Source: Escherichia coli
GTDB lineage: Bacteria; Pseudomonadota; Gammaproteobacteria; Enterobacterales; Enterobacteriaceae
Reading direction: 5' to 3' (one strand)
Assembly: GCF_050920415.1 (NCBI RefSeq)
Contig: NZ_CP169309.1
Length of the DNA: 64,000 nucleotides
Shown: piece after piece, positions 1 through 64,000 of the stretch
How positions within the stretch are numbered: position 1 is the first letter of the stretch
Layout: each line of letters begins with the position of its first letter
Notes under the pieces: generated by a model
The model's input: the letters and a program-made list of their open reading frames with translations, nothing else
The model's database searches: none
Told to the model about the DNA's origin: nothing
Program-made: the position numbers and the translations under genes

Positions 1-2337
1 GTTCCCCAGTTGGATATCCGGGTGAAAACGGACAAAACCCATTACCAGCCAGGTGAACTGGTCAATGTCGAATTAACCTCGTTGCTGAAAGGTAAACCAG
101 TTTCTGCGCAGTTAACGGTTGGCGTGGTCGATGAAATGATCTACGCACTGCAACCGGAAATCGCGCCAAATATCGGCAAATTTTTCTATCCGCTGGGGCG
201 TAACAATGTGCGTACCAGCTCCAGCCTGTCATTTATCAGCTACGACCAGGCGCTCTCCAGCGAACCTGTTGCGCCTGGCGCGACTAACCGCAGCGAGCGG
301 CGAGTGAAAATGCTGGAACGTCCACGGCGTGAAGAGGTGGATACCGCTGCCTGGATGCCGTCACTCACAACCGATAAACAAGGCAAAGCGTATTTCACGT
401 TCCTGATGCCTGATTCATTAACCCGTTGGCGCATCACCGCGCGTGGGATGAACGGCGACGGGCTGGTAGGGCAGGGGCGTGCTTATTTGCGTTCGGAAAA
501 AAATCTCTACATGAAGTGGAGTATGCCAACGGTATATCGCATGGGTGACAAACCGGCGGCAGGACTGTTTATCTTCAGTCAGCAGGATAACGAACCGGTG
601 GCGCTGGTGACTAAATTTTCAGGCGCTGAGGTGCGTCAGACGCTGACGTTGCATAAAGGGGCGAATTATATTTCGCTGACGCAGAATATTCAGCAATCTG
701 GCTTGTTAAGTGCAGAACTGCAACAAAATGGGCAAGTGCAGGACAGTATTAGCACAAAACTGTCTTTTGTGGATAACAGCTGGCCCATTGAACAGCAGAA
801 AAACGTCATGCTCGGCGGTGGCGATAACGCACTGATGTTGCCCGAGCAGGCGAGCAATATCCGGTTGCAAAGTAGCGAAACGCCGCAGGAGATTTTCCGT
901 AACAATCTTGATGCGTTAGTCGATGAACCGTGGGGTGGCGTGATCAACACCGGTAGCCGTCTGATCCCGCTCAGTCTCGCCTGGCGTTCACTTGCCGATC
1001 ATCAAAGTGCCGCCGCTAACGACATTCGTCAGAGGATTCAGGATAACCGTTTGCGGCTGATGCAACTGGCGGGGCCAGGAGCGCGCTTTACCTGGTGGGG
1101 TGAAGATGGCAATGGCGACGCATTCCTCACGGCATGGGCATGGTACGCCGACTGGCAGGCCAGCCAGGCGCTCGGCGTAACGCAACAACCGGAATACTGG
1201 CAGCATATGCTCGACAGCTACGCGGAGCAGGCGGATAACATGCCGTTATTGCATCGGGCGCTGGTGCTGGCGTGGGCGCAGGAGATGAATCTGCCGTGCA
1301 AAACGTTGTTGAAAGGGTTGGACGAAGCTATCGCCCGGCGCGGAACTAAAACTAAAGATTTCTCTGAGGCAGACACCAGCGATATCAATGACAGTCTGAT
1401 CCTCGATACACCTGAATCTCCACTGGCAGATGCGGTGGCAAACGTCTTAACCATGACGTTGCTGAAAAAAGCGCAGTTGAAGTCCACTGTGATGCCACAG
1501 GTTCAGCAGTATGCGTGGGATAAAGCAGCAAACAGTAACCAGCCGCTGGCGCACACGGTTGTGCTGCTCAATAGCGGAGGCGACACCACCCAGGCTGCCG
1601 CTATTTTAAGTGGTTTAACCGCTGAACAATCCACTATTGAGCGCGCGCTGGCAATGAACTGGCTGGCGAAATATATGGCGACGATGCCTCCGGTTACGTT
1701 ACCTGCTCCTGCGGGCGCATGGGCCAAACATAAGTTAACCGGAGTGGGTGAATACTGGCGTTGGGTTGGTCAGGGCGTGCCGGATATTCTCTCTTTTGGT
1801 GACGAATTACCGCCGCAAAACGTGCAGGTTCGCTGGCGTGAACCGGCAAAAACGGCTCAACAAAGTAACATTCCGGTGACCATTGAACGACAGTTGTATC
1901 GGCTTATCCCGGGTGAAGAAGAGATGAGCTTTACTCTGCAGCCGCTGACCAGCAATGAGATTGACAGCGATGCGCTGTATCTCGATGAAATCACGCTTAC
2001 CAGCGAGCAGGATGCAGTTCTACGCTACGGTCAGGTGGAAGTACCGCTCCCGCCGGGGGCTGACGTTGAGCGGACAACGTGGGGCATTTCGGTCAATAAA
2101 CCCAACGCCGCGAAACAGCAGGGGCAGTTGCTGGAAAAAGCGCGCAATGAAATGGGTGAACTGGCCTATATGGTGCCGGTAAAAGAACTGACGGGAACGG
2201 TCACCTTCCGCCATTTGCTGCGTTTCTCGCAAAAAGGGCAATTCGTTCTGCCTCCTGCTCGTTATGTGCGTTCCTATGCACCTGCACAGCAAAGTGTTGC
2301 GGCAGGGAGCGAATGGACCGGGATGCAGGTGAAATAA
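1..2337 (+). CDS. yfaS: Alpha-2-macroglobulin family protein YfaS, C-terminal 775+ aa (5' end outside window)
   Basis: ORF 10..2337 is in frame from nt 1; position upstream of yfaQ-yfaP-atoB matches the yfaS locus by synteny; product family recalled, not re-derived. Confidence 0.75.
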
Positions 2338-3987
2338 GTGAACTGGCGCAGAATCGTCTGGCTATTAGCGTTGGTTACTCTGCCTACGCTTGCGGAGGAG
2401 ACGCCGTTACAACTGGCGCTGCGGGGCGCGCAGCACGATCAACTGTATCAGCTGTCGTCATCAGGCGTGACCAAAGTCTCGGCATTACCTGACACACTCA
2501 CCACGCCGTTAGGGAGTTTGTGGAAACTGTATGTTTACGCCTGGCTGGAGGATACCCATCAACCAGAGCAGCCCTACCAGTGTCGCGGAAACTCCCCGGA
2601 AGAGGTTTATTGTTGTCAGGCTGGGGAGAGCATAACGCGCGATACCGCGCTGGTACGCTCCTGTGGACTCTATTTTGCGCCGCAACGGTTGCATATTGGT
2701 GCAGATGTTTGGGGGCAATACTGGCAACAGCGTCAGGCACCTGCGTGGTTAGCGTCTCTTCCGACGCTGAAGCCAGAAACCTCGGTAACGGTTAAATCGC
2801 TGCTTGATTCATTAGCGACGTTACCCGCGCAAAACAAAGCTCAGGAAATCTTACTGGATGTGGTGCTGGACGAGGCGAAAATCGGTGTCGCATCCATGCT
2901 CGGTAGTCGGGTAAGGGTAAAAACCTGGAGCTGGTTTGCCGATGATAAACAGGAAATCCGTCAGGGTGGTGTTGCCGGCTGGTTAACGGATGGTACACCG
3001 CTGTGGGTTACTGGCAGTGGCACCAGCAAAACGGTACTGACCCGTTATGCGACGGTGCTTAATCGGGTATTGCCAGTGCCGACGCAAGTTGCCAGTGGGC
3101 AATGTGTAGAGGTGGAGCTGTTTGCCCGTTATCCGCTGAAGAAAATCACGGCGGAAAAGAGTACGACAGCAGTAAAACCCGGCGTACTTAATGGGCGCTA
3201 TCGTGTGACGTTTGCCAATGGTAACCACATTACGTTTGTCAGCCACGGTGAGACGACCTTACTGACAGAAAAGGGCAAACTGAAATTGCAGTCGCATCTT
3301 GATCGTGAAGAGTACGTTGCCAGAGCACTGGATCGCGAGGCGAAAAGTACGCCCCCTGAGGCAGCGAAAGCTATGACCGTGGCGATTCGCACTTTTTTAC
3401 AGCAAAACGCCAATCGGGAAGGCGATTGCCTGACCATCCCTGACAGCAGCGCCACGCAGCGTGTTTCTGCTTCGCCAGCTACCACGGGGGCGCGAATGAT
3501 GACCGCCTGGACGCAGGATCTCATCTATGCGGGCGACCCGGTCCATTATCACGACAGTCGCGCTACCGAAGGGACGCTTTCCTGGCGGCAAGCCACCGCC
3601 CAGGCGGGGCAGGGAGAGCGTTACGACCAGATACTCGCGTTTGCTTATCCCGACAACAGCCTTAGCCGCTGGGGATCGCCACGCTCAACCTGCCAGTTAT
3701 TACCCAAAGCGAAAGCCTGGCTGGCGAAAAAAATGCCGCAGTGGCGGCGTATGTTACAAGGCGAGACGGGGTACAACGAACCAGACGTGTTTGCGGTCTG
3801 TCGTTTAGTCTCAGGTTTCCCCTATACCGATCGGCAGCAGAAACGGCTGTTTATTCGTAACTTCTTTACGCTTCAGGATCGGCTGGATTTAACCCATGAG
3901 TATCTGCACCTGGCCTTTGATGGTTATCCCACCGGGCTTGATGAGAACTATATCGAAACGCTGACCCGACAATTATTAATGGACTAA
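2338..3987 (+). CDS. yfaQ: DUF2300-family protein YfaQ (549 aa), GTG start
   Basis: 549-aa ORF immediately after yfaS stop; length and synteny match yfaQ. Confidence 0.7.
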   Translation: MNWRRIVWLLALVTLPTLAEETPLQLALRGAQHDQLYQLSSSGVTKVSALPDTLTTPLGSLWKLYVYAWLEDTHQPEQPYQCRGNSPEEVYCCQAGESITRDTALVRSCGLYFAPQRLHIGADVWGQYWQQRQAPAWLASLPTLKPETSVTVKSLLDSLATLPAQNKAQEILLDVVLDEAKIGVASMLGSRVRVKTWSWFADDKQEIRQGGVAGWLTDGTPLWVTGSGTSKTVLTRYATVLNRVLPVPTQVASGQCVEVELFARYPLKKITAEKSTTAVKPGVLNGRYRVTFANGNHITFVSHGETTLLTEKGKLKLQSHLDREEYVARALDREAKSTPPEAAKAMTVAIRTFLQQNANREGDCLTIPDSSATQRVSASPATTGARMMTAWTQDLIYAGDPVHYHDSRATEGTLSWRQATAQAGQGERYDQILAFAYPDNSLSRWGSPRSTCQLLPKAKAWLAKKMPQWRRMLQGETGYNEPDVFAVCRLVSGFPYTDRQQKRLFIRNFFTLQDRLDLTHEYLHLAFDGYPTGLDENYIETLTRQLLMD

Positions 3988-3991
3988 TGCT

Positions 3992-4768
3992 ATGCGAAAG
4001 ATTTTTCTTCCGTTGTTACTGGTGGCGCTTTCGCCTGTTGCCCATGGCGAAGGTGTGCAGGAAGTCGAGATTGATGCACCGCTCTCTGGCTGGCATCCGG
4101 CAGAGGGTGAAGATGCCAGTTTTTCACAATCGATCAATTACCCGGCGTCGTCCGTCAACATGGCAGATGATCAAAATATCTCAGCGCAGATCCGCGGCAA
4201 AATAAAGAATTATGCGGCGGCGGGTAAAGTTCAGCAGGGCCGGTTGGTGGTCAACGGTGCCAGTATGCCGCAGAGAATTGAATCCGATGGTTCATTTGCA
4301 CGCCCTTATATTTTCACTGAAGGCAGCAACAGCGTGCAGGTCATCAGCCCAGATGGGCAAAGCCGACAAAAAATGCAGTTTTACTCAACGCCGGGGGCTG
4401 GAGTGATCCGCGCGCGTTTACGGCTGGTTCTCTCGTGGGATACGGACAATACCGACCTCGATCTTCATGTTGTCACGCCGGATGGTGAACACGCCTGGTA
4501 CGGTAACACGGTGCTGAAAAACAGTGGTGCACTGGATATGGATGTCACGACGGGTTACGGACCGGAGATTTTCGCCATGCCAGCGCCAGTTCACGGGCGC
4601 TATCAGGTATATATCAACTACTATGGTGGACGCAGTGAAACGGAATTGACGACCGCCCAACTGACGCTGATCACCGATGAAGGATCGGTTAATGAGAAAC
4701 AGGAAACATTTATTGTACCGATGCGTAATGCTGGCGAACTGACGCTGGTGAAAAGTTTTGACTGGTGA
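3992..4768 (+). CDS. yfaP: DUF2135-family exported protein YfaP (258 aa)
   Basis: 258-aa ORF with N-terminal signal-like segment; synteny between yfaQ and atoB. Confidence 0.7.
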   Translation: MRKIFLPLLLVALSPVAHGEGVQEVEIDAPLSGWHPAEGEDASFSQSINYPASSVNMADDQNISAQIRGKIKNYAAAGKVQQGRLVVNGASMPQRIESDGSFARPYIFTEGSNSVQVISPDGQSRQKMQFYSTPGAGVIRARLRLVLSWDTDNTDLDLHVVTPDGEHAWYGNTVLKNSGALDMDVTTGYGPEIFAMPAPVHGRYQVYINYYGGRSETELTTAQLTLITDEGSVNEKQETFIVPMRNAGELTLVKSFDW

Positions 4769-4801
4769 TTACTGAGGTTATCTTTACTGTCAATGTTCAA
4801 G

Positions 4802-4836
4802 AAAACGCCCGATGACTTTCGCTATCGGGCGTTTTT
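4802..4836. terminator. Bidirectional rho-independent terminator between convergent yfaP and atoB
   Basis: Hairpin aaaacgcccgat...atcgggcgtttt with A/T runs on both sides. Confidence 0.55.
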
Positions 4837-4841
4837 ACATG

Positions 4842-6026
4842 TTAATTCAATCGTTCAATCACCATCGCAATTCCTTGACCGCCGCCAATGCACAACGTTG
4901 CCAGACCCAGCGTTTTATCGCGTGCCTGCATTGCATGTAATAGTGTGACCAGAATACGCGCACCGCTGGCGCCGATAGGATGCCCCAGCGCGATGGCCCC
5001 GCCGTTGACATTCACTTTCTCAGGATCAAAGCCCAGTGTTTTCCCAACGGCAAGGAATTGCGCGGCAAATGCTTCATTGGCTTCGATAAGATCAATGTCT
5101 GCCAGCTGCAGCCCCGCCAGTTGTAACGCTTTTTGCGTGGCAGGCACTGGTCCCATACCCATCAATGCGGGGGGCACGCCGCCGCTGGCATAACTTTTAA
5201 TACGTGCCAGGGGATTCAGGCCTGCTGCCAGCGCCGCGGATTCTTCCATAATCACCAGAGCGGCAGCACCGTCGTTAATACCTGACGCGTTCCCGGCGGT
5301 GACAGTACCTGCTTTATCGAAGGCCGGACGCAATGCAGCCAGAGCTTCTGTAGTAGAATCTGGTTTCGGGAATTCGTCTTGACTGAAGACGAGGGTTTTC
5401 TTCCGGGTGACAACATTTACCGGGACGATTTCGGCTGTAAAAGCACCGGACTCAATTGCGGCAACCGCTTTACGCTGTGAATGTAGCGCCAGTTCATCCT
5501 GCATTTCGCGGGTAATCCCGTACTCCTTAGCCACGTTTTCGGCGGTAATTCCCATATGATAACCATGGGTGGCGCACATCAGGCCATCGCGCAGGATTAC
5601 GTCATAAACCTGTCCGTCTCCCAGACGATAACCCGATCGCGCTTTTGCATCGAGTAAGTAGGGCGCTAAACTCATATTTTCCATACCCCCCGCCACAATG
5701 CTCTGCGCCTGACCTGCCTGAATTGCCTGGGCGGCAAGCGCCACGCTTTTCAGACCCGAACCACACACCTTATTGACCGTGAATCCGCACACCGTTTCGG
5801 CCAGTCCGCTTTTTAACAGTGCCTGACGCGCCGGATTTTGCCCCAGCCCGGCTTGCAACACGTTACCCATAATCACTTCATCGATATGTTGTGAATCGAT
5901 TTTTGCGCGTTCAATAGCGGCCTGAATTACTGTTGCTCCCAGATCGATGGCGCTGGTGGAGGCGAGTGAACCATTAAAACTACCGATGGCAGTACGTACC
6001 GCACTGACGATGACACAATTTTTCAT
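4842..6026 (-). CDS. atoB: Acetyl-CoA acetyltransferase (thiolase II)
   Basis: 394-aa ORF; thiolase sequence recognised ([17 protein letters not shown]...). Confidence 0.95.
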
Positions 6027-6056
6027 TTTATATTCCTTCTGTCTGTAAAGTTGCCG

Positions 6057-7379
6057 TCAGAACAGCGTTAAACCAATGACGAAAATGACGCCGGAGAAGA
6101 GCAGGGCAGTGATGCAATAGCCCATGATGTCGCGGACACCGAGTCCGGCGATTGCCAGTGCTGGCAGCGCCCAGAACGGTTGTGCCATGTTCATCCATTG
6201 CTCGCCGTAGGCGATCGCCATTACCGATTTACCGAGATCGGCTCCCAGCGCCTGGGCTGCGGGTATCACGAAAGGTCCCTGAATAACCCAGTGACCGCCG
6301 CCAGACGGAACGGCGAAGTTAATCAGTGCAGAACTAAAGAAGGTCATTACCGGGAAGGTGTCTTTGTTCGCAACATTGATGAAGAATTCAGTAATGAGTC
6401 CGCCCAGACCGGAGTGCTCCATCATCAGTTGGATCCCGGCGTAGAAGGGGAATTGCACCAGAATACCGGCGGTACTGCGTGCTGCCGCGCTGATAGCACG
6501 CATATAAGCCATTGGCGTTTTATGTAGCAGCAGACCCGCAATCATAAACATCAGGTTGACGGTATTGATGGTGATGTTGAAGCCATGTTCGCTGAAGTAC
6601 ATCGCCAGGTAAGCGATACCGAGTGCGCCGATGATCAACGTCAGGATGCGACTTTCCTCCAGTCGCTCGGATGGTGGGGCATCTTTCGGTAGCTGCTTCT
6701 GAAAATCAGCCTCTTCCATGAGTAGTTTCGGATCGATACTCACCACGTCGGAGGGTTTTGGCATCATCATGCGGGTAATAAATGGCATCACCACAATCAA
6801 TGCCACAGTGATGAAAATGTTAAAACCACTGAACAGAGTATCGCCCACCGGGATAAGCCCGGCGATATGCTCAACCGGATTGCCCGGTGTGGCAGCCAAC
6901 AGAGGCATTGAACCAGAGAAACCGCCACCCCAGGTAAGAAAACCAATGTAGGCGCAGGCAATGAGCAACGGATAATCAGAACCGGGTACTCGCCGGGCGA
7001 CTTCACGGGCGAACATTGCTCCGACAACCAGACCAAATCCCCAGTTGATGACACAAGCGACTGAACCGAAGAAAGTGACCAGCATGACGCCCTGTACGGG
7101 CGTCTTTGCGGCGGAAGCGGCAGTACGCAGCAAGCTTTTCACCGGAGCAGAGCTGGCAAGGGCATGACCGGTAACGATGATAAGCGCCATCTGCATACCG
7201 AACGCCAGCAAGTTCCAGAAACCGTCCCCCCACATTTTCACCATGCTGATCGGCGTTTGTGGTGTTAACCAAAGCGCGATCACGAACGTTAGCAATGTCA
7301 GCAACATGGCAAAGATCAGTGGATCGGGAAGCCACCGGCTGACAAAACGCGTCATAAAACGCGAAATGCGACCAATCAT
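6057..7379 (-). CDS. atoE: Short-chain fatty acid transporter
   Basis: 440-aa polytopic membrane ORF within the ato operon. Confidence 0.9.
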   Translation of the reverse strand: MIGRISRFMTRFVSRWLPDPLIFAMLLTLLTFVIALWLTPQTPISMVKMWGDGFWNLLAFGMQMALIIVTGHALASSAPVKSLLRTAASAAKTPVQGVMLVTFFGSVACVINWGFGLVVGAMFAREVARRVPGSDYPLLIACAYIGFLTWGGGFSGSMPLLAATPGNPVEHIAGLIPVGDTLFSGFNIFITVALIVVMPFITRMMMPKPSDVVSIDPKLLMEEADFQKQLPKDAPPSERLEESRILTLIIGALGIAYLAMYFSEHGFNITINTVNLMFMIAGLLLHKTPMAYMRAISAAARSTAGILVQFPFYAGIQLMMEHSGLGGLITEFFINVANKDTFPVMTFFSSALINFAVPSGGGHWVIQGPFVIPAAQALGADLGKSVMAIAYGEQWMNMAQPFWALPALAIAGLGVRDIMGYCITALLFSGVIFVIGLTLF

Positions 7380-8026
7380 AAATCACCCCGCTGCGTATTC
7401 AGATCGGCGGCGACTTCAAACTGAGCTTCGGTTTTGGCACGCACGGTGGCTAAATCACACCCGTCGGCAATTTCGGTGAGCCACATTTTGCCGTCAATGA
7501 AACGAAAGACTGCCAGTTCAGTGACCAGCATATGCACCGCGTGTTGCGCAGTGAGCGGCATTGTGCAGCGGCGCAAAATTTTTGCTGAACCATCTTTGGC
7601 GCAATGTTCCATGGCAATGATCACTTTGCGTGCCCCGGTCACCAGATCCATCGCGCCACCCATACCGGGCACCATTTTTCCAGGCACTACCCAGTTCGCG
7701 AGGTTGGCTTCTTCGTCTACCTGCAAACCACCGAGTACGCAGGCATCAATATGACCACCACGAATCAGCGCAAACGACATTGCGCTGTCGAACATCGCTG
7801 CGCCGGGTAAAATGCCGCATGGTTGCCCGCCAGCGTTCACCAGATCTGGATGCGCTGTAGTGACTGGGCCTAAACCGAGGAAGCCATTTTCCGATTGCAG
7901 AGTGATATGAATATCCTCCGGTAAATAATTGGCGACCATTGTGGGTAAACCGATCCCTAAGTTAACGATGTCACCATCACGAAGCTCTTGCGCCACACGG
8001 CGTGCAATACGTTGTTTCGCATCCAT
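7376..8026 (-). CDS. atoA: Acetate CoA-transferase subunit beta
   Basis: 216-aa ORF, overlapping stop/start with atoE and atoD. Confidence 0.9.
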   Translation of the reverse strand: MDAKQRIARRVAQELRDGDIVNLGIGLPTMVANYLPEDIHITLQSENGFLGLGPVTTAHPDLVNAGGQPCGILPGAAMFDSAMSFALIRGGHIDACVLGGLQVDEEANLANWVVPGKMVPGMGGAMDLVTGARKVIIAMEHCAKDGSAKILRRCTMPLTAQHAVHMLVTELAVFRFIDGKMWLTEIADGCDLATVRAKTEAQFEVAADLNTQRGDL

Positions 8027-8688
8027 TATTTGCTCTCCTGTGAAACGATGATGTGGTCGATAACGGCACCAGGGGTGACAATATGGTCAGGTTGCAGTTC
8101 GCCGGTTTCGACCAGTTCATCTGGCTCCACCAGCGTGATATCAGCCGCAAGGGCAATCAGGGGGTTAAAGTTGCGGGCGCTAAGTTGGTAGGTCAGGTTG
8201 CCAAGTGTGTCGCAACGATGGGCGCGAATGAGCGCCAGGTCGGCGCGCAGTGGACGTTCAAGCAGCCAGGTTTTACCGTCGAGTGTCAGCGTCTGTTTGC
8301 CTTCCTCTACGACGGTGCCGACACCAGTTGGCGTGAGAAAACCACCAAGTCCAGCTCCACCACAGCGAATTTGCTCAATCAATGTACCTTGCGGTACGAG
8401 AACGACCTCCATTTCGCCAGAAATCATGCGCCGTCCGGTTTCCGGGTTGGTGCCGATATGTGAAGCAATTACTTTGCGGACTCGACCATTGACGATGAGC
8501 GGACCGATGCCGGTATCAACAAACGCGGTATCATTGGCTATCAATGTCAGGTCGCGAACACCAGATTCCAGTAATGCTTCCACCAGGCGGGATGGAGTGC
8601 CAATTCCCATAAATCCGCCCACCATGATGGTCATGCCGTCACGAAAGAAGCTGGAGGCGTCTTGTAATGTCATCAATTTTGTTTTCAT
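8026..8688 (-). CDS. atoD: Acetate CoA-transferase subunit alpha
   Basis: 220-aa ORF, first gene of atoDAEB. Confidence 0.9.
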
Positions 8689-8733
8689 TATTTATCCCTC
8701 TTGCATACACCGTTGTGGGTACAGTCAGGGAAT

Positions 8734-8749
8734 AGCAAGGGGAGTGCCA
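8734..8749 (-). promoter_or_regulatory. Sigma-54 (-24/-12) promoter of atoDAEB
   Basis: Minus strand reads TGGCAC-N5-TTGCT about 45 nt upstream of atoD start. Confidence 0.6.
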
Positions 8750-8830
8750 GAATGAAAATGTTTGATATTGTTTTTTAACTTATTGAATAGTAAAGAATAA
8801 ATAAGGTGGGGATTAAGAGGTTGAATGAAC

Positions 8831-8872
8831 GGCTATGCAGAAATTTGCGCACTGTGCAAATTTCTGCATAGC
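8831..8872. promoter_or_regulatory. AtoC enhancer: near-perfect 42-bp inverted repeat
   Basis: gctatgcagaaatttgcgcac/tgtgcaaatttctgcatagc palindrome upstream of the sigma-54 promoter. Confidence 0.6.
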
Positions 8873-8883
8873 AAGTTTTGGCG

Positions 8884-10269
8884 TTATACATCCGCCGGAT
8901 CGATACCGTATTCCTGGAGTTTATACATCAATGCACGGCGACTGATGCCCAGCATTAAAGCAGTGCGGGTTCGGTTTCCTTCTTGTTGTTCCAGCACTTC
9001 CATAATGATGCGTTTTTCGACGCGTTTAATTTCCTCTTTTAAATTACGCTCACCGACAGGGGCTGTTTTTGCTTCACCAGCACTACAGACTGGCTGACGA
9101 ATCTGCGGCGGAAGATCCTCAGAAAAAATGATCGGGCCTGAATTCATCACGACGGCGCGTTCAATAACGTTGGAAAGCTCTCGAATATTTCCCGGCCATG
9201 ACCATGCGGTAAGCAGTGACATTGCCATCGGATCGATGTCGATAATATCGCGCTGATTCTCACTACTGAATTTTTGCAAAAAGTGATTAGCTAACAGGGA
9301 AATATCTTCCCGGCGATCGCGCAGAGGCGGCAGTATTAAATGAATAACGTTAAGGCGATAAAAGAGATCTTCACGGAATGTGCCTTCTTTCACCATTGCC
9401 TGCAAGTCGCGGTTGGTGGCAGCAATGATGCGGATATCAACTTTTATGGTCTGATGGCCGCCAATCCGTTCAAATTCCCGTTCCTGCAGAATGCGTAGTA
9501 ATTTGGCTTGCAGTACCAGCGGCATTTCGCCAATTTCGTCGAGGAGCAGAGTACCTTCGTTGGCACGTTCAAATAATCCCTGACGCAAGGTTTGTGCACC
9601 AGTAAATGCGCCTTTTTCATGACCAAACAGTTCACTTTCGAGCAACGATTCCGGCAGTGCCGCGCAGTTGACTTTAATGAACGGCCCCTTTGCCCGCCGC
9701 GAATTGTAGTGAATCGCTCTGGCAATCAACTCTTTCCCGGTGCCGCTTTCACCGCTAATCAAGACGCTGGCCTGAGAAAGGGCAATTTTGGCGGTGTCTT
9801 TGCAGATGTCCATCATCGCCGGGCTGTTGGTGAGAATGTGCCCCCATTGCCAGCTGGTGCTAAGTGCCTGGTGCAGATGACGGATCTCTTTTTTCATTGA
9901 CTGGAGTTGTAAAGCGCGCTGAACGATTAAATTCAACTCATCGAGATCAAACGGTTTGATAACATAGTCGAAGGCTCCGCAGCGTAGTGCTTCGACGGCG
10001 GTTTCCACTTCAGCATAGGCCGTCATCAGAATAACGGGTGTCCGTGTCTCATGGCTGCGCATCTCCTTTAGTGCCTTGATGCCGTCCATCTCTGGCATGC
10101 GGATATCCATCAACACCACGTCAGGGTGAATATCGGCAAACAGGTGTAATGCTGTGCGCCCGTTGTTCGCACAATGTGTTTCGAATCCTTGAAGTGCAAA
10201 AGCGGTGCTCAGCATACGGCGAACATTATCTTCATCATCCACAATAAGGATGCGATTAATAGCAGTCAT
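8884..10269 (-). CDS. atoC: Sigma-54-dependent response regulator AtoC
   Basis: 461-aa ORF: receiver domain, AAA+ Walker A GESGTGKE, C-terminal HTH. Confidence 0.95.
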   Translation of the reverse strand: MTAINRILIVDDEDNVRRMLSTAFALQGFETHCANNGRTALHLFADIHPDVVLMDIRMPEMDGIKALKEMRSHETRTPVILMTAYAEVETAVEALRCGAFDYVIKPFDLDELNLIVQRALQLQSMKKEIRHLHQALSTSWQWGHILTNSPAMMDICKDTAKIALSQASVLISGESGTGKELIARAIHYNSRRAKGPFIKVNCAALPESLLESELFGHEKGAFTGAQTLRQGLFERANEGTLLLDEIGEMPLVLQAKLLRILQEREFERIGGHQTIKVDIRIIAATNRDLQAMVKEGTFREDLFYRLNVIHLILPPLRDRREDISLLANHFLQKFSSENQRDIIDIDPMAMSLLTAWSWPGNIRELSNVIERAVVMNSGPIIFSEDLPPQIRQPVCSAGEAKTAPVGERNLKEEIKRVEKRIIMEVLEQQEGNRTRTALMLGISRRALMYKLQEYGIDPADV

Positions 10270-12092
10270 ACAGTCTGATTTCCCTGCGGGTTGATCGGTA
10301 AAATAAGCGTGAAGGTTGCGCCGTAGCCCGGCAAACTGGCGACGCGAATATCACCCTGATGGGCATTAATGATGCGTTGACTTAACGCCAGACCAAGCCC
10401 GGTTCCTGAGGCTTTGGTAGTGAAAAAGGGATCGAAGATCTTTTTTTGCAGCGAGAGATCAATGCCACTGCCGTTGTCCTCTATCGAAATGGCCTGTTGT
10501 GAGTCGCTATACTGCCAGGTTCGAATGCGAATTTTCCCTCGTGCACTGATAGCCTGGACGGCATTGATCAGGATATTCAGTAGTACCTGTTTGAGCAGTT
10601 CACGATCGGCGCTAATCGGGCTTAATTCATTATCCAGTTCGCTTATGAAGTCGACCCGCGCTTGTACGCCGGCGGTTTGTACCAGTACCAGAGTTTCTTC
10701 AACCAATGCATTGAGGCTGACTTGTTGCCATTGACTGTGGCGTGGGCGTGAAAATTCGAGCAATTGCTGAATAACTTTGTTAATTGAATCGATTTCTTTG
10801 AGTACTACGGACAGATATTCCTGATGTATTGGGTCACTGGTTTGTTGGCGCAAGATCTGTACATAACCACGAATAGCCGTTAACGGATTACGTACTTCAT
10901 GCGCCACGCCAGCCATCAGCTCACCCAGTGTGGCGAGGCGTTCAGCTTGCGCCATGCGGCGTTGGGTTTCTTTGCGGGCAGTTAAATCAGAGAAAATCAC
11001 CAAAGCACCAATCATTTCACCATGCGTATTATGAATACGACTGGTAGTGACACTGAGTTCAATGGTGCGCTCACGGCCTGGAAAACTGATCTCCAGCGCC
11101 ACATGTTCGGTGCCATGTTCCAGCGTATCCAGTACTGGACTGTAGAACGGAGTATTGTCGAACAACATGGAGTAAGGCTGCCCTACCAATTCATGACGTT
11201 GATAGCCAGTGATGACTTCTGCTGCCGGGTTCATGGTGGTTACATCACCCTGGCGGTCAATGGCAATGACGCCATCGGCAGCGTTTTCAATAATCAGATC
11301 GTTAAGTGTTCGCGTTTCACGCAGTGCCTGGGCGAGGTTGTTGACACTCTGACTAATTTGCCCCATTTCACCGGGCAATTGTGGTAATCGAGTGGGAATA
11401 TTTTGCGCCAGAGTCGCGAGACCATCGGTGATGATATCTATATTGGCGCTCAGGCGACGGGAGAAAAGGACAATCAACAGCAGGCTTATCAGCAAACCGG
11501 CGGTGAGCACAATGATAATCCTCACATCCATTTTCCAGGCCTGGCGGCGAATATCTTCGGTTAATTCATTGGCCCAGATATAGCCGAGGATTTCACCATT
11601 ACGCTCAATGGGGATCATTGAATTCAAAATATCGCCGCGCACCTGCCTGCCTGAATAAATCAAAGGAGTATTTGTACGCATGACTTCGCGACCAGGGTGA
11701 TCTGCGGCAATAGTAACGCCCACATTATTCTGATACAGCGCTGAAGGCGCGTAAGTGATTATCGCATCCAGCGTTTTGTTGTAATAACCAGCGCCTATGC
11801 CAGGAAAGGCGTGAGTGATATTTTCAGTAATGGGAGCAAGTTCTGCATTCAGTGCGTGGATTCGCTCCTCACGTGGTAAGTCGTTGTAGAGATCGTAGCG
11901 ATCGCCTAGCGCCTGATTAAGCAGGTTGACCACGGCAGAAAGTTTTTTCTCTTTTTCAGATAAGACTGCTGAACGTCCTTCCGTTTCTACGATATAACCA
12001 ATAGTAAGCGTTGGGACAATGACCATCAGGATTGCCATCAGGATCATTTGATTGCGTAAGCGGCGTGGATAAATCCACTTCATATAATGCAT
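10266..12092 (-). CDS. atoS: Sensor histidine kinase AtoS
   Basis: ORF 10266..12104; likely start at MHYMKWIYP; PAS and HisKA/HATPase motifs; overlaps atoC start. Confidence 0.9.
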   Translation of the reverse strand: MHYMKWIYPRRLRNQMILMAILMVIVPTLTIGYIVETEGRSAVLSEKEKKLSAVVNLLNQALGDRYDLYNDLPREERIHALNAELAPITENITHAFPGIGAGYYNKTLDAIITYAPSALYQNNVGVTIAADHPGREVMRTNTPLIYSGRQVRGDILNSMIPIERNGEILGYIWANELTEDIRRQAWKMDVRIIIVLTAGLLISLLLIVLFSRRLSANIDIITDGLATLAQNIPTRLPQLPGEMGQISQSVNNLAQALRETRTLNDLIIENAADGVIAIDRQGDVTTMNPAAEVITGYQRHELVGQPYSMLFDNTPFYSPVLDTLEHGTEHVALEISFPGRERTIELSVTTSRIHNTHGEMIGALVIFSDLTARKETQRRMAQAERLATLGELMAGVAHEVRNPLTAIRGYVQILRQQTSDPIHQEYLSVVLKEIDSINKVIQQLLEFSRPRHSQWQQVSLNALVEETLVLVQTAGVQARVDFISELDNELSPISADRELLKQVLLNILINAVQAISARGKIRIRTWQYSDSQQAISIEDNGSGIDLSLQKKIFDPFFTTKASGTGLGLALSQRIINAHQGDIRVASLPGYGATFTLILPINPQGNQTV

Positions 12093-12258
12093 GCTGAATC
12101 CCACTAGTCTTGTCCGGTATATGACGATTATCAGAGGTTAAGGTGATGATTTCTCGGCGGTGTATCATATTCCAGAGAAGAGAGAACATTGCGGTAACAC
12201 GCTTTTACCGCTACCTTAACCACACTCCATCGGTCACCTGAGGCGGAGCTTCGCCCCT

Positions 12259-15108
12259 TTGAAATACCTTGCTTCTTTTCGTACAACCCTGAAAGCCTCG
12301 CGCTACATGTTCAGAGCATTGGCGTTAGTGCTCTGGCTGTTGATTGCTTTTTCATCCGTTTTTTACATCGTTAATGCGTTGCATCAGCGAGAATCGGAAA
12401 TTCGTCAGGAATTTAATCTGAGTTCCGATCAGGCTCAGCGCTTTATTCAACGCACCTCTGATGTGATGAAAGAGCTGAAGTACATAGCTGAAAATCGCTT
12501 ATCGGCAGAAAACGGTGTGCTTTCGCCGCGTGGACGAGAAACGCAGGCAGATGTGCCTGTGTTTGAACCACTGTTTGCCGACTCCGATTGTTCCGCAATG
12601 AGTAACACCTGGCGAGGTTCTCTGGAGTCATTGGCGTGGTTTATGCGCTACTGGCGCGATAATTTCTCTGCGGCTTACGATCTCAACCGGGTATTTTTAA
12701 TCGGCAGCGATAACCTCTGCATGGCCAATTTCGGTCTACGTGATATGCCAGTGGAACGCGATACCGCATTGAAAGCTTTGCATGAACGCATCAATAAATA
12801 TCGAAATGCACCACAAGATGATAGCGGCAGTAACCTCTACTGGATCAGCGAAGGTCCGCGCCCTGGCGTCGGGTATTTTTACGCCTTGACGCCAGTTTAT
12901 CTGGCGAACCGGTTGCAGGCGCTTTTGGGTGTCGAGCAGACCATCAGGATGGAGAACTTCTTCTTACCTGGTACGTTGCCGATGGGGGTAACCATTCTTG
13001 ATGAAAATGGTCATACCCTGATTTCGCTTACCGGACCGGAAAGCAAGATTAAGAGCGATCCTCGCTGGATGCAGGAACGTTCCTGGTTTGGCTATACGGA
13101 AGGGTTCAGGGAACTGGTGCTGAAGAAAAACCTGCCACCTTCATCGTTAAGCATCGTCTATTCGGTGCCGGTTGATAAGGTGCTGGAGCGCATTCGCATG
13201 TTGATCCTTAACGCGATTTTACTGAATGTGCTTGCCGGAGCCGCGTTGTTTACTCTCGCACGGATGTACGAGCGGCGTATATTCATTCCTGCGGAAAGCG
13301 ACGCCCTGCGACTGGAAGAGCACGAGCAGTTTAATCGCAAGATTGTCGCTTCCGCGCCAGTGGGTATCTGCATTTTGCGTACCGCTGATGGCGTTAATAT
13401 TTTAAGTAACGAACTTGCGCATACCTATCTCAATATGCTTACGCATGAGGATCGCCAACGACTGACGCAAATTATCTGTGGTCAGCAGGTCAATTTTGTT
13501 GATGTCCTGACCAGCAACAATACCAATCTGCAAATCAGCTTCGTCCATTCGCGCTATCGTAATGAAAACGTCGCCATTTGTGTGCTGGTGGATGTTTCTT
13601 CGCGCGTGAAGATGGAAGAGTCGTTGCAGGAGATGGCACAAGCAGCGGAACAGGCGAGCCAGTCAAAATCGATGTTCCTTGCCACCGTCAGTCATGAGCT
13701 GCGAACGCCGCTATATGGCATTATCGGTAACCTGGATCTTTTGCAAACCAAAGAGTTACCGAAAGGCGTCGATCGTCTGGTGACGGCAATGAACAACTCT
13801 TCCAGCCTGTTGTTGAAAATTATCAGCGATATTCTCGACTTCTCGAAGATTGAATCGGAACAGTTGAAGATCGAACCGCGTGAGTTTTCACCGCGTGAAG
13901 TGATGAACCACATCACCGCCAACTATTTGCCGCTGGTGGTACGCAAGCAGCTAGGCTTGTACTGCTTTATTGAACCGGATGTGCCAGTGGCCTTAAATGG
14001 CGACCCAATGCGTTTACAGCAGGTCATCTCCAACCTGTTGAGTAACGCCATAAAATTCACCGATACCGGCTGTATAGTTCTGCATGTTCGAGCTGATGGC
14101 GATTATCTCTCTATCCGCGTTCGCGATACCGGCGTAGGGATTCCGGCGAAAGAAGTGGTGCGCTTGTTTGATCCCTTCTTCCAGGTCGGAACGGGCGTAC
14201 AGCGAAACTTCCAGGGGACCGGTCTGGGTCTGGCGATTTGTGAAAAACTGATCAGCATGATGGACGGCGATATCTCGGTAGATTCAGAACCGGGAATGGG
14301 CAGCCAGTTTACCGTGCGTATTCCGTTGTACGGCGCTCAGTACCCGCAGAAAAAAGGCGTGGAAGGGTTGAGTGGTAAACGCTGCTGGCTGGCGGTCCGC
14401 AATGCGTCGCTCTGTCAGTTCCTGGAAACCAGTTTGCAGCGCAGCGGCATAGTCGTTACAACATACGAAGGGCAGGAACCGACTCCCGAAGATGTGTTAA
14501 TCACTGACGAGGTAGTGAGCAAAAAATGGCAGGGTAGAGCGGTAGTGACCTTCTGTCGTCGCCATATTGGTATTCCGCTGGAGAAAGCGCCAGGGGAGTG
14601 GGTACACAGTGTGGCTGCACCGCATGAGCTACCGGCATTGTTGGCGCGTATTTATTTGATCGAGATAGAGAGCGATGATCCTGCTAACGCTCTGCCGTCG
14701 ACGGACAAAGCGGTCAGCGATAACGACGATATGATGATTCTGGTCGTGGATGATCATCCGATTAACCGGCGTCTGCTGGCAGATCAGTTGGGATCGCTGG
14801 GCTATCAATGTAAAACCGCGAATGATGGCGTCGATGCGCTTAATGTACTTAGCAAGAATCATATTGATATCGTGCTTAGCGACGTCAACATGCCAAATAT
14901 GGATGGTTACCGCTTGACGCAACGCATTCGTCAGTTGGGGCTGACGTTGCCGGTAATCGGAGTAACTGCTAATGCGCTGGCTGAAGAGAAGCAGCGGTGT
15001 CTGGAGTCCGGTATGGACAGCTGCCTGTCGAAGCCGGTAACGCTGGATGTGATAAAACAGACACTGACGGTATATGCCGAGAGGGTTCGGAAATCGCGGG
15101 AATCGTAG
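12259..15108 (+). CDS. rcsC: Hybrid sensor kinase RcsC
   Basis: 949-aa ORF with TM segments, HisKA/HATPase and C-terminal receiver domain. Confidence 0.95.
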   Translation: MKYLASFRTTLKASRYMFRALALVLWLLIAFSSVFYIVNALHQRESEIRQEFNLSSDQAQRFIQRTSDVMKELKYIAENRLSAENGVLSPRGRETQADVPVFEPLFADSDCSAMSNTWRGSLESLAWFMRYWRDNFSAAYDLNRVFLIGSDNLCMANFGLRDMPVERDTALKALHERINKYRNAPQDDSGSNLYWISEGPRPGVGYFYALTPVYLANRLQALLGVEQTIRMENFFLPGTLPMGVTILDENGHTLISLTGPESKIKSDPRWMQERSWFGYTEGFRELVLKKNLPPSSLSIVYSVPVDKVLERIRMLILNAILLNVLAGAALFTLARMYERRIFIPAESDALRLEEHEQFNRKIVASAPVGICILRTADGVNILSNELAHTYLNMLTHEDRQRLTQIICGQQVNFVDVLTSNNTNLQISFVHSRYRNENVAICVLVDVSSRVKMEESLQEMAQAAEQASQSKSMFLATVSHELRTPLYGIIGNLDLLQTKELPKGVDRLVTAMNNSSSLLLKIISDILDFSKIESEQLKIEPREFSPREVMNHITANYLPLVVRKQLGLYCFIEPDVPVALNGDPMRLQQVISNLLSNAIKFTDTGCIVLHVRADGDYLSIRVRDTGVGIPAKEVVRLFDPFFQVGTGVQRNFQGTGLGLAICEKLISMMDGDISVDSEPGMGSQFTVRIPLYGAQYPQKKGVEGLSGKRCWLAVRNASLCQFLETSLQRSGIVVTTYEGQEPTPEDVLITDEVVSKKWQGRAVVTFCRRHIGIPLEKAPGEWVHSVAAPHELPALLARIYLIEIESDDPANALPSTDKAVSDNDDMMILVVDDHPINRRLLADQLGSLGYQCKTANDGVDALNVLSKNHIDIVLSDVNMPNMDGYRLTQRIRQLGLTLPVIGVTANALAEEKQRCLESGMDSCLSKPVTLDVIKQTLTVYAERVRKSRES

Positions 15109-15114
15109 GCTTAT

Positions 15115-15300
<186 letters not shown>

Positions 15301-15306
15301 AGATGA

Positions 15307-15957
15307 TTAGTCTTTATCTGCCGGACTTAAGGTCACAGAAGAGAGATAATTCAGCAGAGCAATATCGTTCTCGACACCCAGCTTCATCATCGCAGATTTC
15401 TTCTGGCTACTGATGGTTTTGATACTGCGGTTCAGCTTTTTAGCGATCTCGGTCACCAGGAAGCCTTCCGCAAACAGGCGCAGAACTTCACTCTCTTTTG
15501 GCGAGAGACGCTTGTCACCATAACCGCCAGCACTGATTTTTTCTAACAGGCGAGAAACGCTTTCCGGGGTAAATTTCTTCCCTTTCTGCAGCGCGGCGAG
15601 AGCTTTCGGCAGATCGGTCGGTGCACCTTGTTTCAGCACGATCCCTTCGATATCCAGATCCAATACCGCACTAAGAATCGCCGGGTTGTTGTTCATGGTC
15701 AGAACGATGATCGACAGGCTTGGGAAATGGCGCTTGATGTACTTGATTAAGGTAATTCCATCGCCGTACTTATCGCCAGGCATGGAGAGATCGGTAATCA
15801 ACACATGCGCATCCAGTTTCGGCAGGTTGTTGATCAGTGCTGTAGAGTCTTCAAATTCGCCGACAACATTCACCCACTCAATTTGCTCAAGTGATTTGCG
15901 AATACCGAACAAGACTATCGGATGGTCATCGGCAATAATTACGTTCATATTGTTCAT
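15307..15957 (-). CDS. rcsB: Response regulator RcsB
   Basis: ORF 15307..16002; start placed at MNNMNVIIADDHP (216 aa); receiver plus LuxR-type HTH. Confidence 0.95.
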   Translation of the reverse strand: MNNMNVIIADDHPIVLFGIRKSLEQIEWVNVVGEFEDSTALINNLPKLDAHVLITDLSMPGDKYGDGITLIKYIKRHFPSLSIIVLTMNNNPAILSAVLDLDIEGIVLKQGAPTDLPKALAALQKGKKFTPESVSRLLEKISAGGYGDKRLSPKESEVLRLFAEGFLVTEIAKKLNRSIKTISSQKKSAMMKLGVENDIALLNYLSSVTLSPADKD

Positions 15958-15973
15958 GTAATAGGCTACCTTG

Positions 15974-18646
15974 CTACAGCAAGCTCTTGACATAACTGTC
16001 AATGTCGCTGATGTATTTTTCTATTCCTGGAACATCCTTCTCACGAATCAGATGTTCCAGCGTTTCACATAACTGCTTGCCGGGTACCAGATTTAGCATG
16101 GCAAATACGCCTTTAAGACGATGAGCCGTTTGGGCTAACGCAGCAAAGTCACTGGTTGCTGCTTCAGTATACAGCCTCTTAACATCATCCGGTACTGTGT
16201 CTACAAAGAGCGCATAATAGCCGCTGGCATGGAGTTGCGCATTTTCATCTCCGCCCAGAGGCGATTCTGTCACCTCTTCCTGCGCCAGTTGCACTTCAAT
16301 TAATTGTAAGACCGCTTCCTGCATAGCGTTGCTCATATTGAAGTTGACGCACAATTGACCAGGCCCAATTTCCCGTACGCCAGACTCATCATCGCTTAAA
16401 AGCAAGCCAGAGGCAGTAAGATTAGACGGATTATCCGTTAAAAAGATATCATAATCTTGACTAATTAATCTTTCATCGGGTGTGATACAGGTTGCACCCC
16501 AATTTTCTAACTGGCGAGTGACAATATTCCGAATTTCTGCCGAAGTAACATCCACCATTATGCAGACATCATCCAGTAATCGTTCTTCTTCCTCTTCAAC
16601 TTCCGGGTCAGCTGCGAGCATTTTGATATGCACAGAGTAGCGTGTACCAAGCCCATCCCGCGTTTTGATGTTTAAATGACCGCCCAGTTTACGCGCCAGT
16701 TGATCGCTCAACCAGAATGCCAGCGGGTCGGCCTTGCCATAGCGATCGTTTTGGGTCCGGTTGATAAACGGGAAGTGCAAATTATCCATTTCATGAATGC
16801 TTACGCCTTCTCCGGTGTCCAGAATGCGGAACGTCAGGCGGTCTTCGGAGGACTCATCCTGATCAACCTCAAGGGTGATTTTTCCCAATTGCGTTGAGGT
16901 CACGGCATATTGCATCAGTAGTAGCAAAATACGTCGTAAGGCATCGCGATCGCCGCGGCGCATATCGTGTGCTTTCAGATGATTGTTAATCAGCAGTTGC
17001 AGACCTTTACGCTTGATGGCAGGCAATACTGAAGGCACAACTTCATCAATCAAATCCTGCACGGAGAACAGCTCCGTCTCACTTTTCCAGCTATCGTCCG
17101 CAAGCATATTCGCTAACTGTATTTCATCGACCAGCCGCACCAGCACATCTGCCTGATTCGCCAGTTGTTTGCCTTCCGGGGCGTTGAGTTTAGCCGCGCT
17201 CTCCGCCAGGGACTGTGCGGGTTCTTTCAGCGCATCGCCAATGTTTTTCATAAAGGTCATCCGCCCCTGCTGGTTTTTCTCATACAGACGCTGCGCCTGC
17301 TTGAGTTTCTTGTTTACCAGCACTTCGCGATCCTGATCGCGAATAATGAAAATTTGTGTGCGCGGCGCAACCTGGCTGCGGAACATGCGGATCTCATACA
17401 GCTCGTTATTGATCGTCGCCTGAATAATCCCCTGATGCTGTTCCGCCATGGTGGTGATGTTTTGCAGATTTAAATGCGGCAGCAGGTGATCGGCAATTTT
17501 GTTACTTATGACCGTGCGGTTCGATTCCTGATCGTGAACCAGCAGGCCGAGCGGCAGCAGTGAGACTATCTCTTCATTAATTGCCCGTAAAATGCGCAAT
17601 TCGTTATTGACCGCCGTGCTGGGGACGCTTTCTGTACTGCGGCTGGAGAAATGGCGGAATGTGGTATAGCCAAATAACGCCAGCGCCAGCAAACCGATGT
17701 TCAGCAGCAGTGGCAGCAGAATGTTTTGCAACGTATCCAGCAATAAGGTGCCATAAGGAACCTGCCAGACCAGGCGCATATCGGTAGAGTTGAGTGCCGA
17801 GGAGATTTCAATCTTCGTACTGTTAAAGTGGATACTGACGCTATCCGTCCCTTCTTTCTCATTTTCATTGTTTCCCGTTGCCGTCGCGTCTGGCTCAAGG
17901 CGGAAACTGTCCAGCGGCATACCCGGTGGGATCAAATCATTAATCGGCAGATCAAAAGCAACGACCGTTGCCAGATGTCCCGGCTGGTTGAACGTGGTAC
18001 GCAAGGTAAAGTAATGACCGTTCTGCCAGGCCAGGCGGCGCAGGTTAGAAAAACTTTCGCGTTCATCGAGCGCGTTGGCCTGTTGCAACATCTCTGCGCG
18101 ACGTGAATCAACAATGTCGCTGACGGTCGATTCTTTAAATCCGGAGGTGAGATCTTTGAGGGGCAGGGTCGAGATCAGTACCAGACTGTTATCCTGACCA
18201 TTCAGGTAATACATCGACCACGGTACATTTTCTGCGCCCCACAATGTGTCCAGATAGGTGGACATCCGTTGAGTCATCTCAAGCGTTGAGTTGTCGTGAG
18301 AGCCAAAGATTAACGCTTCCGTTTTGCGGCGTGGTTTTTCCAGATAGTAGACATCCTGTTTCAGGCGCGTCTCTTGTAAACCTTCGCCGGAGGAGGGGGA
18401 GGTCGTCGCGGCAATGTTGTCGTAGATCTGCCAGGTCACGTAACGCCAGGTATCGACGCGCTTTTGGATTGCGTGGGTAATGTCGACAATCTGGTAACTT
18501 TTATCTTTCAGCCAGGCGTTAACGGCGCTTTGCACCATTACACCCATCGTCACCAGTAACACAATGATCAACAGTAAAAAGAAGCGGGTAATGCTCCCCG
18601 GTAGGAGTGAAAAGCGGGTCGTGGCCGTTGTCTCTTTCTGACGCAT
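15974..18646 (-). CDS. rcsD: Phosphotransfer protein RcsD (YojN)
   Basis: 890-aa ORF upstream of rcsB on the same strand; C-terminal HPt-like region. Confidence 0.9.
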   Translation of the reverse strand: MRQKETTATTRFSLLPGSITRFFLLLIIVLLVTMGVMVQSAVNAWLKDKSYQIVDITHAIQKRVDTWRYVTWQIYDNIAATTSPSSGEGLQETRLKQDVYYLEKPRRKTEALIFGSHDNSTLEMTQRMSTYLDTLWGAENVPWSMYYLNGQDNSLVLISTLPLKDLTSGFKESTVSDIVDSRRAEMLQQANALDERESFSNLRRLAWQNGHYFTLRTTFNQPGHLATVVAFDLPINDLIPPGMPLDSFRLEPDATATGNNENEKEGTDSVSIHFNSTKIEISSALNSTDMRLVWQVPYGTLLLDTLQNILLPLLLNIGLLALALFGYTTFRHFSSRSTESVPSTAVNNELRILRAINEEIVSLLPLGLLVHDQESNRTVISNKIADHLLPHLNLQNITTMAEQHQGIIQATINNELYEIRMFRSQVAPRTQIFIIRDQDREVLVNKKLKQAQRLYEKNQQGRMTFMKNIGDALKEPAQSLAESAAKLNAPEGKQLANQADVLVRLVDEIQLANMLADDSWKSETELFSVQDLIDEVVPSVLPAIKRKGLQLLINNHLKAHDMRRGDRDALRRILLLLMQYAVTSTQLGKITLEVDQDESSEDRLTFRILDTGEGVSIHEMDNLHFPFINRTQNDRYGKADPLAFWLSDQLARKLGGHLNIKTRDGLGTRYSVHIKMLAADPEVEEEEERLLDDVCIMVDVTSAEIRNIVTRQLENWGATCITPDERLISQDYDIFLTDNPSNLTASGLLLSDDESGVREIGPGQLCVNFNMSNAMQEAVLQLIEVQLAQEEVTESPLGGDENAQLHASGYYALFVDTVPDDVKRLYTEAATSDFAALAQTAHRLKGVFAMLNLVPGKQLCETLEHLIREKDVPGIEKYISDIDSYVKSLL

Positions 18647-18957
18647 TCGTGTTTATGACCTGTTAAAACTTCGCGAAGTGATAGGGCAGTATAAAGGGTA
18701 CAGTGTGAAATTCCAGACTCTTACCTGATTGATGATTCTCTATTCTCCCGTGATATTTATCATCCTGCATTGGGGGAAATAGATGTACAAGTGCCATTTT
18801 GCTGTACAAATAACCTACAAAAAGCCTAACGAAATTAATTGCAAATAAACGAAGATTGCTGGAAATTATGCTGATGTTAATTATTTGTGAAATAGTTAAC
18901 AAGCGTTATAGTTTTTCTGTGGTAGCACAGAATAATGAAAAGTGTGTAAAGAAGGGT

Positions 18958-19051
18958 AAAAAAAAACCGGATGCGAGGCATCCGGTTGAAATAGGGGTAA
19001 ACAGACATTCAGAAATGAATGACGGTAATAAATAAAGTTAATGATGATAGC
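18958..19051 (-). ncRNA. micF: micF antisense sRNA
   Basis: Reverse complement matches the micF sequence as I recall it (GCTATCATCATTAACTTT...CCGGATGCCTCGCATCCGGTTTTTTTT); divergent from ompC. Confidence 0.8.
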
Positions 19052-19370
19052 GGGAGATATTCTAGTTGCGAGTGAAGGTTTTGTTTTGACATTCAGTGCT
19101 GTCAAATACTTAAGAATAAGTTATTGATTTTAACCTTGAATTATTATTGCTTGATGTTAGGTGCTTATTTCGCCATTCCGCAATAATCTTAAAAAGTTCC
19201 CTTGTATTTACATTCTGAAACATCTATAGCGATAAATGAAACATCTTAAAAGTTTTAGTATCATATTCGTGTTGGATTATTCTGCATTTTTGGGGAGAAT
19301 GGACTTGCCGACTGATTAATGAGGGTTAATCAGTATGCAGTGGCATAAAAAAGCAAATAAAGGCATATAA

Positions 19371-20489
<1,119 letters not shown>

Positions 20490-20507
20490 TCTCGATTGAT
20501 ATCGAAC

Positions 20508-20530
20508 AAAGGGCCTGCGGGCCCTTTTTT
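20508..20530 (+). terminator. ompC rho-independent terminator
   Basis: gggcctgcgggccc hairpin followed by tttttt. Confidence 0.7.
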
Positions 20531-20600
20531 CATTGTTTTCAGCGTACAAACACAGTTTTTTGGTGTACTCTTGCGACCGTTCGCATGAGGATAATCACGT

Positions 20601-21656
20601 ATGGAAATAAGCTTTACCCGCGTGGCACTGCTGGCTGCCGCGCTCTTCTTTGTTGGTTGCGATCAAAAACCACAACCCGCCAAAACCCACGCTATTGAAG
20701 TTACCGTTCTCGAAGGCAAAACCATGGGTACCTTCTGGCGTGCCAGCATTCCGGGCATTGACGCCAAACGCAGTGCCGAACTTAAAGAAAAGATTCAGAC
20801 CCAGCTGGACGCCGACGATCAGCTGCTTTCGACCTATAAAAAAGATTCCGCGCTGATGCGATTTAACGACTCGCAAAGTTTATCGCCGTGGCCGGTAAGT
20901 GAAGCGATGGCCGATATCGTCACCACCTCGCTGCGCATTGGCGCAAGGACCGATGGTGCGATGGATATAACCGTCGGGCCGCTGGTGAATCTGTGGGGCT
21001 TTGGCCCGGAACAACAGCCGGTTCAAATTCCCAGCCAGGAACAAATTGATGCGATGAAAGCCAAAACCGGCTTACAGCACCTGACGGTCATTAATCAGTC
21101 GCATCAGCAATATCTGCAAAAAGACCTGCCGGATTTATATGTCGATCTCTCCACCGTCGGCGAAGGCTATGCGGCGGATCATCTGGCACGCTTGATGGAG
21201 CAGGAAGGGATTTCCCGCTATCTGGTGTCGGTGGGCGGCGCGCTGAACAGCCGTGGTATGAACGCTGAAGGCCAGCCGTGGCGGGTAGCGATTCAAAAAC
21301 CGACCGATCAGGAAAATGCGGTTCAGGCCGTGGTGGATATCAACGGTCATGGCATTAGCACCTCTGGCAGCTACCGTAACTATTACGAACTGGACGGCAA
21401 ACGTCTTTCTCATGTTATCGATCCGCAAACCGGGCGTCCCATCGAACACAATCTGGTATCCGTAACGGTGATTGCTCCGACGGCGCAGGAAGCCGATGCC
21501 TGGGATACTGGCTTAATGGTACTGGGGCCGGAGAAAGCCAAAGAGGTTGTTCGCCGGGAAGGGCTGGCGGTTTACATGATCACCAAAGAAGGCGATAGCT
21601 TTAAAACCTGGATGTCACCACAGTTTAAAAGCTTCCTTGTCAGCGAAAAAAATTAA
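20601..21656 (+). CDS. apbE: FAD:protein FMN transferase (lipoprotein ApbE/Ftp)
   Basis: 351-aa ORF with lipoprotein signal (LFFVGC); ApbE family. Confidence 0.85.
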   Translation: MEISFTRVALLAAALFFVGCDQKPQPAKTHAIEVTVLEGKTMGTFWRASIPGIDAKRSAELKEKIQTQLDADDQLLSTYKKDSALMRFNDSQSLSPWPVSEAMADIVTTSLRIGARTDGAMDITVGPLVNLWGFGPEQQPVQIPSQEQIDAMKAKTGLQHLTVINQSHQQYLQKDLPDLYVDLSTVGEGYAADHLARLMEQEGISRYLVSVGGALNSRGMNAEGQPWRVAIQKPTDQENAVQAVVDINGHGISTSGSYRNYYELDGKRLSHVIDPQTGRPIEHNLVSVTVIAPTAQEADAWDTGLMVLGPEKAKEVVRREGLAVYMITKEGDSFKTWMSPQFKSFLVSEKN

Positions 21657-21729
21657 AGCGCAAGATTGTTGGTTTTTGTGCGATGGTGACCGGGCAGACT
21701 AAAGGCTATCCTTAACCTGGGAGCTGATT

Positions 21730-22794
21730 ATGAAAAACGCCACATGCTTAACTGACGATCAACGCTGGCAATCTGTCTTAGCCCGCGACCCGAACGCCGA
21801 CGGCGAATTCGTTTTCGCCGTGCGCACCACGGGTATCTTTTGCCGTCCGTCTTGCCGAGCCAGACATGCCTTGCGGGAAAATGTCTCCTTCTACGCAAAT
21901 GCCAGCGAGGCACTCGCCGCCGGATTTCGCCCCTGCAAACGTTGTCAGCCAGACAAAGCCAATCCCCGGCAACATCGCCTTGATAAAATTACCCACGCCT
22001 GCCGACTGCTGGAACAGGAAACGCCTGTAACGCTGGAAGCCTTAGCCGACCAGGTGGCGATGAGTCCGTTCCATCTGCATCGGTTGTTTAAAGCGACTAC
22101 CGGAATGACGCCTAAAGCCTGGCAACAGGCCTGGCGCGCTCGCCGTTTGCGTGAATCGCTGGCGAAAGGGGAGAGCGTGACGACGTCTATTCTTAACGCC
22201 GGATTCCCCGACAGCAGCAGTTACTACCGCAAAGCTGACGAAACGCTGGGCATGACGGCTAAACAATTCCGTCATGGTGGCGAAAATCTGGCGGTGCGTT
22301 ACGCGCTGGCTGATTGTGAGCTGGGCCGTTGCCTGGTGGCAGAAAGCGAGCGGGGGATTTGCGCGATATTGCTGGGCGATGATGACGCGACGCTAATCAG
22401 CGAGTTGCAGCAGATGTTTCCCGCTGCCGACAACGCGCCTGCCGATCTGCCGTTTCAGCAACATGTGCGTGAAGTGATCGCCAGCCTCAATCAACGCGAT
22501 ACGCCGCTGACGTTACCGCTGGACATTCGCGGCACTGCTTTTCAGCAACAAGTCTGGCAGGCACTGCGCACGATACCTTGTGGTGAAACCGTCAGTTATC
22601 AGCAACTGGCGAACGCCATCGGCAAACCGAAAGCGGTACGGGCCGTTGCCAGCGCCTGTGCAGCCAACAAGCTCGCTATCGTAATACCCTGTCATCGGGT
22701 AGTCCGTGGTGATGGCACACTTTCCGGTTACCGCTGGGGCGTGTCGCGCAAAGCGCAACTGCTGCGCCGTGAAGCTGAAAATGAGGAGAGGTAA
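21730..22794 (+). CDS. ada: Bifunctional regulator/O6-methylguanine-DNA methyltransferase Ada
   Basis: 354-aa ORF; N-terminal Cys cluster, C-terminal PCHRV active site. Confidence 0.9.
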   Translation: MKNATCLTDDQRWQSVLARDPNADGEFVFAVRTTGIFCRPSCRARHALRENVSFYANASEALAAGFRPCKRCQPDKANPRQHRLDKITHACRLLEQETPVTLEALADQVAMSPFHLHRLFKATTGMTPKAWQQAWRARRLRESLAKGESVTTSILNAGFPDSSSYYRKADETLGMTAKQFRHGGENLAVRYALADCELGRCLVAESERGICAILLGDDDATLISELQQMFPAADNAPADLPFQQHVREVIASLNQRDTPLTLPLDIRGTAFQQQVWQALRTIPCGETVSYQQLANAIGKPKAVRAVASACAANKLAIVIPCHRVVRGDGTLSGYRWGVSRKAQLLRREAENEER

Positions 22795-23444
22795 TGTTGG
22801 ATCTGTTTGCCGATGCTGAACCGTGGCAAGAACCACTGGCGGCTGGAGCGGTGATTTTGCACCGTTTTGCTTTTAACGCTGCGGAGCAACTGATCCGCGA
22901 TATTAATAACGTTGCCAGCCAGTCGCCGTTTCGCCAGATGGTCACTCCAGGCGGATATACCATGTCGGTGGCGATGACCAACTGTGGGCATCTGGGCTGG
23001 ACGACCAATCGGCAAGGTTATCTCTATTCGCCCATTGATCCGCAAACAAATAAACCGTGGCCCGCCATGCCGCAGAGTTTTCATAATTTATGTCAACGTG
23101 CGGCTACGGCGGCGGGCTATCCAGATTTCAAGCCAGATGCTTGTCTTATCAACCGCTACGCTCCTGGCGCGAAACTGTCGCTGCATCAGGATAAAGACGA
23201 ACCGGATCTGCGCGCGCCGATTGTTTCTGTTTCTCTGGGCTTACCCGCGATTTTTCAATTTGGCGGCCTGAAACGAAATGATCCGCTAAAAAGATTGTTG
23301 TTGGAACATGGCGATGTGGTGGTATGGGGCGGTGAATCGCGGCTGTTTTATCACGGTATTCAACCGTTGAAAGCGGGGTTTCATCCACTCACCACTGACT
23401 GCCGCTACAACCTGACATTCCGTCAGGCAGGTAAAAAAGAATAA
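22794..23444 (+). CDS. alkB: Alpha-ketoglutarate-dependent dioxygenase AlkB
   Basis: 216-aa ORF overlapping the ada stop; 2OG-Fe(II) oxygenase motifs. Confidence 0.9.
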   Translation: MLDLFADAEPWQEPLAAGAVILHRFAFNAAEQLIRDINNVASQSPFRQMVTPGGYTMSVAMTNCGHLGWTTNRQGYLYSPIDPQTNKPWPAMPQSFHNLCQRAATAAGYPDFKPDACLINRYAPGAKLSLHQDKDEPDLRAPIVSVSLGLPAIFQFGGLKRNDPLKRLLLEHGDVVVWGGESRLFYHGIQPLKAGFHPLTTDCRYNLTFRQAGKKE

Positions 23445-23519
23445 AAATAAGAATTATTATTGCTGTGCGCGCGAAGATGTTTAAACTGCGGGCTGTAATT
23501 CATTGTCCGGGTTTTCTGC

Positions 23520-25163
23520 ATGGAACTTCTTGTACTTGTCTGGCGGCAGTATCGCTGGCCATTTATCAGTGTGATGGCGCTAAGCCTCGCCAGTGCGGCA
23601 TTAGGCATTGGCTTAATTGCTTTTATCAATCAGCGCCTTATCGAAACGGCGGATACCAGTCTGCTGGTATTGCCGGAGTTTCTCGGTTTATTGCTGCTGC
23701 TAATGGCGGTGACGCTAGGTTCGCAACTGGCGCTCACCACTCTGGGGCATCATTTCGTTTACCGACTGCGTAGCGAATTTATCAAGCGGATTCTGGATAC
23801 TCACGTCGAGCGTATCGAACAACTCGGTAGCGCCTCGTTGCTGGCGGGGTTAACCAGCGATGTGCGCAATATCACTATTGCGTTTGTTCGTCTGCCAGAA
23901 CTGGTGCAGGGGATCATTCTCACTATCGGTTCGGCGGCGTATCTGTGGATGCTGTCGGGCAAGATGTTGCTGGTAACGGCTATCTGGATGGCGGTCACCA
24001 TCTGGGGCGGTTTTGTACTGGTGGCGCGGGTTTACAAACATATGGCGACCCTGCGTGAAACCGAAGACAAGCTGTACACGGATTTTCAAACTGTACTCGA
24101 AGGGCGCAAAGAGCTGACTCTTAACCGTGAACGCGCCGAGTATGTGTTTAACAACCTCTACATTCCTGATGCGCAAGAGTATCGCCATCATATCATCCGC
24201 GCAGACACCTTCCATCTTAGTGCTGTGAACTGGTCAAACATCATGATGCTGGGCGCAATCGGCCTGGTGTTCTGGATGGCGAACAGTCTCGGTTGGGCTG
24301 ATACCAACGTTGCCGCGACCTATTCGCTAACGCTGTTATTCCTGCGTACGCCGCTGCTTTCGGCGGTTGGCGCATTACCGACGCTGCTGACGGCGCAGGT
24401 AGCGTTTAACAAGCTGAATAAATTCGCGCTCGCACCTTTCAAAGCTGAGTTTCCGCGTCCGCAGACGTTTCCCAACTGGCAAACGCTGGAGCTGCGCAAT
24501 GTTACGTTTGCTTATCAGGATAACGCGTTTTCCGTTGGGCCGATTAACCTCACCATTAAACGTGGCGAACTGCTGTTTCTGATTGGCGGCAACGGTAGCG
24601 GAAAATCGACACTGGCCATGTTGCTGACGGGCTTGTATCAACCACAAAGCGGCGAAATTTTGCTGGATGGCAAACCTGTCAGCGGCGAACAACCGGAAGA
24701 TTATCGCAAACTGTTTTCGGCAGTGTTTACCGATGTCTGGTTGTTTGATCAACTGCTGGGGCCGGAGGGTCAACCCGCTAACCCGCAACTGGTTGAGAAG
24801 TGGCTGGCGCAGCTGAAAATGGCTCATAAGCTTGAGTTAAGCAACGGGCGTATTGTTAACCTGAAGTTATCAAAAGGGCAGAAAAAACGCGTCGCGCTGT
24901 TGCTGGCGCTGGCAGAAGAACGCGATATTATCCTGTTGGATGAATGGGCGGCGGATCAGGACCCACACTTCCGTCGTGAGTTTTATCAGGTGCTGCTGCC
25001 GCTGATGCAGGAGATGGGTAAAACGATTTTCGCCATCAGTCATGATGATCATTACTTTATCCACGCTGACCGCCTGCTGGAAATGCGCAACGGGCTACTT
25101 AGCGAGCTGACAGGCGAAGAGCGCGATGCTGCTTCGCGTGATGCCGTTGCCCGGACGGCATAA
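23520..25163 (+). CDS. yojI: ABC transporter (fused permease/ATPase) YojI
   Basis: 547-aa ORF; TM domain then Walker [10 protein letters not shown] and Walker B ILLDEW. Confidence 0.85.
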
Positions 25164-25368
25164 TATTTCGACGCTGACCTGGCGGACTGCTGCCGCCAGG
25201 TCAATATTCTAAAAAACCCTTCGTTTCTAATAACCCTATAATTAATCAACGAAATTATAATGTTTCTAAAATTAGAATATAATTTATAAACATTATTTAA
25301 ATGTTGTTACTTAAGTGTTACCGTTGATGCCGCGCAAATCTCACCTGCAATAAAGCGACTAAAAGTAA

Positions 25369-27027
<1,659 letters not shown>

Positions 27028-27034
27028 TGATGTG

Positions 27035-27280
27035 CCACATCCGGCATGTTATGCCGGATGTGGCGTATGCTGATAAGACGCGCCAGCGTCGCATCAGTCA
27101 ACCGGCTTGGGCGTTAGATGTCGGATGCGGCGTGACCGCCTTATCCGACCTACGGGGTGGAGCACTTCACAGCGGTGTAGGCCTGATAAGACGCGCCAGC
27201 GTCGCATCAGGCAACCGGCTCGGGCGTTGGATGTCGGATGCGGCGTGACCGCCTTATCCGACCTACGGGGTGCCGCACTT
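27035..27280. repeat. REP/BIME cluster between convergent mqo and eco
   Basis: Two ~100-bp near-identical units (ctgataagacgcgccagcgtcgcatcag...gatgtcggatgcggcgtgaccgccttatccgacctacggggtg). Confidence 0.65.
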
Positions 27281-27289
27281 CACGGCAGT

Positions 27290-27778
27290 TTAGCGGACTA
27301 CCGCGTTGTCAATTTTCTCTTCCGCCTTCCAGATGCGGTATTTCACATCTACATTGTCTGGCGTATACACCACGATAGGCAGCTTGCTGTTGTAACGCAG
27401 CATTCCGGCATCGCCCAGATACGCGGTGACAAATTTCTTCTCTTTCTTGCCATCCGGGCAGGCCATCATCGTGGAAACCGGCGAGCTAACTTTATCAAAG
27501 ACGTAATAATCATAGCCCCAGCCTTCCAGCGTTTTGCTTTCCAGCTTCCCGCCGAGACGATGCAAATTGCAATCGACTTCCAGCGTCTGACCGATTAACA
27601 GTTCTACTTTCAGGGTAGATTCATCTTCTTGCGGGGTTAACTGAATCACCTGACGCTTCATGCCTTTTTCAGCTTGCGGATAAGGCGCGATTTTTTCCAG
27701 TGGCTGGACGCTCTCTGCCGCCCAGGCGGAAGTGGTAGCGAAAGCGGCAAACAATACTGCAGGTAGAATGGTCTTCAT
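27290..27778 (-). CDS. eco: Ecotin (serine protease inhibitor)
   Basis: 162-aa ORF with signal peptide; ecotin sequence recognised. Confidence 0.9.
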
Positions 27779-28184
27779 TGTTGTATTCCCTTCGTCATTT
27801 ATAGGTTTTCACCGATGATGTCGCTGAAGGTTAACATATTCATCAGATTTATTAATTTGCTTTATGAATAACTAAAAGAACATTCAGACAATTTTACCTT
27901 CTCTTTTAGTGTTAAATTCTGAGGAGTGGTAAAGCCTTGAGAAATATCTCTGGCGAATTAATCGCTATATAAATATGTTTATAACCATTTGAAATGTGAG
28001 CAAAAGCCCGTTTTTGCCACGCTTCCCGCCACTCTTTTGATCCTGCTACAGGTTTTACCTCGATCGGGGTATGCATCTTTGACACATCCTTTAATATCTT
28101 AGCGGCTATAAAAATGGCTTATTAATTATGCGGTTTATTTGGTCGCTCTCAATTTTCAGAGCGTATTAATGATGGAAGGTCAAT

Positions 28185-28679
28185 GTGAAGATTGATGCAT
28201 CCCGTCGGGGCATACTCACTGGTCGCTGGCGCAAAGCCAGTAACGGTATCCGTCCGCCCTGGTCCGGTGATGAATCTCATTTTCTGACCCATTGCACCCG
28301 CTGTGACGCCTGTATTAATGCTTGTGAAAACAACATTCTGCAACGCGGCGCGGGGGGCTATCCGAGCGTTAATTTCAAAAATAACGAGTGCAGCTTCTGT
28401 TATGCCTGCGCGCAAGCTTGCCCCGAATCGCTATTTTCTCCGCGCCACACCAGGGCCTGGGATTTGCAGTTCACCATTGGGGACGCGTGCCTGGCGTATC
28501 AGTCAGTTGAATGCCGCCGCTGTCAGGATAGCTGTGAGCCAATGGCAATTATCTTTCGCCCGACGCTCTCCGGGATCTACCAGCCGCAACTTAATAGCCA
28601 ACTTTGCAACGGATGTGGTGCATGTGCAGCCAGCTGTCCGGTATCAGCCATAACTGCGGAGTATCTCCATGCACACTAA
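28185..28679 (+). CDS. napF: Ferredoxin-type protein NapF
   Basis: 164-aa ORF with multiple CxxCxxCxxxCP motifs. Confidence 0.85.
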   Translation: MKIDASRRGILTGRWRKASNGIRPPWSGDESHFLTHCTRCDACINACENNILQRGAGGYPSVNFKNNECSFCYACAQACPESLFSPRHTRAWDLQFTIGDACLAYQSVECRRCQDSCEPMAIIFRPTLSGIYQPQLNSQLCNGCGACAASCPVSAITAEYLHAH

Positions 28680-28932
28680 CTGGCAAGTTTGCAGCCTGGT
28701 CGTGCAGGCCAAAAGCGAACGAATTTCAGACATCAGCACCCAACTGAACGCCTTTCCCGGCTGTGAAGTCGCTGTCAGCGACGCGCCGAGCGGTCAGTTG
28801 ATTGTGGTGGTGGAAGCAGAAGACAGCGAAACGCTGATCCAAACCATTGAGTCAGTACGCAACGTAGAGGGCGTGCTGGCGGTGTCGCTGGTTTATCACC
28901 AGCAGGAAGAGCAAGGTGAGGAAACACCATGA
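28669..28932 (+). CDS. napD: NapA chaperone NapD
   Basis: 87-aa ORF between napF and napA. Confidence 0.85.
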
Positions 28933-31415
28933 AACTCAGTCGTCGTAGCTTTATGAAAGCTAACGCCGTTGCGGCCGCTGCGGCGGCTGCCGGTCTCAGC
29001 GTGCCGGGCGTTGCCCGCGCCGTTGTTGGTCAGCAGGAAGCCATTAAATGGGATAAAGCACCATGCCGTTTCTGCGGTACTGGTTGTGGCGTTCTGGTCG
29101 GAACGCAGCAGGGGCGTGTGGTGGCCTGTCAGGGCGACCCGGACGCACCGGTTAACCGTGGTCTGAACTGCATTAAGGGCTATTTCCTGCCCAAAATCAT
29201 GTACGGTAAAGACCGTTTGACGCAGCCGCTGCTGCGTATGAAAAACGGTAAATATGACAAAGAAGGCGAATTTACCCCAATCACCTGGGATCAGGCCTTC
29301 GATGTGATGGAAGAGAAATTCAAAACCGCCCTGAAAGAAAAAGGGCCGGAATCGATCGGTATGTTCGGTTCTGGTCAGTGGACTATCTGGGAAGGTTATG
29401 CCGCGTCCAAGCTGTTCAAAGCGGGCTTCCGTTCGAACAACATCGACCCGAACGCGCGTCACTGTATGGCGTCGGCAGTAGTTGGCTTTATGCGTACCTT
29501 TGGTATGGATGAGCCGATGGGCTGCTATGACGACATCGAGCAGGCTGACGCGTTTGTGCTGTGGGGCGCTAACATGGCGGAGATGCACCCGATTCTCTGG
29601 TCGCGCATCACCAACCGTCGTCTCTCTAACCAGAACGTCACCGTGGCGGTGCTTTCTACCTACCAGCATCGTAGCTTCGAGCTGGCGGATAACGGCATCA
29701 TCTTTACGCCACAGTCTGACCTGGTGATCCTGAACTACATCGCCAACTATATCATTCAAAACAACGCGATAAATCAGGACTTCTTTAGCAAACACGTTAA
29801 CCTGCGCAAAGGGGCGACGGACATCGGCTACGGTTTACGTCCGACCCATCCGCTGGAAAAAGCAGCGAAGAATCCAGGTTCTGACGCTTCCGAACCGATG
29901 AGCTTTGAAGATTACAAAGCCTTCGTTGCTGAGTATACGCTGGAAAAAACCGCTGAAATGACCGGCGTGCCGAAAGACCAGTTAGAACAACTGGCGCAGC
30001 TGTATGCCGATCCGAACAAGAAAGTCATCTCCTACTGGACGATGGGCTTCAACCAGCATACCCGTGGTGTGTGGGCCAACAACCTGGTCTACAACCTGCA
30101 CCTGCTGACTGGCAAAATTTCTCAGCCGGGTTGCGGTCCGTTCTCCCTGACCGGGCAGCCTTCCGCGTGTGGTACTGCGCGAGAAGTGGGCACCTTTGCT
30201 CACCGTCTGCCTGCGGACATGGTGGTGACCAATGAGAAACACCGTGATATCTGCGAGAAGAAGTGGAATATCCCGAGCGGCACCATTCCGGCGAAAATCG
30301 GCCTGCACGCGGTGGCACAGGACCGTGCGCTGAAAGACGGCAAACTGAATGTTTACTGGACCATGTGTACCAATAACATGCAGGCCGGACCAAACATTAA
30401 TGAAGAGCGTATGCCGGGCTGGCGCGATCCGCGCAACTTTATCATCGTTTCCGATCCGTATCCGACGGTCAGTGCGCTGGCAGCGGACTTGATCCTGCCG
30501 ACCGCAATGTGGGTAGAAAAAGAGGGTGCTTACGGTAACGCCGAACGCCGTACTCAATTCTGGCGTCAGCAGGTACAGGCACCGGGCGAAGCGAAATCGG
30601 ATCTCTGGCAGTTAGTTCAGTTCTCCCGCCGCTTCAAAACTGAAGAAGTGTGGCCGGAAGAATTGCTGGCGAAGAAACCGGAACTGCGTGGCAAAACGCT
30701 GTATGAGGTTCTGTATGCCACCCCGGAAGTGAGCAAATTCCCGGTATCCGAACTGGCAGAAGATCAGTTGAACGATGAATCCCGCGAGCTGGGCTTCTAT
30801 CTGCAAAAAGGGCTGTTCGAAGAGTATGCATGGTTTGGTCGCGGTCACGGTCACGATCTCGCGCCGTTCGATGACTACCACAAAGCGCGCGGTCTGCGCT
30901 GGCCGGTGGTTAACGGTAAAGAAACGCAGTGGCGTTATAGCGAAGGTAACGACCCGTACGTGAAAGCGGGTGAAGGCTACAAGTTCTACGGTAAACCGGA
31001 TGGCAAAGCGGTGATCTTCGCACTGCCGTTCGAACCGGCGGCGGAAGCACCGGATGAAGAGTACGATCTGTGGCTCTCTACCGGGCGTGTCCTGGAGCAC
31101 TGGCACACCGGCAGTATGACTCGCCGTGTACCGGAACTGCACCGTGCCTTCCCGGAAGCGGTCCTGTTTATTCATCCGCTGGATGCGAAAGCGCGCGATC
31201 TGCGTCGTGGCGACAAAGTGAAAGTGGTTTCTCGCCGTGGCGAAGTGATCTCGATTGTTGAAACGCGCGGTCGTAACCGTCCGCCGCAGGGCCTGGTGTA
31301 TATGCCGTTCTTCGACGCCGCACAGCTGGTTAACAAACTGACGCTGGATGCGACCGATCCGCTCTCGAAAGAGACGGACTTCAAGAAGTGTGCGGTCAAA
31401 CTGGAGAAGGTGTAA
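28929..31415 (+). CDS. napA: Periplasmic nitrate reductase catalytic subunit NapA
   Basis: 828-aa ORF with Tat signal (SRRSFMK) and molybdopterin oxidoreductase sequence. Confidence 0.95.
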
Positions 31416-31421
31416 GCCATT

Positions 31422-32117
31422 ATGTCCCGGTCAGCGAAACCTCAAAATGGTCGCCGCCGCTTTCTGCGCGATGTCGTTCGCACAGCTGGCGGGCTGGCTG
31501 CCGTGGGTGTGGCGCTGGGGTTACAACAGCAAACCGCACGCGCATCTGGTGTGCGGTTGCGCCCGCCCGGAGCCATAAACGAGAACGCCTTTGCCAGTGC
31601 CTGTGTACGTTGCGGTCAGTGTGTTCAGGCTTGCCCTTACGACACCTTAAAACTGGCGACACTGGCCTCTGGCCTGTCGGCAGGTACGCCGTACTTTGTC
31701 GCGCGGGATATTCCTTGCGAAATGTGTGAGGACATTCCGTGCGCCAAAGTGTGCCCGAGCGGTGCGCTGGATCGAGAGATCGAATCGATCGACGACGCGC
31801 GGATGGGGCTGGCGGTGCTGGTGGATCAGGAGAACTGCCTCAACTTTCAGGGGCTGCGCTGCGATGTTTGCTATCGCGAATGCCCGAAAATTGATGAGGC
31901 AATCACCCTGGAGCTGGAGCGTAACACGCGTACCGGTAAGCACGCCCGTTTTCTGCCGACGGTTCACAGCGACGCCTGTACCGGCTGCGGTAAGTGCGAA
32001 AAAGTGTGCGTGCTGGAACAACCCGCAATCAAGGTGTTACCGCTGTCACTGGCGAAAGGGGAGTTAGGTCACCATTACCGCTTCGGCTGGCTGGAGGGGA
32101 ACAATGGCAAATCGTAA
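31422..32117 (+). CDS. napG: Ferredoxin-type protein NapG
   Basis: 231-aa ORF with Tat-like signal and 4Fe-4S motifs. Confidence 0.9.
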
Positions 32118-32967
32118 ACGTGACGCCGGGCGCGAGGCGCTGGAGAAAAAAGGCTGGTGGCGCAGTCACCGTTGGCTGGTGTTGCGTCGCCTTTGTCAGT
32201 TCTTCGTGCTGGGGATGTTTTTGAGCGGTCCGTGGTTTGGTGTGTGGATCTTGCACGGCAACTACAGCAGTAGCCTGTTATTCGACACCGTTCCACTGAC
32301 CGATCCGCTGATGACGTTGCAAAGTCTTGCCAGCGGTCATCTGCCTGCCACGGTGGCGCTGACCGGTGCGGTGATTATCACCGTGCTCTACGCCCTGGCA
32401 GGAAAGCGATTATTTTGCAGCTGGGTCTGCCCGCTGAACCCGATTACCGACTTAGCAAATTGGTTACGCAGACGATTTGACCTCAATCAGTCTGCGACGA
32501 TCCCTCGCCACATTCGCTACGTGCTGTTGGTGATCATTCTGGTGGGATCGGCCTTAACTGGCACGCTCATCTGGGAATGGATCAACCCCGTTTCCCTGAT
32601 GGGGCGCAGCCTGGTAATGGGATTCGGCAGCGGCGCGCTGCTTATTCTCGCGCTGTTTTTATTTGATCTACTGGTCGTTGAACACGGCTGGTGCGGGCAC
32701 ATTTGTCCGGTTGGCGCGCTGTATGGCGTGTTGGGTAGCAAAGGTGTGATTACCGTTGCGGCCACCGATCGGCAGAAATGTAACCGCTGTATGGATTGTT
32801 TTCATGTTTGCCCGGAACCGCATGTGCTACGTGCCCCGGTGCTGGATGAACAAAGCCCGGTGCAGGTCACCAGCCGCGATTGCATGACGTGCGGTCGCTG
32901 CGTGGATGTCTGTTCTGAGGATGTATTTACAATAACTACACGATGGAGTTCGGGAGCGAAATCATGA
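32104..32967 (+). CDS. napH: Membrane ferredoxin-type protein NapH
   Basis: 287-aa ORF with TM segments and C-terminal Cys clusters. Confidence 0.9.
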
Positions 32968-33413
32968 AAAGCCATGACCTGAAGAAAGCGCTGTGTCAAT
33001 GGACGGCGATGCTGGCCCTGGTGGTAAGCGGCGCGGTTTGGGCGGCTAATGGCGTCGATTTTAGCCAGTCGCCGGAAGTATCCGGGACGCAGGAAGGGGC
33101 CATTCGGATGCCAAAAGAGCAGGATCGGATGCCGCTGAACTATGTGAATCAGCCGCCAATGATCCCGCATAGCGTTGAAGGTTATCAGGTAACGGCCAAT
33201 ACCAACCGCTGCTTGCAGTGCCACGGTGTCGAAAGCTATCGCACCACTGGCGCGCCGCGCATTAGTCCTACTCACTTTATGGACAGCGACGGCAAAGTGG
33301 GCGCAGAAGTGGCTCCGCGTCGTTATTTCTGTCTGCAATGTCACGTACCGCAGGCCGATACCGCGCCAATCGTGGGGAATACCTTTACCCCATCAAAAGG
33401 TTACGGGAAATAA
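32964..33413 (+). CDS. napB: Diheme cytochrome c NapB
   Basis: ORF 32943..33413; start placed at MKSHDLKK; two CxxCH motifs. Confidence 0.9.
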   Translation: MKSHDLKKALCQWTAMLALVVSGAVWAANGVDFSQSPEVSGTQEGAIRMPKEQDRMPLNYVNQPPMIPHSVEGYQVTANTNRCLQCHGVESYRTTGAPRISPTHFMDSDGKVGAEVAPRRYFCLQCHVPQADTAPIVGNTFTPSKGYGK

Positions 33414-33422
33414 GAGGTTATT

Positions 33423-34025
33423 ATGGGAAATTCTGACCGTAAGCCTGGTCTGATTAAGCGCCTGTGGAAATGGTGGCGTACCCCCAGCCGTCTGGCGCTA
33501 GGGACGCTGCTGTTGATCGGTTTTGTCGGCGGCATCGTTTTCTGGGGCGGCTTTAACACCGGGATGGAAAAAGCCAATACCGAAGAGTTCTGCATTAGCT
33601 GCCACGAAATGCGTAACACGGTGTATCAGGAATACATGGATTCCGTGCACTACAACAACCGTAGCGGCGTCCGTGCGACCTGTCCGGATTGTCACGTTCC
33701 GCACGAGTTTGTGCCGAAGATGATACGCAAGCTCAAAGCAAGTAAAGAGCTGTATGGTAAAATTTTTGGCGTTATTGACACGCCGCAGAAATTTGAAGCT
33801 CATCGCCTGACGATGGCACAGAATGAGTGGCGGCGCATGAAGGACAATAACTCGCAGGAGTGTCGTAACTGTCACAACTTCGAGTATATGGATACAACCG
33901 CCCAGAAATCAGTTGCCGCTAAGATGCACGACCAGGCGGTGAAAGATGGGCAAACCTGTATTGATTGCCATAAAGGGATAGCGCACAAGCTGCCCGATAT
34001 GCGTGAAGTCGAGCCAGGTTTTTAA
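33423..34025 (+). CDS. napC: Tetraheme cytochrome c NapC
   Basis: 200-aa ORF with N-terminal TM anchor and four CxxCH motifs. Confidence 0.9.
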   Translation: MGNSDRKPGLIKRLWKWWRTPSRLALGTLLLIGFVGGIVFWGGFNTGMEKANTEEFCISCHEMRNTVYQEYMDSVHYNNRSGVRATCPDCHVPHEFVPKMIRKLKASKELYGKIFGVIDTPQKFEAHRLTMAQNEWRRMKDNNSQECRNCHNFEYMDTTAQKSVAAKMHDQAVKDGQTCIDCHKGIAHKLPDMREVEPGF

Positions 34026-34037
34026 CAGGGTTATTGC

Positions 34038-34661
34038 GTGGGTATGCTTGAAGCCAGAGAGTTACTTTGCGAGCGGGATGAACGAACCTTATTTAGTGGT
34101 TTGTCATTTACGCTGAACGCAGGCGAGTGGGTACAAATCACCGGTAGCAACGGCGCGGGGAAGACAACGCTTCTCCGTTTGCTGACGGGGTTGTCTCGCC
34201 CTGACGCAGGCGAGGTTCTCTGGCAAGGGCAGCCCTTGCATCAGGTACGCGACAGCTACCATCAAAACCTGTTATGGATAGGCCATCAGCCGGGGATCAA
34301 AACCCGGCTGACGGCGTTAGAAAATCTGCACTTTTATCATCGCGATGGCGATACCGCACAATGTCTGGAAGCCCTGGCGCAGGCCGGGCTTGCCGGATTC
34401 GAAGATATTCCGGTAAATCAACTTTCTGCCGGGCAACAACGCCGCGTCGCTTTAGCGCGTCTGTGGCTGACCCGTGCCACGTTATGGATACTCGACGAGC
34501 CTTTTACCGCGATTGACGTTAACGGCGTCGATCGTCTGACCCAGCGTATGGCGCAGCATACGGAGCAGGGGGGGACTGTGATTCTGACTACCCACCAGCC
34601 GCTCAACGTTACTGAAAGTAAAATCCGCCGCATTTCACTGACGAAAACGAGGGCCGAATAA
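34038..34661 (+). CDS. ccmA: Heme exporter ATPase CcmA
   Basis: 207-aa ORF with Walker [10 protein letters not shown]. Confidence 0.9.
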
Positions 34662-35320
34662 TGTTCTGGCGAATTTTCCGTCTTGAACTGCGCGTGGCGT
34701 TTCGTCATAGCGCCGAAATCGCTAACCCGCTGTGGTTCTTCCTGATTGTTATTACCCTTTTTCCGCTCAGTATCGGTCCGGAGCCGCAACTGCTGGCGCG
34801 TATTGCCCCTGGCATTATCTGGGTTGCCGCGCTGCTTTCATCCTTGCTGGCACTGGAACGACTGTTCCGTGACGATTTGCAGGACGGCAGTCTTGAACAA
34901 TTGATGTTGTTGCCGTTACCCTTGCCCGCCGTTGTGCTGGCGAAGGTGATGGCGCACTGGATGGTAACCGGTCTGCCGTTACTCATCCTTTCGCCTCTGG
35001 TAGCAATGCTACTGGGAATGGATGTTTATGGCTGGCAAGTGATGGCGCTGACGCTGCTGCTGGGAACCCCAACGCTTGGTTTTCTCGGTGCACCGGGCGT
35101 GGCGCTGACAGTGGGACTTAAACGCGGTGGTGTGCTGCTCAGCATACTGGTGTTACCGCTGACTATCCCATTACTCATCTTTGCCACCGCCGCGATGGAC
35201 GCGGCTTCGATGCATTTGCCCGTTGACGGGTATCTGGCAATTTTAGGCGCGTTGCTGGCAGGCACCGCGACATTAAGTCCTTTTGCGACGGCGGCAGCGT
35301 TACGAATCAGCATTCAATAA
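34661..35320 (+). CDS. ccmB: Heme exporter permease CcmB
   Basis: 219-aa polytopic membrane ORF. Confidence 0.9.
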   Translation: MFWRIFRLELRVAFRHSAEIANPLWFFLIVITLFPLSIGPEPQLLARIAPGIIWVAALLSSLLALERLFRDDLQDGSLEQLMLLPLPLPAVVLAKVMAHWMVTGLPLLILSPLVAMLLGMDVYGWQVMALTLLLGTPTLGFLGAPGVALTVGLKRGGVLLSILVLPLTIPLLIFATAAMDAASMHLPVDGYLAILGALLAGTATLSPFATAAALRISIQ

Positions 35321-35361
35321 CGCTGGATTACTGATTTTTGTTCGAGTCTGGTATCGAAACT

Positions 35362-36099
35362 ATGTGGAAAACACTGCATCAACTGGCGATCCCACCACGG
35401 CTGTATCAAATCTGTGGCTGGTTTATACCGTGGCTGGCAATTGCCAGTGTGGTCGTGCTTACCGTCGGCTGGGTCTGGGGATTCGGCTTTGCTCCGGCTG
35501 ATTATCAGCAGGGAAATAGCTATCGCATTATCTACCTGCATGTGCCTACGGCGATCTGGTCGATGGGCATTTATGCATCAATGGCGGTGGCGGCGTTTAT
35601 TGGCCTTGTCTGGCAGATGAAAATGGCTAACCTGGCGGTCGCGGCGATGGCTCCCATTGGTGCCGTGTTTACCTTTATTGCCCTTGTCACCGGCTCTGCA
35701 TGGGGAAAACCGATGTGGGGCACCTGGTGGGTATGGGACGCACGTCTGACTTCTGAACTGGTGCTGCTGTTTCTGTATGTTGGTGTGATTGCCCTGTGGC
35801 ACGCCTTCGACGACCGCCGTCTGGCGGGCCGAGCGGCAGGTATTCTGGTGCTGATTGGCGTGGTGAACCTGCCGATTATTCATTACTCCGTGGAGTGGTG
35901 GAACACCCTGCATCAGGGATCAACGCGGATGCAGCAAAGTATCGATCCGGCGATGCGTTCGCCGCTGCGCTGGTCGATTTTTGGCTTCCTGCTGCTGTCT
36001 GCCACGCTGACGCTGATGCGGATGCGTAATTTAATTTTGCTGATGGAAAAACGCCGTCCGTGGGTGAGTGAACTGATACTGAAAAGAGGCCGTAAATGA
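35362..36099 (+). CDS. ccmC: Heme exporter protein CcmC
   Basis: ORF 35338..36099; start placed at MWKTLHQL; WGxxWxWD tryptophan-rich motif. Confidence 0.9.
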   Translation: MWKTLHQLAIPPRLYQICGWFIPWLAIASVVVLTVGWVWGFGFAPADYQQGNSYRIIYLHVPTAIWSMGIYASMAVAAFIGLVWQMKMANLAVAAMAPIGAVFTFIALVTGSAWGKPMWGTWWVWDARLTSELVLLFLYVGVIALWHAFDDRRLAGRAAGILVLIGVVNLPIIHYSVEWWNTLHQGSTRMQQSIDPAMRSPLRWSIFGFLLLSATLTLMRMRNLILLMEKRRPWVSELILKRGRK

Positions 36100-36305
36100 C
36101 CCCTGCATTTGCTTCCTGGAATGAATTTTTCGCAATGGGCGGTTACGCCTTTTTTGTCTGGCTGGCGGTGGTGATGACCGTTATTCCGCTGGTGGTTTTG
36201 GTCGTGCACTCCGTGTTGCAGCATCGCGCAATTCTGCGTGGCGTGGCGCAACAGCGGGCGCGTGAGGCGCGTTTACGTGCTGCGCAACAGCAGGAGGCTG
36301 CATGA
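36096..36305 (+). CDS. ccmD: Heme exporter protein CcmD
   Basis: 69-aa single-TM ORF overlapping ccmC/ccmE. Confidence 0.85.
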
Positions 36306-36781
36306 ATATTCGCCGTAAAAACCGTTTGTGGATTGCCTGTGCCGTGCTGGCGGGGCTGGCGCTGACTATCGGCCTGGTATTGTATGCGCTGCGCTCGAAT
36401 ATCGATCTTTTTTATACGCCGGGGGAAATTCTCTACGGCAAGCGTGAAACTCAACAGATGCCGGAAGTCGGTCAGCGTCTGCGCGTTGGCGGGATGGTAA
36501 TGCCGGGTAGCGTGCAGCGCGATCCCAATTCGCTAAAAGTAACGTTCACTATTTACGACGCTGAAGGTTCAGTAGATGTCTCTTACGAAGGCATTTTGCC
36601 GGATCTGTTCCGTGAAGGGCAGGGCGTTGTGGTGCAGGGCGAACTGGAAAAAGGCAATCATATCCTTGCGAAAGAAGTACTGGCGAAACACGATGAAAAC
36701 TACACGCCGCCAGAAGTCGAGAAAGCGATGGAAGCTAATCACCGTCGCCCGACGAGTGTTTATAAGGGCCCAGCATCATGA
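36302..36781 (+). CDS. ccmE: Heme chaperone CcmE
   Basis: 159-aa ORF with N-terminal TM anchor. Confidence 0.9.
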
Positions 36782-38721
36782 TGCCAGAAATTGGTAACGG
36801 ACTGCTGTGCCTGGCGCTAGGAATTGCGCTGTTGCTGTCCGTGTATCCGCTATGGGGCGTGGCGCGCGGGGATGCGCGCATGATGGCTTCTTCGCGCTTG
36901 TTTGCCTGGCTGCTATTTATGTCTGTGGCTGGCGCATTTCTGGTGCTGGTCAATGCTTTCGTGGTGAATGACTTTACTGTCACCTATGTTGCCAGCAACT
37001 CCAATACCCAGCTTCCGGTGTGGTATCGCGTGGCGGCAACCTGGGGTGCGCATGAAGGCTCGCTACTGCTGTGGGTGCTGCTGATGAGCGGCTGGACCTT
37101 TGCGGTGGCGATTTTTAGTCAGCGTATTCCGCTGGATATTGTGGCCCGTGTACTGGCGATAATGGGGATGGTCAGTGTCGGCTTTTTGCTGTTCATTCTC
37201 TTTACCTCTAACCCGTTCTCACGCACGTTGCCAAACTTCCCGATTGAAGGGCGCGATCTTAACCCGCTGTTGCAGGATCCAGGGCTGATCTTCCACCCGC
37301 CCCTGCTCTATATGGGGTACGTCGGTTTCTCGGTGGCGTTTGCTTTTGCCATTGCTTCTTTGCTGAGTGGTCGTCTGGACAGCACTTACGCACGCTTTAC
37401 CCGTCCGTGGACGTTGGCCGCGTGGATTTTCCTGACGCTCGGCATTGTGCTCGGTTCCGCATGGGCCTATTACGAACTCGGCTGGGGCGGCTGGTGGTTC
37501 TGGGATCCGGTAGAAAACGCCTCGTTTATGCCGTGGTTGGTGGGTACTGCGCTGATGCACTCGCTAGCGGTCACTGAACAACGCGCCAGCTTCAAAGCGT
37601 GGACATTACTGCTGGCAATCAGTGCCTTCTCGTTGTGTCTGTTGGGGACTTTCCTCGTGCGTTCCGGCGTGCTGGTATCGGTACACGCGTTTGCGTCTGA
37701 TCCGGCGCGCGGTATGTTTATCCTCGCTTTTATGGTGCTGGTGATTGGCGGTTCGCTGCTGCTGTTTGCCGCGCGTGGACACAAAGTTCGCTCACGCGTA
37801 AACAATGCGCTGTGGTCGCGGGAATCTCTGCTGTTAGCGAACAACGTTTTGCTGGTCGCCGCAATGCTGGTGGTATTGCTGGGGACGCTGCTGCCGCTGG
37901 TGCACAAGCAACTGGGACTGGGCAGCATTTCGATTGGCGAACCGTTCTTCAACACCATGTTTACCTGGCTGATGGTGCCGTTTGCGCTACTGCTGGGTGT
38001 CGGTCCTCTGGTGCGCTGGGGGCGCGATCGCCCACGTAAAATCCGCAATTTATTGATTATCGCCTTCATCTCTACGCTGGTGCTGTCTCTGCTGTTGCCG
38101 TGGCTGTTCGAAAGCAAAGTTGTGGCGATGACGGTGCTCGGCCTGGCAATGGCCTGCTGGATTGCGGTGCTGGCAATTGCGGAAGCTGCGCTGCGTATTT
38201 CACGCGGCACGAAAACCACCTTTAGTTATTGGGGCATGGTGGCGGCTCACCTGGGGCTGGCGGTAACAATTGTTGGTATTGCCTTTAGCCAGAACTATAG
38301 CGTTGAGCGTGATGTGCGCATGAAGTCCGGTGATAGCGTCGATATTCATGAATATCGCTTCACCTTCCGTGATGTCAAAGAAGTGACTGGTCCGAACTGG
38401 CGTGGCGGTGTGGCGACTATCGGCGTAACGCGAGAGGGTAAACCGGAAACGGTGCTGTATGCGGAAAAACGTTATTACAACACTGCCGGGTCGATGATGA
38501 CCGAAGCGGCGATTGACGGTGGCATCACGCGTGACCTGTACGCAGCGCTCGGTGAAGAGTTGGAAAACGGCGCGTGGGCTGTGCGTCTTTACTACAAACC
38601 GTTTGTTCGCTGGATTTGGGCGGGCGGGCTGATGATGGCGTTGGGCGGGCTGCTGTGCCTGTTTGATCCTCGCTATCGTAAGCGCGTGAACCCGCAGAAA
38701 ACTGCGCCGGAGGCTGTATGA
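36778..38721 (+). CDS. ccmF: Cytochrome c-type biogenesis heme lyase CcmF
   Basis: 647-aa polytopic membrane ORF. Confidence 0.9.
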
Positions 38722-39275
38722 AGCGCAACGTATTGTTAATTCCTTTGATTATCTTCCTGGCGATTGCCGCGGCGTTGCTGTGGCAGCTGGCACGTAATGC
38801 CGAAGGGGATGATCCGACCAATCTGGAATCGGCGCTCATTGGCAAGCCGGTGCCAAAGTTTCGCCTCGAATCACTGGACAATCCGGGGCAGTTTTATCAG
38901 GCGGATGTGCTGACTCAGGGCAAACCAGTGCTGCTTAACGTCTGGGCGACCTGGTGTCCGACCTGCCGTGCGGAACATCAATATCTGAATCAGCTTTCTG
39001 CGCAGGGCATCCGCGTGGTCGGCATGAACTATAAAGACGATCGCCAGAAGGCAATCAACTGGCTGAAGGAGCTGGGCAATCCTTACGCGTTAAGCCTGTT
39101 TGATGGCGACGGCATGTTAGGGCTGGATCTCGGTGTCTATGGCGCGCCAGAAACGTTCCTCATCGACGGCAACGGCATCATTCGCTATCGCCATGCGGGT
39201 GATCTCAATCCCCGCGTCTGGGAAGAAGAGATCAAGCCGTTGTGGGAGAAATACAGTAAGGAGGCCGCACAATGA
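38718..39275 (+). CDS. ccmG: Thiol:disulfide interchange protein CcmG/DsbE
   Basis: 185-aa ORF with WCPTC thioredoxin motif. Confidence 0.9.
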   Translation: MKRNVLLIPLIIFLAIAAALLWQLARNAEGDDPTNLESALIGKPVPKFRLESLDNPGQFYQADVLTQGKPVLLNVWATWCPTCRAEHQYLNQLSAQGIRVVGMNYKDDRQKAINWLKELGNPYALSLFDGDGMLGLDLGVYGAPETFLIDGNGIIRYRHAGDLNPRVWEEEIKPLWEKYSKEAAQ

Positions 39276-40324
39276 GGTTTTTATTGGGCGTGCTGATGCT
39301 GATGATCTCCGGCTCAGCGCTGGCGACCATCGACGTGTTGCAGTTTAAAGATGAAGCACAGGAACAACAGTTTCGTCAGCTTACTGAAGAACTGCGCTGC
39401 CCGAAATGCCAGAATAACAGCATTGCCGATTCCAACTCGATGATTGCCACCGACCTGCGCCAGAAAGTGTACGAACTGATGCAGGAAGGTAAAAGTAAGA
39501 AAGAGATTGTCGATTATATGGTGGCGCGCTATGGCAACTTCGTCACTTACGATCCGCCGTTAACGCCGCTGACCGTTCTGCTGTGGGTGCTACCGGTAGT
39601 CGCTATTGGCATTGGCGGTTGGGTTATTTACTCCCGCTCGCGGCGTCGGGTACGCGTGGTGCAGGAAGAGTTTCCTGAACAAAGCGTGCCGGAAGGTAAG
39701 CGTGCCGGATATGTTGTTTATCTGCCGGGTATTGTGGTGGCGTTAATTGTGGCTGGCGTCAGCTACTACCAGACCGGCAATTATCAGCAGGTGAAAATTT
39801 GGCAGCAGGCCACGGCTCAGGCGCCGGCGTTATTGGACAGGGCGCTGGATCCGAAAGCTGAGCCGCTCAACGAAGAAGAGATGTCCCGCCTTGCGCTGGG
39901 GATGCGTACTCAACTGCAAAAAAATCCGGGAGATATAGAAGGCTGGATTATGTTGGGCCGCGTTGGCATGGCGCTGGGTAACGCCAGTATTGCCACCGAT
40001 GCATACGCCACTGCGTATCGCCTCGATCCGAAGAACAGCGATGCTGCACTGGGATACGCTGAAGCGTTGACACGTTCATCTGATCCCAACGACAACCGCC
40101 TGGGTGGTGAACTGCTACGCCAGTTGGTGAGAACGGACCATAGCAATATCCGTGTGTTAAGCATGTATGCGTTTAATGCCTTTGAGCAGCAGCGATTTGG
40201 CGAAGCCGTTGCCGCGTGGGAGATGATGTTGAAACTCTTACCTGCCAACGATACTCGCCGTGCGGTGATTGAACGCAGTATCGCGCAGGCGATGCAACAT
40301 TTATCACCACAGGAGAGTAAATAA
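39272..40324 (+). CDS. ccmH: Cytochrome c-type biogenesis protein CcmH
   Basis: 350-aa ORF; N-terminal CPKC motif, C-terminal TPR-like region. Confidence 0.9.
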   Translation: MRFLLGVLMLMISGSALATIDVLQFKDEAQEQQFRQLTEELRCPKCQNNSIADSNSMIATDLRQKVYELMQEGKSKKEIVDYMVARYGNFVTYDPPLTPLTVLLWVLPVVAIGIGGWVIYSRSRRRVRVVQEEFPEQSVPEGKRAGYVVYLPGIVVALIVAGVSYYQTGNYQQVKIWQQATAQAPALLDRALDPKAEPLNEEEMSRLALGMRTQLQKNPGDIEGWIMLGRVGMALGNASIATDAYATAYRLDPKNSDAALGYAEALTRSSDPNDNRLGGELLRQLVRTDHSNIRVLSMYAFNAFEQQRFGEAVAAWEMMLKLLPANDTRRAVIERSIAQAMQHLSPQESK

Positions 40325-40383
40325 GAACAAGCCCGATGGTGATGCCATCGGGCCAGACTGATGGCAAAGTGCGCTTTGTTTAT

Positions 40384-40417
40384 GCCAGATGCGGCGTAAA
40401 CGCCTTATTCAGCCTAC
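40384..40417 (+). repeat. REP element flanking the IS
   Basis: gccagatgcggcgtaaacgccttattcagcctac. Confidence 0.5.
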
Positions 40418-40512
40418 AAAATCGTGCGAACTCAATACATTGCTCGATCCGCGTAGATACTGTTATGGCCTGCAAGTTTTTTTCTACCCTGGTTTCCCAG
40501 ATTGCAGGCATG

Positions 40513-41745
<1,233 letters not shown>

Positions 41746-41815
41746 CGTAGCGCATCAGGCAGTTTTGCGTTTGTCATCAATATCAGCCCGAGGGTAAATC
41801 CATCGGGCTATTTTT

Positions 41816-42463
41816 TTATTGTGCCCCACGTTGTTGCAGGAACAGAATGGTGGCCGCCACGCGTGAGCGGACATTGAGTTTACGCAGCAGATTGCGAATG
41901 TGTACTTTTACTGTCTGCTCGGAAATATTCAACACCGCGGCAATCTGTTTATTTGACAGTCCCTGTGCCAGCTCGTGCAGAACATCCAGCTCGCGCTCCG
42001 TCAGCACGCTGAAGGGATCTTCTTCCGCGCCAAACATTTCACGTTCACGTAAGTACTGATTGACGCGTTCGCTAAAGACTTTGCTGCCTTTCGCTCCGGC
42101 ACGAATCGCTTCCAGCAACACTTCCGGGTCGCTGTCTTTCAACAGATAACCGTCTGCGCCTGCGTCTATCAGCGCAAAGACATCGCTGGAGGCATCTGAT
42201 ACGGTCAGGATAATAATTTGCGCGGTAACGCCATCCCTGCGCAAGGCATTGAGGGTATCCAGGCCACTCATACCTTTCATATTGAGATCCAGCAAGATCA
42301 CGTCGATATCCAGTCTATTCGCCAGATCGATAGCACTTGCGCCGTCGCCCGCTTCGGCGACCACTTCAAAGCCAGGATCAAGTTCCAGTAACTGACGAAC
42401 ACCGCGTCGCATAAGTGGATGATCATCCACAATCATCACCTGAAAAGGCGTTGCTTCAGGCAT
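41816..42463 (-). CDS. narP: Nitrate/nitrite response regulator NarP
   Basis: ORF 41816..42493; start placed at MPEATPFQVMIVDDHP; receiver plus LuxR HTH. Confidence 0.9.
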   Translation of the reverse strand: MPEATPFQVMIVDDHPLMRRGVRQLLELDPGFEVVAEAGDGASAIDLANRLDIDVILLDLNMKGMSGLDTLNALRRDGVTAQIIILTVSDASSDVFALIDAGADGYLLKDSDPEVLLEAIRAGAKGSKVFSERVNQYLREREMFGAEEDPFSVLTERELDVLHELAQGLSNKQIAAVLNISEQTVKVHIRNLLRKLNVRSRVAATILFLQQRGAQ

Positions 42464-42781
42464 AGTAGTCTCCTGAGGTTTTATTAGAATCATTATGTTT
42501 GAGCGTAGCGTTGGAAACGCTACCAGGCGCGTGAATGTTACCCCATTTTATGTATGGACATGTAGTGAAAAGTACAGCTCAGTAGTTCACCCTCGCATCA
42601 TTTTCATTATAAATATGGAATTTTGCATCAACTTCCCATCAAGAAAAACAACTAAAAAATCAATCACAATACATGTGCATTTCTTTAAACAGTTTTTAAA
42701 AACTGACTCCGGGTATGGCGCTATGGGTATTTTCAGTACCCAATGCTTTTACAGCAATTAATTTCATAGGATGAAAGATTA

Positions 42782-45376
42782 ATGCATCACTCTGGTTCTG
42801 TTTCTCTTTGTCGTTCCGCAATATCTGTTCTGGTGGCTACAGCGTTATATTCTCCCATAGCATTGGCATCAACTGTTGAGTATGGAACGACTGTTGATGG
42901 TGTTGTCCTGGAAAAAGATATCCAGCTGGTTTATGGGACCGCAAATAATACGAAAATCACTCCCAGCGGAGAACAGCATATAAAAGAATGTGGTGTAAGT
43001 AATAATGCTGAAATAAACGGAGGGTATCAGTACATTGAAGCATATGGCTCAGCAGAATACTCAGTATTAAATGATGGTTATCAAATTGTTCAATTGGGTG
43101 GTGCAGCAAACCAAACTACCATCAATAATGGTGTGTTACAGGTTTATGGAGCTGCTAATGAAGCCACTATTAAAGGCGGGCGCTTACTCGTTGAAACCGA
43201 AGGCATTGCCATCTTCGCCGTTATCGAAAAGGGAGGACTACTGGAGGTTAAAGATGGCGGATTGGCATTTGCGGTAGATCAAAAAGCAGGCGGTGCAATC
43301 AAAACAACCACGCGGGTTATGGAGGTATTCGGAACAAATCGTCTCGGTCAGTTTGATATCAAAGATGGGGTTGCTAACAATATGCTGTTGGAAAACGGCG
43401 GAAGTTTGCGGGTTGAAGAGAATGACTTCGCTTATAATACCACTGTGGATAGTGGTGGTTTACTGGAGGTTATGGATGGCGGGACTGCAACTGGCGTTGA
43501 CAAAAAAGCAGGCGGAAAATTAATTGTTTCAACGAATGCGCTGGAAGTGAGTGGTACAAACAGTAAAGGCCAATTTAGCATAAAAGATGGCGTGTCTAAA
43601 AATTATGAACTAGATGACGGTTCCGGGCTAATTGTTATGGAGGGCACTCAGGCAATTGACACTATCCTTGATGAGCATGCAACCATGCAATCGTTGGGAA
43701 GAGATACTGGTACGAGAGTGCAGGCACATGCAGTTTATGATCTTGGTCGGTCAGTGCAGAATGGAAGCATAAAATATTCCTCAAATGCTATATCTGAAAA
43801 TATGGTTATCGATAATGGTCGCGCTAATGTCTGGACTGGCACAATGGTTAACGTAACAGTCAGAGGAAATGAGGGCATTATTGATGCAATGGCGCTGGAA
43901 TTAAATTTTTATACACCGGCTACATTATTAGGTGACGTGGTGGTTTCTGATGGTGCATCTTTAAGAACGCATGGCGCAGTGGATACCAGTAAAGCAGATG
44001 TTTCTATCGAAGAGAGTTTTTGGGCTATTATTGCCGATATCAATAATATAAACCAAAACACCCGTCTCAATTTAGCAAACCTGGTGATGTCAGACGGAAC
44101 TGTCGTTATGATGGCTGAGCCAGTGACTCGTTCATCTGTGACGGCAAGTGCGGAAAATTTCACTACATTGACCACTAATACCCTGTCGGGAAACGGCAAT
44201 TTTTATATGCGCACCGATATGGCCAATCACCAGAGCGATCAGCTTAACGTCACCGATCAGGCAACAGGTAATTTCAAAATCTTCGTTACGGACACCGGTG
44301 CCAGCCCGGCAGCAGGAGATAGCCTTACACTGGTAACAACGGGCGGCGGTGATGCTGCATTTACCTTGGGCAATGCCGGAGGCGTTGTTGATATCGGTAC
44401 GTATGAATATATCTTGCAAGATAATGGCAACCATAGCTGGAGTCTGGCAGAGAATCGCACGCAAATAACTCCTTCAACCACTGATGTGTTGAATATGGCG
44501 GCAGCACAACCGCTGGTATTTGATGCAGAACTGGATACCGTACGTGAGCGTCTTGGTAGCGTAAAAGGCGTTAATTACGATACGGCGATGTGGAGTTCGG
44601 CAATTAACACCCGCAACAACGTAACCACTGATGCGGGAGCTGGCTTTGAGCAAACATTGACGGGGCTGACGCTCGGTATCGATAGCCGTTTCTCCCGTGA
44701 AGAAAGCAGCACAATTCGTGGCTTATTCTTTGGTTACTCTCATTCTGATATTGGTTTTGATCGCGGCGGTAAAGGCAATGTCGATAGCTATACCCTGGGG
44801 GCTTATGCCGGTTGGGAGCATCAGAACGGTGCCTATGTTGATGGGGTGGTGAAAGTTGACCGTTTTTCCAACACCATCCATGGCAAGATGAGTAATGGGG
44901 CAACAGCGTTTGGCGATTACAATAGTAACGGCGCGGGTGCTCATGTCGAGAGCGGGTTCCGTTGGGGGGAGGGGTTGTGGAATGTAAGGCCTTATCTGTC
45001 CTTTACCGGCTTTACCACTGATGGTCAGGACTATACGTTATCAAATGGTATGCGAGCGGATGTGGGAAATACCCGCATATTACGCGCTGAAGCGGGAACG
45101 GCGGTAAGCTATCACATGGACCTGCAAAACGGTACGACGCTGGAACCCTGGCTGAAAGCCGCCGTGCGTCAGGAATACGCCGATTCTAACCAGGTGAATG
45201 TTAATGACGACGGCAAATTTAATAATGACGTGGCTGGAACCCGTGGCGTTTATCAGGCTGGGATAAGGTCATCGTTTACCCCGACGTTAAGCGGTCATTT
45301 GTCAGTCAGCTATGGCAATGGCGCGGGGGTAGAATCACCGTGGAATACCCAGGCGGGTGTGGTCTGGACGTTCTGA
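42782..45376 (+). CDS. yejO: Autotransporter YejO, apparently intact (864 aa)
   Basis: 864-aa ORF with signal peptide, repetitive passenger region and C-terminal beta-barrel ending ...VVWTF. Confidence 0.8.
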   Translation: MHHSGSVSLCRSAISVLVATALYSPIALASTVEYGTTVDGVVLEKDIQLVYGTANNTKITPSGEQHIKECGVSNNAEINGGYQYIEAYGSAEYSVLNDGYQIVQLGGAANQTTINNGVLQVYGAANEATIKGGRLLVETEGIAIFAVIEKGGLLEVKDGGLAFAVDQKAGGAIKTTTRVMEVFGTNRLGQFDIKDGVANNMLLENGGSLRVEENDFAYNTTVDSGGLLEVMDGGTATGVDKKAGGKLIVSTNALEVSGTNSKGQFSIKDGVSKNYELDDGSGLIVMEGTQAIDTILDEHATMQSLGRDTGTRVQAHAVYDLGRSVQNGSIKYSSNAISENMVIDNGRANVWTGTMVNVTVRGNEGIIDAMALELNFYTPATLLGDVVVSDGASLRTHGAVDTSKADVSIEESFWAIIADINNINQNTRLNLANLVMSDGTVVMMAEPVTRSSVTASAENFTTLTTNTLSGNGNFYMRTDMANHQSDQLNVTDQATGNFKIFVTDTGASPAAGDSLTLVTTGGGDAAFTLGNAGGVVDIGTYEYILQDNGNHSWSLAENRTQITPSTTDVLNMAAAQPLVFDAELDTVRERLGSVKGVNYDTAMWSSAINTRNNVTTDAGAGFEQTLTGLTLGIDSRFSREESSTIRGLFFGYSHSDIGFDRGGKGNVDSYTLGAYAGWEHQNGAYVDGVVKVDRFSNTIHGKMSNGATAFGDYNSNGAGAHVESGFRWGEGLWNVRPYLSFTGFTTDGQDYTLSNGMRADVGNTRILRAEAGTAVSYHMDLQNGTTLEPWLKAAVRQEYADSNQVNVNDDGKFNNDVAGTRGVYQAGIRSSFTPTLSGHLSVSYGNGAGVESPWNTQAGVVWTF

Positions 45377-45440
45377 TAACAGAAAATAAACAGGCCGTAA
45401 TGTGTCGCGGTCTGTTTATCAAATTAATCGCAGATATAAA

Positions 45441-45470
45441 AAAAACCAACCGCAATAGGTTGGTTTTTCT
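45441..45470. terminator. Bidirectional terminator at the island/yejO junction
   Basis: aaaaaaccaaccgcaataggttggtttttct: hairpin with A/T runs on both sides. Confidence 0.55.
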
Positions 45471-45493
45471 TGGGATTTTTGGTCGCACGAGAG
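45471..45493. repeat. Distal att direct repeat of the proL island
   Basis: tgggatttttggtcgcacgagag resembles tgggcgatttggtcggcacgagag at the tRNA 3' end (56281..56304). Confidence 0.55.
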
Positions 45494-45660
45494 TAGTTTA
45501 ATTGAGTGTATAACTAAATGATTTTAAATAATATTCTTTATTCAACTTTTAAATCGTATAACCAAACGTATAACTAAAATAATTTGCTGAAAAAGTGTAC
45601 AATTTCAGCAATAATTGCCCTAGCGACTATCATCCTGCTCCCCGGATTTTTTCCGGTTAA

Positions 45661-45897
45661 ATGTTAATCAGGCTGCTGGGCTTTGCCTGTTCGGTAGGTG
45701 TAATGATTATCGTAATACTTTTCCCCCAATGGGGTAAAAGCATCAACCGTAACGGAAGTCGTTATGGTTGCCTTGATGATCTGCGTGGTCATTATGACCA
45801 TTCAGCCAATGACCTTAATCAGAGCTTTTCGCTAAAAATGACGTTGGCCACTCGTCCGAAAAGCACAAAATCCCATCGATTTTTAATTAACGGTTAA
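45661..45897 (+). CDS. Hypothetical small membrane protein (78 aa)
   Basis: ORF with hydrophobic N-terminal segment (LLGFACSVGVMIIVILF); no convincing RBS. Confidence 0.25.
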   Translation: MLIRLLGFACSVGVMIIVILFPQWGKSINRNGSRYGCLDDLRGHYDHSANDLNQSFSLKMTLATRPKSTKSHRFLING

Positions 45898-46035
45898 ACC
45901 GTCTTTTTGTCACGTCGTGTCACTGGTTGTCACTCTCCGTCACGATCTCCGATAGCCTGGCTGCAAATTAAACTACGAAAATTTCGTAGTTCTGACTTCT
46001 TTCAGATAGTCGGTTGCCTGGTTACACGAAAAAAA

Positions 46036-46407
46036 TTACTTCCTGCGTTTATCCCGCTTTGTATGTCCGTGCTGAATGCCCCGCAGTGGATCTTCTTTTT
46101 TCAGGTCGATCCCCATGTCCGTTAGTGTTTTTGTGGCGGCGGTTCTTATGGCACAAATCAGGTCTCTTTCCGGTTCCCGGGTTATGGTTGCCTTCCGGAT
46201 ACATGCCGTTCGTCGTTCCGTTACATACTGACGCGCTTCATCACTTGCCGCCTGTTTCAGTAACTCACCCCAGCGATTAGCCGCCCGTCGCCATAAACCT
46301 TTCGCTTCCAGTTCTTCCGCTTTGTCATCATGCACCATAAGCATAATCCCATTGATACCTGTTAAATCTGAATGGTTGGTTTCCGTTCTTTTGATAATTT
46401 CCCTCAT
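46036..46407 (-). CDS. Hypothetical protein, possibly PerC-family transcriptional activator-like
   Basis: 123-aa ORF with LEAKGLWRRAANRWGELL motif reminiscent of PerC-type activators; start may be an internal Met. Confidence 0.4.
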   Translation of the reverse strand: MREIIKRTETNHSDLTGINGIMLMVHDDKAEELEAKGLWRRAANRWGELLKQAASDEARQYVTERRTACIRKATITREPERDLICAIRTAATKTLTDMGIDLKKEDPLRGIQHGHTKRDKRRK

Positions 46408-46450
46408 AGCTTATTGTATGACAGTACTGTCCCACAATAAGGAATCACAC

Positions 46451-46750
46451 ATGAGAATGACCAGGCACAAAAAACAGATTCTTGAACTTTACAAACCTGA
46501 GTATCGCGATTGGGTGCGGGTGGAGGCCGGAGATCCGCCTTTTGATGTTCGTGGTGTGACAGTGCTGCTCTATGGTTCCGAATATCAGCGATATCACATA
46601 GAGGCAACCCGACGAACGTTAAACGCTATGGTAAATGATGGGATCCTGTACCGCGTGAAAGTGCGCGAACCCCGCTTTGATGTGCGTATCGGTAGCGATG
46701 GCGCTCACTGTACGGTAATCCGGTACGGGCTGGGTAAATCAGATGATTAA
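46451..46750 (+). CDS. Hypothetical protein (99 aa)
   Basis: Start chosen at ATG 46451 preceded by AAGGA RBS (ORF track extends upstream to 46322); no recognisable domain. Confidence 0.45.
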   Translation: MRMTRHKKQILELYKPEYRDWVRVEAGDPPFDVRGVTVLLYGSEYQRYHIEATRRTLNAMVNDGILYRVKVREPRFDVRIGSDGAHCTVIRYGLGKSDD

Positions 46751-46873
46751 ATCACCAGAATGTAAATTTACATTCTGCCAGCCACCAGCTACAGAACGCA
46801 AATTTGCACTTTGCTGAAATATTAACGGGTTAGGCCAGAGTGCAAATTTGCATTATGCTTTAACTTCAGCAAG

Positions 46874-47155
46874 TTACCGCCGTAACCGCTCCGGCTTCTT
46901 CCACTGGTACGTTATTTTGGCTTTTTCCCTGTACGTCTGTATCCGGCGACGGTAGGCCAGCATTTCAAGAACGCGGATCCGTATGTCGCGCATATCCGCA
47001 TCATTAAGCTGGATACCATCACGGTGCATCACCTCAGCAACCACACGAACATAATTTTCTGCGGTCACGCTGTCCGGCTGCGTGGCCTGTTCGTCAGCCT
47101 GCTGGTTGATTCCGGCGACGCGGCGGATTAATCGCAGTAGTTCGGTTTCTGTCAT
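46874..47155 (-). CDS. Hypothetical protein (93 aa)
   Basis: ORF just downstream of the capsid-gene terminator; no recognisable domain. Confidence 0.4.
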   Translation of the reverse strand: MTETELLRLIRRVAGINQQADEQATQPDSVTAENYVRVVAEVMHRDGIQLNDADMRDIRIRVLEMLAYRRRIQTYREKAKITYQWKKPERLRR

Positions 47156-47315
47156 TGTGCCCCCATCGCGCTGGTTAAGAAAACAAGCTCAGATTTTTTG
47201 TAAAGAATCTGTCACGCTAAAAGATGTCGAACAAAAAACAACCTTCTCCATCATCTTTTTTGCATCGATTACATTAAAAACAACAGGTTACATACATGAT
47301 GATGATGACGATAAA

Positions 47316-47412
47316 ATCACAAAAATGCGCTTTTTTCCGCGCCCGCCCGCCCCGTGTTCATACCCACCCCACCAGGAGGACCCGCAAAAAAGGCGGCTGG
47401 TGCCGCCTTGTT
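47316..47412 (-). repeat. Repeated non-coding element, copy A: terminator hairpin plus GC box
   Basis: Shares a ~38-bp near-identical core (aaaaatgcgc(t/c)tttttccgcgcccgcccgccccgtg) and similar downstream architecture with copy B. Confidence 0.6.
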
Positions 47413-47413
47413 G

Positions 47414-49303
47414 TCATAGTGAATCGGTACCGCCTGATTTGACCATACCGCGATAATCCAGAGCGGCCACACCAGCATCAATACGGACTTTCCAGGCCAC
47501 ACCGTCAACGATGAAACCTTCCTGCTGTTCAAGGTAAGGCTCGTCATTGCCATCAAGATAAGCCACCTCGATTGTGTCCGTTCCCTGTGCGGAAAGCATG
47601 TACCATTGTTTTTCGCTGATATCATCAAGGCGGGGATCGACGATAATATCCAGTAGTTTGTGATACGGGTTAAAGATCCCGCTGTTTTTATCTGCCCCGA
47701 AAGGTGCGGTTGAGTTAATCATCTGCAACGCGCGATCTTCCAGTGCTGCCGGAACTAAAAGGAATTTAGGCGCAATATTCAGCACTTCGCCATTTTTGTC
47801 CTTCTGTGTGCGCATCAGGTGACGTGCTGCACTAAGTCCCGGTGTTGTCAGTCCTGCTTCAATCAGGTTGCTGTGTTTTTTGTCAAACAGCGCTATTCCA
47901 TCAGAAAGTTTTACGTTGCCTGTAAGCACCAGATTAACCAGATTTCCCACCGTTCTTGATGCTGCACGGCCCATAGCCATTGGCACCGTTGATAACTGAT
48001 CAAGGTCATCATTGATTATCGCCTGGCGGGTAATGCTGAAAATATTCCCGTAAGTAGCCAGCGCGATGGGTTCACCGCGATCGCTGGTGGTGATGTATTT
48101 ATATTCTGCCCCTTCCGGCACTTTGTTTAACGTAGAGAAACCATTCAGACCAACGCGGCGGGCTTCACGAAAGTTTGAAAGGGAACCTTTTTTCGTCCAC
48201 TGGCGGAATGTTTCGCCGCTGTGCTCCCAGCCTGCAAGCACTGATTTTTCAGCACCACCAGCAAGGATATCGGTAAAATCGCTGCTGCTGTGGTTGAATG
48301 CCGCGTTTACTATCTGCGAGCGTGTTCCGTAGCTGCCCGTGCTTATACCACGATGGGTTAATGATGCCTGTGCCATATCGAAAAGGCTCATCATGGCGTA
48401 AGGATTACCGCGTTCGGCCCGTTCGTGACCAAGACGCGCATTAAGCCCCTGGCGCATTGCATCGCCGGTTATGTTGCCGTTATCCGTGTACGCGTAGTAA
48501 AGATTTGCGGGGGTGGTTTTATTTGTTGGCGTTGATTCTTTACCCATAGCGAGTAAAAGGCGTTCGCGTGCATTCTCAACGCTACATTCTGAATCAGCAA
48601 GACAACTTATAGCCAGGTCGTTATATCTTCCGTTGAACGTGCCAAACAATTCACGGATGCCGTTAAGTCGTTCCTGTTCGCCACTGCCAGTTTTCTGGCT
48701 GATCATGCTTTTAATTTTTTCCGGCATATTTGAAAAATCTCCGATTCGTTTTGATTCAATTCGGGCCATTGCTGTAATCGCGGGTATAACCTCATCTGCG
48801 AAGCCGTTAGCCTTACACTCATTGCCATCCATCCAGGTTTCCGCCTCCATCATGGCGGTGATTTCCTGTTTGCTCCTGCCCGTTCTTCCGGCGTAGGTTT
48901 CAGCCATCGTGTCGCCCAGCTTGTCCATCAGGTCAGCAAAGCGGCGAACGTCGCCCGACACTCCGGCAGTAACACCACGGGGGGCATGTATCATCATCAT
49001 TGCGTTTTCAGGCATAACGATGTGATCGCCACACATGGCAATAAACGAGGCCATAGAAGCCGCCATGCCTTCAATGTGTACAATTTTCTTTGCCGGATGA
49101 TTTTTCAGGGCGTTATAGATAGCCAGCCCTTCAAAGATGTCGCCACCAGGTGAATGGATGCGAAGATGGATTTCAGACGCATTACCACACGCGTTGATCT
49201 CGTCAGTAAGTGCCGATGCTTTTACACCGTACCCGCCGATCTCGTCATAAATGCGCACATAGACAACATCTGCCATAGCCTTAATGGAAAACCATGTTTT
49301 CAT
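47414..49303 (-). CDS. Prohead protease (ClpP/S14-like) fused to a capsid-like C-terminal domain
   Basis: 629-aa ORF: N-terminal ~180 aa has ClpP-like motifs (GMAASMAS, MMIHAP); C-terminal ~350 aa reads as an HK97-fold major capsid protein, assigned by impression only. Confidence 0.75.
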   Translation of the reverse strand: MKTWFSIKAMADVVYVRIYDEIGGYGVKASALTDEINACGNASEIHLRIHSPGGDIFEGLAIYNALKNHPAKKIVHIEGMAASMASFIAMCGDHIVMPENAMMMIHAPRGVTAGVSGDVRRFADLMDKLGDTMAETYAGRTGRSKQEITAMMEAETWMDGNECKANGFADEVIPAITAMARIESKRIGDFSNMPEKIKSMISQKTGSGEQERLNGIRELFGTFNGRYNDLAISCLADSECSVENARERLLLAMGKESTPTNKTTPANLYYAYTDNGNITGDAMRQGLNARLGHERAERGNPYAMMSLFDMAQASLTHRGISTGSYGTRSQIVNAAFNHSSSDFTDILAGGAEKSVLAGWEHSGETFRQWTKKGSLSNFREARRVGLNGFSTLNKVPEGAEYKYITTSDRGEPIALATYGNIFSITRQAIINDDLDQLSTVPMAMGRAASRTVGNLVNLVLTGNVKLSDGIALFDKKHSNLIEAGLTTPGLSAARHLMRTQKDKNGEVLNIAPKFLLVPAALEDRALQMINSTAPFGADKNSGIFNPYHKLLDIIVDPRLDDISEKQWYMLSAQGTDTIEVAYLDGNDEPYLEQQEGFIVDGVAWKVRIDAGVAALDYRGMVKSGGTDSL

Positions 49304-49494
49304 AGCCAGGCTCCTAACGTTGCCCTGTACCAGTATTCAACCGCGCTGCGTGTGATTTGTCCTTTCGTGGGTACCGGCATACCCGGGTGATTGTCTTTGA
49401 TGAACTGCTGATAGCGTTCGATCTTCTCCATAGTTCCGGCGTCTATGTGTACCGTGGCACTTTTATCCGGCTTTCTGGTGTTGTTCTCTGGCAT
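49300..49494 (-). CDS. Hypothetical small protein coupled to the protease-capsid gene
   Basis: ORF 49300..49527; internal ATG at 49494 has a strong GGAGG RBS; stop overlaps capsid ATG (ATGA). Confidence 0.45.
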   Translation of the reverse strand: MPENNTRKPDKSATVHIDAGTMEKIERYQQFIKDNHPGMPVPTKGQITRSAVEYWYRATLGAWL

Positions 49495-49854
49495 AAATCC
49501 GCCTCCGTTTTGATTAACGGGCATCATTATTGATCGATAAAAGTAATAGATAAATCATTTTCTACCTGAAAATTAGATTATATTTTTTCTGATTATTCTC
49601 AGAGAGGCAAAGCCATTGACGCATTTTTGCTATTGAAGCAATATTAAGACTCGTCATCCTGGCGATAAAAACTCCTTTGTCGTGTAAAAGCGCCTCCGGT
49701 AACAGCAATCGAGGGCGCTTTTTTTTGCGCCTGTTTTTTTGTAAATGTTTTCGGGAACGCTCCAGTGATGAACAAAAAACAACCTGATTCGACACTAAAA
49801 ATTTTTATTCCTCAATATATCAATAACTTATAGTGGTGGTGATGGTGCCATAAA

Positions 49855-49952
49855 AATCAAAAAATGCGCCTTTTTCCGCGCCCGCCCGCCCCGTGGACAG
49901 GCCCACCAAGCCAGGAGTACCTACAAAAAAGCCGGATTGCTCCGGCTGTGTG
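49855..49952 (-). repeat. Repeated non-coding element, copy B
   Basis: See copy A; hairpin gccggattgctccggc plus GC box. Confidence 0.6.
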
Positions 49953-49965
49953 CTCACTTCTTCGG

Positions 49966-50217
49966 TTATTCTCCAGCGCTTTTAACGTTGATGGTTGTAA
50001 CCTGTTCCGCTTCGGCAATCTCCCATTCTGTCAGCGTGGCAAAGTTTGCCGCCGCTGTGGTCATGAATGCGCTTATCAGGTCGGGATGTGCTTTCGCGTA
50101 TCCTTCCCCCGTGTTGCGGTCGATGATTTTTATCGCCACTCTCAGCCAGTGCTCTGTAAGGTCAATGGCGCGGTTATGCTGCTTCTTCTGATTATTAAGT
50201 TTTCCTGATGTGCGCAT
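49966..50217 (-). CDS. Hypothetical protein (83 aa)
   Basis: ORF between the iteron array and repeat copy B; G-rich RBS-like sequence upstream. Confidence 0.4.
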   Translation of the reverse strand: MRTSGKLNNQKKQHNRAIDLTEHWLRVAIKIIDRNTGEGYAKAHPDLISAFMTTAAANFATLTEWEIAEAEQVTTINVKSAGE

Positions 50218-50249
50218 TTTTATTTTTACCCCCTCGTTTAAAAAGTTTT

Positions 50250-50500
50250 GAGTTGTGCCTCCCCTTGTCTACCTTATCTACCTTACTGGCCACCATGCCA
50301 GTAATGGCGCGGCTTTCAGTGGGGTAGAGTGCTTTTATCCACTATCTACCCCGTATCTACCTCCCTGTCTGATTCAGGTAAAATCAGGTAGAGAGGGTAG
50401 ATAGTAGGTAGACAGTAAAAAAAGGCTGTCTACCCAAGTTAATGTACTGAATTAAATGTATTTTTCTTTACTCAGGTAGACAGGGTAGACAGCCATTGCA
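50250..50500. repeat. Iteron array, putative replication origin
   Basis: At least 11 copies of GGTAGA/TCTACC in both orientations within ~250 bp, just 3' of the replication gene. Confidence 0.55.
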
Positions 50501-50505
50501 ACAAA

Positions 50506-52254
50506 TTATAAAAACGCGTCGCAATCGTCTGTTGTTATTGCGTTAGTCTGCGTTACTCCTTTAACTTTCCGCGTAATATATTCATGTCCGTAAACTTTCG
50601 CGGCTGGCTTCATAGCCTTGCCAAAGTCATTTACGTTTAGCGGTTTGCTCCTGCCTGCGTACGCCATAAACGCCAGATAGACGCGGTAAAGGCTGTTTCT
50701 GGTCGTGTACTTCACTGAATCGCCACCGCCGCCCATCATCAGGCCGCGTGCTTCCTCCAGAAAATTCAGGAACTGGCAAAACTCAATAACCGGATCCGTC
50801 TGTTGCTTTATTGCCAGTGCTTCATCACCGTCACGCTGTTCAATGAGTAAAGCCCGTGCCTTTTCAGGGTCGGCAAAGTTCGCCAGCAAGCGGCGGATAA
50901 TGACAGGGATTTCAGCCGCGATCTTTTCCGGTAGCTCCCTGTCTTTTTCTGCCTCGCTTACGATGTTATCGAACCGGAATATCACCCGACGACGTGCCAC
51001 ACCTCCGGCCCGTTCGGTGAATATCATCGGATTGTTATTGGTTGCCAGCACCACCGCCCTGATTACCGCCGTAAAACGCTTTTCATATTTCGGGTTAATT
51101 TCCACGGGGTCGCCGCCCGTGATTTTCTTGATGCCCGTTCCTTCGCCTGTATATTTCTGCTGGTCTGCCAGGACGATAAGACGACTCCCGACAACCTGCG
51201 CACGCCCACCAGCATCATCAAGCGATGTCATTTCAGCGCTTACCGTGTTTTGTTTCCCTGCCAGAAGGCTGGCTATGTGTGTGAATGTACTTTTACCGCT
51301 CCCGCCGTCTCCGGTGGCCTCAATAAACATCTGCCAGTCGTACCGGTTCGCCATAATCATGTACAGCGCGGCACATATACGCATCATCTTGCTCGGGTCT
51401 TTTCCGGCTGCGTGCTCAAGCCATTTATGAAAGTTTGGCGCGTTATCGCGGATGTTCTCCCCGGGTGCTGGTGGCGTGTACTCAATGCCGTTGTGCGTGG
51501 TGATCCAGTTCTCCGGCGTGTGCGGGGAAAATTCCCCCGTTTTCAGGTCAAGCGCACCATTGGCGAACGGCAGCAAATCGCCGGACGGCTCGCCCATTGG
51601 TTCGGCAATAACTTTTAACGCTTCCACGGCGTTATTGATTACGCGCTTGCTGAAAGTGGCCCTGTGCTCTGAATAGATAGCCACCATTTCGCGGCTCAGC
51701 TCCATTGTGCTGACCGGACACCATACCCCGCCGCGCCATACGTGAACGATTTCACTTTCAGGATGCACACAAACGCCATCAAAGCGCTCGGCAAGCAGCT
51801 GCGCGCGCTCACTGTCTGCCATTTGTGCCAGTTGCGTATTTTTCTGCTCCGGCATGGTAAGCCCTGCGGCAATATTTTCACGCTCAGCATTCAGATAGCG
51901 CCGCCAGTTTTCACACTTCTGGACGTGCATTCCTTCGGGGTAAAAATTTGCGTCCTGAATATCTGCCGCCGCCAGCTTCTGACCAATCTTTTTGGTCTCC
52001 ACCAAATCCAGTTCTCCGGCCTGGTACAGCCTTACGCGCTTTTTCCCATCCGGAACAATTTTCAGTGCATCAAGTTCGGCAAGCTGATTTGGCCCAAGCC
52101 ACACAGGCGGCACATTATCGCCGGATGCGGGGCCATCCTGCTCCTGCCATTGTTTCGCGTGCGACCAGGCATCACTACCCGCGAAAATAATTACCTCTGT
52201 GTCTTTGTGTTTTATTCCGCGTGGCTGTTTTTTTACGTTCGGTGCCAGTTTCAT
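50506..52254 (-). CDS. Replication protein: NTPase/helicase-like with Walker A motif (primase-helicase-like)
   Basis: 582-aa ORF with Walker A GDGGSGKST and a putative Walker B (LIVLAD); SF3/D5/P4-alpha-type assignment is by impression. Confidence 0.75.
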   Translation of the reverse strand: MKLAPNVKKQPRGIKHKDTEVIIFAGSDAWSHAKQWQEQDGPASGDNVPPVWLGPNQLAELDALKIVPDGKKRVRLYQAGELDLVETKKIGQKLAAADIQDANFYPEGMHVQKCENWRRYLNAERENIAAGLTMPEQKNTQLAQMADSERAQLLAERFDGVCVHPESEIVHVWRGGVWCPVSTMELSREMVAIYSEHRATFSKRVINNAVEALKVIAEPMGEPSGDLLPFANGALDLKTGEFSPHTPENWITTHNGIEYTPPAPGENIRDNAPNFHKWLEHAAGKDPSKMMRICAALYMIMANRYDWQMFIEATGDGGSGKSTFTHIASLLAGKQNTVSAEMTSLDDAGGRAQVVGSRLIVLADQQKYTGEGTGIKKITGGDPVEINPKYEKRFTAVIRAVVLATNNNPMIFTERAGGVARRRVIFRFDNIVSEAEKDRELPEKIAAEIPVIIRRLLANFADPEKARALLIEQRDGDEALAIKQQTDPVIEFCQFLNFLEEARGLMMGGGGDSVKYTTRNSLYRVYLAFMAYAGRSKPLNVNDFGKAMKPAAKVYGHEYITRKVKGVTQTNAITTDDCDAFL

Positions 52255-52550
52255 TTTTTACCCCTGAATACGTTAAGCATCTTTTTTATTTCCTGAATAT
52301 TGGCGCGTGCTTTCTCCCTGCTGGTTGGTTTACTGCGGGGCGCTGCCTGTACCAGAGAAAAATCACGCCGAAACTGATAAACAGGCATCACGCAATCATA
52401 TTCGTAGCCTTCACGACGGTAGGTGATGCGCCGTTCTGCCACGCCTTTAATCGTTACCATGCCGCCATATTTATCGCGGTAAATATCGCCGCGCGTAAAT
52501 TTAGGGTGAGTGTTGCCACTAGCAGTTAAGCCAGAAATTTTCTTTTTCAT
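52251..52550 (-). CDS. Hypothetical protein (99 aa), coupled to the replication gene
   Basis: Stop overlaps replication-gene start; basic protein. Confidence 0.45.
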   Translation of the reverse strand: MKKKISGLTASGNTHPKFTRGDIYRDKYGGMVTIKGVAERRITYRREGYEYDCVMPVYQFRRDFSLVQAAPRSKPTSREKARANIQEIKKMLNVFRGKK

Positions 52551-52566
52551 GGTTTTTATTCCGCGT

Positions 52567-52782
52567 TTATTTTTTATCGTGAATTTCGATCGCTTTATTT
52601 AATTCGGTGATTACCGTATCGAGTAATGAAATAAACGCACCAGCAAGATTAGATTCACGTTCACCTTCCGGCGCATCACTTAAACCATCAAGCCAGATAA
52701 GCAATATTTGCCGCAAGCATTCACTGTTAGTCAGTGCGTTTTCTGCATGGCTCATTAATTTAAAATAACGGTCATCATGCAT
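52567..52782 (-). CDS. Hypothetical protein (~71 aa)
   Basis: ORF 52567..52827; internal ATG at 52782 has AAGGGG RBS and sits 2 nt after the upstream gene's stop. Confidence 0.4.
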   Translation of the reverse strand: MHDDRYFKLMSHAENALTNSECLRQILLIWLDGLSDAPEGERESNLAGAFISLLDTVITELNKAIEIHDKK

Positions 52783-53011
52783 GGTGCGCCCCTTGAATAT
52801 CTGCGGTAAGAATTTTGCCTGCCTCATTCAGCGCCATATCAGCACTAAGTTGCATAACCGCCAGCGAATGAGGAACGAAAGCCCCTGCATATTCTGTTTC
52901 ACTGGTGGCGTGCTTATGCGCCATGTCAGCAATAACAGAAATATCAATAAGCGCATCCATCAGCGTTTTGATGGCTTCGGCGGCTGCGTCCGGACGGGGG
53001 TTATTGCACAT
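52775..53011 (-). CDS. Hypothetical protein (78 aa), first gene of the replication operon
   Basis: Strong GGAGG RBS 6-7 nt upstream of ATG; faces the divergent operator region. Confidence 0.45.
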   Translation of the reverse strand: MCNNPRPDAAAEAIKTLMDALIDISVIADMAHKHATSETEYAGAFVPHSLAVMQLSADMALNEAGKILTADIQGAHHA

Positions 53012-53289
53012 GGCGCACCTCCTGACGAATACGGGCGGCGAATACCATCACGCAGCCAGCCGGGGATTGCTGGCGGGCTTCCTGTTCGCTGGTGGCCTCG
53101 ATGGTAATCACGCGCGGTTGTGCCGTGCTCAGGGCGATAAAACGCCAGATGTATTTATTCAGGTTGTGCGAATCCCGCCCTTGCGGGTGTGTGGTATGAT
53201 TTCTCATAGCTGCCTCGATACTCTTTCTATCGTTGGTGGTTAGACGCCCTGCATGTGTGCCACCACTGCGGGGCGTTGCGTTTTTTGAT

Positions 53290-53347
53290 GCACACGTGTT
53301 AAGGTGTACACCTACAAAGCAAAAACATAACGCCATAGGTGTACACA
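53290..53347. promoter_or_regulatory. Operator cluster in the divergent control region
   Basis: Palindromes ACACGTGT (53293), GGTGTACACC (53303..53312) and AGGTGTACAC (53338..53346, overlapping the RBS of the plus-strand gene). Confidence 0.5.
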
Positions 53348-53541
53348 TGTCAACAGTTATTAAGCGCGATAAAAAACAAAAAGGCACAGGAAAGACCCCA
53401 CCGTTCCATATGCGTATAGTTCCTGAATTGAAGGAGCAGTTTGATAACGAAGCCAGTAACGATGGAGTAAGTCTTGCCAACTGGCTTAAAGAGTTGGGGC
53501 GCGCCGAACTAAAGCGACGCGGCATTGAACCTAAAGGCTGA
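53347..53541 (+). CDS. Small DNA-binding regulator, putative ribbon-helix-helix (64 aa)
   Basis: ATG with AGGTG RBS; HMRIVPELKEQF strand-like then helical DGVSLANWLKELGRAEL suggests RHH (assigned by impression); divergent from the replication operon. Confidence 0.45.
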   Translation: MSTVIKRDKKQKGTGKTPPFHMRIVPELKEQFDNEASNDGVSLANWLKELGRAELKRRGIEPKG

Positions 53542-53544
53542 TGT

Positions 53545-53664
53545 ATGACCGATAACAAACTTTCTCTAACAGAGAATAAACCATCAGGCTTCTTACCAAG
53601 AAAAATCCTTGATGAGATCAAACGCCGCCAGCGTAAAAAATCCAAAGGAGCAGACACGGAATAG
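53545..53664 (+). CDS. Hypothetical basic peptide (39 aa)
   Basis: Short ORF 3 nt after the upstream stop; below the ORF-track length cutoff. Confidence 0.2.
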   Translation: MTDNKLSLTENKPSGFLPRKILDEIKRRQRKKSKGADTE

Positions 53665-53667
53665 CTT

Positions 53668-53832
53668 ATGCAACAAATACCATACTGGCTTGGCTCTCTG
53701 TTTGTATTTGCATTTCTCATGAAATATTGCATTAGCAATGAACTTGTCGGTAATGAAAGTGCATGCGCGAGCGCTGAAAAAAATATTCCACTTCTCGTAT
53801 ATGAAAACGAAAGCCCTGTGAACCGCAATTGA
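53668..53832 (+). CDS. Hypothetical small membrane peptide (54 aa)
   Basis: ATG 3 nt after the upstream stop; hydrophobic N-terminus (YWLGSLFVFAFLM) then polar tail. Confidence 0.25.
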   Translation: MQQIPYWLGSLFVFAFLMKYCISNELVGNESACASAEKNIPLLVYENESPVNRN

Positions 53833-54108
53833 GCGAAATTTAATGAATTCACTCTTTGCCCACCAGCCGCAAATGTGGCATTGTTGGCGATGCTCATGCG
53901 TTGGGGATAACGTGTAGCTTGTGTCGAAGGGCCATCGTGACAGGTGGCCTTTTCTTTACCTGTTATCTGGCAATTGTGGCGCTTCGTCACACGGTTGATA
54001 TAATTCCCCTGCACTGATCCATTTTTTTCGCAGCAGGTTAATTGTTCGCAAGGGCGCTCCGGCAACGGGGCGCTTTTTGTTATGTTCATCACGTTACGCC
54101 TCACACCA

Positions 54109-54315
54109 TTACGCAGCCGTTCCGCGCGCTTCTTCCTCGCGCTCTTTCAGCCAGGCCAGCACTTCATCTTCATACCAGCCAACACGACGCAGACCGATTT
54201 TGAAGCCTTTCGGAAATTTTCCGGCGTTGATCATGTCCTGTAGCGAACTGTCTGCCTTGATGCGCAGAATATTTTTTACTTCCTGACGGGTAAGAATTTT
54301 TCTGATTGTTTCCAC
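54109..54315 (-). CDS. alpA: AlpA-family transcriptional regulator/excisionase-like protein (GTG start)
   Basis: 68-aa ORF with MerR-like HTH (LTRQEVKNILRIKADSSLQDMINAGKFPKGFKIG...); typical neighbour of P4-type integrases. Confidence 0.8.
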   Translation of the reverse strand: METIRKILTRQEVKNILRIKADSSLQDMINAGKFPKGFKIGLRRVGWYEDEVLAWLKEREEEARGTAA

Positions 54316-54384
54316 TATGTTTTACCTCGTTAATCCGGCGTATTCCGGTGATAAATACGGTAAAACAGGGCAGGGCGGGAAAAA

Positions 54385-54420
54385 CAGTACCCACCGTTTT
54401 AAAACGGTACCCACTGTTTT
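54385..54420. promoter_or_regulatory. Putative operator upstream of alpA
   Basis: acaGTACCCACcgtttt aaaacgGTACCCACtgtttt: motif repeated 20 bp apart around a central palindrome. Confidence 0.4.
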
Positions 54421-54485
54421 TTATCTTATTGATTACGCTTTTCTTTCTGCAAAAAAATAGCGACCGCAAGGGGCCGCTATTGTGA

Positions 54486-54728
54486 TTACCGTTTCCACTT
54501 CTTAGGTCGCCCACCGCATTTAAGGCTGGTGGGCCTCAGCACCTTGTCGATGCTTTCAGCCAGATTTTTCGATGCGCCACGCGAGCGCAAAAAACTGACT
54601 ACCTCGTGTTTTGTGGGGGCAGTTGATTTGTCTTCCGGATCGTACGTTGACCAGAATTCACGATTTGCCATTAAGGCCAACTGAAGGCCTTCACCATAGG
54701 CAGGGGATACCTTTTCATTGAAAAACAC
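54486..54728 (-). CDS. Hypothetical protein (80 aa) between integrase and alpA
   Basis: ORF followed by a hairpin/T-run near 54455..54480. Confidence 0.3.
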   Translation of the reverse strand: MFFNEKVSPAYGEGLQLALMANREFWSTYDPEDKSTAPTKHEVVSFLRSRGASKNLAESIDKVLRPTSLKCGGRPKKWKR

Positions 54729-54829
54729 TCGGATAACTCCTTGAATTTCAAGAGTCGGGTCTCTCTGTATATGGTGATTATACGATGGTTTAGCATGGTT
54801 TGCATCGCTTTTACTGGTTTTTTGTACAG

Positions 54830-56071
54830 TTATACGGCACGGATACCCCTTTTACCACTGGCTATGGTCACTCCGGTTGCTGCGGCCTCTACAAATTCCC
54901 CCCACCAGCGCATAAGCACCACGCGCTTTTCCAGGTAGTTACTTCGGTTATATGCTCGCCTTACCTCGTTCGTGTCCACGTGTGCGAGTGCGGCCTCGAT
55001 TACGTCCGGCTCGAATCCTTCCTCGTTCGCTGCTGTGCTGAATATGGCGCGTAATCCATGAGACACCAGCACGCCAGCGAATCCCATTCGCCGCAATGCT
55101 GCGTTGGCGGTCTGGCTGTTCATAGGCTGCCGTGGGTCTTTCAGGCTAGGGAAAACGTGCTCGCGGTGGTGGCTGATTGGCTTCATGGCCTCCAGTACCG
55201 CCATAGCCTGACTACAAAGCGGGATAACGTGATCACGCCGCATCTTCATGCGTCCGGCGGGGATCGTCCATTGTTGCGCGTCCATGTCGATTTCTTCCCA
55301 GCGTGCTGACGATGCTTCAACCGGACGGGTTACAGTCAGTAGCTGCCATTCAATCAGTAATCTGGTCTGCCGTTCTGTTGCTGATACGGATAAAGCCTGC
55401 ATAAGCTCCGGCAACTGTTCGGGGCGGATTGTTGGCATATGTTTTTTTACAGGGGAGGGGAACGCCTTACGCACATTCATAGCCGGATTGGCATCAATCA
55501 GCCCACTGTTGGCGGCGTAATCCATTACCTCATTAACGCGCTGTAAAACCCGCTTGAGTGTTTCCAGGTTGCCGCGCTCCTTGATGGGTGTAAGCACCTC
55601 AACGAACCTTCGGGCAGTGAGGGTATCTATTGGCGTGTTGCCGATGAACGGGAATACATATTTATCCAGCGAACGCCAGATGTCTTTAATCGTGTTGGGG
55701 GCCAGATTCTGGCTGATTTTCACCTGGTACCATGCCGCCGCCACATTTTCGAACGTGTTCCCTTGTCTTCGGGCCTCTGCCTCTCGTTTTTTCTTCTCAT
55801 GGTCCTGCGGGTCAGTTCCGGCACTGATTAACGTCCTGTACTCGCTACGGCGTTTTCTGGCATCAGCCAGGGAAACATCTTCAAGAGATCCAAAACTCAG
55901 CAATATTCTTTTTTTGTCCGATGGTCGGTAGTAGGAAAATCGCCAGAGTTTTGATCCGGACGGTTTTACCAGGAGAAAAAGCCCACCGCCGTCCTGTAGG
56001 GTGTACTCCTTTTGCGCTGGTCTGGCTGCTTTGATCTGCACTGTGGTTAATGGGGGTGTTTTTCTCGCCAT
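54830..56071 (-). CDS. int: Tyrosine site-specific integrase (P4-type)
   Basis: ORF 54830..56089; start placed at MARKTPPLTT; N-terminal arm-binding-like domain and catalytic HGLR...LAH...Y. Confidence 0.9.
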   Translation of the reverse strand: MARKTPPLTTVQIKAARPAQKEYTLQDGGGLFLLVKPSGSKLWRFSYYRPSDKKRILLSFGSLEDVSLADARKRRSEYRTLISAGTDPQDHEKKKREAEARRQGNTFENVAAAWYQVKISQNLAPNTIKDIWRSLDKYVFPFIGNTPIDTLTARRFVEVLTPIKERGNLETLKRVLQRVNEVMDYAANSGLIDANPAMNVRKAFPSPVKKHMPTIRPEQLPELMQALSVSATERQTRLLIEWQLLTVTRPVEASSARWEEIDMDAQQWTIPAGRMKMRRDHVIPLCSQAMAVLEAMKPISHHREHVFPSLKDPRQPMNSQTANAALRRMGFAGVLVSHGLRAIFSTAANEEGFEPDVIEAALAHVDTNEVRRAYNRSNYLEKRVVLMRWWGEFVEAAATGVTIASGKRGIRAV

Positions 56072-56099
56072 ATGTCTATGATTCCACACGAAAAAACAG

Positions 56100-64000: not shown

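Follow-up and report, generated by a model that had tools for sequence, protein, structure and literature searches.

The 64,000-nucleotide stretch of Escherichia coli DNA analysed here (contig NZ_CP169309.1; hereafter the window) begins inside yfaS, a gene that the reference sequence of K-12 MG1655 (NC_000913.3) lists as a pseudogene, b4500, of 4605 nt. This raises the question of whether the gene is intact in the strain from which the window derives and, if it is, what its product is likely to do. Our reading is that positions 1-2337 are very probably the 3' half of an intact and selectively maintained yfaS of wild-type E. coli, whose product would be a periplasmic trap resembling MagD of Pseudomonas aeruginosa.

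The yfaS reading frame

Frame +1 is free of termination codons from the first base of the window to a TAA at 2335-2337, a run of 778 sense codons; the corresponding entry in the list of open reading frames is 10-2337 and 775 aa, counted from the first TTG. The initial annotation had described the frame as continuous over at least 775 codons, and this is confirmed. At the GC content of the segment (0.541) and a per-codon stop probability of 0.0437, a stretch of 778 codons without a stop is expected by chance with a probability of about 8e-16, the remaining five frames of 1-2337 contain 18-51 stops, and the GC contents of the three codon positions (0.60/0.43/0.59) form a typical coding pattern. 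There are no minus-strand open reading frames longer than 90 aa within 1-2337, an Rfam scan of the same segment gave zero matches, and promoter-like and terminator-like matches in it are no more numerous than expected from shuffled sequence.

That the gene is yfaS is established by the gene order yfaS-yfaQ-yfaP-atoB and by DNA that is 95% identical to K-12 b4500 without an indel, and the description of its product as alpha-2-macroglobulin-like is borne out by matches of its translation to Pfam A2M and bMG10. The features of the visible part of the gene are as follows.

1..2337, + strand: C-terminal part of yfaS, codons 757-1534 of 1534 plus the TAA (open frame, Pfam, identity to NZ_CP169399.1)
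142..318, + strand: disordered segment, candidate bait region, window aa 48-106, pLDDT <50, between A2M_BRD and A2M
343..591, + strand: A2M (macroglobulin) domain, window aa 115-197, Pfam E=1.6e-12
883..1674, + strand: homologue of the TED, all-helical, window aa 295-558 (helices of the model; resemblance in fold to A2M, C3 and TEP proteins)
928..951, + strand: degenerate thioester site PWGGVINT, window aa 310-317, full-length aa 1066-1073
1834..1836, + strand: codon of the K-12 lesion, TGG (Trp) in the window and TGA in K-12, window codon 612, full-length codon 1368
1960..2283, + strand: MG10 domain of bacterial alpha-2-macroglobulins, window aa 654-761 (Pfam bMG10), absent from the truncated K-12 product

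The 5' end of the gene lies outside the window, as had been noted, with 2268 nt falling upstream; of its 1534 codons the window shows 778 (51%), the C-terminal half, where two-thirds had first been estimated. Intactness of the whole gene is judged from a near-identical genome and not from the source's own 5' 2268 nt. Strain MFDS1022581 (NZ_CP169399.1) shares 100% nucleotide identity with the window across 1-2337, and in the first 40.9 kb the two are separated by 2 SNPs; its yfaS is an uninterrupted frame of 1534 codons starting at the K-12-type ATG, with the upstream 756 codons open; it is annotated intact as an 'alpha-2-macroglobulin family protein' (WP_000536575.1). The window does not come from MFDS1022581 itself, since beyond approximately 40.9 kb the two are distinguished by a 1-nt indel in IS621 and by a different island at 47-54 kb.

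The ATG of MFDS1022581 yfaS is preceded by AAGGA, corresponds to the start in the K-12 annotation, and gives a 67-nt overlap with the 3' end of yfaT. The N-terminus that it specifies is signal-peptide-like, with an AxA site before DD, and the residues IAAC also match the lipobox pattern. The RefSeq coding sequence begins instead at a GTG 30 codons downstream, in the middle of the hydrophobic signal-like segment; this start is probably too short and would remove the export signal of YfaS.

The nonsense mutation in K-12

The window-type allele and K-12 yfaS are both 4605 nt long and can be aligned without indels at 95.1% nucleotide identity, with 37 amino-acid differences. The sole internal stop in the K-12 frame is a TGA that replaces TGG at codon 1368, and it is because of this substitution that the K-12 gene is annotated as a pseudogene. 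The initial annotation described yfaS as split into two fragments in K-12; b4500 was formerly annotated as two parts, b2227 and b2228. The broken state is correct, but the frameshift that such a split leads one to expect is excluded by the absence of any indel in the alignment, and the lesion is one in-frame TGA. As the affected codon sits within the visible part of the gene and reads TGG there, the continuity of the window frame is informative for this particular lesion, and the window does not carry the K-12-type pseudogene allele.

Translation of K-12 yfaS would end after 1367 aa, with loss of the last 167 residues including the entire bMG10 domain (Pfam 1410-1517). A protein of this length, P0121 (1367 aa), represents the Escherichia cluster in the 50%-identity protein library that we searched.

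Domain architecture and the degenerate thioester site

Pfam matches to full-length YfaS (the allele of MFDS1022581) comprise MG2, (MG4), A2M_BRD at 661-806, A2M at 871-953 and bMG10. AlphaFold, given 33 homologues, yielded a confident model (pLDDT 82.9, pTM 0.78) of the 778 YfaS residues in the window. It has beta-sandwich domains, a disordered loop at residues 48-106, an all-helical domain at 295-558 and, at the C-terminus, a beta domain at 574-778. In a Foldseek search of the PDB the best matches to this model are native ECAM (5a42) and Salmonella A2M (4u48/4u4j), with E~1e-30 and TMq of 0.57-0.59, followed by human A2ML1, CD109, A2M, C5 and TEP1; protease-activated forms of ECAM match less well (TMq 0.38-0.39). 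Searching the PDB by sequence gave a marginal match to C5 only, and neither a Type II structure nor a close relative was found there.

The loop at window aa 48-106, predicted to be disordered, lies at the expected position of the bait and is a candidate for that region. MagD yields cleavage products spanning residues 2-821 and 882-1495 (PMC5764988), from which we infer that the YfaS loop is the bait. Among homologues the frequency of the top residue is 0.84-0.87 at aa 41-80 against 0.52 at aa 81-100, and the flanks of the loop, surrounding a variable core at approximately aa 81-100, are the most conserved stretch in the C-terminal half of the protein. Such conservation may point to specific processing or to contact with a partner.

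Downstream of the loop, BLASTP comparison with the E. coli Type I paralogue YfhM (ECAM) places the YfaS thioester site opposite ECAM PYGCLEQTASGLFP. PWGGVINT is aligned with PYGCLEQT of ECAM and with the family consensus PYGCVEQT, a register confirmed by the family alignment, such that none of the three residues Cys, Glu and Gln of CxEQ is kept (GGVIN versus GCxEQ). CxEQ does not occur elsewhere in the 1534 aa of YfaS, which accordingly shows the lack of CXEQ that marks Type II proteins, and its cysteines are Cys1189 and two residues of the signal region, Cys25 and Cys27. Judged from its sequence, a covalent thioester mechanism is excluded for YfaS.

The Type I proteins ECAM/YfhM and Salmonella Sa-A2M (PDB 5a42, 4ziq, 4rtd, 4u48) share the overall fold of YfaS and can be aligned with it around the thioester site, but identity is low, at approximately 16% by structural alignment and 22% for the best segment found by BLASTP. 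ECAM differs in having CLEQ, a lipoprotein anchor and a gene adjoining pbpC at a different locus, features that YfaS appears to lack: GGVIN stands opposite the GCLEQ of ECAM, and the neighbours of yfaS are yfaT and yfaQ, whereas pbpC adjoins yfhM in K-12. The macroglobulin domains, bait-region domain, TED-like helices and C-terminal MG10 domain of YfaS follow the Type II architecture, and its gene is accompanied by genes for DUF2138, DUF1175/MagC, DUF2300 and DUF2135/YfaP_C proteins, as in Type II operons, with pbpC not adjacent. By these predicted features YfaS belongs to the Type II (MagD-class) bacterial alpha-2-macroglobulins, its thioester site being degenerate.

The yfa operon and its relationship to the mag operon

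In MFDS1022581 the genes are arranged in the order gyrA, yfaA (DUF2138), yfaT (DUF1175), yfaS, yfaQ and yfaP, followed by atoB on the opposite strand. The five genes from yfaA to yfaP are tightly packed as an operon, of which yfaS is the third member, and the window contains the following features downstream of yfaS.

2338..3987, + strand: yfaQ, 549 aa, tandem DUF2300, MagE-type; begins at a GTG directly after the yfaS stop (TAAGTG)
3992..4768, + strand: yfaP, 258 aa, DUF2135/YfaP_C, MagF-type; closes the operon
4801..4836, no strand assigned: likely terminator hairpin between yfaP and atoB, 14 bp, GC-rich, with an A-run and a U-run on its flanks
4842-6026, convergent to yfaP: atoB thiolase (open reading frame and domain search)

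MagD (PA4489) of P. aeruginosa, as described, belongs to the same family as YfaS, is of the same size, and likewise lacks the thioester Cys. The two also have operon partners in common, namely MagB/DUF2138, MagC/DUF1175, MagE/DUF2300 and MagF/DUF2135 (PMC3735191, PMC5764988), the equivalence of DUF1175 (YfaT) with MagC being given by Pfam. The E. coli operon is the counterpart of P. aeruginosa magBCDEF and differs in having five genes, without a separate magA upstream of the DUF2138 gene. Pseudomonas relatives are approximately 47-49% identical to the window part of YfaS, the sequences aligned being relatives and not MagD itself. MagD-like Pseudomonas sequences retain the Glu-Gln of the site (GGVEQ) whereas YfaS has GGVIN, and MagD contains no Cys at all whereas YfaS has three, so that details may differ between the two systems.

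YfaS, YfaT and YfaQ are not covered by any NCBIfam model. A role of the yfa operon in anti-phage defence was considered and set aside, as PADLOC gave zero matches for all five operon proteins.

A proposed function for YfaS

MagD stably retains a bait-cleaving protease in vitro despite its missing thioester (PMC5764988); it binds MagA, MagB and MagF, and is anchored and stabilized at the inner membrane by MagB (PMC5764988, PMC3735191). magD also confers protection from T6SS effectors that target peptidoglycan (PMC12663445). By homology with MagD, YfaS would enter the periplasm and be tethered to the inner membrane by YfaA, the DUF2138 protein, whose N-terminal hydrophobic segment is anchor-like and could serve as that of MagB does. 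There it could trap, non-covalently, enzymes that have entered this compartment. On being cut in its bait, YfaS would change conformation and enclose the attacking enzyme without a thioester bond, and caging of this kind might protect the envelope against hydrolases of the host or of competitors.

The main alternative is that YfaS is functional but that its principal job is something other than protease inhibition, in an envelope-defence or repair complex with YfaA, YfaT, YfaQ and YfaP that either neutralizes peptidoglycan-degrading effectors, such as those delivered by the type VI secretion systems (T6SS) of competitors, or acts on the cell wall itself. It draws on the finding that magD protects P. 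aeruginosa against the peptidoglycan-targeting T6SS effectors VgrG3 and Tae1, in a study whose authors question a protease-inhibitor role (PMC12663445). The conserved flanks of the bait-like loop also fit specific processing or a partner better than they fit a broad-spectrum bait, and the weak resemblances of YfaQ to SpoIID and of YfaT to NlpC/P60 would point to peptidoglycan-related folds. Those resemblances are marginal, however, with YfaQ scoring 23.6 bits against SpoIID (cutoff 23) and YfaT a sub-threshold 20.1 bits against NlpC/P60 (cutoff 23), and the in vitro cleavage of MagD within its bait and its retention of the protease (PMC5764988) speak for trapping. We regard an envelope complex of this kind as the less likely principal role, and favour the MagD-like periplasmic trap.

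Our literature search found no functional study or phenotype of E. coli YfaS; a search by name is swamped by papers about the Yale Food Addiction Scale.

Thioester motifs among YfaS relatives

Type II, or mag-operon, macroglobulins have been described as a class without CXEQ. A different picture is obtained from the relatives of YfaS. GC[VIA]EQ is present in 26 of the 34 family members in our alignment, and among the 45 closest representatives of 50%-identity clusters 36 keep GCxEQ and nine are without the Cys, with variants that include GGVEQ, GSAEQ, HSLEQ and GTVEQ. Only the Escherichia representative, among the 45, also lacks both the Glu and the Gln, and its site is the most degenerate. 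All five CxEQ-bearing relatives whose context was examined lie in mag/yfa-type operons, of the DUF2138-MagC-A2M-DUF2300-YfaP_C kind; among the five is the closest non-Escherichia representative, a full-length protein of 1541 aa that is 47% identical.

We tentatively suggest that the thioester-less state is a derived minority condition that has arisen several times, by loss of the Cys, within an operon-defined family, with Escherichia YfaS as an extreme yet constrained case, and we hold this with less than even confidence. The retention of the thioester motif in most mag-operon macroglobulins qualifies the generalization repeated in the MagD literature. Should the suggestion be correct, and if it is not already documented, covalent and non-covalent trapping would coexist in one operon-defined family, and the contribution of the thioester could be studied by comparing YfaS with its CxEQ-bearing relatives, which would lend themselves naturally to this.

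In all four examined contigs of CxEQ-bearing relatives recovered by one search the A2M gene is called as two open reading frames, and a programmed frameshift was considered and rejected. The two break points examined differ in position (approximately aa 365 and aa 475), and the split frames look like a selection bias, because the search that recovered these contigs gave no protein larger than 1362 aa; full-length representatives occur in a second library.

Distribution and constraint of yfaS in E. coli

Megablast comparison with 5426 complete E. coli genomes locates the segment 1-2337 in 5378 of them, and yfaS is present at 80% or more of its length in 5362. The 63-mer of K-12 around the TGA has an exact match in 364 of the 5426 genomes and its TGG version in 1405; among the matches listed, those with the TGA allele are nearly all K-12 laboratory derivatives. 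At least one non-laboratory isolate, ECONIH5, with a 5.1-Mb genome, shares the K-12 TGA allele and is annotated with an 'internal stop'. Intact alleles are found in E2348/69, B and O111:H8. An intact yfaS is the norm in E. coli, already annotated in thousands of genomes and an ordinary feature of the species, and the K-12 state, as far as can be told from these distributions, is a lineage-specific nonsense mutation and the exception. The initial suggestion of an intact gene, drawn from the continuity of the frame, is thus supported by the absence of the K-12 TGA and by the open frame of the nearest genome, although what it describes is the usual state of E. coli and not a peculiarity of this strain. 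K-12 is in effect a natural mutant for the central component of the operon, and consequently results obtained in K-12 cannot speak to the function of YfaS; the appropriate backgrounds are wild strains, or K-12 in which the TGA has been repaired to TGG.

Between the window-type allele and K-12 we calculate dN of 0.011, dS of 0.20 and dN/dS of 0.053 over 1534 codons, a ratio in line with those of yfaA, yfaT, yfaQ and yfaP and of the gyrA-flanking and ato genes. By this measure yfaS is under strong purifying selection and is not drifting. These values bear on the reading that the gene, although its frame is unbroken, is a relic in decay: with all three thioester residues gone, YfaS would have ceased to work as a macroglobulin, and stops would not yet have accumulated. 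Such a reading takes its appeal from the degeneracy of the YfaS site relative to the other family representatives, from the survival of K-12 and its relatives with a truncated yfaS, and from the lack of an E. coli yfaS phenotype in the literature that we searched. We consider it very improbable, given constraint as strong as that on the flanking genes, the retention of yfaS near full length in nearly all genomes together with all four partner genes, and the ability of Cys-less MagD to trap a protease nonetheless (PMC5764988).

Lesions other than that of K-12 do occur independently. Two yfaS genes are annotated as frameshifted, that of O157:H7 (Z1834, +1 nt), where the first stop comes at codon 1075, and that of TUM9757 (-1 nt), where it comes at codon 1034; both shifts may be assembly errors. 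The gene of strain ES3 is interrupted by an insertion of IS421. A spread sample of 60 records judged by match length contained two non-K-12 frame-breaking records, both confirmed as frameshifted, and one IS insertion. The window source is distinct from MFDS1022581 and might in principle have a frameshift, stop or IS of its own in the unseen 5' 2268 nt, making its yfaS a pseudogene unlike that of K-12, but with so few such lesions in the sample, no differences from MFDS1022581 across 1-2337, 2 SNPs in 40.9 kb and an open 5' half in that genome, the chance of this is slight.

The hairpin at 4801-4836, between the convergent yfaP and atoB genes, has a predicted RNA folding energy of -25.4 kcal/mol (z = -3.7), and none of 200 shuffled sequences is as stable. 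It is likely to be a bidirectional intrinsic terminator that is common to both genes.

The thioester site of YfaS

The site in YfaS (window 928-951) that corresponds to the thioester motif of the alpha-2-macroglobulins (A2Ms) reads GGVIN in place of GCxEQ. Among the 45 cluster representatives closest to YfaS, 36 have GCxEQ intact. The thioester Cys has been lost more than once among these 45, with several losses evident, and replacement of the Glu and Gln as well is seen only in Escherichia among the representatives compared. A mag/yfa-type operon context was found for all five GCxEQ-bearing relatives checked (metagenomic loci L006, L007, L014 and L015, and locus L017). Type II A2Ms are described in the literature as being without a thioester, and the retention of GCxEQ by most of the relatives with a mag/yfa operon qualifies that statement.

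Start codon, alleles and split calls of yfaS

The yfaS start annotated by RefSeq/PGAP is a GTG that lies 30 codons 3' of the K-12-type ATG (NZ_CP169399.1, the nearest genome, L001 5733-5823, upstream of the window). The longer, ATG-start gene is preceded by an AAGGA ribosome-binding site (NZ_CP169399.1), and its product has a signal-peptide-like N-terminus that is halved by use of the GTG. This segment includes IAAC, which also matches the lipobox pattern, and judging by its sequence would be compatible with cleavage by either SPase I or SPase II.

Both yfaS (by a frameshift) and yfaQ (by an internal stop) are annotated as pseudogenes in O157:H7 Z1834 (NZ_CP062702.1). The K-12 TGA allele of yfaS is also carried by ECONIH5 (NZ_CP026202.1), a non-laboratory isolate with a genome of 5.1 Mb, and the mutation thus seems to predate laboratory K-12 or to exist outside it. 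The gene calls of four metagenomic relatives divide the A2M gene into two open reading frames, an N-terminal piece of 344-474 aa and a C-terminal piece of approximately 1070-1150 aa:

L006, 6839-11408, split A2M gene
L007, 6539-11207, split A2M gene
L014, 6803-11222, split A2M gene
L015, 6852-11447, split A2M gene

In the two of these four that were examined, the break points are unlike each other and are plain frame changes. Selection bias is the probable reason for the two-frame calls, since the protein search that yielded these relatives gave none longer than 1362 aa.

An island at tRNA-Pro

The region at approximately 46000-56370 is a satellite-like or cryptic-prophage island, with these features:

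46036-46407, PerC-family regulator
47414-49303, 628-aa protein with a ClpP-like protease fused to a major capsid protein
50506-52254, D5-type primase
54830-56089, integrase
56293-56366, tRNA-Pro, beside which the island is integrated

The otherwise near-identical MFDS1022581 has a different island at this position: over 47-54 kb the two either match at about 90% identity or do not match at all.

Other features of the window

RNA matches are to Rfam at the gathering score.

15221-15297 and 27068-27263, naRNA4 (REP-like), four matches at three places, 3' of rcsC and near eco
18959-19052, minus strand, MicF sRNA, upstream of ompC
27290-27778, minus strand, eco (ecotin), another periplasmic protease inhibitor
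40561-41541, minus strand, IS621 (IS110 family), between ccmH and narP
42782-45376, plus strand, yejO, an intact 864-aa AIDA/pertactin-type autotransporter
60084-60109, minus strand, L25 ribosomal-protein leader, upstream of rplY

Relative to MFDS1022581, the IS621 copy has a 1-nt deletion (CCCGGG to CCCGG at about 40937), which shifts the frame of the 326-aa transposase about 200 residues in; what remains is a 217-aa reading frame with only the DEDD_Tnp_IS110 domain. The deletion is either genuine and inactivating or an artefact of sequencing. In K-12, yejO is an IS-interrupted pseudogene, and it may be a second gene of the window that is intact here and broken there. The eco gene is about 25 kb away from the yfa operon, and no sign of a functional link between the two was seen.

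Follow-up and report, generated by a model that had tools for sequence, protein, structure and literature searches.

The yejO autotransporter gene of an Escherichia coli strain is most probably an intact orthologue carrying a rare passenger allele

The yejO locus of Escherichia coli raises the question of whether an uninterrupted autotransporter gene, at a position where the K-12 copy is disrupted, sets a strain apart or represents the usual condition of the species. This was examined in a 64,000-nucleotide stretch of contig NZ_CP169309.1 (assembly GCF_050920415.1), referred to here as the window. The reading that we hold with high confidence is that yejO in the window is an intact type Va orthologue, AIDA-I/Ag43-like and in its ordinary state, whose passenger belongs to a rare, diverged and mosaic allele under purifying selection.

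The coding sequence was returned by the ORF finder as a single plus-strand frame of the window (42782..45376; ATG start, 864 codons plus stop, uninterrupted; RefSeq WP_000546505.1). On re-translation of 42782-45376, the terminal stop codon was the only one, and neither frameshifts nor internal stops were found. The preliminary description had presented an uninterrupted 864-residue frame running from a signal peptide to a C-terminal beta-barrel, and had named a frameshift on careful translation as evidence that would speak against it; the ORF list, the re-translation and the domain matches to PF03797 and TIGR01414 all agree with that account, and the gene reads clean. The frame is not fortuitous, since by a simple calculation the probability that random sequence stays open over 864 codons is (61/64)^864, roughly 1e-18. 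An in-frame stop five codons 5' of the ATG makes a longer alternative start impossible, and a Shine-Dalgarno-like AGGA can be read from the sequence 10 nt before the ATG (42768..42771, plus strand). The identical protein is present on 77 public contigs and is named "autotransporter YejO" in the RefSeq annotation of strain MFDS1022581. That strain differs from the window by 3 nt across the 27.8 to 45.5 kb backbone, the islands of the two being different, and it appears to be a close relative of the window strain with a distinct genome.

The assignment to yejO, also made in the preliminary description, is borne out by the position between narP and proL, by 90.6% protein identity to K-12 YejO and by the name given in RefSeq and nr; as judged from these comparisons, the gene is yejO. 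Its divergent upstream neighbour narP (41816..42463, minus strand; dS 0.067 vs K-12) serves as a synteny marker, and the 288-bp divergent intergenic region between the two genes (42494..42781, 36% GC as read from the sequence) is the presumed promoter and regulatory region of yejO. On the downstream side, the tRNA-Pro(GGG) gene proL (56290..56366, minus strand; ARAGORN and Rfam tRNA) is both a synteny marker and the attachment site of an island; in genomes that lack the island, the distance from the yejO stop to proL is ~100 bp. The order narP-yejO-proL in the window matches that of K-12, O157 and other strains.

The K-12 copy is an IS-disrupted pseudogene, as the preliminary description had stated. 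A K-12-derived record annotates yejO as a pseudogene in two pieces with IS5 between them, and in a K-12-like locus record the element occupies 4068-5262 with TTAT on both flanks. The insertion in K-12 (a 1195-bp IS5 with TTAT duplication) follows nt 67 of the ORF and falls inside the part that codes for the signal peptide; this disruption is also described in PMC11005336 and PMC11677980. The corresponding target site in the window, at codons 22-23, is a single, unoccupied TTAT (42845..42848, plus strand). The alignment to K-12 yejO that had been proposed as a check thus placed IS5 in K-12 and an empty site in the window, and an intact K-12 gene, which had been named as contrary evidence, was not what it returned. 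Removal in silico of IS5 and one TTAT yields a K-12 ORF of 863 aa that is 90.6% identical to the 864-aa window protein, with 82 amino-acid differences clustered in two passenger segments.

Whether an intact copy is unusual depends on how the gene is distributed in the species. A yejO match was found in 5421/5426 complete E. coli genomes, and 4279 of the 5426 carry the gene at full length, counted as such when a single place spanned 80% of the gene or more. The K-12 IS5::yejO junction was found in only 357 of the 5426, and an intact yejO is thus the common state. Five sampled non-K-12 copies (O157:H7, EAEC 042, N96, 2013C-4282 and 24A16CRGN010) are annotated as intact and have no internal stops. 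Loss of the gene was seen in ~28% of complete genomes and deletion remnants in ~21% (partial matches in roughly 1,140). The two partial-match loci that were inspected held a frameshifted ~0.9 kb yejO piece and a 240-bp stump adjoining a prophage; the idea that partial matches represent another autotransporter at the same locus was rejected, both inspected loci being decayed yejO remnants. One further genome has an IS3 insertion in yejO. K-12 is one of several lineages with an inactivated yejO; the cause is IS5 there, and deletions or other IS elements in the rest, and the repeated loss in other lineages indicates that the gene is dispensable. ST131 is reported to be without yejO. According to PMC3426408, which cites Wells et al. 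(2010), commensal and diarrheagenic genomes carry YejO, and in uropathogenic genomes it is truncated.

In light of these counts and of a pattern already published (Wells et al. 2010, as cited in PMC3426408), the suggestion that intactness is a noteworthy property of this strain does not hold. The observation is correct and ordinary: the exact protein is catalogued and its distribution is known. K-12 is the atypical case for yejO, and K-12 pseudogene calls are unsuitable as a baseline for wild strains. The importance of the intact gene as such is small.

The allele is the uncommon feature of the window copy. In comparisons of the whole gene, one genome was at least 99% identical, 19 were 95-99% identical and the other 5,400 were at ~91% or below; the allele class of the window is represented in 18-20 of about 5400 genomes (~0.4% of complete genomes). 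In DNA, the window passenger has ~80-90% identity to the common form, and two segments vary most. Variable segment 1 (aa 30-150; 42869..43231, plus strand; dN 0.088 and dS 0.28 vs K-12) has 78-86% protein identity to K-12 in 50-aa windows. Variable segment 2 (aa 301-450; 43682..44131, plus strand; dN 0.135, dS 0.59) is the most divergent and includes a 1-codon indel, with DNA identity to K-12 falling to 79-80% at 43733-44133. Among 4293 genomes, identity over segment 2 was sharply bimodal, with 18 genomes at 95% or more, 4269 at 80-90% and none at 90-95%.

Synonymous divergence from K-12 is likewise elevated in the passenger: dS rises from 0.28 through 0.33 to 0.59 over three consecutive segments of it, and is 0.15-0.17 for the autochaperone domain and the barrel. 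The flanking genes gave values of 0.067 (narP), 0.083 (yejM) and 0.15-0.17 (dsbE and ccmH), and narP is ~98% identical to that of typical E. coli; the synonymous divergence of the window allele is 2-7 times that of flanking genes. Between the yejO allele classes dS is 0.25-0.26, vs ~0.05 within the common class. The copy of 24A16CRGN010 is a mosaic: over aa 301-450 it agrees with the window class, over aa 30-300 its divergence from the window equals that of the common class, and the rare passenger appears to recombine as a module.

For a possible source of the allele, a degenerate DNA pattern of the barrel start was applied to one genome per species and returned solely E. albertii NBRC 107761. 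The orthologue in this species, compared over aa 403-864 only, is 85-87% identical to both allele classes; being equally near to both, E. albertii was rejected as the donor. It may be suggested, although we regard it as rather doubtful, that the allele was imported from an unsampled or non-coli Escherichia or is an old balanced polymorphism, and that it alters the binding specificity or antigenic type of the surface-exposed part of the protein. The existence of at least two deeply diverged passenger classes, together with mosaics, is relevant to work on yejO function, antigenicity and its use as a typing marker.

A frame may be kept while the protein is functionally dead through missense changes, and an allele that is rare (18-20 of about 5400 genomes) and carries 82 differences from K-12 YejO in two passenger segments might be of this kind. 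We consider this very improbable. Synonymous changes in yejO outnumber replacements (135 vs 92), and dN/dS is 0.17 overall, 0.08 in the barrel and 0.23-0.31 even in the variable segments. These values imply long-term purifying selection across a deep allele split, and count against a dead gene. Additionally, conservation extends to the signal peptide, the autochaperone domain, the barrel and the beta-signal, the identical protein recurs on the 77 contigs mentioned above, and the 72 distinct members of the allele class are all full length or nearly so.

The architecture of the product fits an intact type Va autotransporter from end to end. At the N-terminus, a Sec signal peptide of aa 1-29 with cleavage after ALA (42782..42868, plus strand) was predicted by inspection and hydropathy. 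By sequence rules, the N-terminus MHHSGSVSLCR-SAISVLVATALYSP-IALA, with ST directly after the cleavage point, combines a positive n-region with a hydrophobic core of 14 residues (Kyte-Doolittle mean over 9 residues up to 2.5) and an A-x-A site for cleavage after residue 29, and it is identical across six aligned alleles except at residue 3; the predicted peptide has the features expected of the Sec signal of type Va autotransporters. The passenger domain (aa 30-560; 42869..44461, plus strand) contains AIDA-type beta-helix repeats, as indicated by PF16168, TIGR04415 and PDB sequence matches. The Pfam AIDA family (PF16168) matched two stretches of the passenger (E 2.4e-53), the best of them at aa 184-245 (43331-43516, plus strand), and the NCBIfam repeat TIGR04415 scored 71.8 bits vs a cut-off of 30. 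A pertactin-like (autochaperone) domain follows at aa 432-556 (44075..44449, plus strand; PF03212, E 5.6e-45), and PDB pertactin 1dab aligns to aa 365-556.

The C-terminal part is the autotransporter beta-barrel translocator (44588..45373, plus strand; PF03797, TIGR01414 and 3qq2), which ends in QAGVVWTF. PF03797 covers aa 603-842 (E 7.8e-46, 157 bits vs a cut-off of 26), TIGR01414 covers aa 457-864 (E 4.7e-110, 369 bits vs a cut-off of 16), and the BrkA barrel 3qq2 aligns to aa 583-864. Outer-membrane beta-signals follow the motif polar-x-G-x-x-aromatic-x-aromatic; the terminal Q-A-G-V-V-W-T-F of YejO fits it and is invariant across all alleles. With a barrel, a beta-signal ending in an aromatic residue, and a beta-helical passenger with an autochaperone region, YejO has what a type Va autotransporter would be predicted to have. 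An AlphaFold2 model built on the six-allele, near-identical alignment averaged a pLDDT of 43; values of 70-83 were confined to aa 110-260, and the model was too poor to be used.

These parts suggest how the protein would work. The 29-residue signal peptide would direct Sec export, and the C-terminal ~260 residues would be inserted as an outer-membrane beta-barrel by BAM, which would read the terminal QAGVVWTF. The passenger of ~530 residues would then be threaded out, the autochaperone domain nucleating the folding of a beta-helix at the surface, and this surface beta-helix may mediate adhesion or aggregation. By analogy with its relatives, the most likely role of the YejO passenger is that of an adhesin or aggregation factor; the functional, adhesin-like protein suggested in the preliminary description is plausible.

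The passenger could instead have no adhesin role, and confer serum resistance or bind complement regulators as BrkA and Vag8 do, or act purely in cell-cell aggregation. The sole full-length PDB match is Vag8 (aa 176-861, E 9.6e-32), the best barrel match is BrkA, and no paper characterising the function of YejO experimentally was found in the literature searched. The strongest passenger matches, in contrast, are to Ag43, an AidA-I family adhesin and TibA (E 1e-22 to 1e-33) and are accompanied by AIDA repeats, and no enzymatic domain was detected in the Pfam search. A non-adhesin passenger is on this evidence clearly unlikely, and a complement or serum-resistance role would be the weaker alternative to adhesion or aggregation.

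An intact gene may also be cryptic, i.e., kept silent at the level of transcription, for instance if H-NS acts on an AT-rich promoter and 5' coding region, and so contribute nothing under normal conditions. Most of the passenger-coding part of yejO has 41-46% GC vs ~50-56% in the flanking genes, and the upstream region has 36-38%; silencing of such AT-rich sequence would be a reasonable inference. A scan for sigma-70 consensus sites returned none between narP and yejO, a result compatible with silencing, and site counts over the region covered by the scan did not exceed those expected from shuffles. Repeated loss elsewhere indicates weak selection. Silencing is the reported state of several K-12 autotransporter and fimbrial genes. 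The phenotypes of the related YfaL needed overexpression (Roux 2005, as cited in PMC7251025). Against this, dN/dS of 0.17 over so deep a split between alleles implies that the protein has long been under selection, and silencing in the laboratory is compatible with expression in the host.

Human sera also bear on expression. Serum antibodies to recombinant YejO were found in 73/141 healthy people (PMC11242715), a frequent recognition that argues against a cryptic gene and points indirectly to expression in vivo. We regard a silenced yejO as a serious possibility, if one that falls somewhat short of an even chance. The antigen used in PMC11242715 was a K-12-derived recombinant, and its signal could reflect cross-reaction with related autotransporters.

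A search for signatures of phase variation found none: GATC is absent upstream of yejO, and the gene has no homopolymer tract as long as 7 nt. Rfam over 40-57 kb gave nothing except tRNA, and PMC11677980 mentions only an "uncharacterized yejO promoter". After the stop codon, RNA folding placed two stable hairpins at 45386..45475 (plus strand; -35.2 kcal/mol, z = -6.3 vs shuffles) in a region conserved in K-12. The second of these (45442-45467) has an A-run before it and a T-run after it, and is therefore likely a bidirectional intrinsic terminator.

The preliminary description had also drawn attention to the island beside yejO. Homology to K-12 stops at 45493 and resumes at 56288, and an imperfect copy of the proL 3' end (TGGTCG-CACGAGAG, 45481..45494; comparison with K-12 and proL) marks the junction on the yejO side. 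The 10.8-kb insert codes for an integrase, a D5-type primase, a fused ClpP-like protease and capsid protein, and a PerC-family activator, and is, as read from its sequence, a proL-integrated, phage-satellite-like element. The proL site beside yejO has been described before as a place of integration (PMC4924310). The adjacency thus stands, with the island at proL. A significance of the adjacency for yejO does not: the island sits between the terminator and proL, the attachment site lies ~100 bp past the yejO stop, ORF and terminator are untouched, and the proximity is incidental.

Compared with K-12 yejO (b2190), the window gene has the same locus (narP - yejO - proL - yejM) and the same domain order, a signal peptide that differs at residue 3 only and a nearly identical barrel. 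It differs in that IS5 cuts the start codon and first 22 codons off the K-12 gene, whereas the site is empty in the window, and in the much greater divergence of aa 30-150 and 301-450, where protein identity falls as low as 66% per 50 aa. The common-class proteins of O157:H7 (WP_000554210.1) and EAEC 042 (WP_000554230.1) share intactness, locus, architecture and RefSeq name with window YejO, but have 863 aa and 91.1-91.3% protein identity to it.

Amongst other E. coli autotransporters, YfaL/EhaC is likewise a chromosomal AIDA-I-type protein that is cryptic in K-12, but it is encoded by a gene separate from yejO. EhaC was considered as the O157 name of YejO and rejected, as the literature equates EhaC with YfaL (PMC7251025); data on EhaC are therefore inapplicable to YejO. 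The Bordetella proteins Vag8, BrkA and pertactin have in common with YejO a pertactin-like autochaperone domain and a barrel, and Vag8 aligns nearly full-length (aa 176-861); they belong to another genus, however, and the likeness is distant and at family level only.

The closest known systems also include the self-associating autotransporters Ag43, AIDA-I and TibA, which share with YejO the type Va architecture, AIDA-type repeats (PF16168, TIGR04415) and passenger similarity (PDB 7koh, 7ko9, 4kh3 and 4q1q; E 1e-22 to 1e-33). YejO nevertheless differs from these proteins in having a shorter passenger and in scoring far under the NCBIfam equivalog cut-offs, at 120 bits vs 1200 for NF033177 (Ag43) and 64 bits vs 1200 for NF033176 (AIDA-I); its score for the BafA equivalog is also far under the cut-off. 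The region upstream of yejO is without the GATC/OxyR-type phase-variation sites of Ag43, and among the ORFs and annotation at the locus there is no heptosyltransferase gene adjoining yejO. Taken by these scores, YejO is a relative of the Ag43/Cah and AIDA-I equivalogs and not a member of either.

The 10.8-kb island integrated at proL (45495-56287) encodes a PerC-family activator (46039-46407), a 629-aa fusion of a ClpP-like protease and a major capsid protein (47417-49303), a D5-type primase-helicase (50509-52254) and an integrase (54833-56089), and it resembles a phage satellite that encodes capsid protein. A search of Pfam with its 367-aa ORF (53004-54104) returned no match. Within the island, a 98-nt direct repeat was identified at 47311-47408 and 49850-49947 (79% identity), the end of which is formed by a GC-rich hairpin-like sequence. 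The same spacing of approximately 2540 nt separates two exact copies of a 16-nt sequence, at 47229 and 49770. Just inside both island ends, at 45555-45590 and 56135-56170, the motif CGTATAAC(C/T)AAACGTATAACTAAAA is repeated, and a weaker copy was detected at 45495-45530. These motifs may represent arm-type binding sites of the integrase.

Comparison with K-12 revealed that the ccmF-dsbE-ccmH genes (37502-40456) share 95.8% DNA identity with their K-12 counterparts, an unusual divergence for core genes. Synonymous divergence (dS) was 0.15-0.17 in the ccm genes, against 0.07-0.08 in narP and yejM. These values suggest that the region has a mosaic history shaped by recombination. The interval between ccmH and narP carries a copy of the IS110-family element IS621 (40457-41733) that K-12 lacks. 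When the window is compared with strain MFDS1022581, which is otherwise nearly identical, one nucleotide is missing at 40937; this deletion frameshifts the transposase ORF of the element (40561-41541, minus strand), which encodes 217 aa rather than 326 aa.

The yejO copies of the window and MFDS1022581 differ only at position 43015 (A in the window, C in MFDS1022581), the third position of codon 78; because this change is synonymous, the two YejO proteins are identical. The total difference in the chromosome backbone between 27783 and 45500 amounts to 3 nt. In contrast, the island sequence departs from that of MFDS1022581 (locus L001) directly inside the yejO-side junction, over a compared stretch of 45536-53850, and between 47.2 and 53.8 kb it shows only 86-90% identity or has no match. 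Altogether, a divergent island in a nearly invariant backbone suggests the exchange or acquisition of a different island variant at the same att site among very close relatives.

Follow-up and report, generated by a model that had tools for sequence, protein, structure and literature searches.

The segment between the capsid gene and the distal att repeat of the island studied here is probably the integrase-distal end of a phage satellite, composed of a backbone gene, an exchangeable regulatory cassette and terminal DNA without a conserved gene. The island is located in a window of 64,000 nucleotides of an Escherichia coli chromosome, and all positions refer to this window. In a preliminary description, four ORFs of 78, 123, 99 and 93 aa were placed between the capsid gene and the distal att repeat. 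All four are present with the coordinates and lengths given there, and they are enclosed by the capsid fusion gene (47414-49303) and an imperfect att repeat (45480-45493). The ORFs had been treated as a single block of cargo. The block is not a unit, because the 93-aa gene belongs to the satellite backbone and the 78-aa ORF is not conserved. The parts of the segment that can be identified are regulatory: one protein of the PerC/Pch family and another that is probably of the winged-helix type. The layout of the terminal region is ordinary for such islands, and no recognisable anti-phage system is present in it.

The island and its terminal DNA

The island is ~10.8 kb in length (45480 to 56304) and is inserted at tRNA-Pro (proL) between yejO and yejM. 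From the yejO side, the island is followed by tRNA-Pro(GGG) (56290-56366) and yejM, and the ccm genes and narP are also located in the window. The distal att repeat TGGTCGCACGAGAG (45480-45493), as read from the sequence, matches the 3' end of tRNA-Pro TGGTCGGCACGAGAG (56290-56304) imperfectly. Repeated (C/T)GTATAAC motifs are present at 45495..45590 and also beside the integrase gene (56107-56170), and these are candidate integrase arm-type sites. The island encodes an integrase (54830-56089), a P4-family primase (50506-52254, TIGR01613) and a ClpP-protease/major-capsid fusion (47414-49303, NF045540). A DUF4222 protein of 99 aa, which is separate from the 99-aa ORF at 46451-46750, is encoded just before the primase. 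Small early genes and two further small genes are also encoded. The island of strain OkiPb01679 is 99.7% identical and is annotated alike in RefSeq, with a helix-turn-helix regulator near the integrase gene.

The integrase, the primase, the att flanks, the length of 10.8 kb (~10-15 kb is expected) and the lack of tail and lysis genes are those of a Gram-negative PICI. Tail, lysis, portal and terminase genes were all absent from the island, and the sole morphogenetic gene is the protease-capsid fusion. Therefore, the island is a phage satellite of the PICI kind, neither capsid-forming nor Rpp-type. The capsid-forming class (cf-PICI) was rejected because, among its set of capsid, protease, portal, connector, HNH, TerS and TerL genes, only the ClpP-protease/capsid fusion is found here. 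The Rpp type (EcCICFT073) was rejected because the near-identical island has no annotated CDS of Rpp size (144-153 aa). The small proteins of the island gave no PDB sequence matches. An Icd-like pseudogene and the P4-family primase are present; Psu, Sid and Delta were neither annotated in the near-identical RefSeq island nor detected in family scans of ten island proteins. In an Rfam scan of 40000-57000 at E values up to 0.1, the tRNA was the sole hit besides a naRNA4 match, which was below the threshold and lay outside the region.

The terminal DNA (45642..45946) starts just inside the (C/T)GTATAAC repeats, and it was matched in 1,082 of 5,426 complete E. coli genomes. It is common to many E. 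coli satellites at differing att sites, and islands at phoQ, clpS and tqsA contain it as well. Thus, this DNA belongs to a common satellite backbone and does not represent the att arms of one integrase. Among the matches listed, 38 of 40 records have no gene annotated over it. It carries a weak terminator-like hairpin (45890-45908) and four GTCAC motifs (45909-45943), which are spaced by ~10 nt, about one helical turn. A phage origin was rejected, since no counterpart was found in 50,697 phage records. The lone match of the query in that collection is a 26-nt sequence at 45966-45991, outside the terminal DNA, and it lies within an unrelated gene.

The 78-aa ORF (45661-45897, plus strand), which has hydrophobic stretches and had been listed as cargo, lies within this terminal DNA. 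In six related islands (L002 and L004-L008), the position of its start codon is occupied by ACG, CTG or CAT, right after a TAA in frame. In the same six relatives, 1-, 2- and 5-nt indels and stop codons disrupt the frame, and a large deletion within the ORF is observed in L004. Only the near-identical islands (L001 and L010) keep it intact. No family match was obtained in PHROGs, NCBIfam or PADLOC. According to the lost start, the broken frame and the rarity of its annotation, the 78-aa ORF was rejected as a conserved gene. From these alignments it is judged to be a lineage-specific ORF, which would fall within the shared terminal DNA by chance.

It is very improbable that a small hydrophobic peptide, perhaps a type I toxin, is encoded in the terminal DNA by either the 78-aa ORF or a 23-aa ORF MVALMICVVIMTIQPMTLIRAFR (45764-45835). 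Both ORFs contain hydrophobic stretches, and genes of such type often escape annotation. The 23-aa ORF is located in the best-conserved part of the terminal DNA, and it is intact in L002, L005 and L006. However, the start or the body is lost in L004, L007 and L008, and the substitutions are mostly non-synonymous. No NCBIfam match was found even at an E value of 10, and no partner antisense RNA was detected in the Rfam scan.

The accessory cassette and its two genes

An accessory cassette of ~0.87 kb (about 45993..46858) has the shared terminal DNA on one side and the 93-aa gene on the other, and it contains a PerC-family gene, the 99-aa gene and several palindromes. The cassette boundaries were determined by alignments to islands with and without the cassette. 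In the related islands without it, the shared terminal DNA starts ~100 bp or less after the 93-aa gene, and most related islands have nothing at this position. The gene pair (46036-46750, at least 80% present) was found in 46 of 5,426 complete genomes. Four different backbones of satellites, at two att sites, carry the cassette. In L012, a Panacea-domain gene and a partner gene are located between the att site and the cassette, and therefore the island end is a real variable slot. The comparison among related islands that the preliminary description had proposed thus reveals variation at this end. The PerC block is 96-100% identical between cassettes, whereas the flanks are 64-90% identical. 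This excess points to a recent sweep or to an extra sequence constraint on the block. The cassette is mosaic, and the 99-aa gene has recombinant halves at 64-100% identity.

The PerC-family (PchE-like) regulator is encoded on the minus strand. The ORF had been described with 123 aa (46036-46407, from an upstream ATG) and as PerC-like through the motif LEAKGLWRRAANRW. The motif is present and lies inside a genuine PerC domain: PF06069 matches residues 24-106 of the 123-aa form with an E value of 1.1e-22 (model positions 1-82 of 90). The statement that no ORF of the segment has an assignable function was therefore too strong. PHROG transcriptional-activator families also match the product. The family assignment stands, and the length needs correction. 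Of four related cassettes that were compared, three lack the upstream ATG, and in the remaining one a single base is inserted just downstream of it. Since the upstream ATG is not kept, the conserved CDS is 46036-46338, starting at M24 (46338). This CDS of 100 aa corresponds to RefSeq WP_001360810.1 ('PerC family transcriptional regulator'), and it is a genuine gene of the PerC family. Membership of the ANR family (NF033650) was rejected with a score of 18.4 bits against a cutoff of 32 (E value of 0.0014). The protein is 51% identical to PchE of Sakai Sp7 (ECs_1588) over 78 residues and 40% identical to another island-borne PerC. The identities to plasmid-borne and phage-borne family members are at most 46% and 44%, respectively. 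According to the annotation of the near-identical island, no other PerC gene is present in the island. Downstream of the PerC gene, a perfect 10-bp inverted repeat AACTACGAAA/TTTCGTAGTT (45966..45991, minus strand) forms a putative terminator; the same repeat is matched at 100% in L007, where it is located downstream of the 93-aa gene.

The characterised relatives of PerC target host virulence, curli and motility genes, not phages (PMC4764244, PMC6265319, PMC11773190). Pch relieves the silencing by H-NS, StpA and Hha at LEE1 (PMC4764244), and PchE represses csgD and curli (PMC6265319). LEE1 is repressed by EcCIMP1_025, which is borne on a PICI, and Gram-negative PICIs are described as commonly carrying PerC-like genes (PMC11773190). 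By analogy with these proteins, the PerC protein most likely modulates H-NS-silenced promoters of the host or the island. As in the case of Pch, it may shift transcription from these promoters by altering the nucleoid-protein complexes, and it would not act as a classical sequence-specific factor. The Pch analogy is silent on activation versus repression. The effects within the family vary from activation to repression or none (PMC4764244, PMC6265319, PMC11773190), and because of this variation the target and the direction of the PerC protein are unpredictable.

The 99-aa gene (46451-46750, plus strand) is transcribed divergently from the PerC gene. A good ribosome-binding site had been noted for it, and the AAGGA sequence is indeed present. 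Against four diverged copies, pN/pS is 0.13-0.29 with pS up to 0.38, and the ORF is a real gene under purifying selection. The first search gave 17 close relatives, and a profile including the 51%-identical O111 paralogue extended the family to ~580 proteins. These are mostly 117-125 aa in length, are distributed across Enterobacterales, are all named 'hypothetical', and none has a Pfam domain. The copy studied here is shorter than the family because its last ~20 residues are missing. No Pfam, PHROG or PDB sequence match was found for it, even with a family profile of 20 sequences. A structure model was calculated from a 12-sequence alignment with low confidence (pLDDT 51), and the fold is tentatively assigned as a winged helix. 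The protein is probably of this fold, and a role in DNA binding is putative.

The 99-aa family gene is always located at the integrase-distal end of a prophage or a satellite. In a 10.5-kb record of K. aerogenes, it lies close to the integrase gene, on the other side of the attachment region. The divergent neighbour varies in most loci. PerC takes this place in the island studied here. In Yersinia it is taken by Fic and a 337-aa protein, in Klebsiella by a 179-aa protein, in Salmonella by four small genes and in O111 by an HNH endonuclease. At some other loci chromosomal genes adjoin the family gene directly, and cargo opposite to it is absent.

A 32-bp palindrome CTTATTGTATGACAGTACTGTCCCACAATAAG (46410..46441) abuts the ribosome-binding site of the 99-aa gene. 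Its consensus is CTTATTGTAnGAyAG..CTrTCnnACAATAAG, and it is located 10 to 45 nt before the start codon and extends into AAGGA. The palindrome precedes every family copy examined, in Escherichia, Salmonella, Klebsiella, Yersinia, Buttiauxella, Pluralibacter and Citrobacter, and the DNA further upstream is unrelated between those copies. It is a candidate operator or 5'-UTR hairpin. According to pair counts, two pairs of the inner 4-bp helix covary through G-U intermediates. The outer arms contain eight uncompensated mismatches, and the pairing score was reached by 12 of 500 shuffles. The pair counts do not discriminate between the operator and the mRNA hairpin. A promoter scan gave fewer matches than shuffled sequence and was of no help in placing promoters.

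It is inferred that a dimer of the 99-aa protein most likely binds the palindrome before its own gene. Such binding would set the expression of both the 99-aa gene and the opposite gene, here PerC. Extended to the whole family, this leads to a speculative proposal to which we give a low probability: an undescribed and widespread family marks the integrase-distal ends, and through the 32-bp palindrome it would serve as a portable 'cargo-slot regulator', here gating a PerC-type host regulator. The proposal is weakened by the loci in which the family gene adjoins the chromosome without cargo.

Where the 99-aa and 93-aa genes converge with their 3' ends, three 22-bp palindromes (46757..46857) lie between them. 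The first is a perfect CAGAATGTAAATTTACATTCTG, and the consensus core of the three is TGCAAATTTGCA. The motif has three matches in the 64-kb window, all at 46757-46857. Among the fetched loci, exact copies were found only in those with the cassette (L001, L003, L010 and L011).

The 93-aa gene and the role of the cassette

The 93-aa gene (46874-47155, minus strand) encodes a helical protein, and it is the ortholog of Sakai ECs_1599. The two proteins are 83% identical, and ECs_1599 is the last gene of Sp7 (CP-933C, EcCIEDL933), directly after terL. The protein matches phrog_1561 end to end. The gene is the last one in capsid-forming islands at phoQ and tqsA, in a capsid/decoration/TerS island, and in TerS-only and capsid-fusion islands. 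The pN/pS of about 0.3 indicates purifying selection. Clustering at 50% leaves 35 representatives, which is a narrow family, and tblastn gave no match in 50,697 phage records. The structure model is a helical hairpin (pLDDT 72), for which no informative fold match was found. The 93-aa gene is conserved and belongs to the satellite backbone, not to the cargo. We propose that it would be the final gene of the late transcription unit of the satellite, and that the neighbouring 0.87-kb cassette may be exchanged by recombination.

A cos-like region (47188..47408, minus strand) is located just upstream of the 93-aa gene. A stretch of ~200 nt shares 85-86% identity with the cos region that immediately precedes terS in the Stx2a and VT1 phages, and the 93-aa gene starts 33 nt after this stretch. 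The similarity is an indirect sign that a helper phage may induce and package the island. A second partial copy of the region is present at 49850-49947. The 93-aa protein has no sequence similarity to TerS: BLASTP against the TerS after the homologous Stx2a cos gave an E value of 5.1, and no Pfam match was found. The PDB sequence search, including Rpp entries, also gave no match for it.

The preliminary description had suggested that the ORFs are cargo for helper interference or against phages. The suggestion agrees with the variable slot at the satellite end, where one relative has the Panacea-domain gene pair, and with the 93-aa gene, which is specific to satellites, absent from phages and occupies the place of terS after a phage cos site. 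However, none of the four ORFs matched the 5,027 defence models of PADLOC-DB v2 at E values up to 0.01, and the absence of a defence-family signal weakens this reading. The one gene that can be identified is from a family that regulates host genes. For the 93-aa protein, neither TerS similarity nor a match among the PDB sequences with the Rpp entries was found, and its gene is carried as well by capsid-forming satellites, which do not interfere with their helper (bioRxiv 10.1101/2022.09.08.507074). Thus, a cargo function of this type is not supported, and we consider it improbable.

Control of the satellite life cycle should also be considered for the cassette. In such a scheme, the winged-helix protein would be a repressor, and the PerC-like protein would activate the late (capsid) operon or the late genes of the helper. 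Both cassette products look like regulators, and the island has no second PerC gene. In other satellites of this group, the capsid module is immediately preceded by an early-region gene of the PerC family (pchE in Sp7). The late unit has the three 22-bp palindromes at its 3' end, and a helper-type cos site is adjoining. Nevertheless, islands with the same backbone lack the cassette; the cassette is therefore dispensable, which weakens the scheme. The 99-aa family is also found at the ends of ordinary prophages beside unrelated cargo, and pchE has host phenotypes (PMC6265319). We regard life-cycle control as unlikely. The cassette probably serves to regulate genes of the host or of the island and not to interfere with phages.

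In pathogenic E. coli, the genes for virulence, curli and motility are retuned by prophage- and satellite-borne regulators of the PerC/Pch type. The carriers of the cassette are bovine and food isolates, some of them named as STEC. A divergent PerC copy that moves between satellites as a small cassette is one more spreading route for such regulators. For annotation, the 78-aa ORF should be dropped, the PerC start should be corrected, and the 93-aa 'cargo' gene should be reclassified as satellite backbone. An unnamed 99-aa family with a conserved palindrome is a further gain, and it would be cheap to test. The PerC-like genes on E. coli PICIs were already known, and so was ECs_1599, with which the 93-aa gene is equated, as an annotated hypothetical protein. 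The unnamed 99-aa family, which is located together with an invariant palindrome at mobile-element ends, is the one fresh lead. The findings pose no challenge to current views of phage satellites.

Comparison with known systems

The possible winged-helix repressors to be compared with the 99-aa protein are ArsR, HxlR, MarR and PadR. The 99-aa protein differs from them in having no sequence-profile match, and the comparison depends on a low-confidence model.

The satellites EcCICFT073 and EcCIEDL933 (a cf-PICI) resemble the island in the integrase, in an RgdR-like gene followed by a P4-family primase, and in a PerC-family gene (PMC6739421). Two copies of a lambdoid-type cos sequence and the final gene, as in Sp7, are further common features (PMC6739421). 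In contrast to these satellites, the island studied here has no Rpp-sized gene, portal, terminase or HNH gene, and the protease-capsid fusion is its single morphogenetic gene.

Among the PerC-family proteins, PerC of the EPEC plasmid pEAF and PchA, PchB and PchC of the EHEC lambdoid prophages share Pfam PF06069 with the protein, and they counteract silencing at H-NS-bound promoters, for example LEE1 (PMC4764244). The identities are limited to at most 46% for the plasmid copies and 44% for the phage copies, and the relatives of groups 2 and 3 do not activate LEE (PMC6265319). EcCIMP1_025, from the E. coli PICI EcCIMP1, is likewise an accessory gene of the PerC family with weak similarity to ANR, as observed here (PMC11773190). 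It represses LEE1 (PMC11773190), and it is likened to the present gene by its description. PchE of Sp7/CP-933C/EcCIEDL933 (O157:H7), a group 3 PerC homologue, is likewise a small satellite-borne PerC-domain protein. The N-terminal motif MVHD..AEELEAKG..RRAA.RWGE is common to both proteins, although only about half of the residues are identical. The pchE gene is located between ssb and the capsid module, whereas the gene described here is located in the terminal accessory cassette beside a divergent partner gene.

PerC block and palindromes of the cassette

The PerC gene block of the cassette (45993-46400) shows 96-100% identity across the cassettes of four related loci (L003, L010, L011 and L012), whereas the neighbouring genes show 64-90%. 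The pS values are 0-0.04 in the PerC block and 0.3-0.5 in the adjacent genes of the same loci. Identity so far above that of the flanking genes implies a recent sweep driven by recombination, or an added constraint on the DNA of the PerC block. The 99-aa and 93-aa genes are convergent, and three 22-bp palindromes (46757-46857) separate their 3' ends; the first of them (CAGAATGTAAATTTACATTCTG) is perfect. The palindromes look like an operator array. Neither a binding protein nor a promoter was evident for this array.

Other genes of the island and its chromosomal neighbourhood

L012 is a related satellite of strain CFIAFB20180511, in which the att site is separated from the PerC cassette by the genes of a Panacea-domain protein and an adjoining 145-aa protein (2923-3818 of that locus). 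The two proteins could be a toxin-antitoxin-type pair, and their presence at the island end shows that this slot is able to hold other cargo. The best-conserved part of the terminal DNA shared by many E. coli satellites contains a hydrophobic ORF of 23 aa (MVALMICVVIMTIQPMTLIRAFR, 45764-45835, plus strand). Some relatives keep this ORF intact, and others have lost it. No family match was found for this ORF.

Immediately upstream of the primase, a 99-aa DUF4222 protein is encoded (52251-52550, minus strand). It is 86% identical to ECs_1581 of the Sakai strain, and RGD is located at residues 20-22. The protein is an RgdR orthologue. RgdR activates LEE1 and type III secretion, and represses motility (PMC3378721).

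Outside the island, an IS110-family transposase ORF (40888-41541, minus strand) with its flanks (~40336-41541) is located between ccmH and narP, whereas the ccmH-narP gap is 35 nt in the otherwise near-identical strain OkiPb01679. The yejO gene (42782-45376, plus strand) is an intact ORF of 864 aa, whereas in OkiPb01679 and GB089 it is annotated with a frameshift or internal stop.

cos-like elements, possible helper phages and satellite type

Two cos-like elements on the minus strand (copy 1, 47188-47408; copy 2, 49850-49947) have the core ACGGGGCGGGCGGGCGCGGAAAAA(A/G)GCGC, which resembles lambda cosN. Copy 1 and about 200 nt of its flank show 85-86% identity to the DNA of Stx2a and VT1 phages that lies immediately 5' of terS; copy 2 has only the core in common. 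EcCICFT073 likewise has two cos sites. This suggests that the helpers of the island are lambdoid/Stx-type phages.

The sole morphogenetic gene of the island encodes a ClpP-protease/capsid fusion (47414-49303, minus strand). A Klebsiella aerogenes record of 10,541 bp (CP142848.1) has a fusion gene of the same kind and a DUF1441 TerS-like gene, along with genes for an integrase, AlpA and a 99-aa family member. This record may represent a satellite of the island's type, in complete or episomal form. The type fits neither the cf-PICI nor the Rpp-PICI definition, and appears not to fit the P4-like one.

What the first reader, a model, noticed from the sequence alone, without database searches (positions are those of the whole stretch)
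45905..45990. Four GTCAC repeats at exact 10-bp phasing plus a 17-bp palindrome
tGTCAC at 45909, 45919, 45929 and 45939 (one helical turn apart), followed by palindrome ctacgaaaatttcgtag (45973-45989), between convergent ORFs and overlapping a weak 72-aa ORF call. The phasing suggests cooperative binding on one DNA face.
Basis: seen in the sequence. Interest (0 to 1): 0.45.

Follow-up and report, generated by a model that had tools for sequence, protein, structure and literature searches.

The report
Phased GTCAC box array in satellite island
Four exactly phased GTCAC boxes are a real, conserved, non-coding module carried by many E. coli phage-satellite islands (PICIs), almost certainly a landing pad for a still unidentified DNA-binding protein, while the neighbouring palindrome is a separate piece belonging to the adjacent perC cassette.

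Summary
GTCAC occurs at 45909, 45919, 45929 and 45939, and a perfect 21-nt palindrome lies at 45971-45991.

The window holds a ~10.8-kb E. coli phage-inducible chromosomal island (PICI) at tRNA-Pro. The array lies ~415 bp inside its int-distal end, in the accessory region after the last core gene (p93).

- **Conservation.** The same array, with 4 or 5 boxes, recurs in at least three other PICI types. The first four boxes never vary, 5 of 15 spacer sites do, and indels are whole 10-bp units.
- **Distribution.** It is present or absent independently of integrase, AlpA, replication protein and packaging module.
- **Excluded roles.** It is not the island's origin, not integrase or excisionase sites, not a cos site and not coding.
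- **Closest look-alikes.** These are the origin repeats inside O-like replication-initiator genes of lambdoid prophages: same box, same 10-bp phase, 4-7 copies, found in 41% of E. coli genomes.

My best guess, at low confidence, is a portable binding platform or decoy for such a phage initiator. The palindrome assorts separately and is probably the perC 3' hairpin.

The parts
45909..45943 (+). Array of four GTCAC boxes at an exact 10-bp period (tGTCACg, tGTCACt, tGTCACt, cGTCACg). Relatives in which the array abuts p93 have a fifth, less conserved box.
45890..45908 (+). Hairpin ACGGT-TAA-ACCGT plus CTTTTT. This is the conserved left edge of the module (ACCGTCTTTT+), probably an intrinsic terminator for the small plus-strand ORF. 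A C-to-T change in L319/L320 keeps a G.U pair.
45764..45835 (+). Conserved 23-aa hydrophobic small ORF (MVALMICVVIMTIQPMTLIRAFR) lying to the left of the array in this flank variant. It is absent from the other flank variant, so it is not required for the array.
45971..45991 (-). Perfect 21-nt palindrome, a separate module. On the minus strand it forms a 10-bp hairpin (-10.3 kcal/mol) followed by UAAUUUG, 45 nt after the perC stop codon. It is probably the perC cassette's 3' hairpin or a weak terminator.
46036..46407 (-). PerC-family regulator gene, an accessory cassette inserted between p93 and the array.
46874..47155 (-). p93, the last core gene of the island (PHROG 1561, no Pfam domain, helical). 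Every array found lies 56-979 bp from this gene in the same relative orientation.
45481..45578 (.). Int-distal island end: att core repeat (~45481-45494, matching the tRNA-Pro 3' end at 56290-56305) and three GTATAACTAAA integrase arm-type repeats (45508, 45556, 45568). Context used to reject the integrase-site reading.
50260..50495 (-). The island's own PICI-type origin: CTGTCTACC-type iterons in sets flanking an AT-rich stretch, immediately 3' of the primase gene. Context used to reject the own-origin reading.
   Evidence: organisation as described in PMC6092414

Best explanation
The array is a portable, non-coding protein-binding module. It sits in the accessory-gene hot spot of E. coli PICI satellites, between the last core gene (p93) and the int-distal att site.

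Shown:
- It is a discrete unit that is present or absent between conserved flanks.
- Its boxes and its 10-bp phase are conserved while its spacers drift.
- Its presence does not track any island-encoded integrase, AlpA, replication protein, packaging module or p93 clade.

Inferred: four to five copies of one protein bind head-to-tail on one face of the helix, and that protein comes from outside the island.

Most likely partner: the origin-binding domain of the O-like (DnaT-domain) replication initiators of lambdoid prophages. Their presumed origin repeats have the same box ((T/C)GTCAC(G)), the same 10-bp phase and 4-7 copies, and these genes are in 41% of complete E. coli genomes. On this reading the array works as an origin-repeat mimic. 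Once the island is amplified, it either soaks up the initiator of such phages or recruits it to the island.

How likely: that the array is a protein-binding platform, about 0.75; that the partner is a phage initiator, about 0.3.

The palindrome is not part of this module.
For: - **Phasing beyond chance.**
- **Same array in other PICI types.** It occurs in a RepA-helicase PICI at proL, an EcCICFT073-like PICI at ycfD/phoQ, and capsid-forming PICIs at yifB, phoQ and clpS.
- **Box conservation.** In loci retrieved via p93 homology or BLAST, 0 of 20 box sites vary against 5 of 15 spacer sites. Whole-unit 10-bp indels occur.
- **Precise presence/absence.** The array is missing between retained flanks in L138, L175 and L186.
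- **Independence from island modules.** Presence does not depend on packaging or replication type or on p93 clade. AlpA and Int are only 25-29% identical among array-bearing islands.
- **Single cluster.** There is one cluster per island.
- **Similarity to phage origin repeats.** Of 120 phased GTCAC x4 arrays in IMG/VR, 64 lie inside O-like initiator genes. They have 4-7 copies, mostly at 10-bp spacing, with a pyrimidine before the box. That gene is present in 2201 of 5426 E. coli genomes.
Against: - No binding data exist, and the partner is inferred from motif resemblance only.
- The base after the box differs: G in 67% of phage units, against T 53% and G 35% in the satellite arrays.
- The satellite array is not inside or beside an initiator gene and has no obvious unwinding tract.
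- HK106 is a proven helper of the capsid-forming PICI EcCIEDL933, and the O157:H7 island L311, which I take to be its counterpart, carries the array. HK106 has no phased GTCAC anywhere. Its origin repeats are TTGTCCAACGG, and its initiator is of another type.
- Phased GTCAC arrays also occur in other roles, for example upstream of terS next to late activators in Firmicutes phages. The motif alone is therefore not diagnostic.
- About half of p93-bearing islands lack the array, so any function is dispensable.
- The family is young, so the conservation statistics rest on few substitutions.
Confidence: 0.3

Rival explanations
1. The array is an operator, activator site or roadblock for a host or island-encoded transcription factor. 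It would act on transcription at the island end: the small hydrophobic ORF, read-through from the late operon towards att and int in the excised circle, or an antisense RNA. The last box, read as GTGACA on the minus strand, could serve as a -35 element.
For: - The array lies between the 3' end of the operon and a plus-strand hairpin with a T-run.
- Tandem 10-11-bp direct repeats are the normal site architecture of winged-helix regulators (OmpR/PhoB class, established knowledge). The boxes resemble the PhoB half-site CTGTCA(C/T).
- In Firmicutes phages similar arrays lie next to late-activator genes.
- A GTGACA-17 nt-TTAATT arrangement is visible in the sequence.
Against: - No promoter was called here by the consensus scan.
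- The neighbouring small ORF is missing in the second flank variant, which still keeps the array.
- No island regulator is shared among array-bearing islands apart from p93, and p93 does not co-vary with the array.
- The period is 10 bp with non-AT spacers, not the 11-bp Pho-box layout.
Confidence: 0.2
2. The array has no binding function. It would be a leftover or a recombination-junction sequence that hitch-hikes in the conserved flank used for exchanging accessory cassettes between islands.
For: - At least four different sequences join directly after the fourth box (GATCT, GATTG, GCTGT, GGTAT), and flank variants are shuffled.
- The region is a patchwork of decaying repeats and cassette-boundary units.
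- The array is dispensable.
Against: - Boxes are invariant while spacers vary (p about 0.009).
- Indels keep the 10-bp register.
- There is no DNA or protein homology to phage initiator genes beyond the boxes.
Confidence: 0.2
3. The array is a packaging recognition site, a cosB- or pac-like platform for a small terminase ring. It would be acquired so that an extra helper phage can package the island.
For: - It lies just after the morphogenesis and packaging genes, near the island end.
- Multi-site phased arrays suit ring-shaped small terminases (established knowledge).
- EcCICFT073 is known to carry two cos sites (PMC6092414, PMC6739421).
- Some phage GTCAC arrays lie upstream of terS.
Against: - No lambda-type cosN or cosQ is nearby. 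The real EcCICFT073 cos sites lie upstream of rpp and look different.
- Presence does not follow packaging type, and 6 of 15 capsid-forming PICIs with enough downstream sequence to score lack the array.
- HK106 has no such array.
- Neither the array nor p93 matches anything in the 50,697 phage records.
Confidence: 0.1
4. The boxes are integrase arm-type sites or excisionase (AlpA) sites of the island's attachment region, which is.
For: - The lambda Int arm-site consensus C/AAGTCACTAT contains GTCAC (from memory, not tested).
- Excisionases bind phased direct repeats.
- The array is on the int-distal arm side.
Against: - The array lies 415 bp from the core here and 330-700 bp in relatives.
- The same array serves islands with unrelated Int and AlpA proteins and different att sites.
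- Clear arm-type repeats lie next to the cores: GTATAACTAAA at both ends here, ACTACACC in other islands.
- Separate 3-copy phased repeats (TCACCGGA here, CGAACAA elsewhere) also lie next to the cores.
Confidence: 0.03
5. The array is part of a protein-coding gene, either the 72-aa ORF in the window or the 111-aa hypothetical protein annotated across the array in NZ_CP159170.
For: One reading frame stays open across the array in several variants.
Against: - 10-bp unit indels and variable T-run length break the frame.
- The sequence after the fourth box is replaced in relatives.
- NCBI's annotation pipeline (PGAP) calls nothing here in most genomes.
- Substitutions are not codon-periodic.
Confidence: 0.02

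Closest known systems
Presumed origin repeats inside O-like (DnaT-domain, PHROG 1408/3729/21423) replication-initiator genes of lambdoid prophages
   Same: Same pentamer box, preceded by a pyrimidine. Same 10-bp phase, 4-7 direct copies, same host species.
   Different: The phage arrays lie inside the initiator gene and are followed by a purine-rich tract. The satellite array is intergenic, has no initiator gene nearby, and mostly has T rather than G after the box. That the phage arrays are origin repeats is itself an inference by analogy with lambda ori inside gene O.
PICI/SaPI replication origin (short iterons in two sets around an AT-rich region, 3' of pri-rep; PMC6092414)
   Same: Short direct repeats in a satellite island.
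   Different: This island has exactly such an origin elsewhere (50260-50495). The GTCAC array is a single set, 4.4 kb away, and is shared by islands with three unrelated replication proteins.
cosB R-sites of lambda and the Rpp-dependent cosB of EcCICFT073 cos1 (PMC6739421)
   Same: A multi-site protein platform near a satellite's packaging genes.
   Different: There is no cosQ or cosN, no sequence similarity to the published cos1 and cos2, and the array does not depend on rpp or terminase content.
Integrase arm-type and excisionase site arrays (lambda P'1-3, L5 Xis X1-X4, P2 Cox boxes)
   Same: Phased head-to-tail direct repeats, one helical turn apart, near an att site.
   Different: Variable and large distance from the core, not specific to one integrase or AlpA type, and the true arm and excisionase-type repeats are identifiable elsewhere.
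Tandem half-sites of OmpR/PhoB-family response regulators (Pho box CTGTCATAWAWCTGTCAY)
   Same: TGTCA(C/T) direct repeats bound head-to-tail.
   Different: The Pho box has an 11-bp period with AT-rich 4-bp spacers. Here the period is 10 bp with GC-containing spacers. This comparison rests on memory plus direct reading of the sequence.

Membership tests
PICI/SaPI-type origin of the island's own Rep | Lies immediately 3' of the pri/rep gene | tested here: not met
   The array is 4.4 kb from the primase gene. A typical iteron/AT-rich origin sits at 50260-50495, directly after the primase gene.
PICI/SaPI-type origin of the island's own Rep | Iteron sequence goes with the Rep protein type | tested here: not met
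   The same array occurs with primase, RepA-helicase and DUF927 replication proteins, and is absent from other islands of each type.
Integrase arm-type / excisionase sites | Fixed geometry relative to the att core | tested here: not met
   The distance from the core is about 415 bp here and 330-700 bp in L002-L004.
Integrase arm-type / excisionase sites | Specific to one integrase/excisionase lineage | tested here: not met
   Int and AlpA are 25-29% identical between array-bearing islands. Other repeats fill this role.
cos/pac packaging site | Adjacent nicking site (cosN/cosQ), or location at or upstream of terS | tested here: not met
   No cosN-like sequence lies near the array. The published PICI cos1 and cos2 are upstream of rpp and dissimilar.
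cos/pac packaging site | Present in all members that use a given packaging machinery | tested here: not met
   The array is present or absent within each packaging class.
Origin repeats of O-like phage initiators (GTCAC type) | GTCAC box, ~10-bp period, 4-7 direct copies | tested here: met
   phage units are at 10-bp spacing in 166 of 198 intervals with 4-7 copies. Satellite units are at 10 bp in 60 of 60 intervals with 4-5 copies.
Origin repeats of O-like phage initiators (GTCAC type) | Embedded in the initiator gene and followed by an unwinding tract | tested here: not met
   The array is intergenic. No O-like coding remnant lies around it and the island encodes no O-like domain.
Origin repeats of O-like phage initiators (GTCAC type) | Bound by the initiator protein | not testable with these tools
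   Needs EMSA, footprinting or ChIP.
Protein-coding sequence | Reading frame and codon-periodic conservation kept across relatives | tested here: not met
   10-bp indels, variable T-run length and replaced downstream sequence.
Structured RNA | Match to a known family or a stable conserved fold | tested here: not met
   No Rfam match at E<=1. The array region does not fold better than shuffles in L002 (z -0.04 and -0.5). The window's z of about -2 comes from the two flanking hairpins.
Intrinsic terminator (for the palindrome only) | Stable hairpin followed by a U-run, downstream of a gene | tested here: inconclusive
   The minus-strand hairpin is -10.3 kcal/mol (z -3.1), lies 45 nt after the perC stop codon, and is followed by UAAUUUG, an interrupted U-run. 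The stem is AT-rich. The consensus scan did not call it.

The most novel reading that the evidence does not exclude
The array is a DNA decoy carried as satellite cargo: a mimic of the origin repeats of a very common class of lambdoid-phage replication initiators. When the island excises and amplifies, the array would titrate or capture that initiator. This would either block replication of competing phages or let the island be replicated by them. It would be an anti-phage or hijacking accessory made of binding sites rather than a gene.
Probability: 0.2. Interest if true: 0.8.

Novelty: new variant of a known kind. Interest (0 to 1): 0.45.

Why it matters
PICIs are intensively studied, and this module sits in islands of the EcCIEDL933 type and the EcCICFT073 type. 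I found no mention of it in the PICI papers I read.

It is a clean candidate cis-element in the region where these islands keep their accessory and anti-phage cargo. If its partner is a phage replication initiator, it would be a non-coding form of phage-satellite interference, or a way of exploiting helper phages, and it is easy to test.

Even if the partner proves to be a host regulator, the work separates several features at the island end that could be confused: attachment-site repeats, the island's origin, cos sites, the perC hairpin and the GTCAC array.

Tried and rejected
- **Own-origin reading.** Rejected after finding the canonical origin next to the primase gene.
- **Cos-site reading.** I first thought the repeated units after p93 resembled lambda cosN. 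The published EcCICFT073 cos1 and cos2 sequences show that the real sites are different and lie upstream of rpp. No cosN was found near the array.
- **p93 as the binder.** It has no PDB sequence match and no Pfam domain. The AlphaFold model is moderate (pLDDT 72, three helices) and has no meaningful fold match. p93 clades do not track the array.
- **p93 as Rpp.** Rejected: the published RppA sequence is unrelated, and the rpp gene is the one annotated 'terminase small subunit'.
- **Known RNA.** Rfam found nothing.
- **Phage origin of the module.** Neither p93 nor the array region matches the 50,697 phage records.
- **Wider taxonomic spread.** A scan of one genome per species found only 6 unrelated arrays, so the family is essentially confined to E. 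coli strains.
- **Helper link.** HK106 has no phased GTCAC, and its initiator is of a different type.
- **Relic of an O gene.** No homology beyond the boxes.
- **MatP matS, CRP and Pho box.** Rejected on site geometry by direct reading of the sequence.
- **Palindrome as a phage operator.** The 19-mer in large prophages lies inside Rha/Ant-like genes, where it encodes YE(N/I)FVV. Those matches come from selecting on the exact 19-mer and say nothing about a shared site.

Full report
**1. Observation**

- GTCAC starts at 45909, 45919, 45929 and 45939, exactly 10 bp apart.
- The phased pattern occurs once in the window even with two mismatches allowed, and never in 100 shuffles. The pentamer itself is not enriched: 102 found against 107 expected.
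- The preceding base is T, T, T, C.
- The palindrome is a perfect 10+1+10 structure at 45971-45991.

Both parts of the observation are real.

**2. Context**

- The window is E. coli. The segment matches complete genomes at 99% identity. Annotation of the best match shows a ~10.8-kb island between yejO and tRNA-Pro/yejM.
- Gene order, running from tRNA-Pro back towards the array, is: integrase, AlpA-like HTH, Icd-like, DUF4222, primase, a ClpP-protease/major-capsid fusion, a 93-aa protein (here called p93), a 99-aa gene, and perC.
- The att core repeat is at ~45481-45494 and 56290-56305. GTATAACTAAA repeats sit at both ends and are read as integrase arm-type sites. TCACCGGA repeats are phased next to the tRNA core.
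- Directly 3' of the primase gene lies a textbook PICI origin: CTGTCTACC iterons around an AT-rich stretch at 50260-50495. This is the arrangement described for Gram-negative PICIs in PMC6092414.
- The element is therefore a phage-inducible chromosomal island. The array lies ~415 bp inside its int-distal end.

**3. Comparative evidence**

- *The array is a separate BLAST module.* Many genomes match only query positions 39-85, which is the array with its left edge. Others match only the palindrome.
- *The same array occurs in other island types.* These are a RepA-helicase PICI at the same site (L002), an EcCICFT073-like island at ycfD/phoQ that carries the gene annotated terminase small subunit, which I take to be rpp (L003), and capsid-forming PICIs at yifB, phoQ and clpS, including an O157:H7 island that I take to be the EcCIEDL933 type (L004, L311, L319).
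- *Box number depends on position.* Where the array directly abuts p93 there are five boxes. Where accessory DNA is inserted there are four, and the sequence diverges right after the fourth box in at least four different ways.
- *Link to p93.* All 22 array loci examined have p93 within 56-979 bp in the same relative orientation.
- *The array is dispensable.* About half of the p93 loci with enough downstream sequence lack any array. In L138, L175 and L186 the flanks are kept and the boxes are missing.
- *Independence.* Presence is independent of packaging type, replication-protein type and p93 clade.
- *Island proteins diverge.* Among array-bearing islands, AlpA and Int are 25-29% identical and the YlcI-like protein 22-61%. 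Only p93 stays at 73% or above.
- *Box conservation.* In loci retrieved independently of the boxes and anchored on the flank ACCGTCTTTT, the first four boxes are invariant (0 of 20 sites) while 5 of 15 spacer sites vary (Fisher p = 0.009). The fifth box is sometimes GTCGC or GCCAC. Two variants have lost exactly one 10-bp unit.
- *Not coding.* The 10-bp indels, variable T-run length and replaced downstream sequence exclude a coding role.
- *Not RNA.* Rfam finds nothing, and the array has no RNA fold of its own.

**4. What it is not**

- *Not the island's origin.* That lies elsewhere, and the array ignores replication-protein type.
- *Not integrase or excisionase sites.* The distance to the core varies, the array is shared by unrelated Int and AlpA proteins, and true arm-type and excisionase-type repeats lie next to the cores. 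In other islands these include a CGAACAA x3 array beside the ACTACACC arm sites.
- *Not a cos site.* There is no cosN. The published EcCICFT073 cos1 and cos2 lie upstream of rpp and look different. The array is also independent of packaging type.

**5. What it resembles**

- After an iterative profile search, 64 of these arrays lie inside O-like replication-initiator genes: PHROG 1408/3729/21423, with a C-terminal DnaT domain. They are at codons ~45-70 and are followed by purine-rich tracts. This layout is expected of lambdoid origins, by analogy with lambda ori inside gene O.
- These arrays have 4-7 units, mostly at 10 bp, with consensus (A/G)(C/T)GTCACG.
- The E. coli version of this gene is in 2201 of 5426 complete genomes.
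- The satellite units read T(T/C)GTCAC(T/G). The box, phase, copy number and preceding pyrimidine are the same. The following base differs.
- No further homology exists between the two kinds of array, and the islands encode no O-like domain.
- Other phased GTCAC arrays lie upstream of terS next to late-activator genes in Firmicutes phages, or between TerL and portal genes. The motif is therefore not unique to origins.
- HK106 helps the capsid-forming PICI EcCIEDL933 (bioRxiv 10.1101/2022.09.08.507074). It has no phased GTCAC, and its origin repeats are TTGTCCAACGG. The array is thus not needed for that helper relationship.

**6. Interpretation**

- The data show a dispensable, independently assorting, non-coding module whose boxes and phase are under constraint. 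That is the signature of a multi-copy protein-binding site.
- No island protein tracks the array, so the binder is most likely external: a phage or host protein.
- The only other E. coli sequences with the same box, phase and copy number are the presumed origin repeats of a very common prophage initiator.
- I therefore favour, at about 0.3, an origin-repeat mimic that captures or titrates that initiator. It is located where PICIs keep accessory and anti-phage cargo.
- Rivals, with my estimates:
  - an operator, activator site or roadblock for a host or island factor (0.2);
  - a functionless junction sequence (0.2);
  - an extra terminase recognition site (0.1);
  - Int or AlpA sites (0.03);
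  - coding sequence (0.02).

**7. The palindrome**

- It assorts separately. It lies on the other side of the array in L002, inside a longer insert in L003, and in array-less islands.
- On the minus strand it is a 10-bp hairpin (-10.3 kcal/mol, z -3.1), 45 nt after the perC stop codon, followed by UAAUUUG. It is probably a weak terminator or 3' stabiliser of the perC cassette.
- The same 19-mer occurs inside Rha/Ant-like genes of large prophages, where it encodes YE(N/I)FVV. This most likely reflects selecting on the exact 19-mer, or an old recombination source.

**8. Verdict**

- The 'cooperative binding on one face' reading is supported in general, but not for AlpA or integrase.
- The array and the palindrome are two separate things.
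- I found no mention of the array in the PICI papers I read.
- Its mechanism remains inferred.

Noticed in passing
window 45764-45835 (+), with hairpin and T-run at 45890-45908: A 23-aa hydrophobic small ORF (MVALMICVVIMTIQPMTLIRAFR) is conserved at the amino-acid level in 18 sequence variants, some truncated or fused. It looks like a type I toxin or a small membrane peptide and has its own terminator-like hairpin. PGAP does not annotate it.
   Followed up: partly
window 46782-54909 (the island): There are nine Chi sites (GCTGGTGG) in the ~10.8-kb island, on both strands. The whole 64-kb window has 21 against about 2.4 expected by chance. Chi also sits in the conserved block left of the array in relatives (L002, L003).
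   Followed up: partly
window 46775-46875 (minus strand), and downstream of p93 in L125-L204: Repeated 'cassette-boundary' units copy the 3' end of p93 (GGTAACT(T/C)G(C/T)TGATATT...). Each is followed by a short hairpin of the form xxxAAATTTxxx whose stem letters vary but stay complementary. Islands carry 2-5 of them, flanking accessory genes.
   Followed up: partly
window 50260-50495: The island's origin: CTGTCTACC-type iterons in both orientations around an AT-rich stretch, directly after the primase gene.
   Followed up: yes
window 56100-56290 and 45508-45578: Attachment-site anatomy. GTATAACTAAA arm-type repeats lie at both ends, in both orientations on the int side. Three to five TCACCG(G/A)A repeats at 10-11-bp spacing abut the tRNA-Pro 3' end and are candidate excisionase (AlpA) sites.
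   Followed up: partly
L144 and L157, about 640-1100 bp downstream of p93: In islands of another integrase type, a CGAACAA x3 array at 10-bp spacing sits directly beside the ACTACACC arm-type repeats. It is a likely excisionase site array and a useful contrast to the GTCAC module.
   Followed up: no
L013 6030-6100, and 63 other IMG/VR loci: Phased (T/C)GTCACG repeats (4-7 copies, 10-bp period) lie inside O-like/DnaT-domain initiator genes of phages from Escherichia, Pseudomonas, Aeromonas, Ralstonia and cyanobacteria, followed by purine-rich tracts. They appear to be a widely conserved origin code.
   Followed up: partly
L021 4532-4590 (also L039, L044, L075, L083, L106, L112, L117): TGTCACCGTT x4-6 arrays lie in the short gap between the terminase large-subunit gene and the portal gene, on GC-rich 8-17-kb contigs. 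Their function is unknown.
   Followed up: no
L321 (NZ_CP049201.1 2857498-2859945): An array-bearing PICI end lies next to a P2-like baseplate V gene. This looks like a helper-embedded PICI of the kind described in PMC10111431.
   Followed up: no
L318 (phage HK106) 32680-32780: HK106 origin repeats TTGTCCAACGG, x3 plus x3 at an 11-bp period, lie inside replication gene gp51.
   Followed up: yes
L208-L291 (prophage contigs of 40-50 kb): The 19-mer ACTACGAAAATTTCGTAGT lies inside Rha/Ant-like antirepressor genes, where it encodes the conserved peptide YE(N/I)FVV in either orientation variant.
   Followed up: partly

Follow-up and report, generated by a model that had tools for sequence, protein, structure and literature searches.

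Palindromic units at the right-hand end of an EcCICFT073-type phage satellite resemble a dyad within phage rha and roi genes and may bind helper-phage regulators

The closest described relatives of the locus analysed here are the phage-inducible chromosomal islands (PICIs) of the EcCICFT073 type (Fillol-Salom 2018, PMC6092414; Fillol-Salom 2019, PMC6739421), with which it shares an integrase, an AlpA-like regulator, a primase, capsid-related genes and PerC, as well as, probably, two cos sites resembling those of lambdoid helpers. Those papers describe cos1 and cos2, Rpp and ori (PMC6092414, PMC6739421), and two cos sites are described for EcCICFT073 (PMC6092414). As for helper recognition by Gram-negative PICIs, the activator had still to be identified according to the 2018 paper (PMC6092414). 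In the PICI literature that we searched, there was no mention of Rha, no link between Rha and PICIs and no description of arrays of the kind reported below.

On the phage side, the nearest relatives are the genes of the Rha and Roi regulators. A passage in PMC4936722, citing Henthorn and Friedman 1995, describes Rha-family proteins as phage regulators that are detrimental without IHF, and has IHF regulating rha. Phage rha, which is IHF-regulated in phi80 and P22, resembles the present locus in carrying a 22-nt dyad whose geometry is that of the window sites, and HK022 roi resembles it in that a perfect IHF consensus comes after a dyad (CTGCATTGCAG) where its codons are homologous to the island units. 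The HK022 Roi protein reportedly binds a site within its own gene beside an IHF site, and IHF is said to stabilise that binding, as Clerget and Boccard are said to have found in 1996. In the phage genes there is one copy per gene and it lies in coding sequence. In contrast, the island copies are non-coding and reiterated, combine several gene lineages, are more symmetric, and belong to a satellite that has no rha or roi gene.

Two other arrangements bear comparison. In the RIP (BIME-1) elements of E. coli, REP palindromes flank an IHF site, and the elements are extragenic, tandem and often found between convergent genes. The likeness lies in extragenic palindromes with an IHF consensus, in tandem and between convergent genes; the island sequences, however, are unrelated to REP, their dyads vary, they appear to be restricted to these islands, with no other match to the consensus in the 64 kb, and they have a traceable origin in phage genes. 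Operator or decoy titration arrays likewise present several clustered dyad-symmetric sites away from any promoter. Most island arrays differ from these in that their dyads are unlike one another, which suggests a panel rather than many copies, and titration would be one conceivable role among others here.

In the window, the 64-kb stretch of E. coli DNA analysed here, the palindromes sit in an island of ~10.8 kb inserted at tRNA-Pro(ggg), with the following landmarks:

45480-45493, attR-like copy of the tRNA end, TGGTCGCACGAGAG, beside yejO, found by eye
46036-46338, minus strand, PerC-family regulator gene
46451-46750, plus strand, ORF99 (99 aa), hypothetical, found in E. coli only, ending 5 nt before the first palindrome
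46874-47155, minus strand, ORF93 (93 aa), phrog_1561, no assigned function
47414-49303, ClpP-protease/major-capsid fusion gene
50506-52254, P4-family primase gene
within the island, a small helix-turn-helix gene
within the island, an Icd-like gene
54830-56089, integrase gene
56290-56366, tRNA-Pro

The integrase at tRNA-Pro, the P4-family primase, the ClpP-protease/capsid fusion and PerC match the published gene set of Gram-negative PICIs (PMC6092414, PMC6739421, PMC11773190), which shows the island to be a PICI of the EcCICFT073 type; PerC genes occur in other Gram-negative PICIs (PMC6092414, PMC11773190). The attR-like TGGTCGCACGAGAG resembles the tRNA-Pro 3' end (TGGTCGGCACGAGAG at ~56290) and marks attR, and no exact direct repeat of the tRNA end of at least 12 nt was found. 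Just to the right of attR is an A/T-rich stretch with repeated TATAAC(T/C)AAA, which may hold integrase arm sites. A 1-kb query from the window (46300-47300) is 100% identical to E. coli strains 08-00022 and OkiPb01679. From about the primase to the integrase (50500-56100), the island does not match the annotated coordinates of the 08-00022 island (L001, NZ_CP013662.1), which suggests modular exchange within the island family. A 75-aa ORF on the minus strand at 49300-49527, overlapping the start of the capsid fusion, matches phrog_4934 over its full length (E = 1.8e-51) and is absent from the RefSeq annotation examined. We set aside a 367-aa 'ORF' at 53001-54104 as mostly spurious.

The sequence-only reading had described three AAATTT-centred palindromes where two ORFs converge. 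All three are present, on evidence somewhat stronger than it gave, and the junction is indeed convergent, with the 99-aa ORF on the plus strand ending at 46750 and the 93-aa ORF on the minus strand at 46874. A fourth dyad of the same class had been overlooked. The elements are:

45971-45991, plus strand, fourth dyad, AACTACGAAAATTTCGTAGTT
46756-46777, no strand, unit 1 dyad CAGAATGTAAATTTACATTCTG, a perfect 22-nt palindrome (11/11 arm pairs, 10+2+10 geometry)
46782-46789, minus strand, Chi octamer GCTGGTGG, in the linker of units 1 and 2
46792-46834, plus strand, unit 2: dyad CAGAACGCAAATTTGCACTTTG at 46792-46813 (8/11 arm pairs) with tail CTGAAATATTAACGGGTTAGG
46798-46807, core GCAAATTTGC within the unit 2 dyad
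46836-46876, plus strand, unit 3: dyad CAGAGTGCAAATTTGCATTATG at 46836-46857 (9/11 arm pairs) with tail CTTTAACTTCAGCAAGTTA
46841-46852, core TGCAAATTTGCA within the unit 3 dyad

The second and third sites had been placed correctly at 46798-46807 and 46841-46852 but too narrowly, since both are imperfect dyads of 22 nt; the first is the perfect 22-bp palindrome described, but it had been put 1 nt off, at 46757-46778. A repeat finder sets units 1-3 in register as copies of one 22-24-nt element, with start-to-start spacings of 36 and 44 nt. The motif GYAAATTTRC occurs three times in the 64 kb against 0.59 expected, all within one 96-nt stretch, and a 22-nt consensus, itself built from these same sites, had no further match with up to 3 mismatches in the whole 64 kb. 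Unit 3 overlaps the neighbouring gene, the last TTA of its tail being the complement of the ORF93 stop codon. The PerC-like/ORF99 gene pair lies between the fourth dyad and units 1-3, with the PerC-family gene as accessory cargo. Four strains have identical sequence (100%) over the 201 nt around the sites, against 97.3% over the surrounding 1 kb, and unit 1 is identical in three divergent islands (L002, L003 and L004) whose flanks are only 75% identical. The whole island is Chi-rich, and Chi octamers within arrays are confined to a subset of the related islands, so Chi may not belong to the element. The array of L004 holds several copies of CCACCAGC; further left, a Chi in the opposite orientation that is conserved in most related islands is mutated in the window (GCTGCTGG).

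Related islands were gathered by means of ORF93 (80 IMG/VR loci and four E. coli loci), and a family of such units was found just 3' of this gene in more than 50 of them. Counted with a loose pattern, the tandem units directly 3' of ORF93 number from 0 to 7. In the related right-end regions 58 strings match the tail pattern, most of them recognisable as units, and 52 distinct right ends yielded 48 full-length distinct units. The unit is a dyad with varying but still complementary arms, usually followed by an IHF-consensus-like tail. Island dyads include CCTCAAATTGAGG, TCCCCCAATGGGGGA, TTCGCCGCTGGCGAA, GCGCAATTTTGCGC, AGCTCAATTTTGAGCT and CTCCTCAAAATTGAGGAG, and the conserved tails have forms such as TTTCCGAAAATATCAACGGGTTAGGC or TTTGCTTTAATCTCAGTGAGTTACCGC. 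The stems show compensatory changes (CCCCC/GGGGG versus CCACC/GGTGG; GCGC versus GCTC/GAGC). In every array with at least two units (29/29), only different dyads are present. Units 1-3 have the position and orientation of the family, directly 3' of ORF93 and all one way, and its geometry, 10-nt arms around a 2-nt centre (arms CAGAG-YGC-AA / TT-GCR-CTTTG); their dyads are similar to one another, a likeness not seen in other arrays. Units 2 and 3 are family members with partly decayed tails, and unit 1 is the dyad only. For this island family, the unit arrays are a marker of the right-hand end.

The gene that adjoins the arrays offers few clues. In every related island, too, the 3' end of ORF93 abuts the array, and the head module beside it has been swapped between islands. 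The protein has no relative in Pfam, NCBIfam or the PDB, its sole match being an unnamed PHROG; its model is a helical bundle for which a fold search gave no match, and tblastn against phage genomes gave none. In one IMG/VR island (L057), and likewise in some others, one frame in the unit orientation stays open across the entire array (for example ...GDCGRINGLGLNGLRGNYQHPEYDGLCFRPLQFEVPENINGLGWFPRCSPLANFENINQLPP...). Unit 2 of the window has an in-frame stop, so a translated array product is unlikely to be general.

The sequence-only reading had proposed a search of phage genomes for the palindrome family, and this search exposed the relationship on which our interpretation turns. In blast against phage genomes, a typical array matches inside the roi and anti-repressor genes of Stx and lambdoid phages. 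In roi of phage JLK-2012 the match falls at codons ~43-58, ATCCGACATCCTCAAATTGAGGATTGTGGAAGAATCAATGGGTTAGGC, encoding IRHPQIEDCGRINGLG. Two other Roi-like genes have different dyads at these codons, CCCCAATGGGG (encoding PPMG) and CGCCAATGGCG (encoding APMA), and the same IHF-like motif comes after both. Units of the Rha type, which include window units 2 and 3, match the Rha genes (PF09669) of CUS-3, Sf101, POCJ13, P13374 and phi191, the last with GCAGAGCGCAATTTTGCGCTTTGCTATGAAAACAATGAGTTACAG, encoding AERNFALCYENNELQ. We call the shared segment, a 22-nt dyad (10-nt arms, 2-nt centre) with an IHF-consensus-like motif about 10 nt later, the 'rha box'; it is carried in the 5' part of Rha/Roi/antirepressor-type regulator genes of lambdoid, P22-like and Stx phages. 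The fourth dyad of the window is identical at 26/26 positions to the KilAC antirepressor gene of Hafnia phage Pocitis76, at codons ~50-58 (LNYENFVV), and the same unit is also found inside the arrays of other islands.

Units 1-3 are the most diverged members of the family. No match was found by blastn between the window intergenic region and phages, or between rha/roi genes and units 1-3 at E<=0.05, and IMG/VR holds no coding rha allele with the GCAAATTTGC core. Their link to phage comes through an alignment of 12 sequences and through their positional homologues in L002 and L004, which match phage genes directly. In it, units 1-3, five other island units and four rha genes (phi191, Sf101, P0094 and Salmonella) line up with no internal gap, giving the consensus CAGAGCGCAATTTTGCGCTTTGCTTTAA..TCAATGAGTTAC. 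In a blast of full rha and roi genes against the right ends of the islands, matches were essentially confined to the box (nt 170-196 of rha, nt 122-169 of roi), always in one orientation, antisense to ORF93; no other substantial part of either gene was found there. Such comparisons give good support to a homology between the units and this segment inside the phage genes, and no other part of them.

A coding origin invites the view that the units have no binding function, being either scars of repeated exchange between the island and the rha/roi genes of helper phages or patches of homology for the swapping of cassettes such as PerC/ORF99. Translated in frame, the window units read ECKFALCF, ERKFALC* and ECKFTFC where Rha has ERNFALCY. 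Moreover, the PerC/ORF99 pair is bracketed by the fourth dyad (45971-45991) on one side and units 1-3 on the other, the head module beside ORF93 has been exchanged, and some linkers hold Chi octamers. However, a crossover should have brought adjoining rha or roi sequence with it, and only the ~45-nt box is ever present. While the rest drifts, the symmetry of the dyads and the positions of the IHF consensus hold or improve; unit 1 is perfect, and identical in islands that are 75% identical around it; and the arrays hold only different dyads, which also speaks against such relics. We consider this account unlikely.

The IHF consensus is WATCAANNNNTTR. The tail of unit 2 contains TATTAACGGGTTA (46820-46832), one mismatch from it; the motif in the unit 3 tail is degenerate, with 3 mismatches, and unit 1 has no IHF-like tail. 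The absence in unit 1 and the degeneration in unit 3 count against reading the window units as sites for helper regulators. Across the family the motif shows strong enrichment: in 33.8 kb of distinct island right ends, strict WATCAANNNNTTR was counted 62 times on the strand of the units (+) and 19 times on the opposite one (-), a total of 81 against 1.7 in shuffles, although the related sequences are not independent and these figures overstate the significance. The perfect consensus in HK022 roi stands right after the dyad and is the sole one in the 6.7 kb examined.

Within the phage genes themselves, the dyad appears to be a feature of the DNA and not only of the protein. Among nine rha genes from Escherichia, Shigella, Salmonella, Vibrio and Acinetobacter, the box is the top-scoring dyad of the gene in six (8-10 of 10 arm pairs) and tied for best in a seventh. 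The codons for the residues before and after N-F are exact reverse complements in five of the nine (CGC/GCG, CGT/ACG, CTC/GAG), and most of the others are one base short. In 120 Rha proteins these two residues, three apart, co-vary with 0 exceptions, R going with A or T and L with E, K, Q or D. This pairing of residues and codons is supportive, not decisive, and could partly reflect two clades. The arms vary between alleles yet stay symmetric; the Roi-type alleles, for instance, have four different dyads at the same codons (CCTCAAATTGAGG, CCCCAATGGGG, CGCCAATGGCG and CTGCATTGCAG). It makes a clear case of coding sequence that seems to be under constraint, in several genera, at the level of a DNA dyad. 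The roi-type genes L086, L089 and L090 have a second strong dyad, GCGACAGCATCATTGTTGTCGC (encoding KRDSIIVVAQ), at nt ~217-240; it is the top-scoring dyad in two of these three (L089 and L090) and has not been copied into islands.

We put at roughly one half the probability that the palindromes are non-coding, reiterated copies of the rha box and that the island copies bind helper proteins of the Rha/Roi family, with or without IHF. In the phage, the dyad and the IHF motif would together form the site at which the winged-helix Rha or Roi protein binds its own gene, the box being the autoregulatory operator of proteins of this type. The dyad and IHF consensus of HK022 roi fit the binding reported for Roi, and from this we infer that the box is an operator and that the island copies bind helper proteins. 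In the island, helper-encoded proteins of the Rha/Roi family would bind the copies, joined by IHF at units with an intact tail, and the satellite would in this way detect lytic development of the helper, titrate its regulator or build an IHF-bent complex. Function would then probably lie in sensing or soaking up a helper regulator and not in stopping transcription or in packaging; of the roles that the sequence-only reading had listed, binding sites for a helper-phage protein is the one we favour, as a prediction from the homology of the dyads to the dyad inside helper-phage rha, roi and antirepressor genes.

Freedom from coding constraint would account for the island copies having grown more symmetric. 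The centre has gone from the AATTTT of rha to the AAATTT of the window, a change that in the gene would turn an invariant N into K, and unit 1 is perfect; elsewhere, too, island dyads are often longer or more perfect than phage dyads, with arms of up to 12 nt. One feature sits awkwardly with helper-regulator binding, namely the location of the arrays, since the 3' end of an operon is not where one would look for a regulatory site.

The all-different dyads of the 29 arrays, together with their derivation from at least three gene lineages (rha, roi and KilAC antirepressor), suggest a panel for helper alleles. As a tentative extension, and one that we think has the odds somewhat against it, the PICI may hold a panel of operator copies, each dyad matched to a different Rha/Roi/Ant allele, that senses or sponges the regulator of any lambdoid helper. 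If true, the panel would be a counterpart, in cis-acting DNA, of the multi-target Stl repressors of staphylococcal islands, and Rha-family genes would be autoregulated through an intragenic dyad that co-evolves with the encoded protein. A conserved array borrowed from helper regulator genes is, in any case, a testable candidate for the link between PICI and helper, and it points to the widespread and poorly understood Rha/Roi family as the partner on the phage side. What is new here is a cluster of operator-like sites in a phage satellite with an unusual and traceable origin and a putative function read from sequence. For annotation, the arrays explain an otherwise puzzling block of palindromes.

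The window departs from the pattern of different dyads. Its three dyads are alike, so one protein may bind them cooperatively, and that protein might be encoded by the island. The candidate at hand is ORF99, possibly a winged-helix protein to judge from its model, which would bind the three similar AAATTT-centred dyads cooperatively. The best PDB matches of the model are all winged-helix DNA binders (Fur/Nur, RTP, linker histone), unit 1 follows ORF99 in the window, in L002 and in L003, and the three dyads are similar to one another, which sets them apart from other arrays. However, none of those matches is significant and the model is of low confidence (pLDDT 61). ORF99 has 17 homologues and no family in PHROGs, NCBIfam, Pfam or PDB sequences, and neither it nor ORF93 shows any relation to a Rha/Roi profile. 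Moreover, L004 has an intact unit 1 but no annotation of ORF99, and the unit family is present in many islands without the gene, which most unit-bearing islands lack. The place where an operator of ORF99 and PerC would be expected is occupied by a separate 32-nt palindrome at 46410-46441 (CTTATTGTATGACAGT / ACTGTCCCACAATAAG, 88% complementary), between the divergent PerC-like and ORF99 genes; this is likely the operator of the pair, and its sequence is unrelated to the AAATTT dyads. Binding of the dyads by ORF99 is, on this evidence, improbable.

The sequence-only reading had allowed that the palindromes might simply act as terminators, and alternatively that they mark an unannotated promoter or sRNA. 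A scan of 46750-46880 found no terminator-like site. The stems are A/T-rich, the sequences 3' of them are CCAGCC, CTGAAA and CTTTAA, and no T-run follows any of the three on either strand; the terminator explanation accordingly fails at these sites. The promoter or sRNA proposal fares no better, with no promoter-like site, no Rfam family (tRNA-Pro was the only match in 45300-57000 at E<=1) and no strand-specific G.U bias in the stems. Across the stems, G.T and A.C mismatches are about equally common (11 versus 8, no strand bias), so nothing favours single-stranded RNA over duplex DNA. RNA folding gives about -10 kcal/mol for unit 1 and -3 to -7.6 kcal/mol for units 2 and 3.

An RNA element could still take other forms, with hairpins that stabilise or end the convergent transcripts, or with read-through of the late operon yielding RNA antisense to helper rha/roi mRNA. 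The units do stand where convergent genes have their 3' ends, shuffled sequences fold less stably than the region itself (z = -4.65 for each strand), the box matches all run one way, antisense to ORF93, and some other islands have terminator-like units, such as CTCCTCAAAATTGAGGAGCCTTTTTAT. However, low folding energy follows trivially from repeated palindromes, and an antisense role requires no symmetry of the island dyads beyond that of the phage target. Weighing these points together with the A/U-rich stems, the missing U-tract, the weak folds of units 2 and 3, the negative terminator scan at the three window sites, the even mismatch counts and the empty Rfam search, we think an RNA role quite unlikely, and helper-regulator binding at the DNA level remains the preferred reading.

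Packaging was another role suggested for the palindromes, and it is better assigned to other DNA nearby. Two G-rich repeats of ~95 nt, at ~47297-47391 and ~49835-49930, flank the ClpP-protease/major-capsid fusion gene and share a cosN-like core, ACGGGGCGGGCGGGCGCGG (also given as ACGGGGCGGGCGGGCGCGGAAAAA). Intergenic DNA of Stx1/Stx2 lambdoid phages matches them at 95-98% identity, and the linear mEp213 and mEp043 genomes match them at 74% at their extreme right end; the repeats are probably the two cos sites of the island. Three repeated sites near the head and packaging module might nonetheless be cosB-like sites for a helper small terminase or an Rpp-type protein, and islands of the EcCICFT073 type are described as having an unusual cosB (PMC6739421). 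Against this, the cos-like repeats lie elsewhere, ~0.5 and ~3 kb from the palindromes, the nearer one on the far side of ORF93; the intergenic region has no match to lambda or P2 cosN patterns; and neither flanking protein matches solved Rpp or TerS structures. We regard a packaging signal at the palindromes as very improbable. Type III toxin-antitoxin repeats, CRISPR, integron attC sites and P4 ori iterons were likewise dropped, since the units are non-identical, have no partner gene and trace to phage coding sequence.

The DNA to the left of the fourth dyad holds further phage-derived traces. At 45700-45870, in the right end of the island, lie decayed remnants of roi-like coding sequence, among them CCCCCAATGGGG with ATCAAC after it, and CTTAATCAGAGCTTTTCG (LNQSF), and a 78-aa ORF at 45661-45897 is probably a roi-like relic and not a gene. 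We had considered 45640-45860 as lambda cosN-proximal sequence and rejected this on reading the sequence, which contains these roi-like remnants (LNQSF). Between the remnants and the fourth dyad, at 45909-45943, four GTCAC motifs recur with an exact 10-bp spacing (GTCACGTCGTGTCACTGGTTGTCACTCTCCGTCAC) in an iteron-like arrangement that is conserved beside the arrays in many related islands.

Follow-up and report, generated by a model that had tools for sequence, protein, structure and literature searches.

A capsid gene of fused ClpP protease, predicted scaffold and coat between two candidate cos sites in a Gram-negative PICI of Escherichia coli

Satellites with coat genes and the island at tRNA-Pro

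EcCICFT073 and other phage-inducible chromosomal islands (PICIs) of Gram-negative bacteria were described by Fillol-Salom et al. (2018, PMC6092414) and by Tommasini, Mageeney and Williams (2023, PMC10111431). The latter study found a solitary capsid gene to be the most frequent late gene in these islands, with a capsid gene present in 21 of 29 reference Gram-negative PICIs, and also catalogued capsid genes bearing a CLP_protease domain (PMC10111431). Beyond this cataloguing, we found no described function for ClpP-capsid fusions of PICIs in the literature. The retention of coat genes by satellites is recognised as a loose end, since the single knock-out reported had no phenotype.

Other satellites divide the work differently. 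According to Alqurainy et al., capsid-forming PICIs (cf-PICIs) have genes of their own for portal, TerS, TerL, HNH and head-tail connectors as well and take nothing but tails from the helper (2023, 10.1101/2022.09.08.507074). In SaPIbov5 the Ccm protein, a homologue of the helper coat, occupies pentamers and changes the size and shape of the capsid (Hawkins et al. 2021, PMC8569155). Like the island described here, SaPIbov5 is a cos-type satellite with a homologue of a helper coat protein, and Ccm is the strongest mechanistic precedent for co-assembly of a satellite coat with helper parts; however, it belongs to a Gram-positive system, is unrelated in sequence and has no fused protease. To our knowledge, a comparable role has not been reported for any coat protein of Gram-negative PICIs. 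Satellite phage P4 lacks a coat gene and resizes the capsids of P2 by means of the external scaffold Sid. Gifsy-2, mEp460/mEp213 and many Stx lambdoid phages have a coat of the fusion type.

The window analysed in our study, a 64-kb stretch of E. coli DNA, contains a 10.8-kb chromosomal island, which we assign to the Gram-negative PICIs of the EcCICFT073/EcCIED1a kind. Islands of this type and the family of the fusion protein had been described before; new are the pair of candidate cos sites, the embedded relatives, the selection on all domains of the fusion, the old satellite lineages and the association with a short middle segment. A k-mer comparison of the island ends revealed an att core at each; the island covers about 10.8 kb (45494-56304) in the tRNA-Pro gene between yejO and yejM, and the remainder of the window is core chromosome. 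On the right the boundary is formed by tRNA-Pro(GGG) (56288-56366, minus strand; tRNA annotation, Rfam and end comparison), whose 3' end contains the att core (56288-56304). On the left the same k-mer comparison identified the far-end att remnant, a displaced piece from the 3' part of tRNA-Pro (TTTGGTCG-CACGAGAG, lacking one G), at 45478-45493. The att core CTCTCGTG is also listed for reference PICIs at tRNA-Pro, which share the arm repeats of our island as well. These are GTATAACTAAA-type repeats, probably arm-type sites of the integrase, that lie at the left end (45508-45590) and again beside int (56100-56160).

The PICI backbone comprises int, alpA, a primase, an iteron origin, att repeats and a PerC regulator, and the core genes all run in one direction on the minus strand, int being followed by alpA. 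For gene naming we used a near-identical island (99.8%) annotated in RefSeq. The P4-type tyrosine integrase (54830-56089; 413 aa from the RefSeq start, ending at 56071) is followed by an AlpA-type excisionase/activator (54109-54315; phrog_66, with Pfam Phage_AlpA in homologous islands). A variable 'Bro/immunity' zone (53001-53541) holds, on the minus strand, an Icd-like remnant (about 53001-53252) and, on the plus strand, an Arc/RHH-like ORF (53347-53541). A DUF4222 protein (52251-52550) and small conserved ORFs (52567-52827 and 52775-53011) fill 52251-53011 on the minus strand (RefSeq annotation, PHROGs); the DUF4222 protein and small ORFs are common to our island and its sister islands. The island has its own primase/helicase of the D5_N/DUF5906 type (50506-52254, 582 aa; phrog_864, E = 7.5e-170), and immediately 3' of this gene lies the origin (50263-50492) with more than ten GGTAGA(C/T)AG iterons in two inverted sets. 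The same layout, with iterons 3' of the primase, has been described for the origins of Gram-negative PICIs (PMC6092414). A conserved replication-zone ORF of 83 aa (49966-50217, minus strand; phrog_1231) is 84% identical to an 81-aa ORF of the sister islands. On the far side of the capsid gene are a conserved PICI late-zone gene of 93 aa (46874-47155, minus strand; phrog_1561), whose product is 83% identical in blastp to that of the last gene of EcCICFT073, an accessory gene for a 99-aa hypothetical protein without family match, which runs opposite to its neighbours (46451-46750, plus strand), and the PerC-family transcriptional regulator (46036-46338, minus strand; RefSeq annotation of the 99.8%-identical island and PHROG transcriptional-activator families). 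None of ten small island ORFs reached a curated family cutoff in NCBIfam. With Rfam (E <= 1), tRNA-Pro was the only RNA recognised in the island; there was no C4/isrK immunity RNA, and no known RNA at the repeats.

This order of int, alpA, primase, origin and late zone within about 10 kb is also that of EcCICFT073 and of the tRNA-Pro islands EcCIED1a and SdCI1012; multiple cos sites are common to Gram-negative PICIs and the island, in which two direct repeats are found, and a PerC regulator is annotated in EcCICFT073 too. Nevertheless, the coat and decoration genes of EcCICFT073 are of the lambda type (E-like and D-like), as is its cosN, and it has the TerS mimic RppA, whereas our island has a Gifsy-2-type fusion with matching cos regions and neither an Rpp nor a TerS homologue. 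Rpp is not universal among PICIs. The island resembles P4 in its P4-type integrase, AlpA-like regulator, alpha-type primase, size of about 11 kb and putative cos packaging by a helper terminase, but PHROGs revealed no sid, psu or delta homologues among its ORFs, and we rejected membership of the P4-like satellites. Likewise, it is not a cf-PICI, as neither portal, TerS/TerL, HNH nor connectors were found in the island by PHROGs and tblastn. A further class is that of the helper-embedded PICIs (HE-PICIs; PMC10111431). We found copies of the same satellite coat gene, at 91% identity, in islands within helper late genes; the site of our island is a chromosomal tRNA gene, which sets it apart from this class, while close relatives are embedded. 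The reading as a defective prophage was also rejected.

The capsid fusion gene and its flanking cos regions

The fusion ORF extends exactly over 47414-49303 on the minus strand, from an ATG start to a TGA stop at 47416-47414, and encodes 629 aa in three parts: a ClpP-type prohead protease (aa 1-180, 49303-48764), a linker with a predicted helical scaffold (aa 181-276, 48763-48476) and an HK97-fold coat (aa 277-629, 48475-47417). Pfam matches to CLP_protease (aa 41-173, 7e-33) and Phage_capsid_4 (aa 330-623, 8e-55), a score of 889.8 bits against a curated cutoff of 475 for NCBIfam NF045540 ('ClpP-like prohead protease/major capsid protein fusion protein') and a match to PHROG 133 (E = 5.6e-280) assign the protein to its family. 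The AlphaFold2 model, built on a 69-sequence alignment, has a mean pLDDT of 90.5, and the C-terminal half has the HK97 fold. The catalytic Ser83 (GMAASMAS), His106 (MMIHAP) and the SPGG oxyanion motif are kept in 64-68 of the 69 family representatives, and an acidic residue stands at position 155 in 63 of them. An earlier note on this DNA had proposed a ClpP/S14-like domain at the N-terminus and an HK97-fold capsid region at the C-terminus, and both assignments proved correct.

Helices are predicted at aa 185-256, within a middle segment of 96 aa that is the second shortest among the 69 representatives. Behind them, a disordered loop at aa 261-275 is the predicted place of the maturation cleavage. 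Judging from the model, this helical middle (about aa 185-256) is the predicted scaffold, as in the tripartite gene of Gifsy-2. Hence, the statement of the earlier note that the element is without scaffold, portal or terminase holds for portal and terminase and is wrong for the scaffold, since a predicted one is contained in the fusion. PHROGs over the other island ORFs yielded no portal, terminase, tail or lysis gene. Moreover, tblastn over the whole 64-kb window detected no helper-type TerS, TerL, W, portal, cement, Z, U or V, no RppA and no lambda-type coat or decoration protein. These searches point to the fusion as the sole virion gene of the island, and the description as a single structural gene is borne out by the lack of a separate morphogenesis module in the island (PHROGs) and the window (tblastn).

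Fusion homologues are found in mEp460, mEp213, mEp043, cdtI, VT1-Sakai, CP-1639 and Stx2a phages. In Gifsy-2-type phages the order of domains is the same (ClpP protease, helical middle, HK97 coat) at 49-52% full-length identity, and the gene directly follows the portal gene and precedes the cement/decoration gene in a complete TerS-TerL-W-portal module. In contrast, the fusion of our island stands alone between two cos regions with no adjoining portal or cement gene, and its middle segment of 96 aa is about 30 aa shorter than the 125-138 aa of these phages. In Stx2_95 this segment has 128 aa.

A small ORF (49300-49527, minus strand; phrog_4934) overlaps the start of the fusion by 4 nt (ATGA). 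It encodes 75 aa from the first ATG or 64 aa from the RefSeq start at 49494 and is kept 5' of the fusion in all Enterobacterales satellites examined. The model of its product shows an extended N-terminus and two helices (pLDDT 79); an RHH assignment was not supported, as the model gave no significant fold match. A PDB sequence search with the 93-aa ORF, the 75-aa ORF and the DUF1441 protein of the sister islands returned nothing significant and therefore indicated no relationship to Rpp. By direct comparison, the DUF1441 protein of the sister islands is a TerS homologue. Our island is without this homologue, and none occurs in the 64-kb window. A promoter scan of the capsid module identified no promoter, and it was not informative since consensus sigma-70 sites were fewer than in shuffled sequence.

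Two directly repeated regions flank the fusion gene, as in every island examined. Their homology to cos sites of EcCICFT073, which were validated by experiment (PMC6092414), suggests that both act as cos sites. In the downstream copy (47180-47408, minus strand) a terminator hairpin (47408-47386) is followed by a cosQ-like GGGTCCTCCTGG (47383-47372), a cosN-like ACG|GGGCGGGCGGGC (47355-47341) and a cosB-like stretch down to about 47180. This copy is about 86% identical over about 200 nt to the stretch that immediately precedes TerS in Stx2a phages and VT1-Sakai, and it also aligns with the lambda-type cos of a CFT073 prophage and with an EcCICFT073 cos-like site. The upstream copy (49720-49947) points the same way, has its terminator hairpin at 49947-49930 and its cosN-like core at 49894-49876, and shares a 98-nt direct repeat with 47311-47408; the exact 19-nt cos core occurs twice, against 0.03 occurrences expected. 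Its best phage matches are 1720a-02 and CP-1639, with 90.5% identity over 168 nt. We located the island cos by means of the direct repeat and not by a search for lambda cosN (GGGCGGCGACCT), for which exact or near matches in the window were at chance level only; the island cosN is a different variant.

Helper phages, relatives and the length of the middle segment

The phages matched by these cos regions (Stx/VT1-Sakai and the CP-1639/1720a-02 lambdoid phages) have the same fusion-type coat, at about 51% identity. As the flanking regions match these phages, we consider Stx and related lambdoid phages to be the likely helpers. Satellite copies with 91% identity to the gene of our island sit inside terL of prophages (loci L014-L016) whose own fusion coats measure 674-680 aa, and a Kluyvera relative (L060) is inserted in the ClpP domain of the fusion of its helper. 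Together with the full PICI backbone, the helper-homologous cos regions and the embedded 91%-identical copies strongly support the earlier suggestion of a helper-dependent element.

Between the gene of our island and the 91%-identical satellite copy, dN/dS is 0.093 at a dS of 0.53. By domain it is 0.14 for the protease, 0.09 for the middle and 0.08 for the coat; a value of 0.12 was obtained for the fusion gene of helper phages. All three domains are thus under purifying selection, about as strong as in helper phages. Besides, the allele is full length in 142 of the 143 E. coli genomes that carry it. In a neighbour-joining tree without support values, the satellite copies make up a clade, with the enterobacterial phage copies as its sister group. 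The two satellite subclades are 63% identical to each other, and the subclade of our island is 53-55% identical to phage copies and 54.5% identical to the helper copy in the same locus. The clade and these identities indicate an old satellite gene rather than a recent capture. The order of small ORF, fusion and cos is kept across Escherichia, Citrobacter, Trabulsiella, Yersinia and Kluyvera. Solitary copies appear in at least three places on the neighbour-joining tree, which carries no support values.

The segment from protease to scaffold is 96 aa long in our copy, compared with a family median of 127 aa. In 58 clusters at 80% identity, drawn from 80 of about 600 or more loci, its median was 99 aa in solitary and 127 aa in portal-linked copies (Mann-Whitney p = 1.8e-5). 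Among relatives at >=45% identity the separation was complete, with 96-105 aa in solitary and 110-138 aa in portal-linked copies (U = 0, p = 3e-5). The length of the protease segment did not differ between the two groups (p = 0.28), and that of the coat segment only marginally (median 354 aa in solitary and 351 aa in portal-linked copies, p = 0.04). All 66 portal-linked copies examined were in phage-type loci, and some alphaproteobacterial copies among the portal-linked ones are also short (103-110 aa). The link between a short segment and a satellite lifestyle is a correlation, the statistics ignore kinship and the tree is without support values. A short segment between protease and scaffold could bias assembly towards satellite-specific, possibly smaller, shells.

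Possible roles of the satellite coat

We lean modestly towards the view that the island is a PICI with a tripartite capsid gene that serves as a working satellite coat module assembling on stolen helper parts. A lambdoid helper with a Gifsy-2-type head module would induce the island, which would be excised by Int and AlpA and replicated from the iteron origin by its own primase. The helper terminase would then recognise the two island cos sites, and the coat polyprotein would form procapsids on the helper portal, either alone or mixed with helper coat. The ClpP domain would remove the protease-scaffold part, and the shell would be filled with island DNA; portal, terminase, decoration protein and tails would come from the helper. 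For induction, co-assembly partners, capsid size and the need of the gene for transfer, this course of events is what we infer. The absence of a TerS homologue counts against this explanation, because it leaves the preference for packaging the island over the helper unexplained.

A further point against it comes from EcCICFT073, which alone among the relatives with a capsid gene has been studied by experiment. Its transfer did not depend on the capsid gene, the capsids in which it was packaged were of phage size (PMC6092414), and deletion of the capsid or decoration gene left interference unchanged (PMC6092414; restated in PMC10111431). It is conceivable, though we rate it as doubtful, that in our satellite, too, the coat gene is unneeded for transducing particles, full-size T=7 heads being made of helper coat and filled with concatemers of roughly four units (4 x 10.8 = 43 kb). 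Four island lengths would fit the 46.3-kb genome of the helper, and the coat of the CFT073 PICI, for which dispensability was demonstrated, is similarly diverged from that of the co-resident prophage (46%). The satellite coat would then act mainly in interference, as poison or competitor subunits that disturb the assembly of helper heads, or be a dispensable backup. However, purifying selection has been strong on all three domains, including the catalytic residues, over a long divergence, which implies selection for an activity that depends jointly on protease, scaffold and coat. A poison subunit would need no active protease, and a backup would decay, yet all but one of the 143 copies are intact. 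Moreover, the experiments on EcCICFT073 were done with lambda and phi80, perhaps not the natural partners of its coat gene.

Two other readings have far less in their favour. The earlier note had also considered a repurposed protein; an encapsulin-like compartment, or a decoy or sensor in anti-phage defence, is in our opinion very improbable. Matches to encapsulins are expected for any HK97 fold, the gene always lies between cos sites in the late zone, and no cargo-loading or defence genes adjoin it. In sister islands the fusion is accompanied by a TerS homologue and so stands in a context of packaging, and protease and scaffold are retained under selection as in phages, so that repurposing found no support. 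Scarcely credible is a decaying remnant, without current function, of a defective prophage or of a large capture of late genes. PICI late zones are dynamic, and clusters of helper late genes have been captured and later lost (PMC10111431), but a dN/dS of about 0.09 with an intact frame in nearly every carrier genome, a monophyletic satellite lineage with no more than 53-55% identity to any phage copy and a gene order conserved across five genera do not fit decay.

As a tentative extension of the working coat module, old and widespread solitary-coat satellites with a trimmed tether might assemble shells of their own, probably of smaller size, on a portal stolen from the helper. They would likewise take terminase, decoration protein and tails from it, and the length of the internal scaffold segment would be the size determinant. 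Satellites with one solitary fusion gene were seen in Escherichia, Citrobacter, Yersinia, Kluyvera, Trabulsiella, Marinobacter and Halioglobus and in further genome and metagenome contigs of Gammaproteobacteria. If true, this would be a distinct strategy between classical PICIs, which steal everything, and cf-PICIs, which steal only tails.

The island offers a clean test case, with protease, scaffold and coat in one gene, strong selection on it and cos regions that name the likely helpers. Should the gene turn out to be dispensable, the island would be an ordinary PICI with a known type of cargo. If the satellite coat forms or resizes capsids, it would represent a new route of capsid piracy, the correlation with a short tether would point to a simple size-determining element in HK97-type assembly, and the finding would bear on the mobilisation of, and the interference with, Stx-converting phages. 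Among cattle-associated E. coli, Stx and related lambdoid phages of STEC are frequent, and we found helper-type coat genes in 2070 of 5426 complete E. coli genomes.

The fusion gene and its island

The minus-strand gene at 47414-49303, which opens with ATG and ends in TGA, encodes a protein of 629 aa that the earlier note had read as a ClpP-like domain followed by a capsid domain. It was right on both halves, since Pfam, NCBIfam, PHROG, the structural model, Foldseek and the conservation of catalytic residues agree. Pfam placed CLP_protease at aa 41-173 (7e-33) and Phage_capsid_4 at aa 330-623 (8e-55), and the whole protein scored 889.8 bits against NCBIfam NF045540, 'ClpP-like prohead protease/major capsid protein fusion protein' (curated cutoff 475), and matched PHROG 133 at 5.6e-280. 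The normal coat of Gifsy-2-like phages belongs to the same curated fusion family. Among the top PDB matches listed by Foldseek for the N-terminal third was ClpP; Ser83, His106 and the SPGG motif are kept in 64-68 of 69 family representatives, and position 155 is acidic in 63 of them. Structure prediction had been proposed as a check, and the AlphaFold2 model from 69 diverse homologues reached a mean pLDDT of 90.5 with low confidence confined to two short loops (aa 203-206 and 261-275).

Between the protease and coat parts the model predicts helices at aa 185-256. Effantin et al. are said to have described the Gifsy-2 capsid gene in 2010 as tripartite, with a scaffold-like middle domain, and we take these helices to be its counterpart. 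The earlier view that the element lacks scaffold, portal and terminase genes therefore probably fails for the scaffold. It holds for the other two: no portal, terminase, decoration, tail or lysis gene was found in the island or the rest of the 64-kb window, which leaves the fusion as the single structural gene.

The island (about 45494-56304, 10.8 kb) is inserted between yejO and yejM, where it abuts the 3' end of tRNA-Pro(GGG). Its core genes all run on the minus strand and comprise an integrase, an AlpA-type regulator, a variable zone that holds an Icd-like remnant, DUF4222 and a D5/DUF5906 primase. Next come an iteron origin (more than 10 GGTAGA(C/T)AG iterons directly 3' of the primase gene), small ORFs, the fusion gene itself, a 93-aa gene and, finally, a PerC-family regulator. 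This layout is identical in plan to the four-zone organisation described for Gram-negative PICIs, a group of phage satellites, and the last gene of EcCICFT073, the model PICI, is 83% identical to the 93-aa gene. A 16-17-nt att core is present at both ends, and the tRNA-Pro core and arm repeats are as in the reference PICIs EcCIED1a and SdCI1012. The island is thus a Gram-negative PICI. Membership in the capsid-forming PICIs and in the P4-like satellites was rejected, as the defining genes of each are absent. The displaced tRNA-Pro fragment at the far end (45478-45493) is one G short compared with 56288-56304, so that precise excision using this copy would damage the tRNA, in line with the 'damaged attR tRNA fragment' known from reports on PICIs.

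Upstream of the fusion gene, an ORF of 64/75 aa (49300-49527) overlaps its start by 4 nt (ATGA) and is kept at this position in all Enterobacterales satellites examined. Its invariant residues are VH.DA..T...Y...P..P.P...QI.R..V..W, and its predicted structure, an extended N-terminus followed by two helices, gave no significant match in a fold search. Outside the island, an IS110-family insertion sequence (40400-41800) lies between ccmH and narP with its transposase frame split in two (40888-41541 and 40562-40810, minus strand); it is missing from the otherwise 99.8%-identical reference strain OkiPb01679. The yejO autotransporter gene (42782-45376) is an intact 864-aa ORF here and annotated as frameshifted in the closest complete genome.

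Cos sites and probable helpers

A 98-nt direct repeat (47311-47408 and 49850-49947) brackets the small ORF and fusion gene. Of its 19-nt core ACGGGGCGGGCGGGCGCGG there are exactly two occurrences, where 0.03 were expected. By alignment with the lambda-type cos of a CFT073 prophage and the cos-like site of EcCICFT073, whose cos sites were experimentally validated (PMC6092414), we assigned a cosQ-like element (GGGTCCTCC..GG), a cosN-like element (ACG|GGGCGG...CGCGG) and a cosB-like flank. One mEp460-derived genome record begins no more than 5 bases from the predicted nick. Extended by about 130 bases, the downstream copy shares roughly 86% identity with the stretch that immediately precedes the TerS gene in Stx2a phages and VT1-Sakai; the upstream copy matches 1720a-02 and CP-1639 best (90.5% over 168 nt). 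The two-cos bracket is common to every related island examined.

In sister islands, whose fusion is 62-64% identical, a TerS homologue stands right after the downstream cos, as for the 161-aa protein at 12171-12656 in L003 (also in L004-L006 and L008). We assign its Pfam domain, DUF1441, to the TerS family because the protein is homologous to the small terminase of helpers (65% identity to mEp460 TerS). Judged by sequence, sister islands pair coat and TerS genes; no TerS homologue was found in the island of the window. Two sister islands, L007 and L009, have a third, inverted cos-like copy downstream of the fusion gene (~12312, minus strand). Besides, a G+C-rich hairpin with a T-run immediately precedes each cos copy (47408-47386 and 49947-49926), and the two hairpins differ by compensatory changes. 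In mEp460 and mEp213 a rho-independent terminator is annotated after the fusion gene at the corresponding position.

Phages with matching cos regions carry the ClpP-coat fusion (49-52% identity to the island protein over its full length) in the order TerS-TerL-W-portal-fusion-cement-tail. Moreover, islands with a 91%-identical fusion sit within terL of prophages that have their own fusion coat of 674-680 aa. Satellites with a solitary fusion, one without a portal gene directly upstream, were located inside helper prophage late genes at 8995-16580 in L014 and 7671-13843 in L060, a Kluyvera relative. In the latter a 5'-truncated helper fusion gene follows the satellite, which suggests that the satellite inserted into the ClpP-coding part of that gene. 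Both configurations, terL and Kluyvera, are those of the helper-embedded PICIs of Tommasini et al. (PMC10111431). As cos-matched phages carry the fusion coat and relatives are embedded in such prophages, the helpers are likely lambdoid phages with Gifsy-2-type heads. Gifsy-2-type coat genes are present in 2070 of 5426 complete E. coli genomes. The terL insertion was seen in three E. coli records, and at one E. coli locus satellite and helper coats share only 54.5% identity.

History of the satellite copies and their middle segment

The island allele was found in 143 of the 5426 complete E. coli genomes; most of these are from STEC and cattle-associated strains, and 142 carry it at full length. 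Comparison with the embedded copy of 91% identity gave a dN/dS of 0.093 at dS 0.53 (protease 0.14, middle 0.09, coat 0.08), about equal to the 0.12 between two helper-phage copies. Satellite copies form a clade sister to enterobacterial phage copies, with two subclades of 63% mutual identity; the subclade of the window shares only 53-55% identity with any phage copy, the same-locus helper included. Likewise, the PICI coat and resident prophage coat of CFT073 are 46% identical. The fusion gene is an old, maintained satellite gene, neither a recent capture nor a remnant.

Compared with phage proteins, the island protein is ~30 residues short. The missing part, a linker rich in Pro, Ala and Gln together with the beginning of the first scaffold helix, falls at the low-confidence loop aa 203-206. 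Only one of the 69 representatives has a middle segment shorter than the 96 aa of the island protein (aa 181-276; median 127), whose protease and coat parts have typical lengths; context look-ups placed short-segment representatives in satellite-like loci and long ones in phage modules. We compared the earlier loci together with 80 drawn from species-representative genomes, clustered at 80% identity and classed by whether a portal gene lies directly upstream. The median segment was 99 aa in 14 solitary clusters versus 127 aa in 44 portal-linked ones (Mann-Whitney p = 1.8e-5, uncorrected for phylogeny). The only solitary outliers (136-141 aa; three loci in two clusters) have cement genes and TerL nearby, two also a portal, and are phages misassigned by the adjacency rule. 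Among relatives of at least 45% identity separation was complete, with 96-105 aa versus 110-138 aa (U = 0, p = 3e-5, uncorrected for phylogeny). Protease length did not differ (p = 0.28) and coat length only marginally (median 354 versus 351 aa, p = 0.04). In a neighbour-joining tree computed minus the middle segment and read without support values, solitary copies are placed at three or more positions, and at each of them they are shorter than the closest phage copies. Alphaproteobacterial portal-linked copies are likewise short: L095-L105, from Alphaproteobacteria and Rickettsiales MAGs, have 103-110 aa, which overlaps with satellite lengths, and make up a deep clade of their own.

Role of the island coat

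The protein family, as coat of Gifsy-2-like phages, and the island type are already known; among PICI late genes the lone capsid gene is the most frequent, and catalogues of PICIs include CLP_protease-bearing ones (PMC10111431). In the searchable literature we found no description of a fusion coat paired with matching cos of two helper subgroups, of the long separate history and selection of satellite copies, or of their systematically shortened middle segment. Because of these three features, the purpose of PICI capsid genes becomes directly testable in a simple one-gene system tied to Stx-type phages.

We observed a complete and conserved gene with protease, scaffold-like and coat parts, together with a PICI backbone, helper-type cos and close relatives physically tied to helpers, and we lean towards a working satellite coat module. 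Upon helper induction the island would excise and replicate from its own origin, and the helper terminase would cut and package it at cos. The coat polyprotein would assemble on the helper portal, process itself and contribute to, or form, heads holding island DNA, with decoration protein and tails coming from the helper; the short tether might bias assembly to the satellite's own, perhaps smaller, shells. The closest precedent is Ccm of SaPIbov5, a satellite-encoded homologue of the helper coat that takes the pentamer positions and alters the size of helper capsids (PMC8569155). The main rival, which we rate as less likely, is that the fusion is dispensable for transfer or serves interference only and that the island moves in multimers of about 43 kb, packed into T=7 heads made by the helper, given that EcCICFT073 tolerates deletion of its capsid gene and was found to travel in helper-made heads (PMC6092414, PMC10111431). 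Repurposing of the protein appears very improbable to us, and a remnant we consider hardly credible, contradicted as it is by the intact alleles, the low dN/dS and the separate satellite clade.

In the locus L020 a solitary fusion, which lacks a portal gene and at 87 aa has the third-shortest middle segment, is followed by a cement/decoration homologue (7417-7712), so that some satellites may have a decoration gene besides their coat gene. The metagenomic contig L022 (467-10536) combines an integrase, a 70-aa ORF, a solitary fusion, a 767-aa TMP_2-domain protein, IncFII RepA, a ParA-like protein and ProQ, and is a plasmid-like element with an all-in-one capsid gene.

Follow-up and report, generated by a model that had tools for sequence, protein, structure and literature searches.

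A mirrored GGTAGA iteron array downstream of an SF3 helicase gene as the probable replication origin of a phage-inducible chromosomal island in Escherichia coli

The island and its iteron array

The window, by which we mean the whole 64-kb stretch of E. coli DNA analysed here, contains an island with the features of a phage-inducible chromosomal island (PICI). Its main features are the following.

45555-56160, minus strand: host PICI, about 10.6 kb, between yejO and tRNA-Pro(ggg)/yejM
45555-45579 and 56134-56160: att repeats of the host PICI
46036-46407: PerC-like activator of the host PICI
47414-49303, minus strand: ClpP-like protease/major-capsid fusion, 629 aa
49966-50217, minus strand: 83-aa gene directly after the putative origin, PHROG 1231 (no known function)
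50506-52254, minus strand: rep ('pri-rep'), 582-aa initiator-helicase (ORF list; Pfam; TIGR01613; PHROG 864)
52251-52550, minus strand: DUF4222 gene, 99 aa, overlapping the rep start by 4 nt
54109-54315, minus strand: AlpA-like gene
54830-56089: int of the host PICI

The gene order is int, the AlpA-like gene, small genes, the DUF4222 gene, rep, the putative origin, two small genes, the protease-capsid fusion and the PerC-like gene. With its length of 10.6 kb, its int, AlpA-like, rep and capsid genes and its matching att repeats, the island has the makeup of a PICI, and its att core agrees with the one listed for the yejM PICI site in Table S1 of PMC6092414. The fusion protein joins a ClpP-like prohead protease to an HK97-type major capsid protein and presumably serves to redirect capsid size. 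Unlike in capsid-forming PICIs, we noticed neither a portal nor a terminase gene in the island ORFs that were screened. A 367-aa ORF on the minus strand (53001-54104) has an odd composition, and the closest relative of the island (L013) has no annotated counterpart of it. This ORF looks spurious; more probably, the region is occupied by small regulatory genes, among them the AlpA-like gene and an Arc-like ORF on the plus strand (53233-53541).

The 83-aa protein has no Pfam match. In most related islands its gene is directly followed by ssb, which is absent both from the window's island and from L013. In place of ssb (49530-49965), there is a terminator-like hairpin on the minus strand (49947-49930), and an AT-rich non-coding stretch of about 18% GC (49540-49600) lies where relatives carry the gene.

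The gap between the two minus-strand genes for the 582-aa and the 83-aa proteins is filled by an array of short repeats. An earlier note on this DNA had described at least 11 copies of GGTAGA/TCTACC in both orientations, together with an AT-rich stretch, at 50250-50500 and immediately downstream of a Walker-A replication protein. The description proved accurate: there are exactly 11 perfect hexamers at 50268-50489, six in plus and five in minus orientation, the stretch at 50436-50472 has a GC content of 19%, and the iteron nearest rep lies 17 bp past the rep stop codon, as counted on the coding (minus) strand. The array is built as follows, with iterons given by the start of the hexamer.

50268-50282, minus strand: distal iteron pair (50268 and 50277, 9 bp apart), mirror partner of 50475/50484
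50298-50318: conserved non-iteron block CAGTAATGGCGCGGCTTTCAG, 21 bp, from an alignment of 10 diverged origins
50323-50328, plus strand: single iteron (50323), mirror partner of 50429
50345-50361, minus strand: left inner arm, two iterons (50345 and 50356), spacing 11 bp
50387-50412, plus strand: right inner arm, three direct iterons (50387, 50396 and 50407), spacing 9 and 11 bp
50429-50434, minus strand: single iteron (50429), left flank of the AT-rich stretch
50436-50472: AT-rich spacer, candidate DNA-unwinding element, 37 bp, 19% GC
50475-50489, plus strand: iteron pair closest to the rep stop (50475 and 50484, spacing 9 bp), bordering the AT-rich stretch on its right

Over the full 64 kb of the window, the hexamer occurs 30 times, compared with 14.2 +/- 3.6 in shuffled sequences. 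At the background rate outside the array (3e-4 per base), 0.066 copies would be expected in 222 bp, and the Poisson probability of finding at least 11 is 2.5e-21. In 222-bp spans sampled across the window, other hexamers reached at most 8 copies (poly-A) or 5 copies (non-poly-A). When all copies are oriented alike, they define the extended iteron consensus RGGTAGAYAG. Two degenerate copies were recognised by eye, TATCCAC at 50336-50342 and TGTCTGAT at 50366. A search of 45500-56200 for RGGTAGAYAG with up to two mismatches revealed no second, crr-like cluster.

The 11 sites fall into six groups, with the array as a whole centred on a dyad at 50378/50379. Five iteron pairs are mirrored exactly, the start and end coordinates of each pair adding up to 100757. 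The inner arms form an inverted repeat with 47-nt arms that are 72% complementary, the distal pairs form another with 18-nt arms that are 89% complementary, and the iterons at 50429 and 50407 make up a perfect 9-bp inverted repeat spanning an A7 tract. The single-strand fold of the array beats those of shuffled sequences (z=-5.7); a functional hairpin suggested by this value was set aside, since the fold merely restates the inverted iterons. The same dyad symmetry explains why Rfam, searched at E<=1 over 49500-50800, returned only sub-threshold miRNA-precursor matches; no RNA family fits.

Outside the hexamers, the two halves of the array are 40% complementary, compared with the random expectation of 25%. 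This excess fits the idea that the array arose by inverted duplication, and the array might accordingly be viewed as a decayed duplication, a functionless relic or a product of chance. Against this view, the spacers have become almost random in sequence with the hexamers perfectly preserved, the same layout is present in hundreds of genomes, and functional data have been published for an identical origin (PMC6092414). We assign this explanation a negligible probability; as far as a functionless relic is concerned, the conservation pattern and the published replication assay refute it in practice.

The two mirrored spacers are unlike in composition, one being AT-rich (50436-50472) and the other GC-rich (50283-50322). 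The weakest 30-mer of the region 49900-50900 is found at 50441-50470 (dG -30.7, compared with a mean of -40.3 and an sd of 3.5). The AT-rich stretch is bordered by oppositely oriented iterons (50429 on the minus strand, 50475/50484 on the plus strand) and recurs in this position in every aligned relative, with a diverging sequence. It lies off-centre in the array, and its designation as the melting site is therefore a guess. The block CAGTAATGGCGCGGCTTTCAG sits in the GC-rich spacer and is kept between origins whose identity elsewhere is only about 70%. Outside the iterons, one other block is conserved, the Shine-Dalgarno region of the 83-aa gene (50228-50258). Neither an IHF consensus nor a GATC site is present in the origin region, and the only resemblance to a DnaA box is a single 8/9 match, TTATCCACT at 50335, which is lost in diverged relatives.

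The Rep protein and the tested origin of EcCICFT073

The protein encoded next to the array has the following domains.

Residues 1-135: degenerate TOPRIM-like N-terminal domain
Residues 151-280: D5_N (Pfam)
Residues 314-415: SF3 P-loop ATPase, DUF5906 (Pfam)
Residues 485-573: C-terminal Pox_D5/winged-helix domain (Pfam)

The Walker A motif, GDGGSGKS, is at residue 315. In a sequence search of PDB, residues 186-430 matched SaPI5 PriRep5 (7OLA, E=1.5e-14) and residues 486-574 matched the origin-binding domain of P4 alpha (1KA8, E=1.1e-6). An AlphaFold2 model of Rep (pLDDT 93) gave a concordant picture: the best PDB match found by Foldseek was again 7OLA (E=5e-19, about 330-480 aligned columns), followed in the list by poxvirus D5/E5 and ASFV primase-helicases. 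Rep is annotated as a primase, and neither Pfam nor model comparison revealed a recognisable active or intact primase domain in it.

Window positions 50200-50520 (321 bp) are 100% identical to positions 1383981-1384301 of CFT073 (NC_004431). There the counterpart adjoins the 3' end of pri-rep ('DNA primase family protein') within an island located between roxA (ycfD) and phoQ. This island corresponds to EcCICFT073, listed in Table S1 of PMC6092414 as AE014075 1377749-1389210 with ycfD-phoQ as its att gene. The identity bears out the suggestion of the earlier note that the locus resembles the rep-ori layout of chromosomal islands. Moreover, the cloning test that the note proposed had already been published for the identical origin DNA with the CFT073 Rep, and the replicon was functional (PMC6092414). 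As described by Fillol-Salom et al. (2018, ISME J; PMC6092414), EcCICFT073 rep and the putative ori were cloned in a thermosensitive vector. The resulting pri-ori plasmid gave colonies at the restrictive temperature of 44 C and the rep mutant did not; deletion of ori left significantly fewer colonies, though not zero. According to that account, then, rep and the origin segment form a functional replicon, and loss of either impairs it. As for direct binding, we found no published report of an EMSA or footprint of Rep on the repeats for an EcCICFT073-type element.

The array spans the entire intergenic region in front of the 83-aa gene, stopping about 50 bp short of the start codon, a position that would also suit an operator array for the downstream genes (the 83-aa gene, ssb, capsid), bound by Rep or by another regulator of the island. 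Iteron-binding initiators often autoregulate too, as in iteron plasmids, and we counted this in favor of an operator. However, we detected no sigma-70-like promoter on either strand of 49800-50700, which leaves the operator explanation unsupported. In addition, the island type is described as one rightward operon (PMC6092414). The deletion assay also speaks against an operator: as reported, rep was driven from an arabinose promoter on the plasmid used for it, and the loss of ori impaired plasmid replication nonetheless (PMC6092414). Overall, we consider an operator role highly improbable.

Packaging signals (cos/pac) and partition or centromere sites are likewise clusters of short repeats, and, by the signs reported, the published pri-ori plasmid segregated poorly (PMC6092414), as might be expected if the array had to do with partition. 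However, the cos site of EcCICFT073 was mapped with other constructs (pJP2027-2029) than those used for pri-ori (pJP2033-2034; PMC6092414). Furthermore, no phage record shows similarity to the origin segment, whereas the cos of an island must resemble that of its helper. These two observations make a packaging site unlikely. As for partition, there is no ParA/ParB-type gene in the island, and PICIs are described as being without plasmid-maintenance functions (PMC6092414). A packaging or partition site is, in our estimate, barely credible as an explanation of the array.

The reading that we favor, with a probability of about 0.92, is that the array is the vegetative replication origin (ori) of a PICI.

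Conservation and exchange of the rep-origin cassette

Of 5426 complete E. coli genomes, 563 contain a homologous origin, located in the chromosome in every case, with identity ranging from 100% down to 69%. A 'plasmid' collection yielded three matches, CP088587.1 with 94% identity and two others with 68%. The first of these (L014, pD17EC0246-3) is a 32.5-kb circle in which pntAB, mlc, clcB and mdtIJ surround a capsid-forming PICI with the same rep-ori cassette. Since it is made of chromosomal genes, it is probably a misassembly and not a natural plasmid replicon.

To describe conservation, we aligned the window with nine copies chosen across the identity range (10 diverged copies, 69-95% identical). 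Invariant columns made up 50 of 66 iteron positions but only 66 of 226 other intergenic positions (Fisher p=2e-11). Each locus has 9-11 exact hexamers, whose orientation and distance from the rep stop are kept within 1-2 bp. In 11 of 11 loci, the centre of the array is 125-128 bp from the rep stop, and 3-5 mirrored pairs are retained per locus. The GGTAGA cores of the 50475/50484 pair occupy the same positions in these 11 loci, with both copies present in 9. Deviations include AGTAGA in place of GGTAGA nearest rep in L006 and two missing inner-arm cores in L004. On the protein side, the C-terminal domain of Rep (481-582) stays 93-100% identical (83% in L005) while identity in the origin goes as low as about 70%.

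The 3' flank of the iteron covaries with Rep residues 539-548 in the 11 loci. The form GGTAGA-Y-A-G, having A at position +2 in 9-11 of 9-11 sites, pairs with LNVNDFGKAM (LSVNEFGKAM in L005). The form GGTAGA-R-G-G, having G at +2 in 8-11 of 10-11 sites, pairs with LNVAEFSKAM or LNVADFSKAM. This covariation fits a C-terminal domain that reads the site. The two flank forms may mark two specificity groups; the covariation may also reflect a single evolutionary split.

An exchange of the initiator offers a second view of the same relationship. In E. coli O22:H8 strain 154 (L011), the island occupies the same att site but encodes a RepA-family helicase instead of Rep. Its neighbors are unchanged, with the DUF4222 gene upstream and a small gene plus ssb downstream; the DUF4222 gene is thus kept upstream of both rep types. 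Directly past the stop of the RepA-type gene, at 8643-8844 of L011, there are about 10 CCCACTTT/AAAGTGGG repeats together with AT-rich DNA. Repeats and initiator gene have been swapped jointly, which is what one would expect of cognate binding sites. That they change with the initiator and not with the downstream genes, which are the same in L011, is a further argument against an operator. As judged from the swap in L011 and from the covariation of the flank with the C-terminal domain, each initiator allele has its own iteron sequence.

More distant homologs of Rep behave differently from one another. Metagenome contig Ga0596923_0000744 (L016) encodes a Rep homolog of 49% identity, and TGTTCAC/GTGAACA repeats begin 40 bp past its stop and are dispersed over about 750 bp (3340-4075). 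TGTTCAC is the core of the phage P4 type I iteron, a similarity that ties the origins of the Rep family to that of P4. For a homolog of 36% identity with no Pox_D5 match (L017), no repeats were detectable in the 166-bp downstream spacer. With repeats dispersed in the former and not detectable in the latter, the rep-iteron layout is, as far as these loci indicate, typical of the close family and not universal in the wider protein family.

The history of the window's island can be read from Rep itself. Rep is 91% identical overall to Pri-Rep of EcCICFT073; the first 145 residues are only 68% identical, and residues ~146-582, the C-terminal domain included, are the same except for two substitutions. 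Given this near-identity next to a divergent N-terminal part, the island is, by sequence comparison, a mosaic carrying a known helicase-CTD-ori cassette.

Four lines of our own evidence support the assignment of the array as an origin: its identity to the tested ori, the conservation of the iterons, the joint replacement of iterons and initiator, and the homology of Rep to self-loading initiators. The process that we envisage would begin with induction and excision of the island, upon which Rep would be made and act as SF3 ring helicase and initiator in one. The predicted C-terminal winged-helix domain would recognise the GGTAGA iterons, and Rep multimers on the 11 sites would open the duplex, presumably at the AT-rich spacer (50436-50472). 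Rep might then load itself, putatively as hexamers, and unwind with a presumed 3'-5' orientation. The host replisome would copy the circular island, and packaging would follow afterwards.

A more specific, composite version of this scheme combines three elements. The first is a conserved, two-fold symmetric 222-bp platform of five mirrored iteron pairs, with the AT-rich spacer on one side and the conserved 21-bp GC-rich block at the mirrored place; the second, a head-to-head assembly of a primase-less SF3 helicase; and the third, two specificity groups among E. coli PICIs (A or G at +2, going with N542A and G545S) that share the GGTAGA core. That all three hold jointly is a tentative idea, which we consider rather unlikely.

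Significance and relation to known replication origins

By its sequence, the feature is a known one, an EcCICFT073-type PICI origin residing here on a different island backbone. Since tests of these very 321 bases as the EcCICFT073 origin were already on record, the finding is correct but ordinary. As a discovery it carries little weight, the identical sequence being the published and tested origin of a model Gram-negative PICI. Its value for annotation is that it marks a 10.6-kb phage satellite beside yejM in this genome. It also illustrates that the rep-ori cassette moves as a unit among PICI backbones of the classical, protease-capsid-fusion and capsid-forming kinds. Beyond the published description, our analysis makes minor additions: the mirror layout, the covariation between iteron flank and C-terminal domain, and the degenerate TOPRIM remnant in the so-called primase, all of which are leads on how SF3 self-loading initiators read their origins.

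Among the systems with which the array can be compared, iteron plasmids such as pSC101, R6K, RK2 and P1 share the placement of repeated initiator sites beside an AT-rich unwinding element. Their iterons, however, are 17-22 bp long and directly repeated, and the Rep that binds them is no helicase itself but recruits DnaA and DnaB. In the window's island, by contrast, the sites are 6-10 bp long and occur in both orientations, the initiator is itself a helicase, and the single DnaA-box-like site is not conserved.

The origins of SV40 and papillomaviruses contain inverted 5-6 bp sites bound by the origin-binding domain of the helicase itself (large T antigen or E1), with an AT-rich element on one side, and support the assembly of a double hexamer. 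The resemblance to these origins is one of mechanism; the window's array is longer (222 bp, compared with about 64 bp) and has more sites.

In phage P4, the alpha protein is, like Rep, an SF3 helicase with a homologous C-terminal origin-binding domain, and it binds short repeated sites. Alpha also has an active primase domain. The P4 type I iteron, TGTTCACC, is found in one copy in the 64 kb, at 4484 and outside the island. Moreover, the P4 origin is in two parts, ori and the distant crr, whereas the window's island has no second cluster.

The origins of SaPIs share the layout of the window's array. SaPI Reps are self-loading initiator helicases, whose C-terminal winged-helix domain binds penta- or hexanucleotide iterons; these sit just past rep, to either side of an AT-rich region. 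The Reps bind and melt the DNA without ATP (PMC9371898). [quoted passage not shown] Among solved structures, PriRep5 of SaPI5 comes closest to the window's Rep. There are also differences. The DNA shows no similarity to SaPI origins, the iteron sequence is another one, and the AT-rich stretch is off-centre here. PriRep5 has a full primase part of about 300 residues, compared with the 135-residue TOPRIM-like remnant of Rep, and the two proteins are only about 16-19% identical in their shared core.

The nearest counterpart of all, EcCICFT073, differs from the window's island in its surroundings. The former is inserted at ycfD-phoQ and the latter at the yejM/tRNA-Pro att site; EcCICFT073 has separate capsid and decoration genes in place of the protease-capsid fusion; and the window's island, unlike EcCICFT073, has neither ssb nor perC adjoining the origin. 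What the two have in common is the origin DNA, its place 3' of rep and the iterons around an AT-rich stretch. The arrangement in the window is, accordingly, that of a PICI rep-ori unit: it lies 3' of the initiator gene, its iterons flank an AT-rich region, and the initiator combines a helicase with a C-terminal winged-helix domain.
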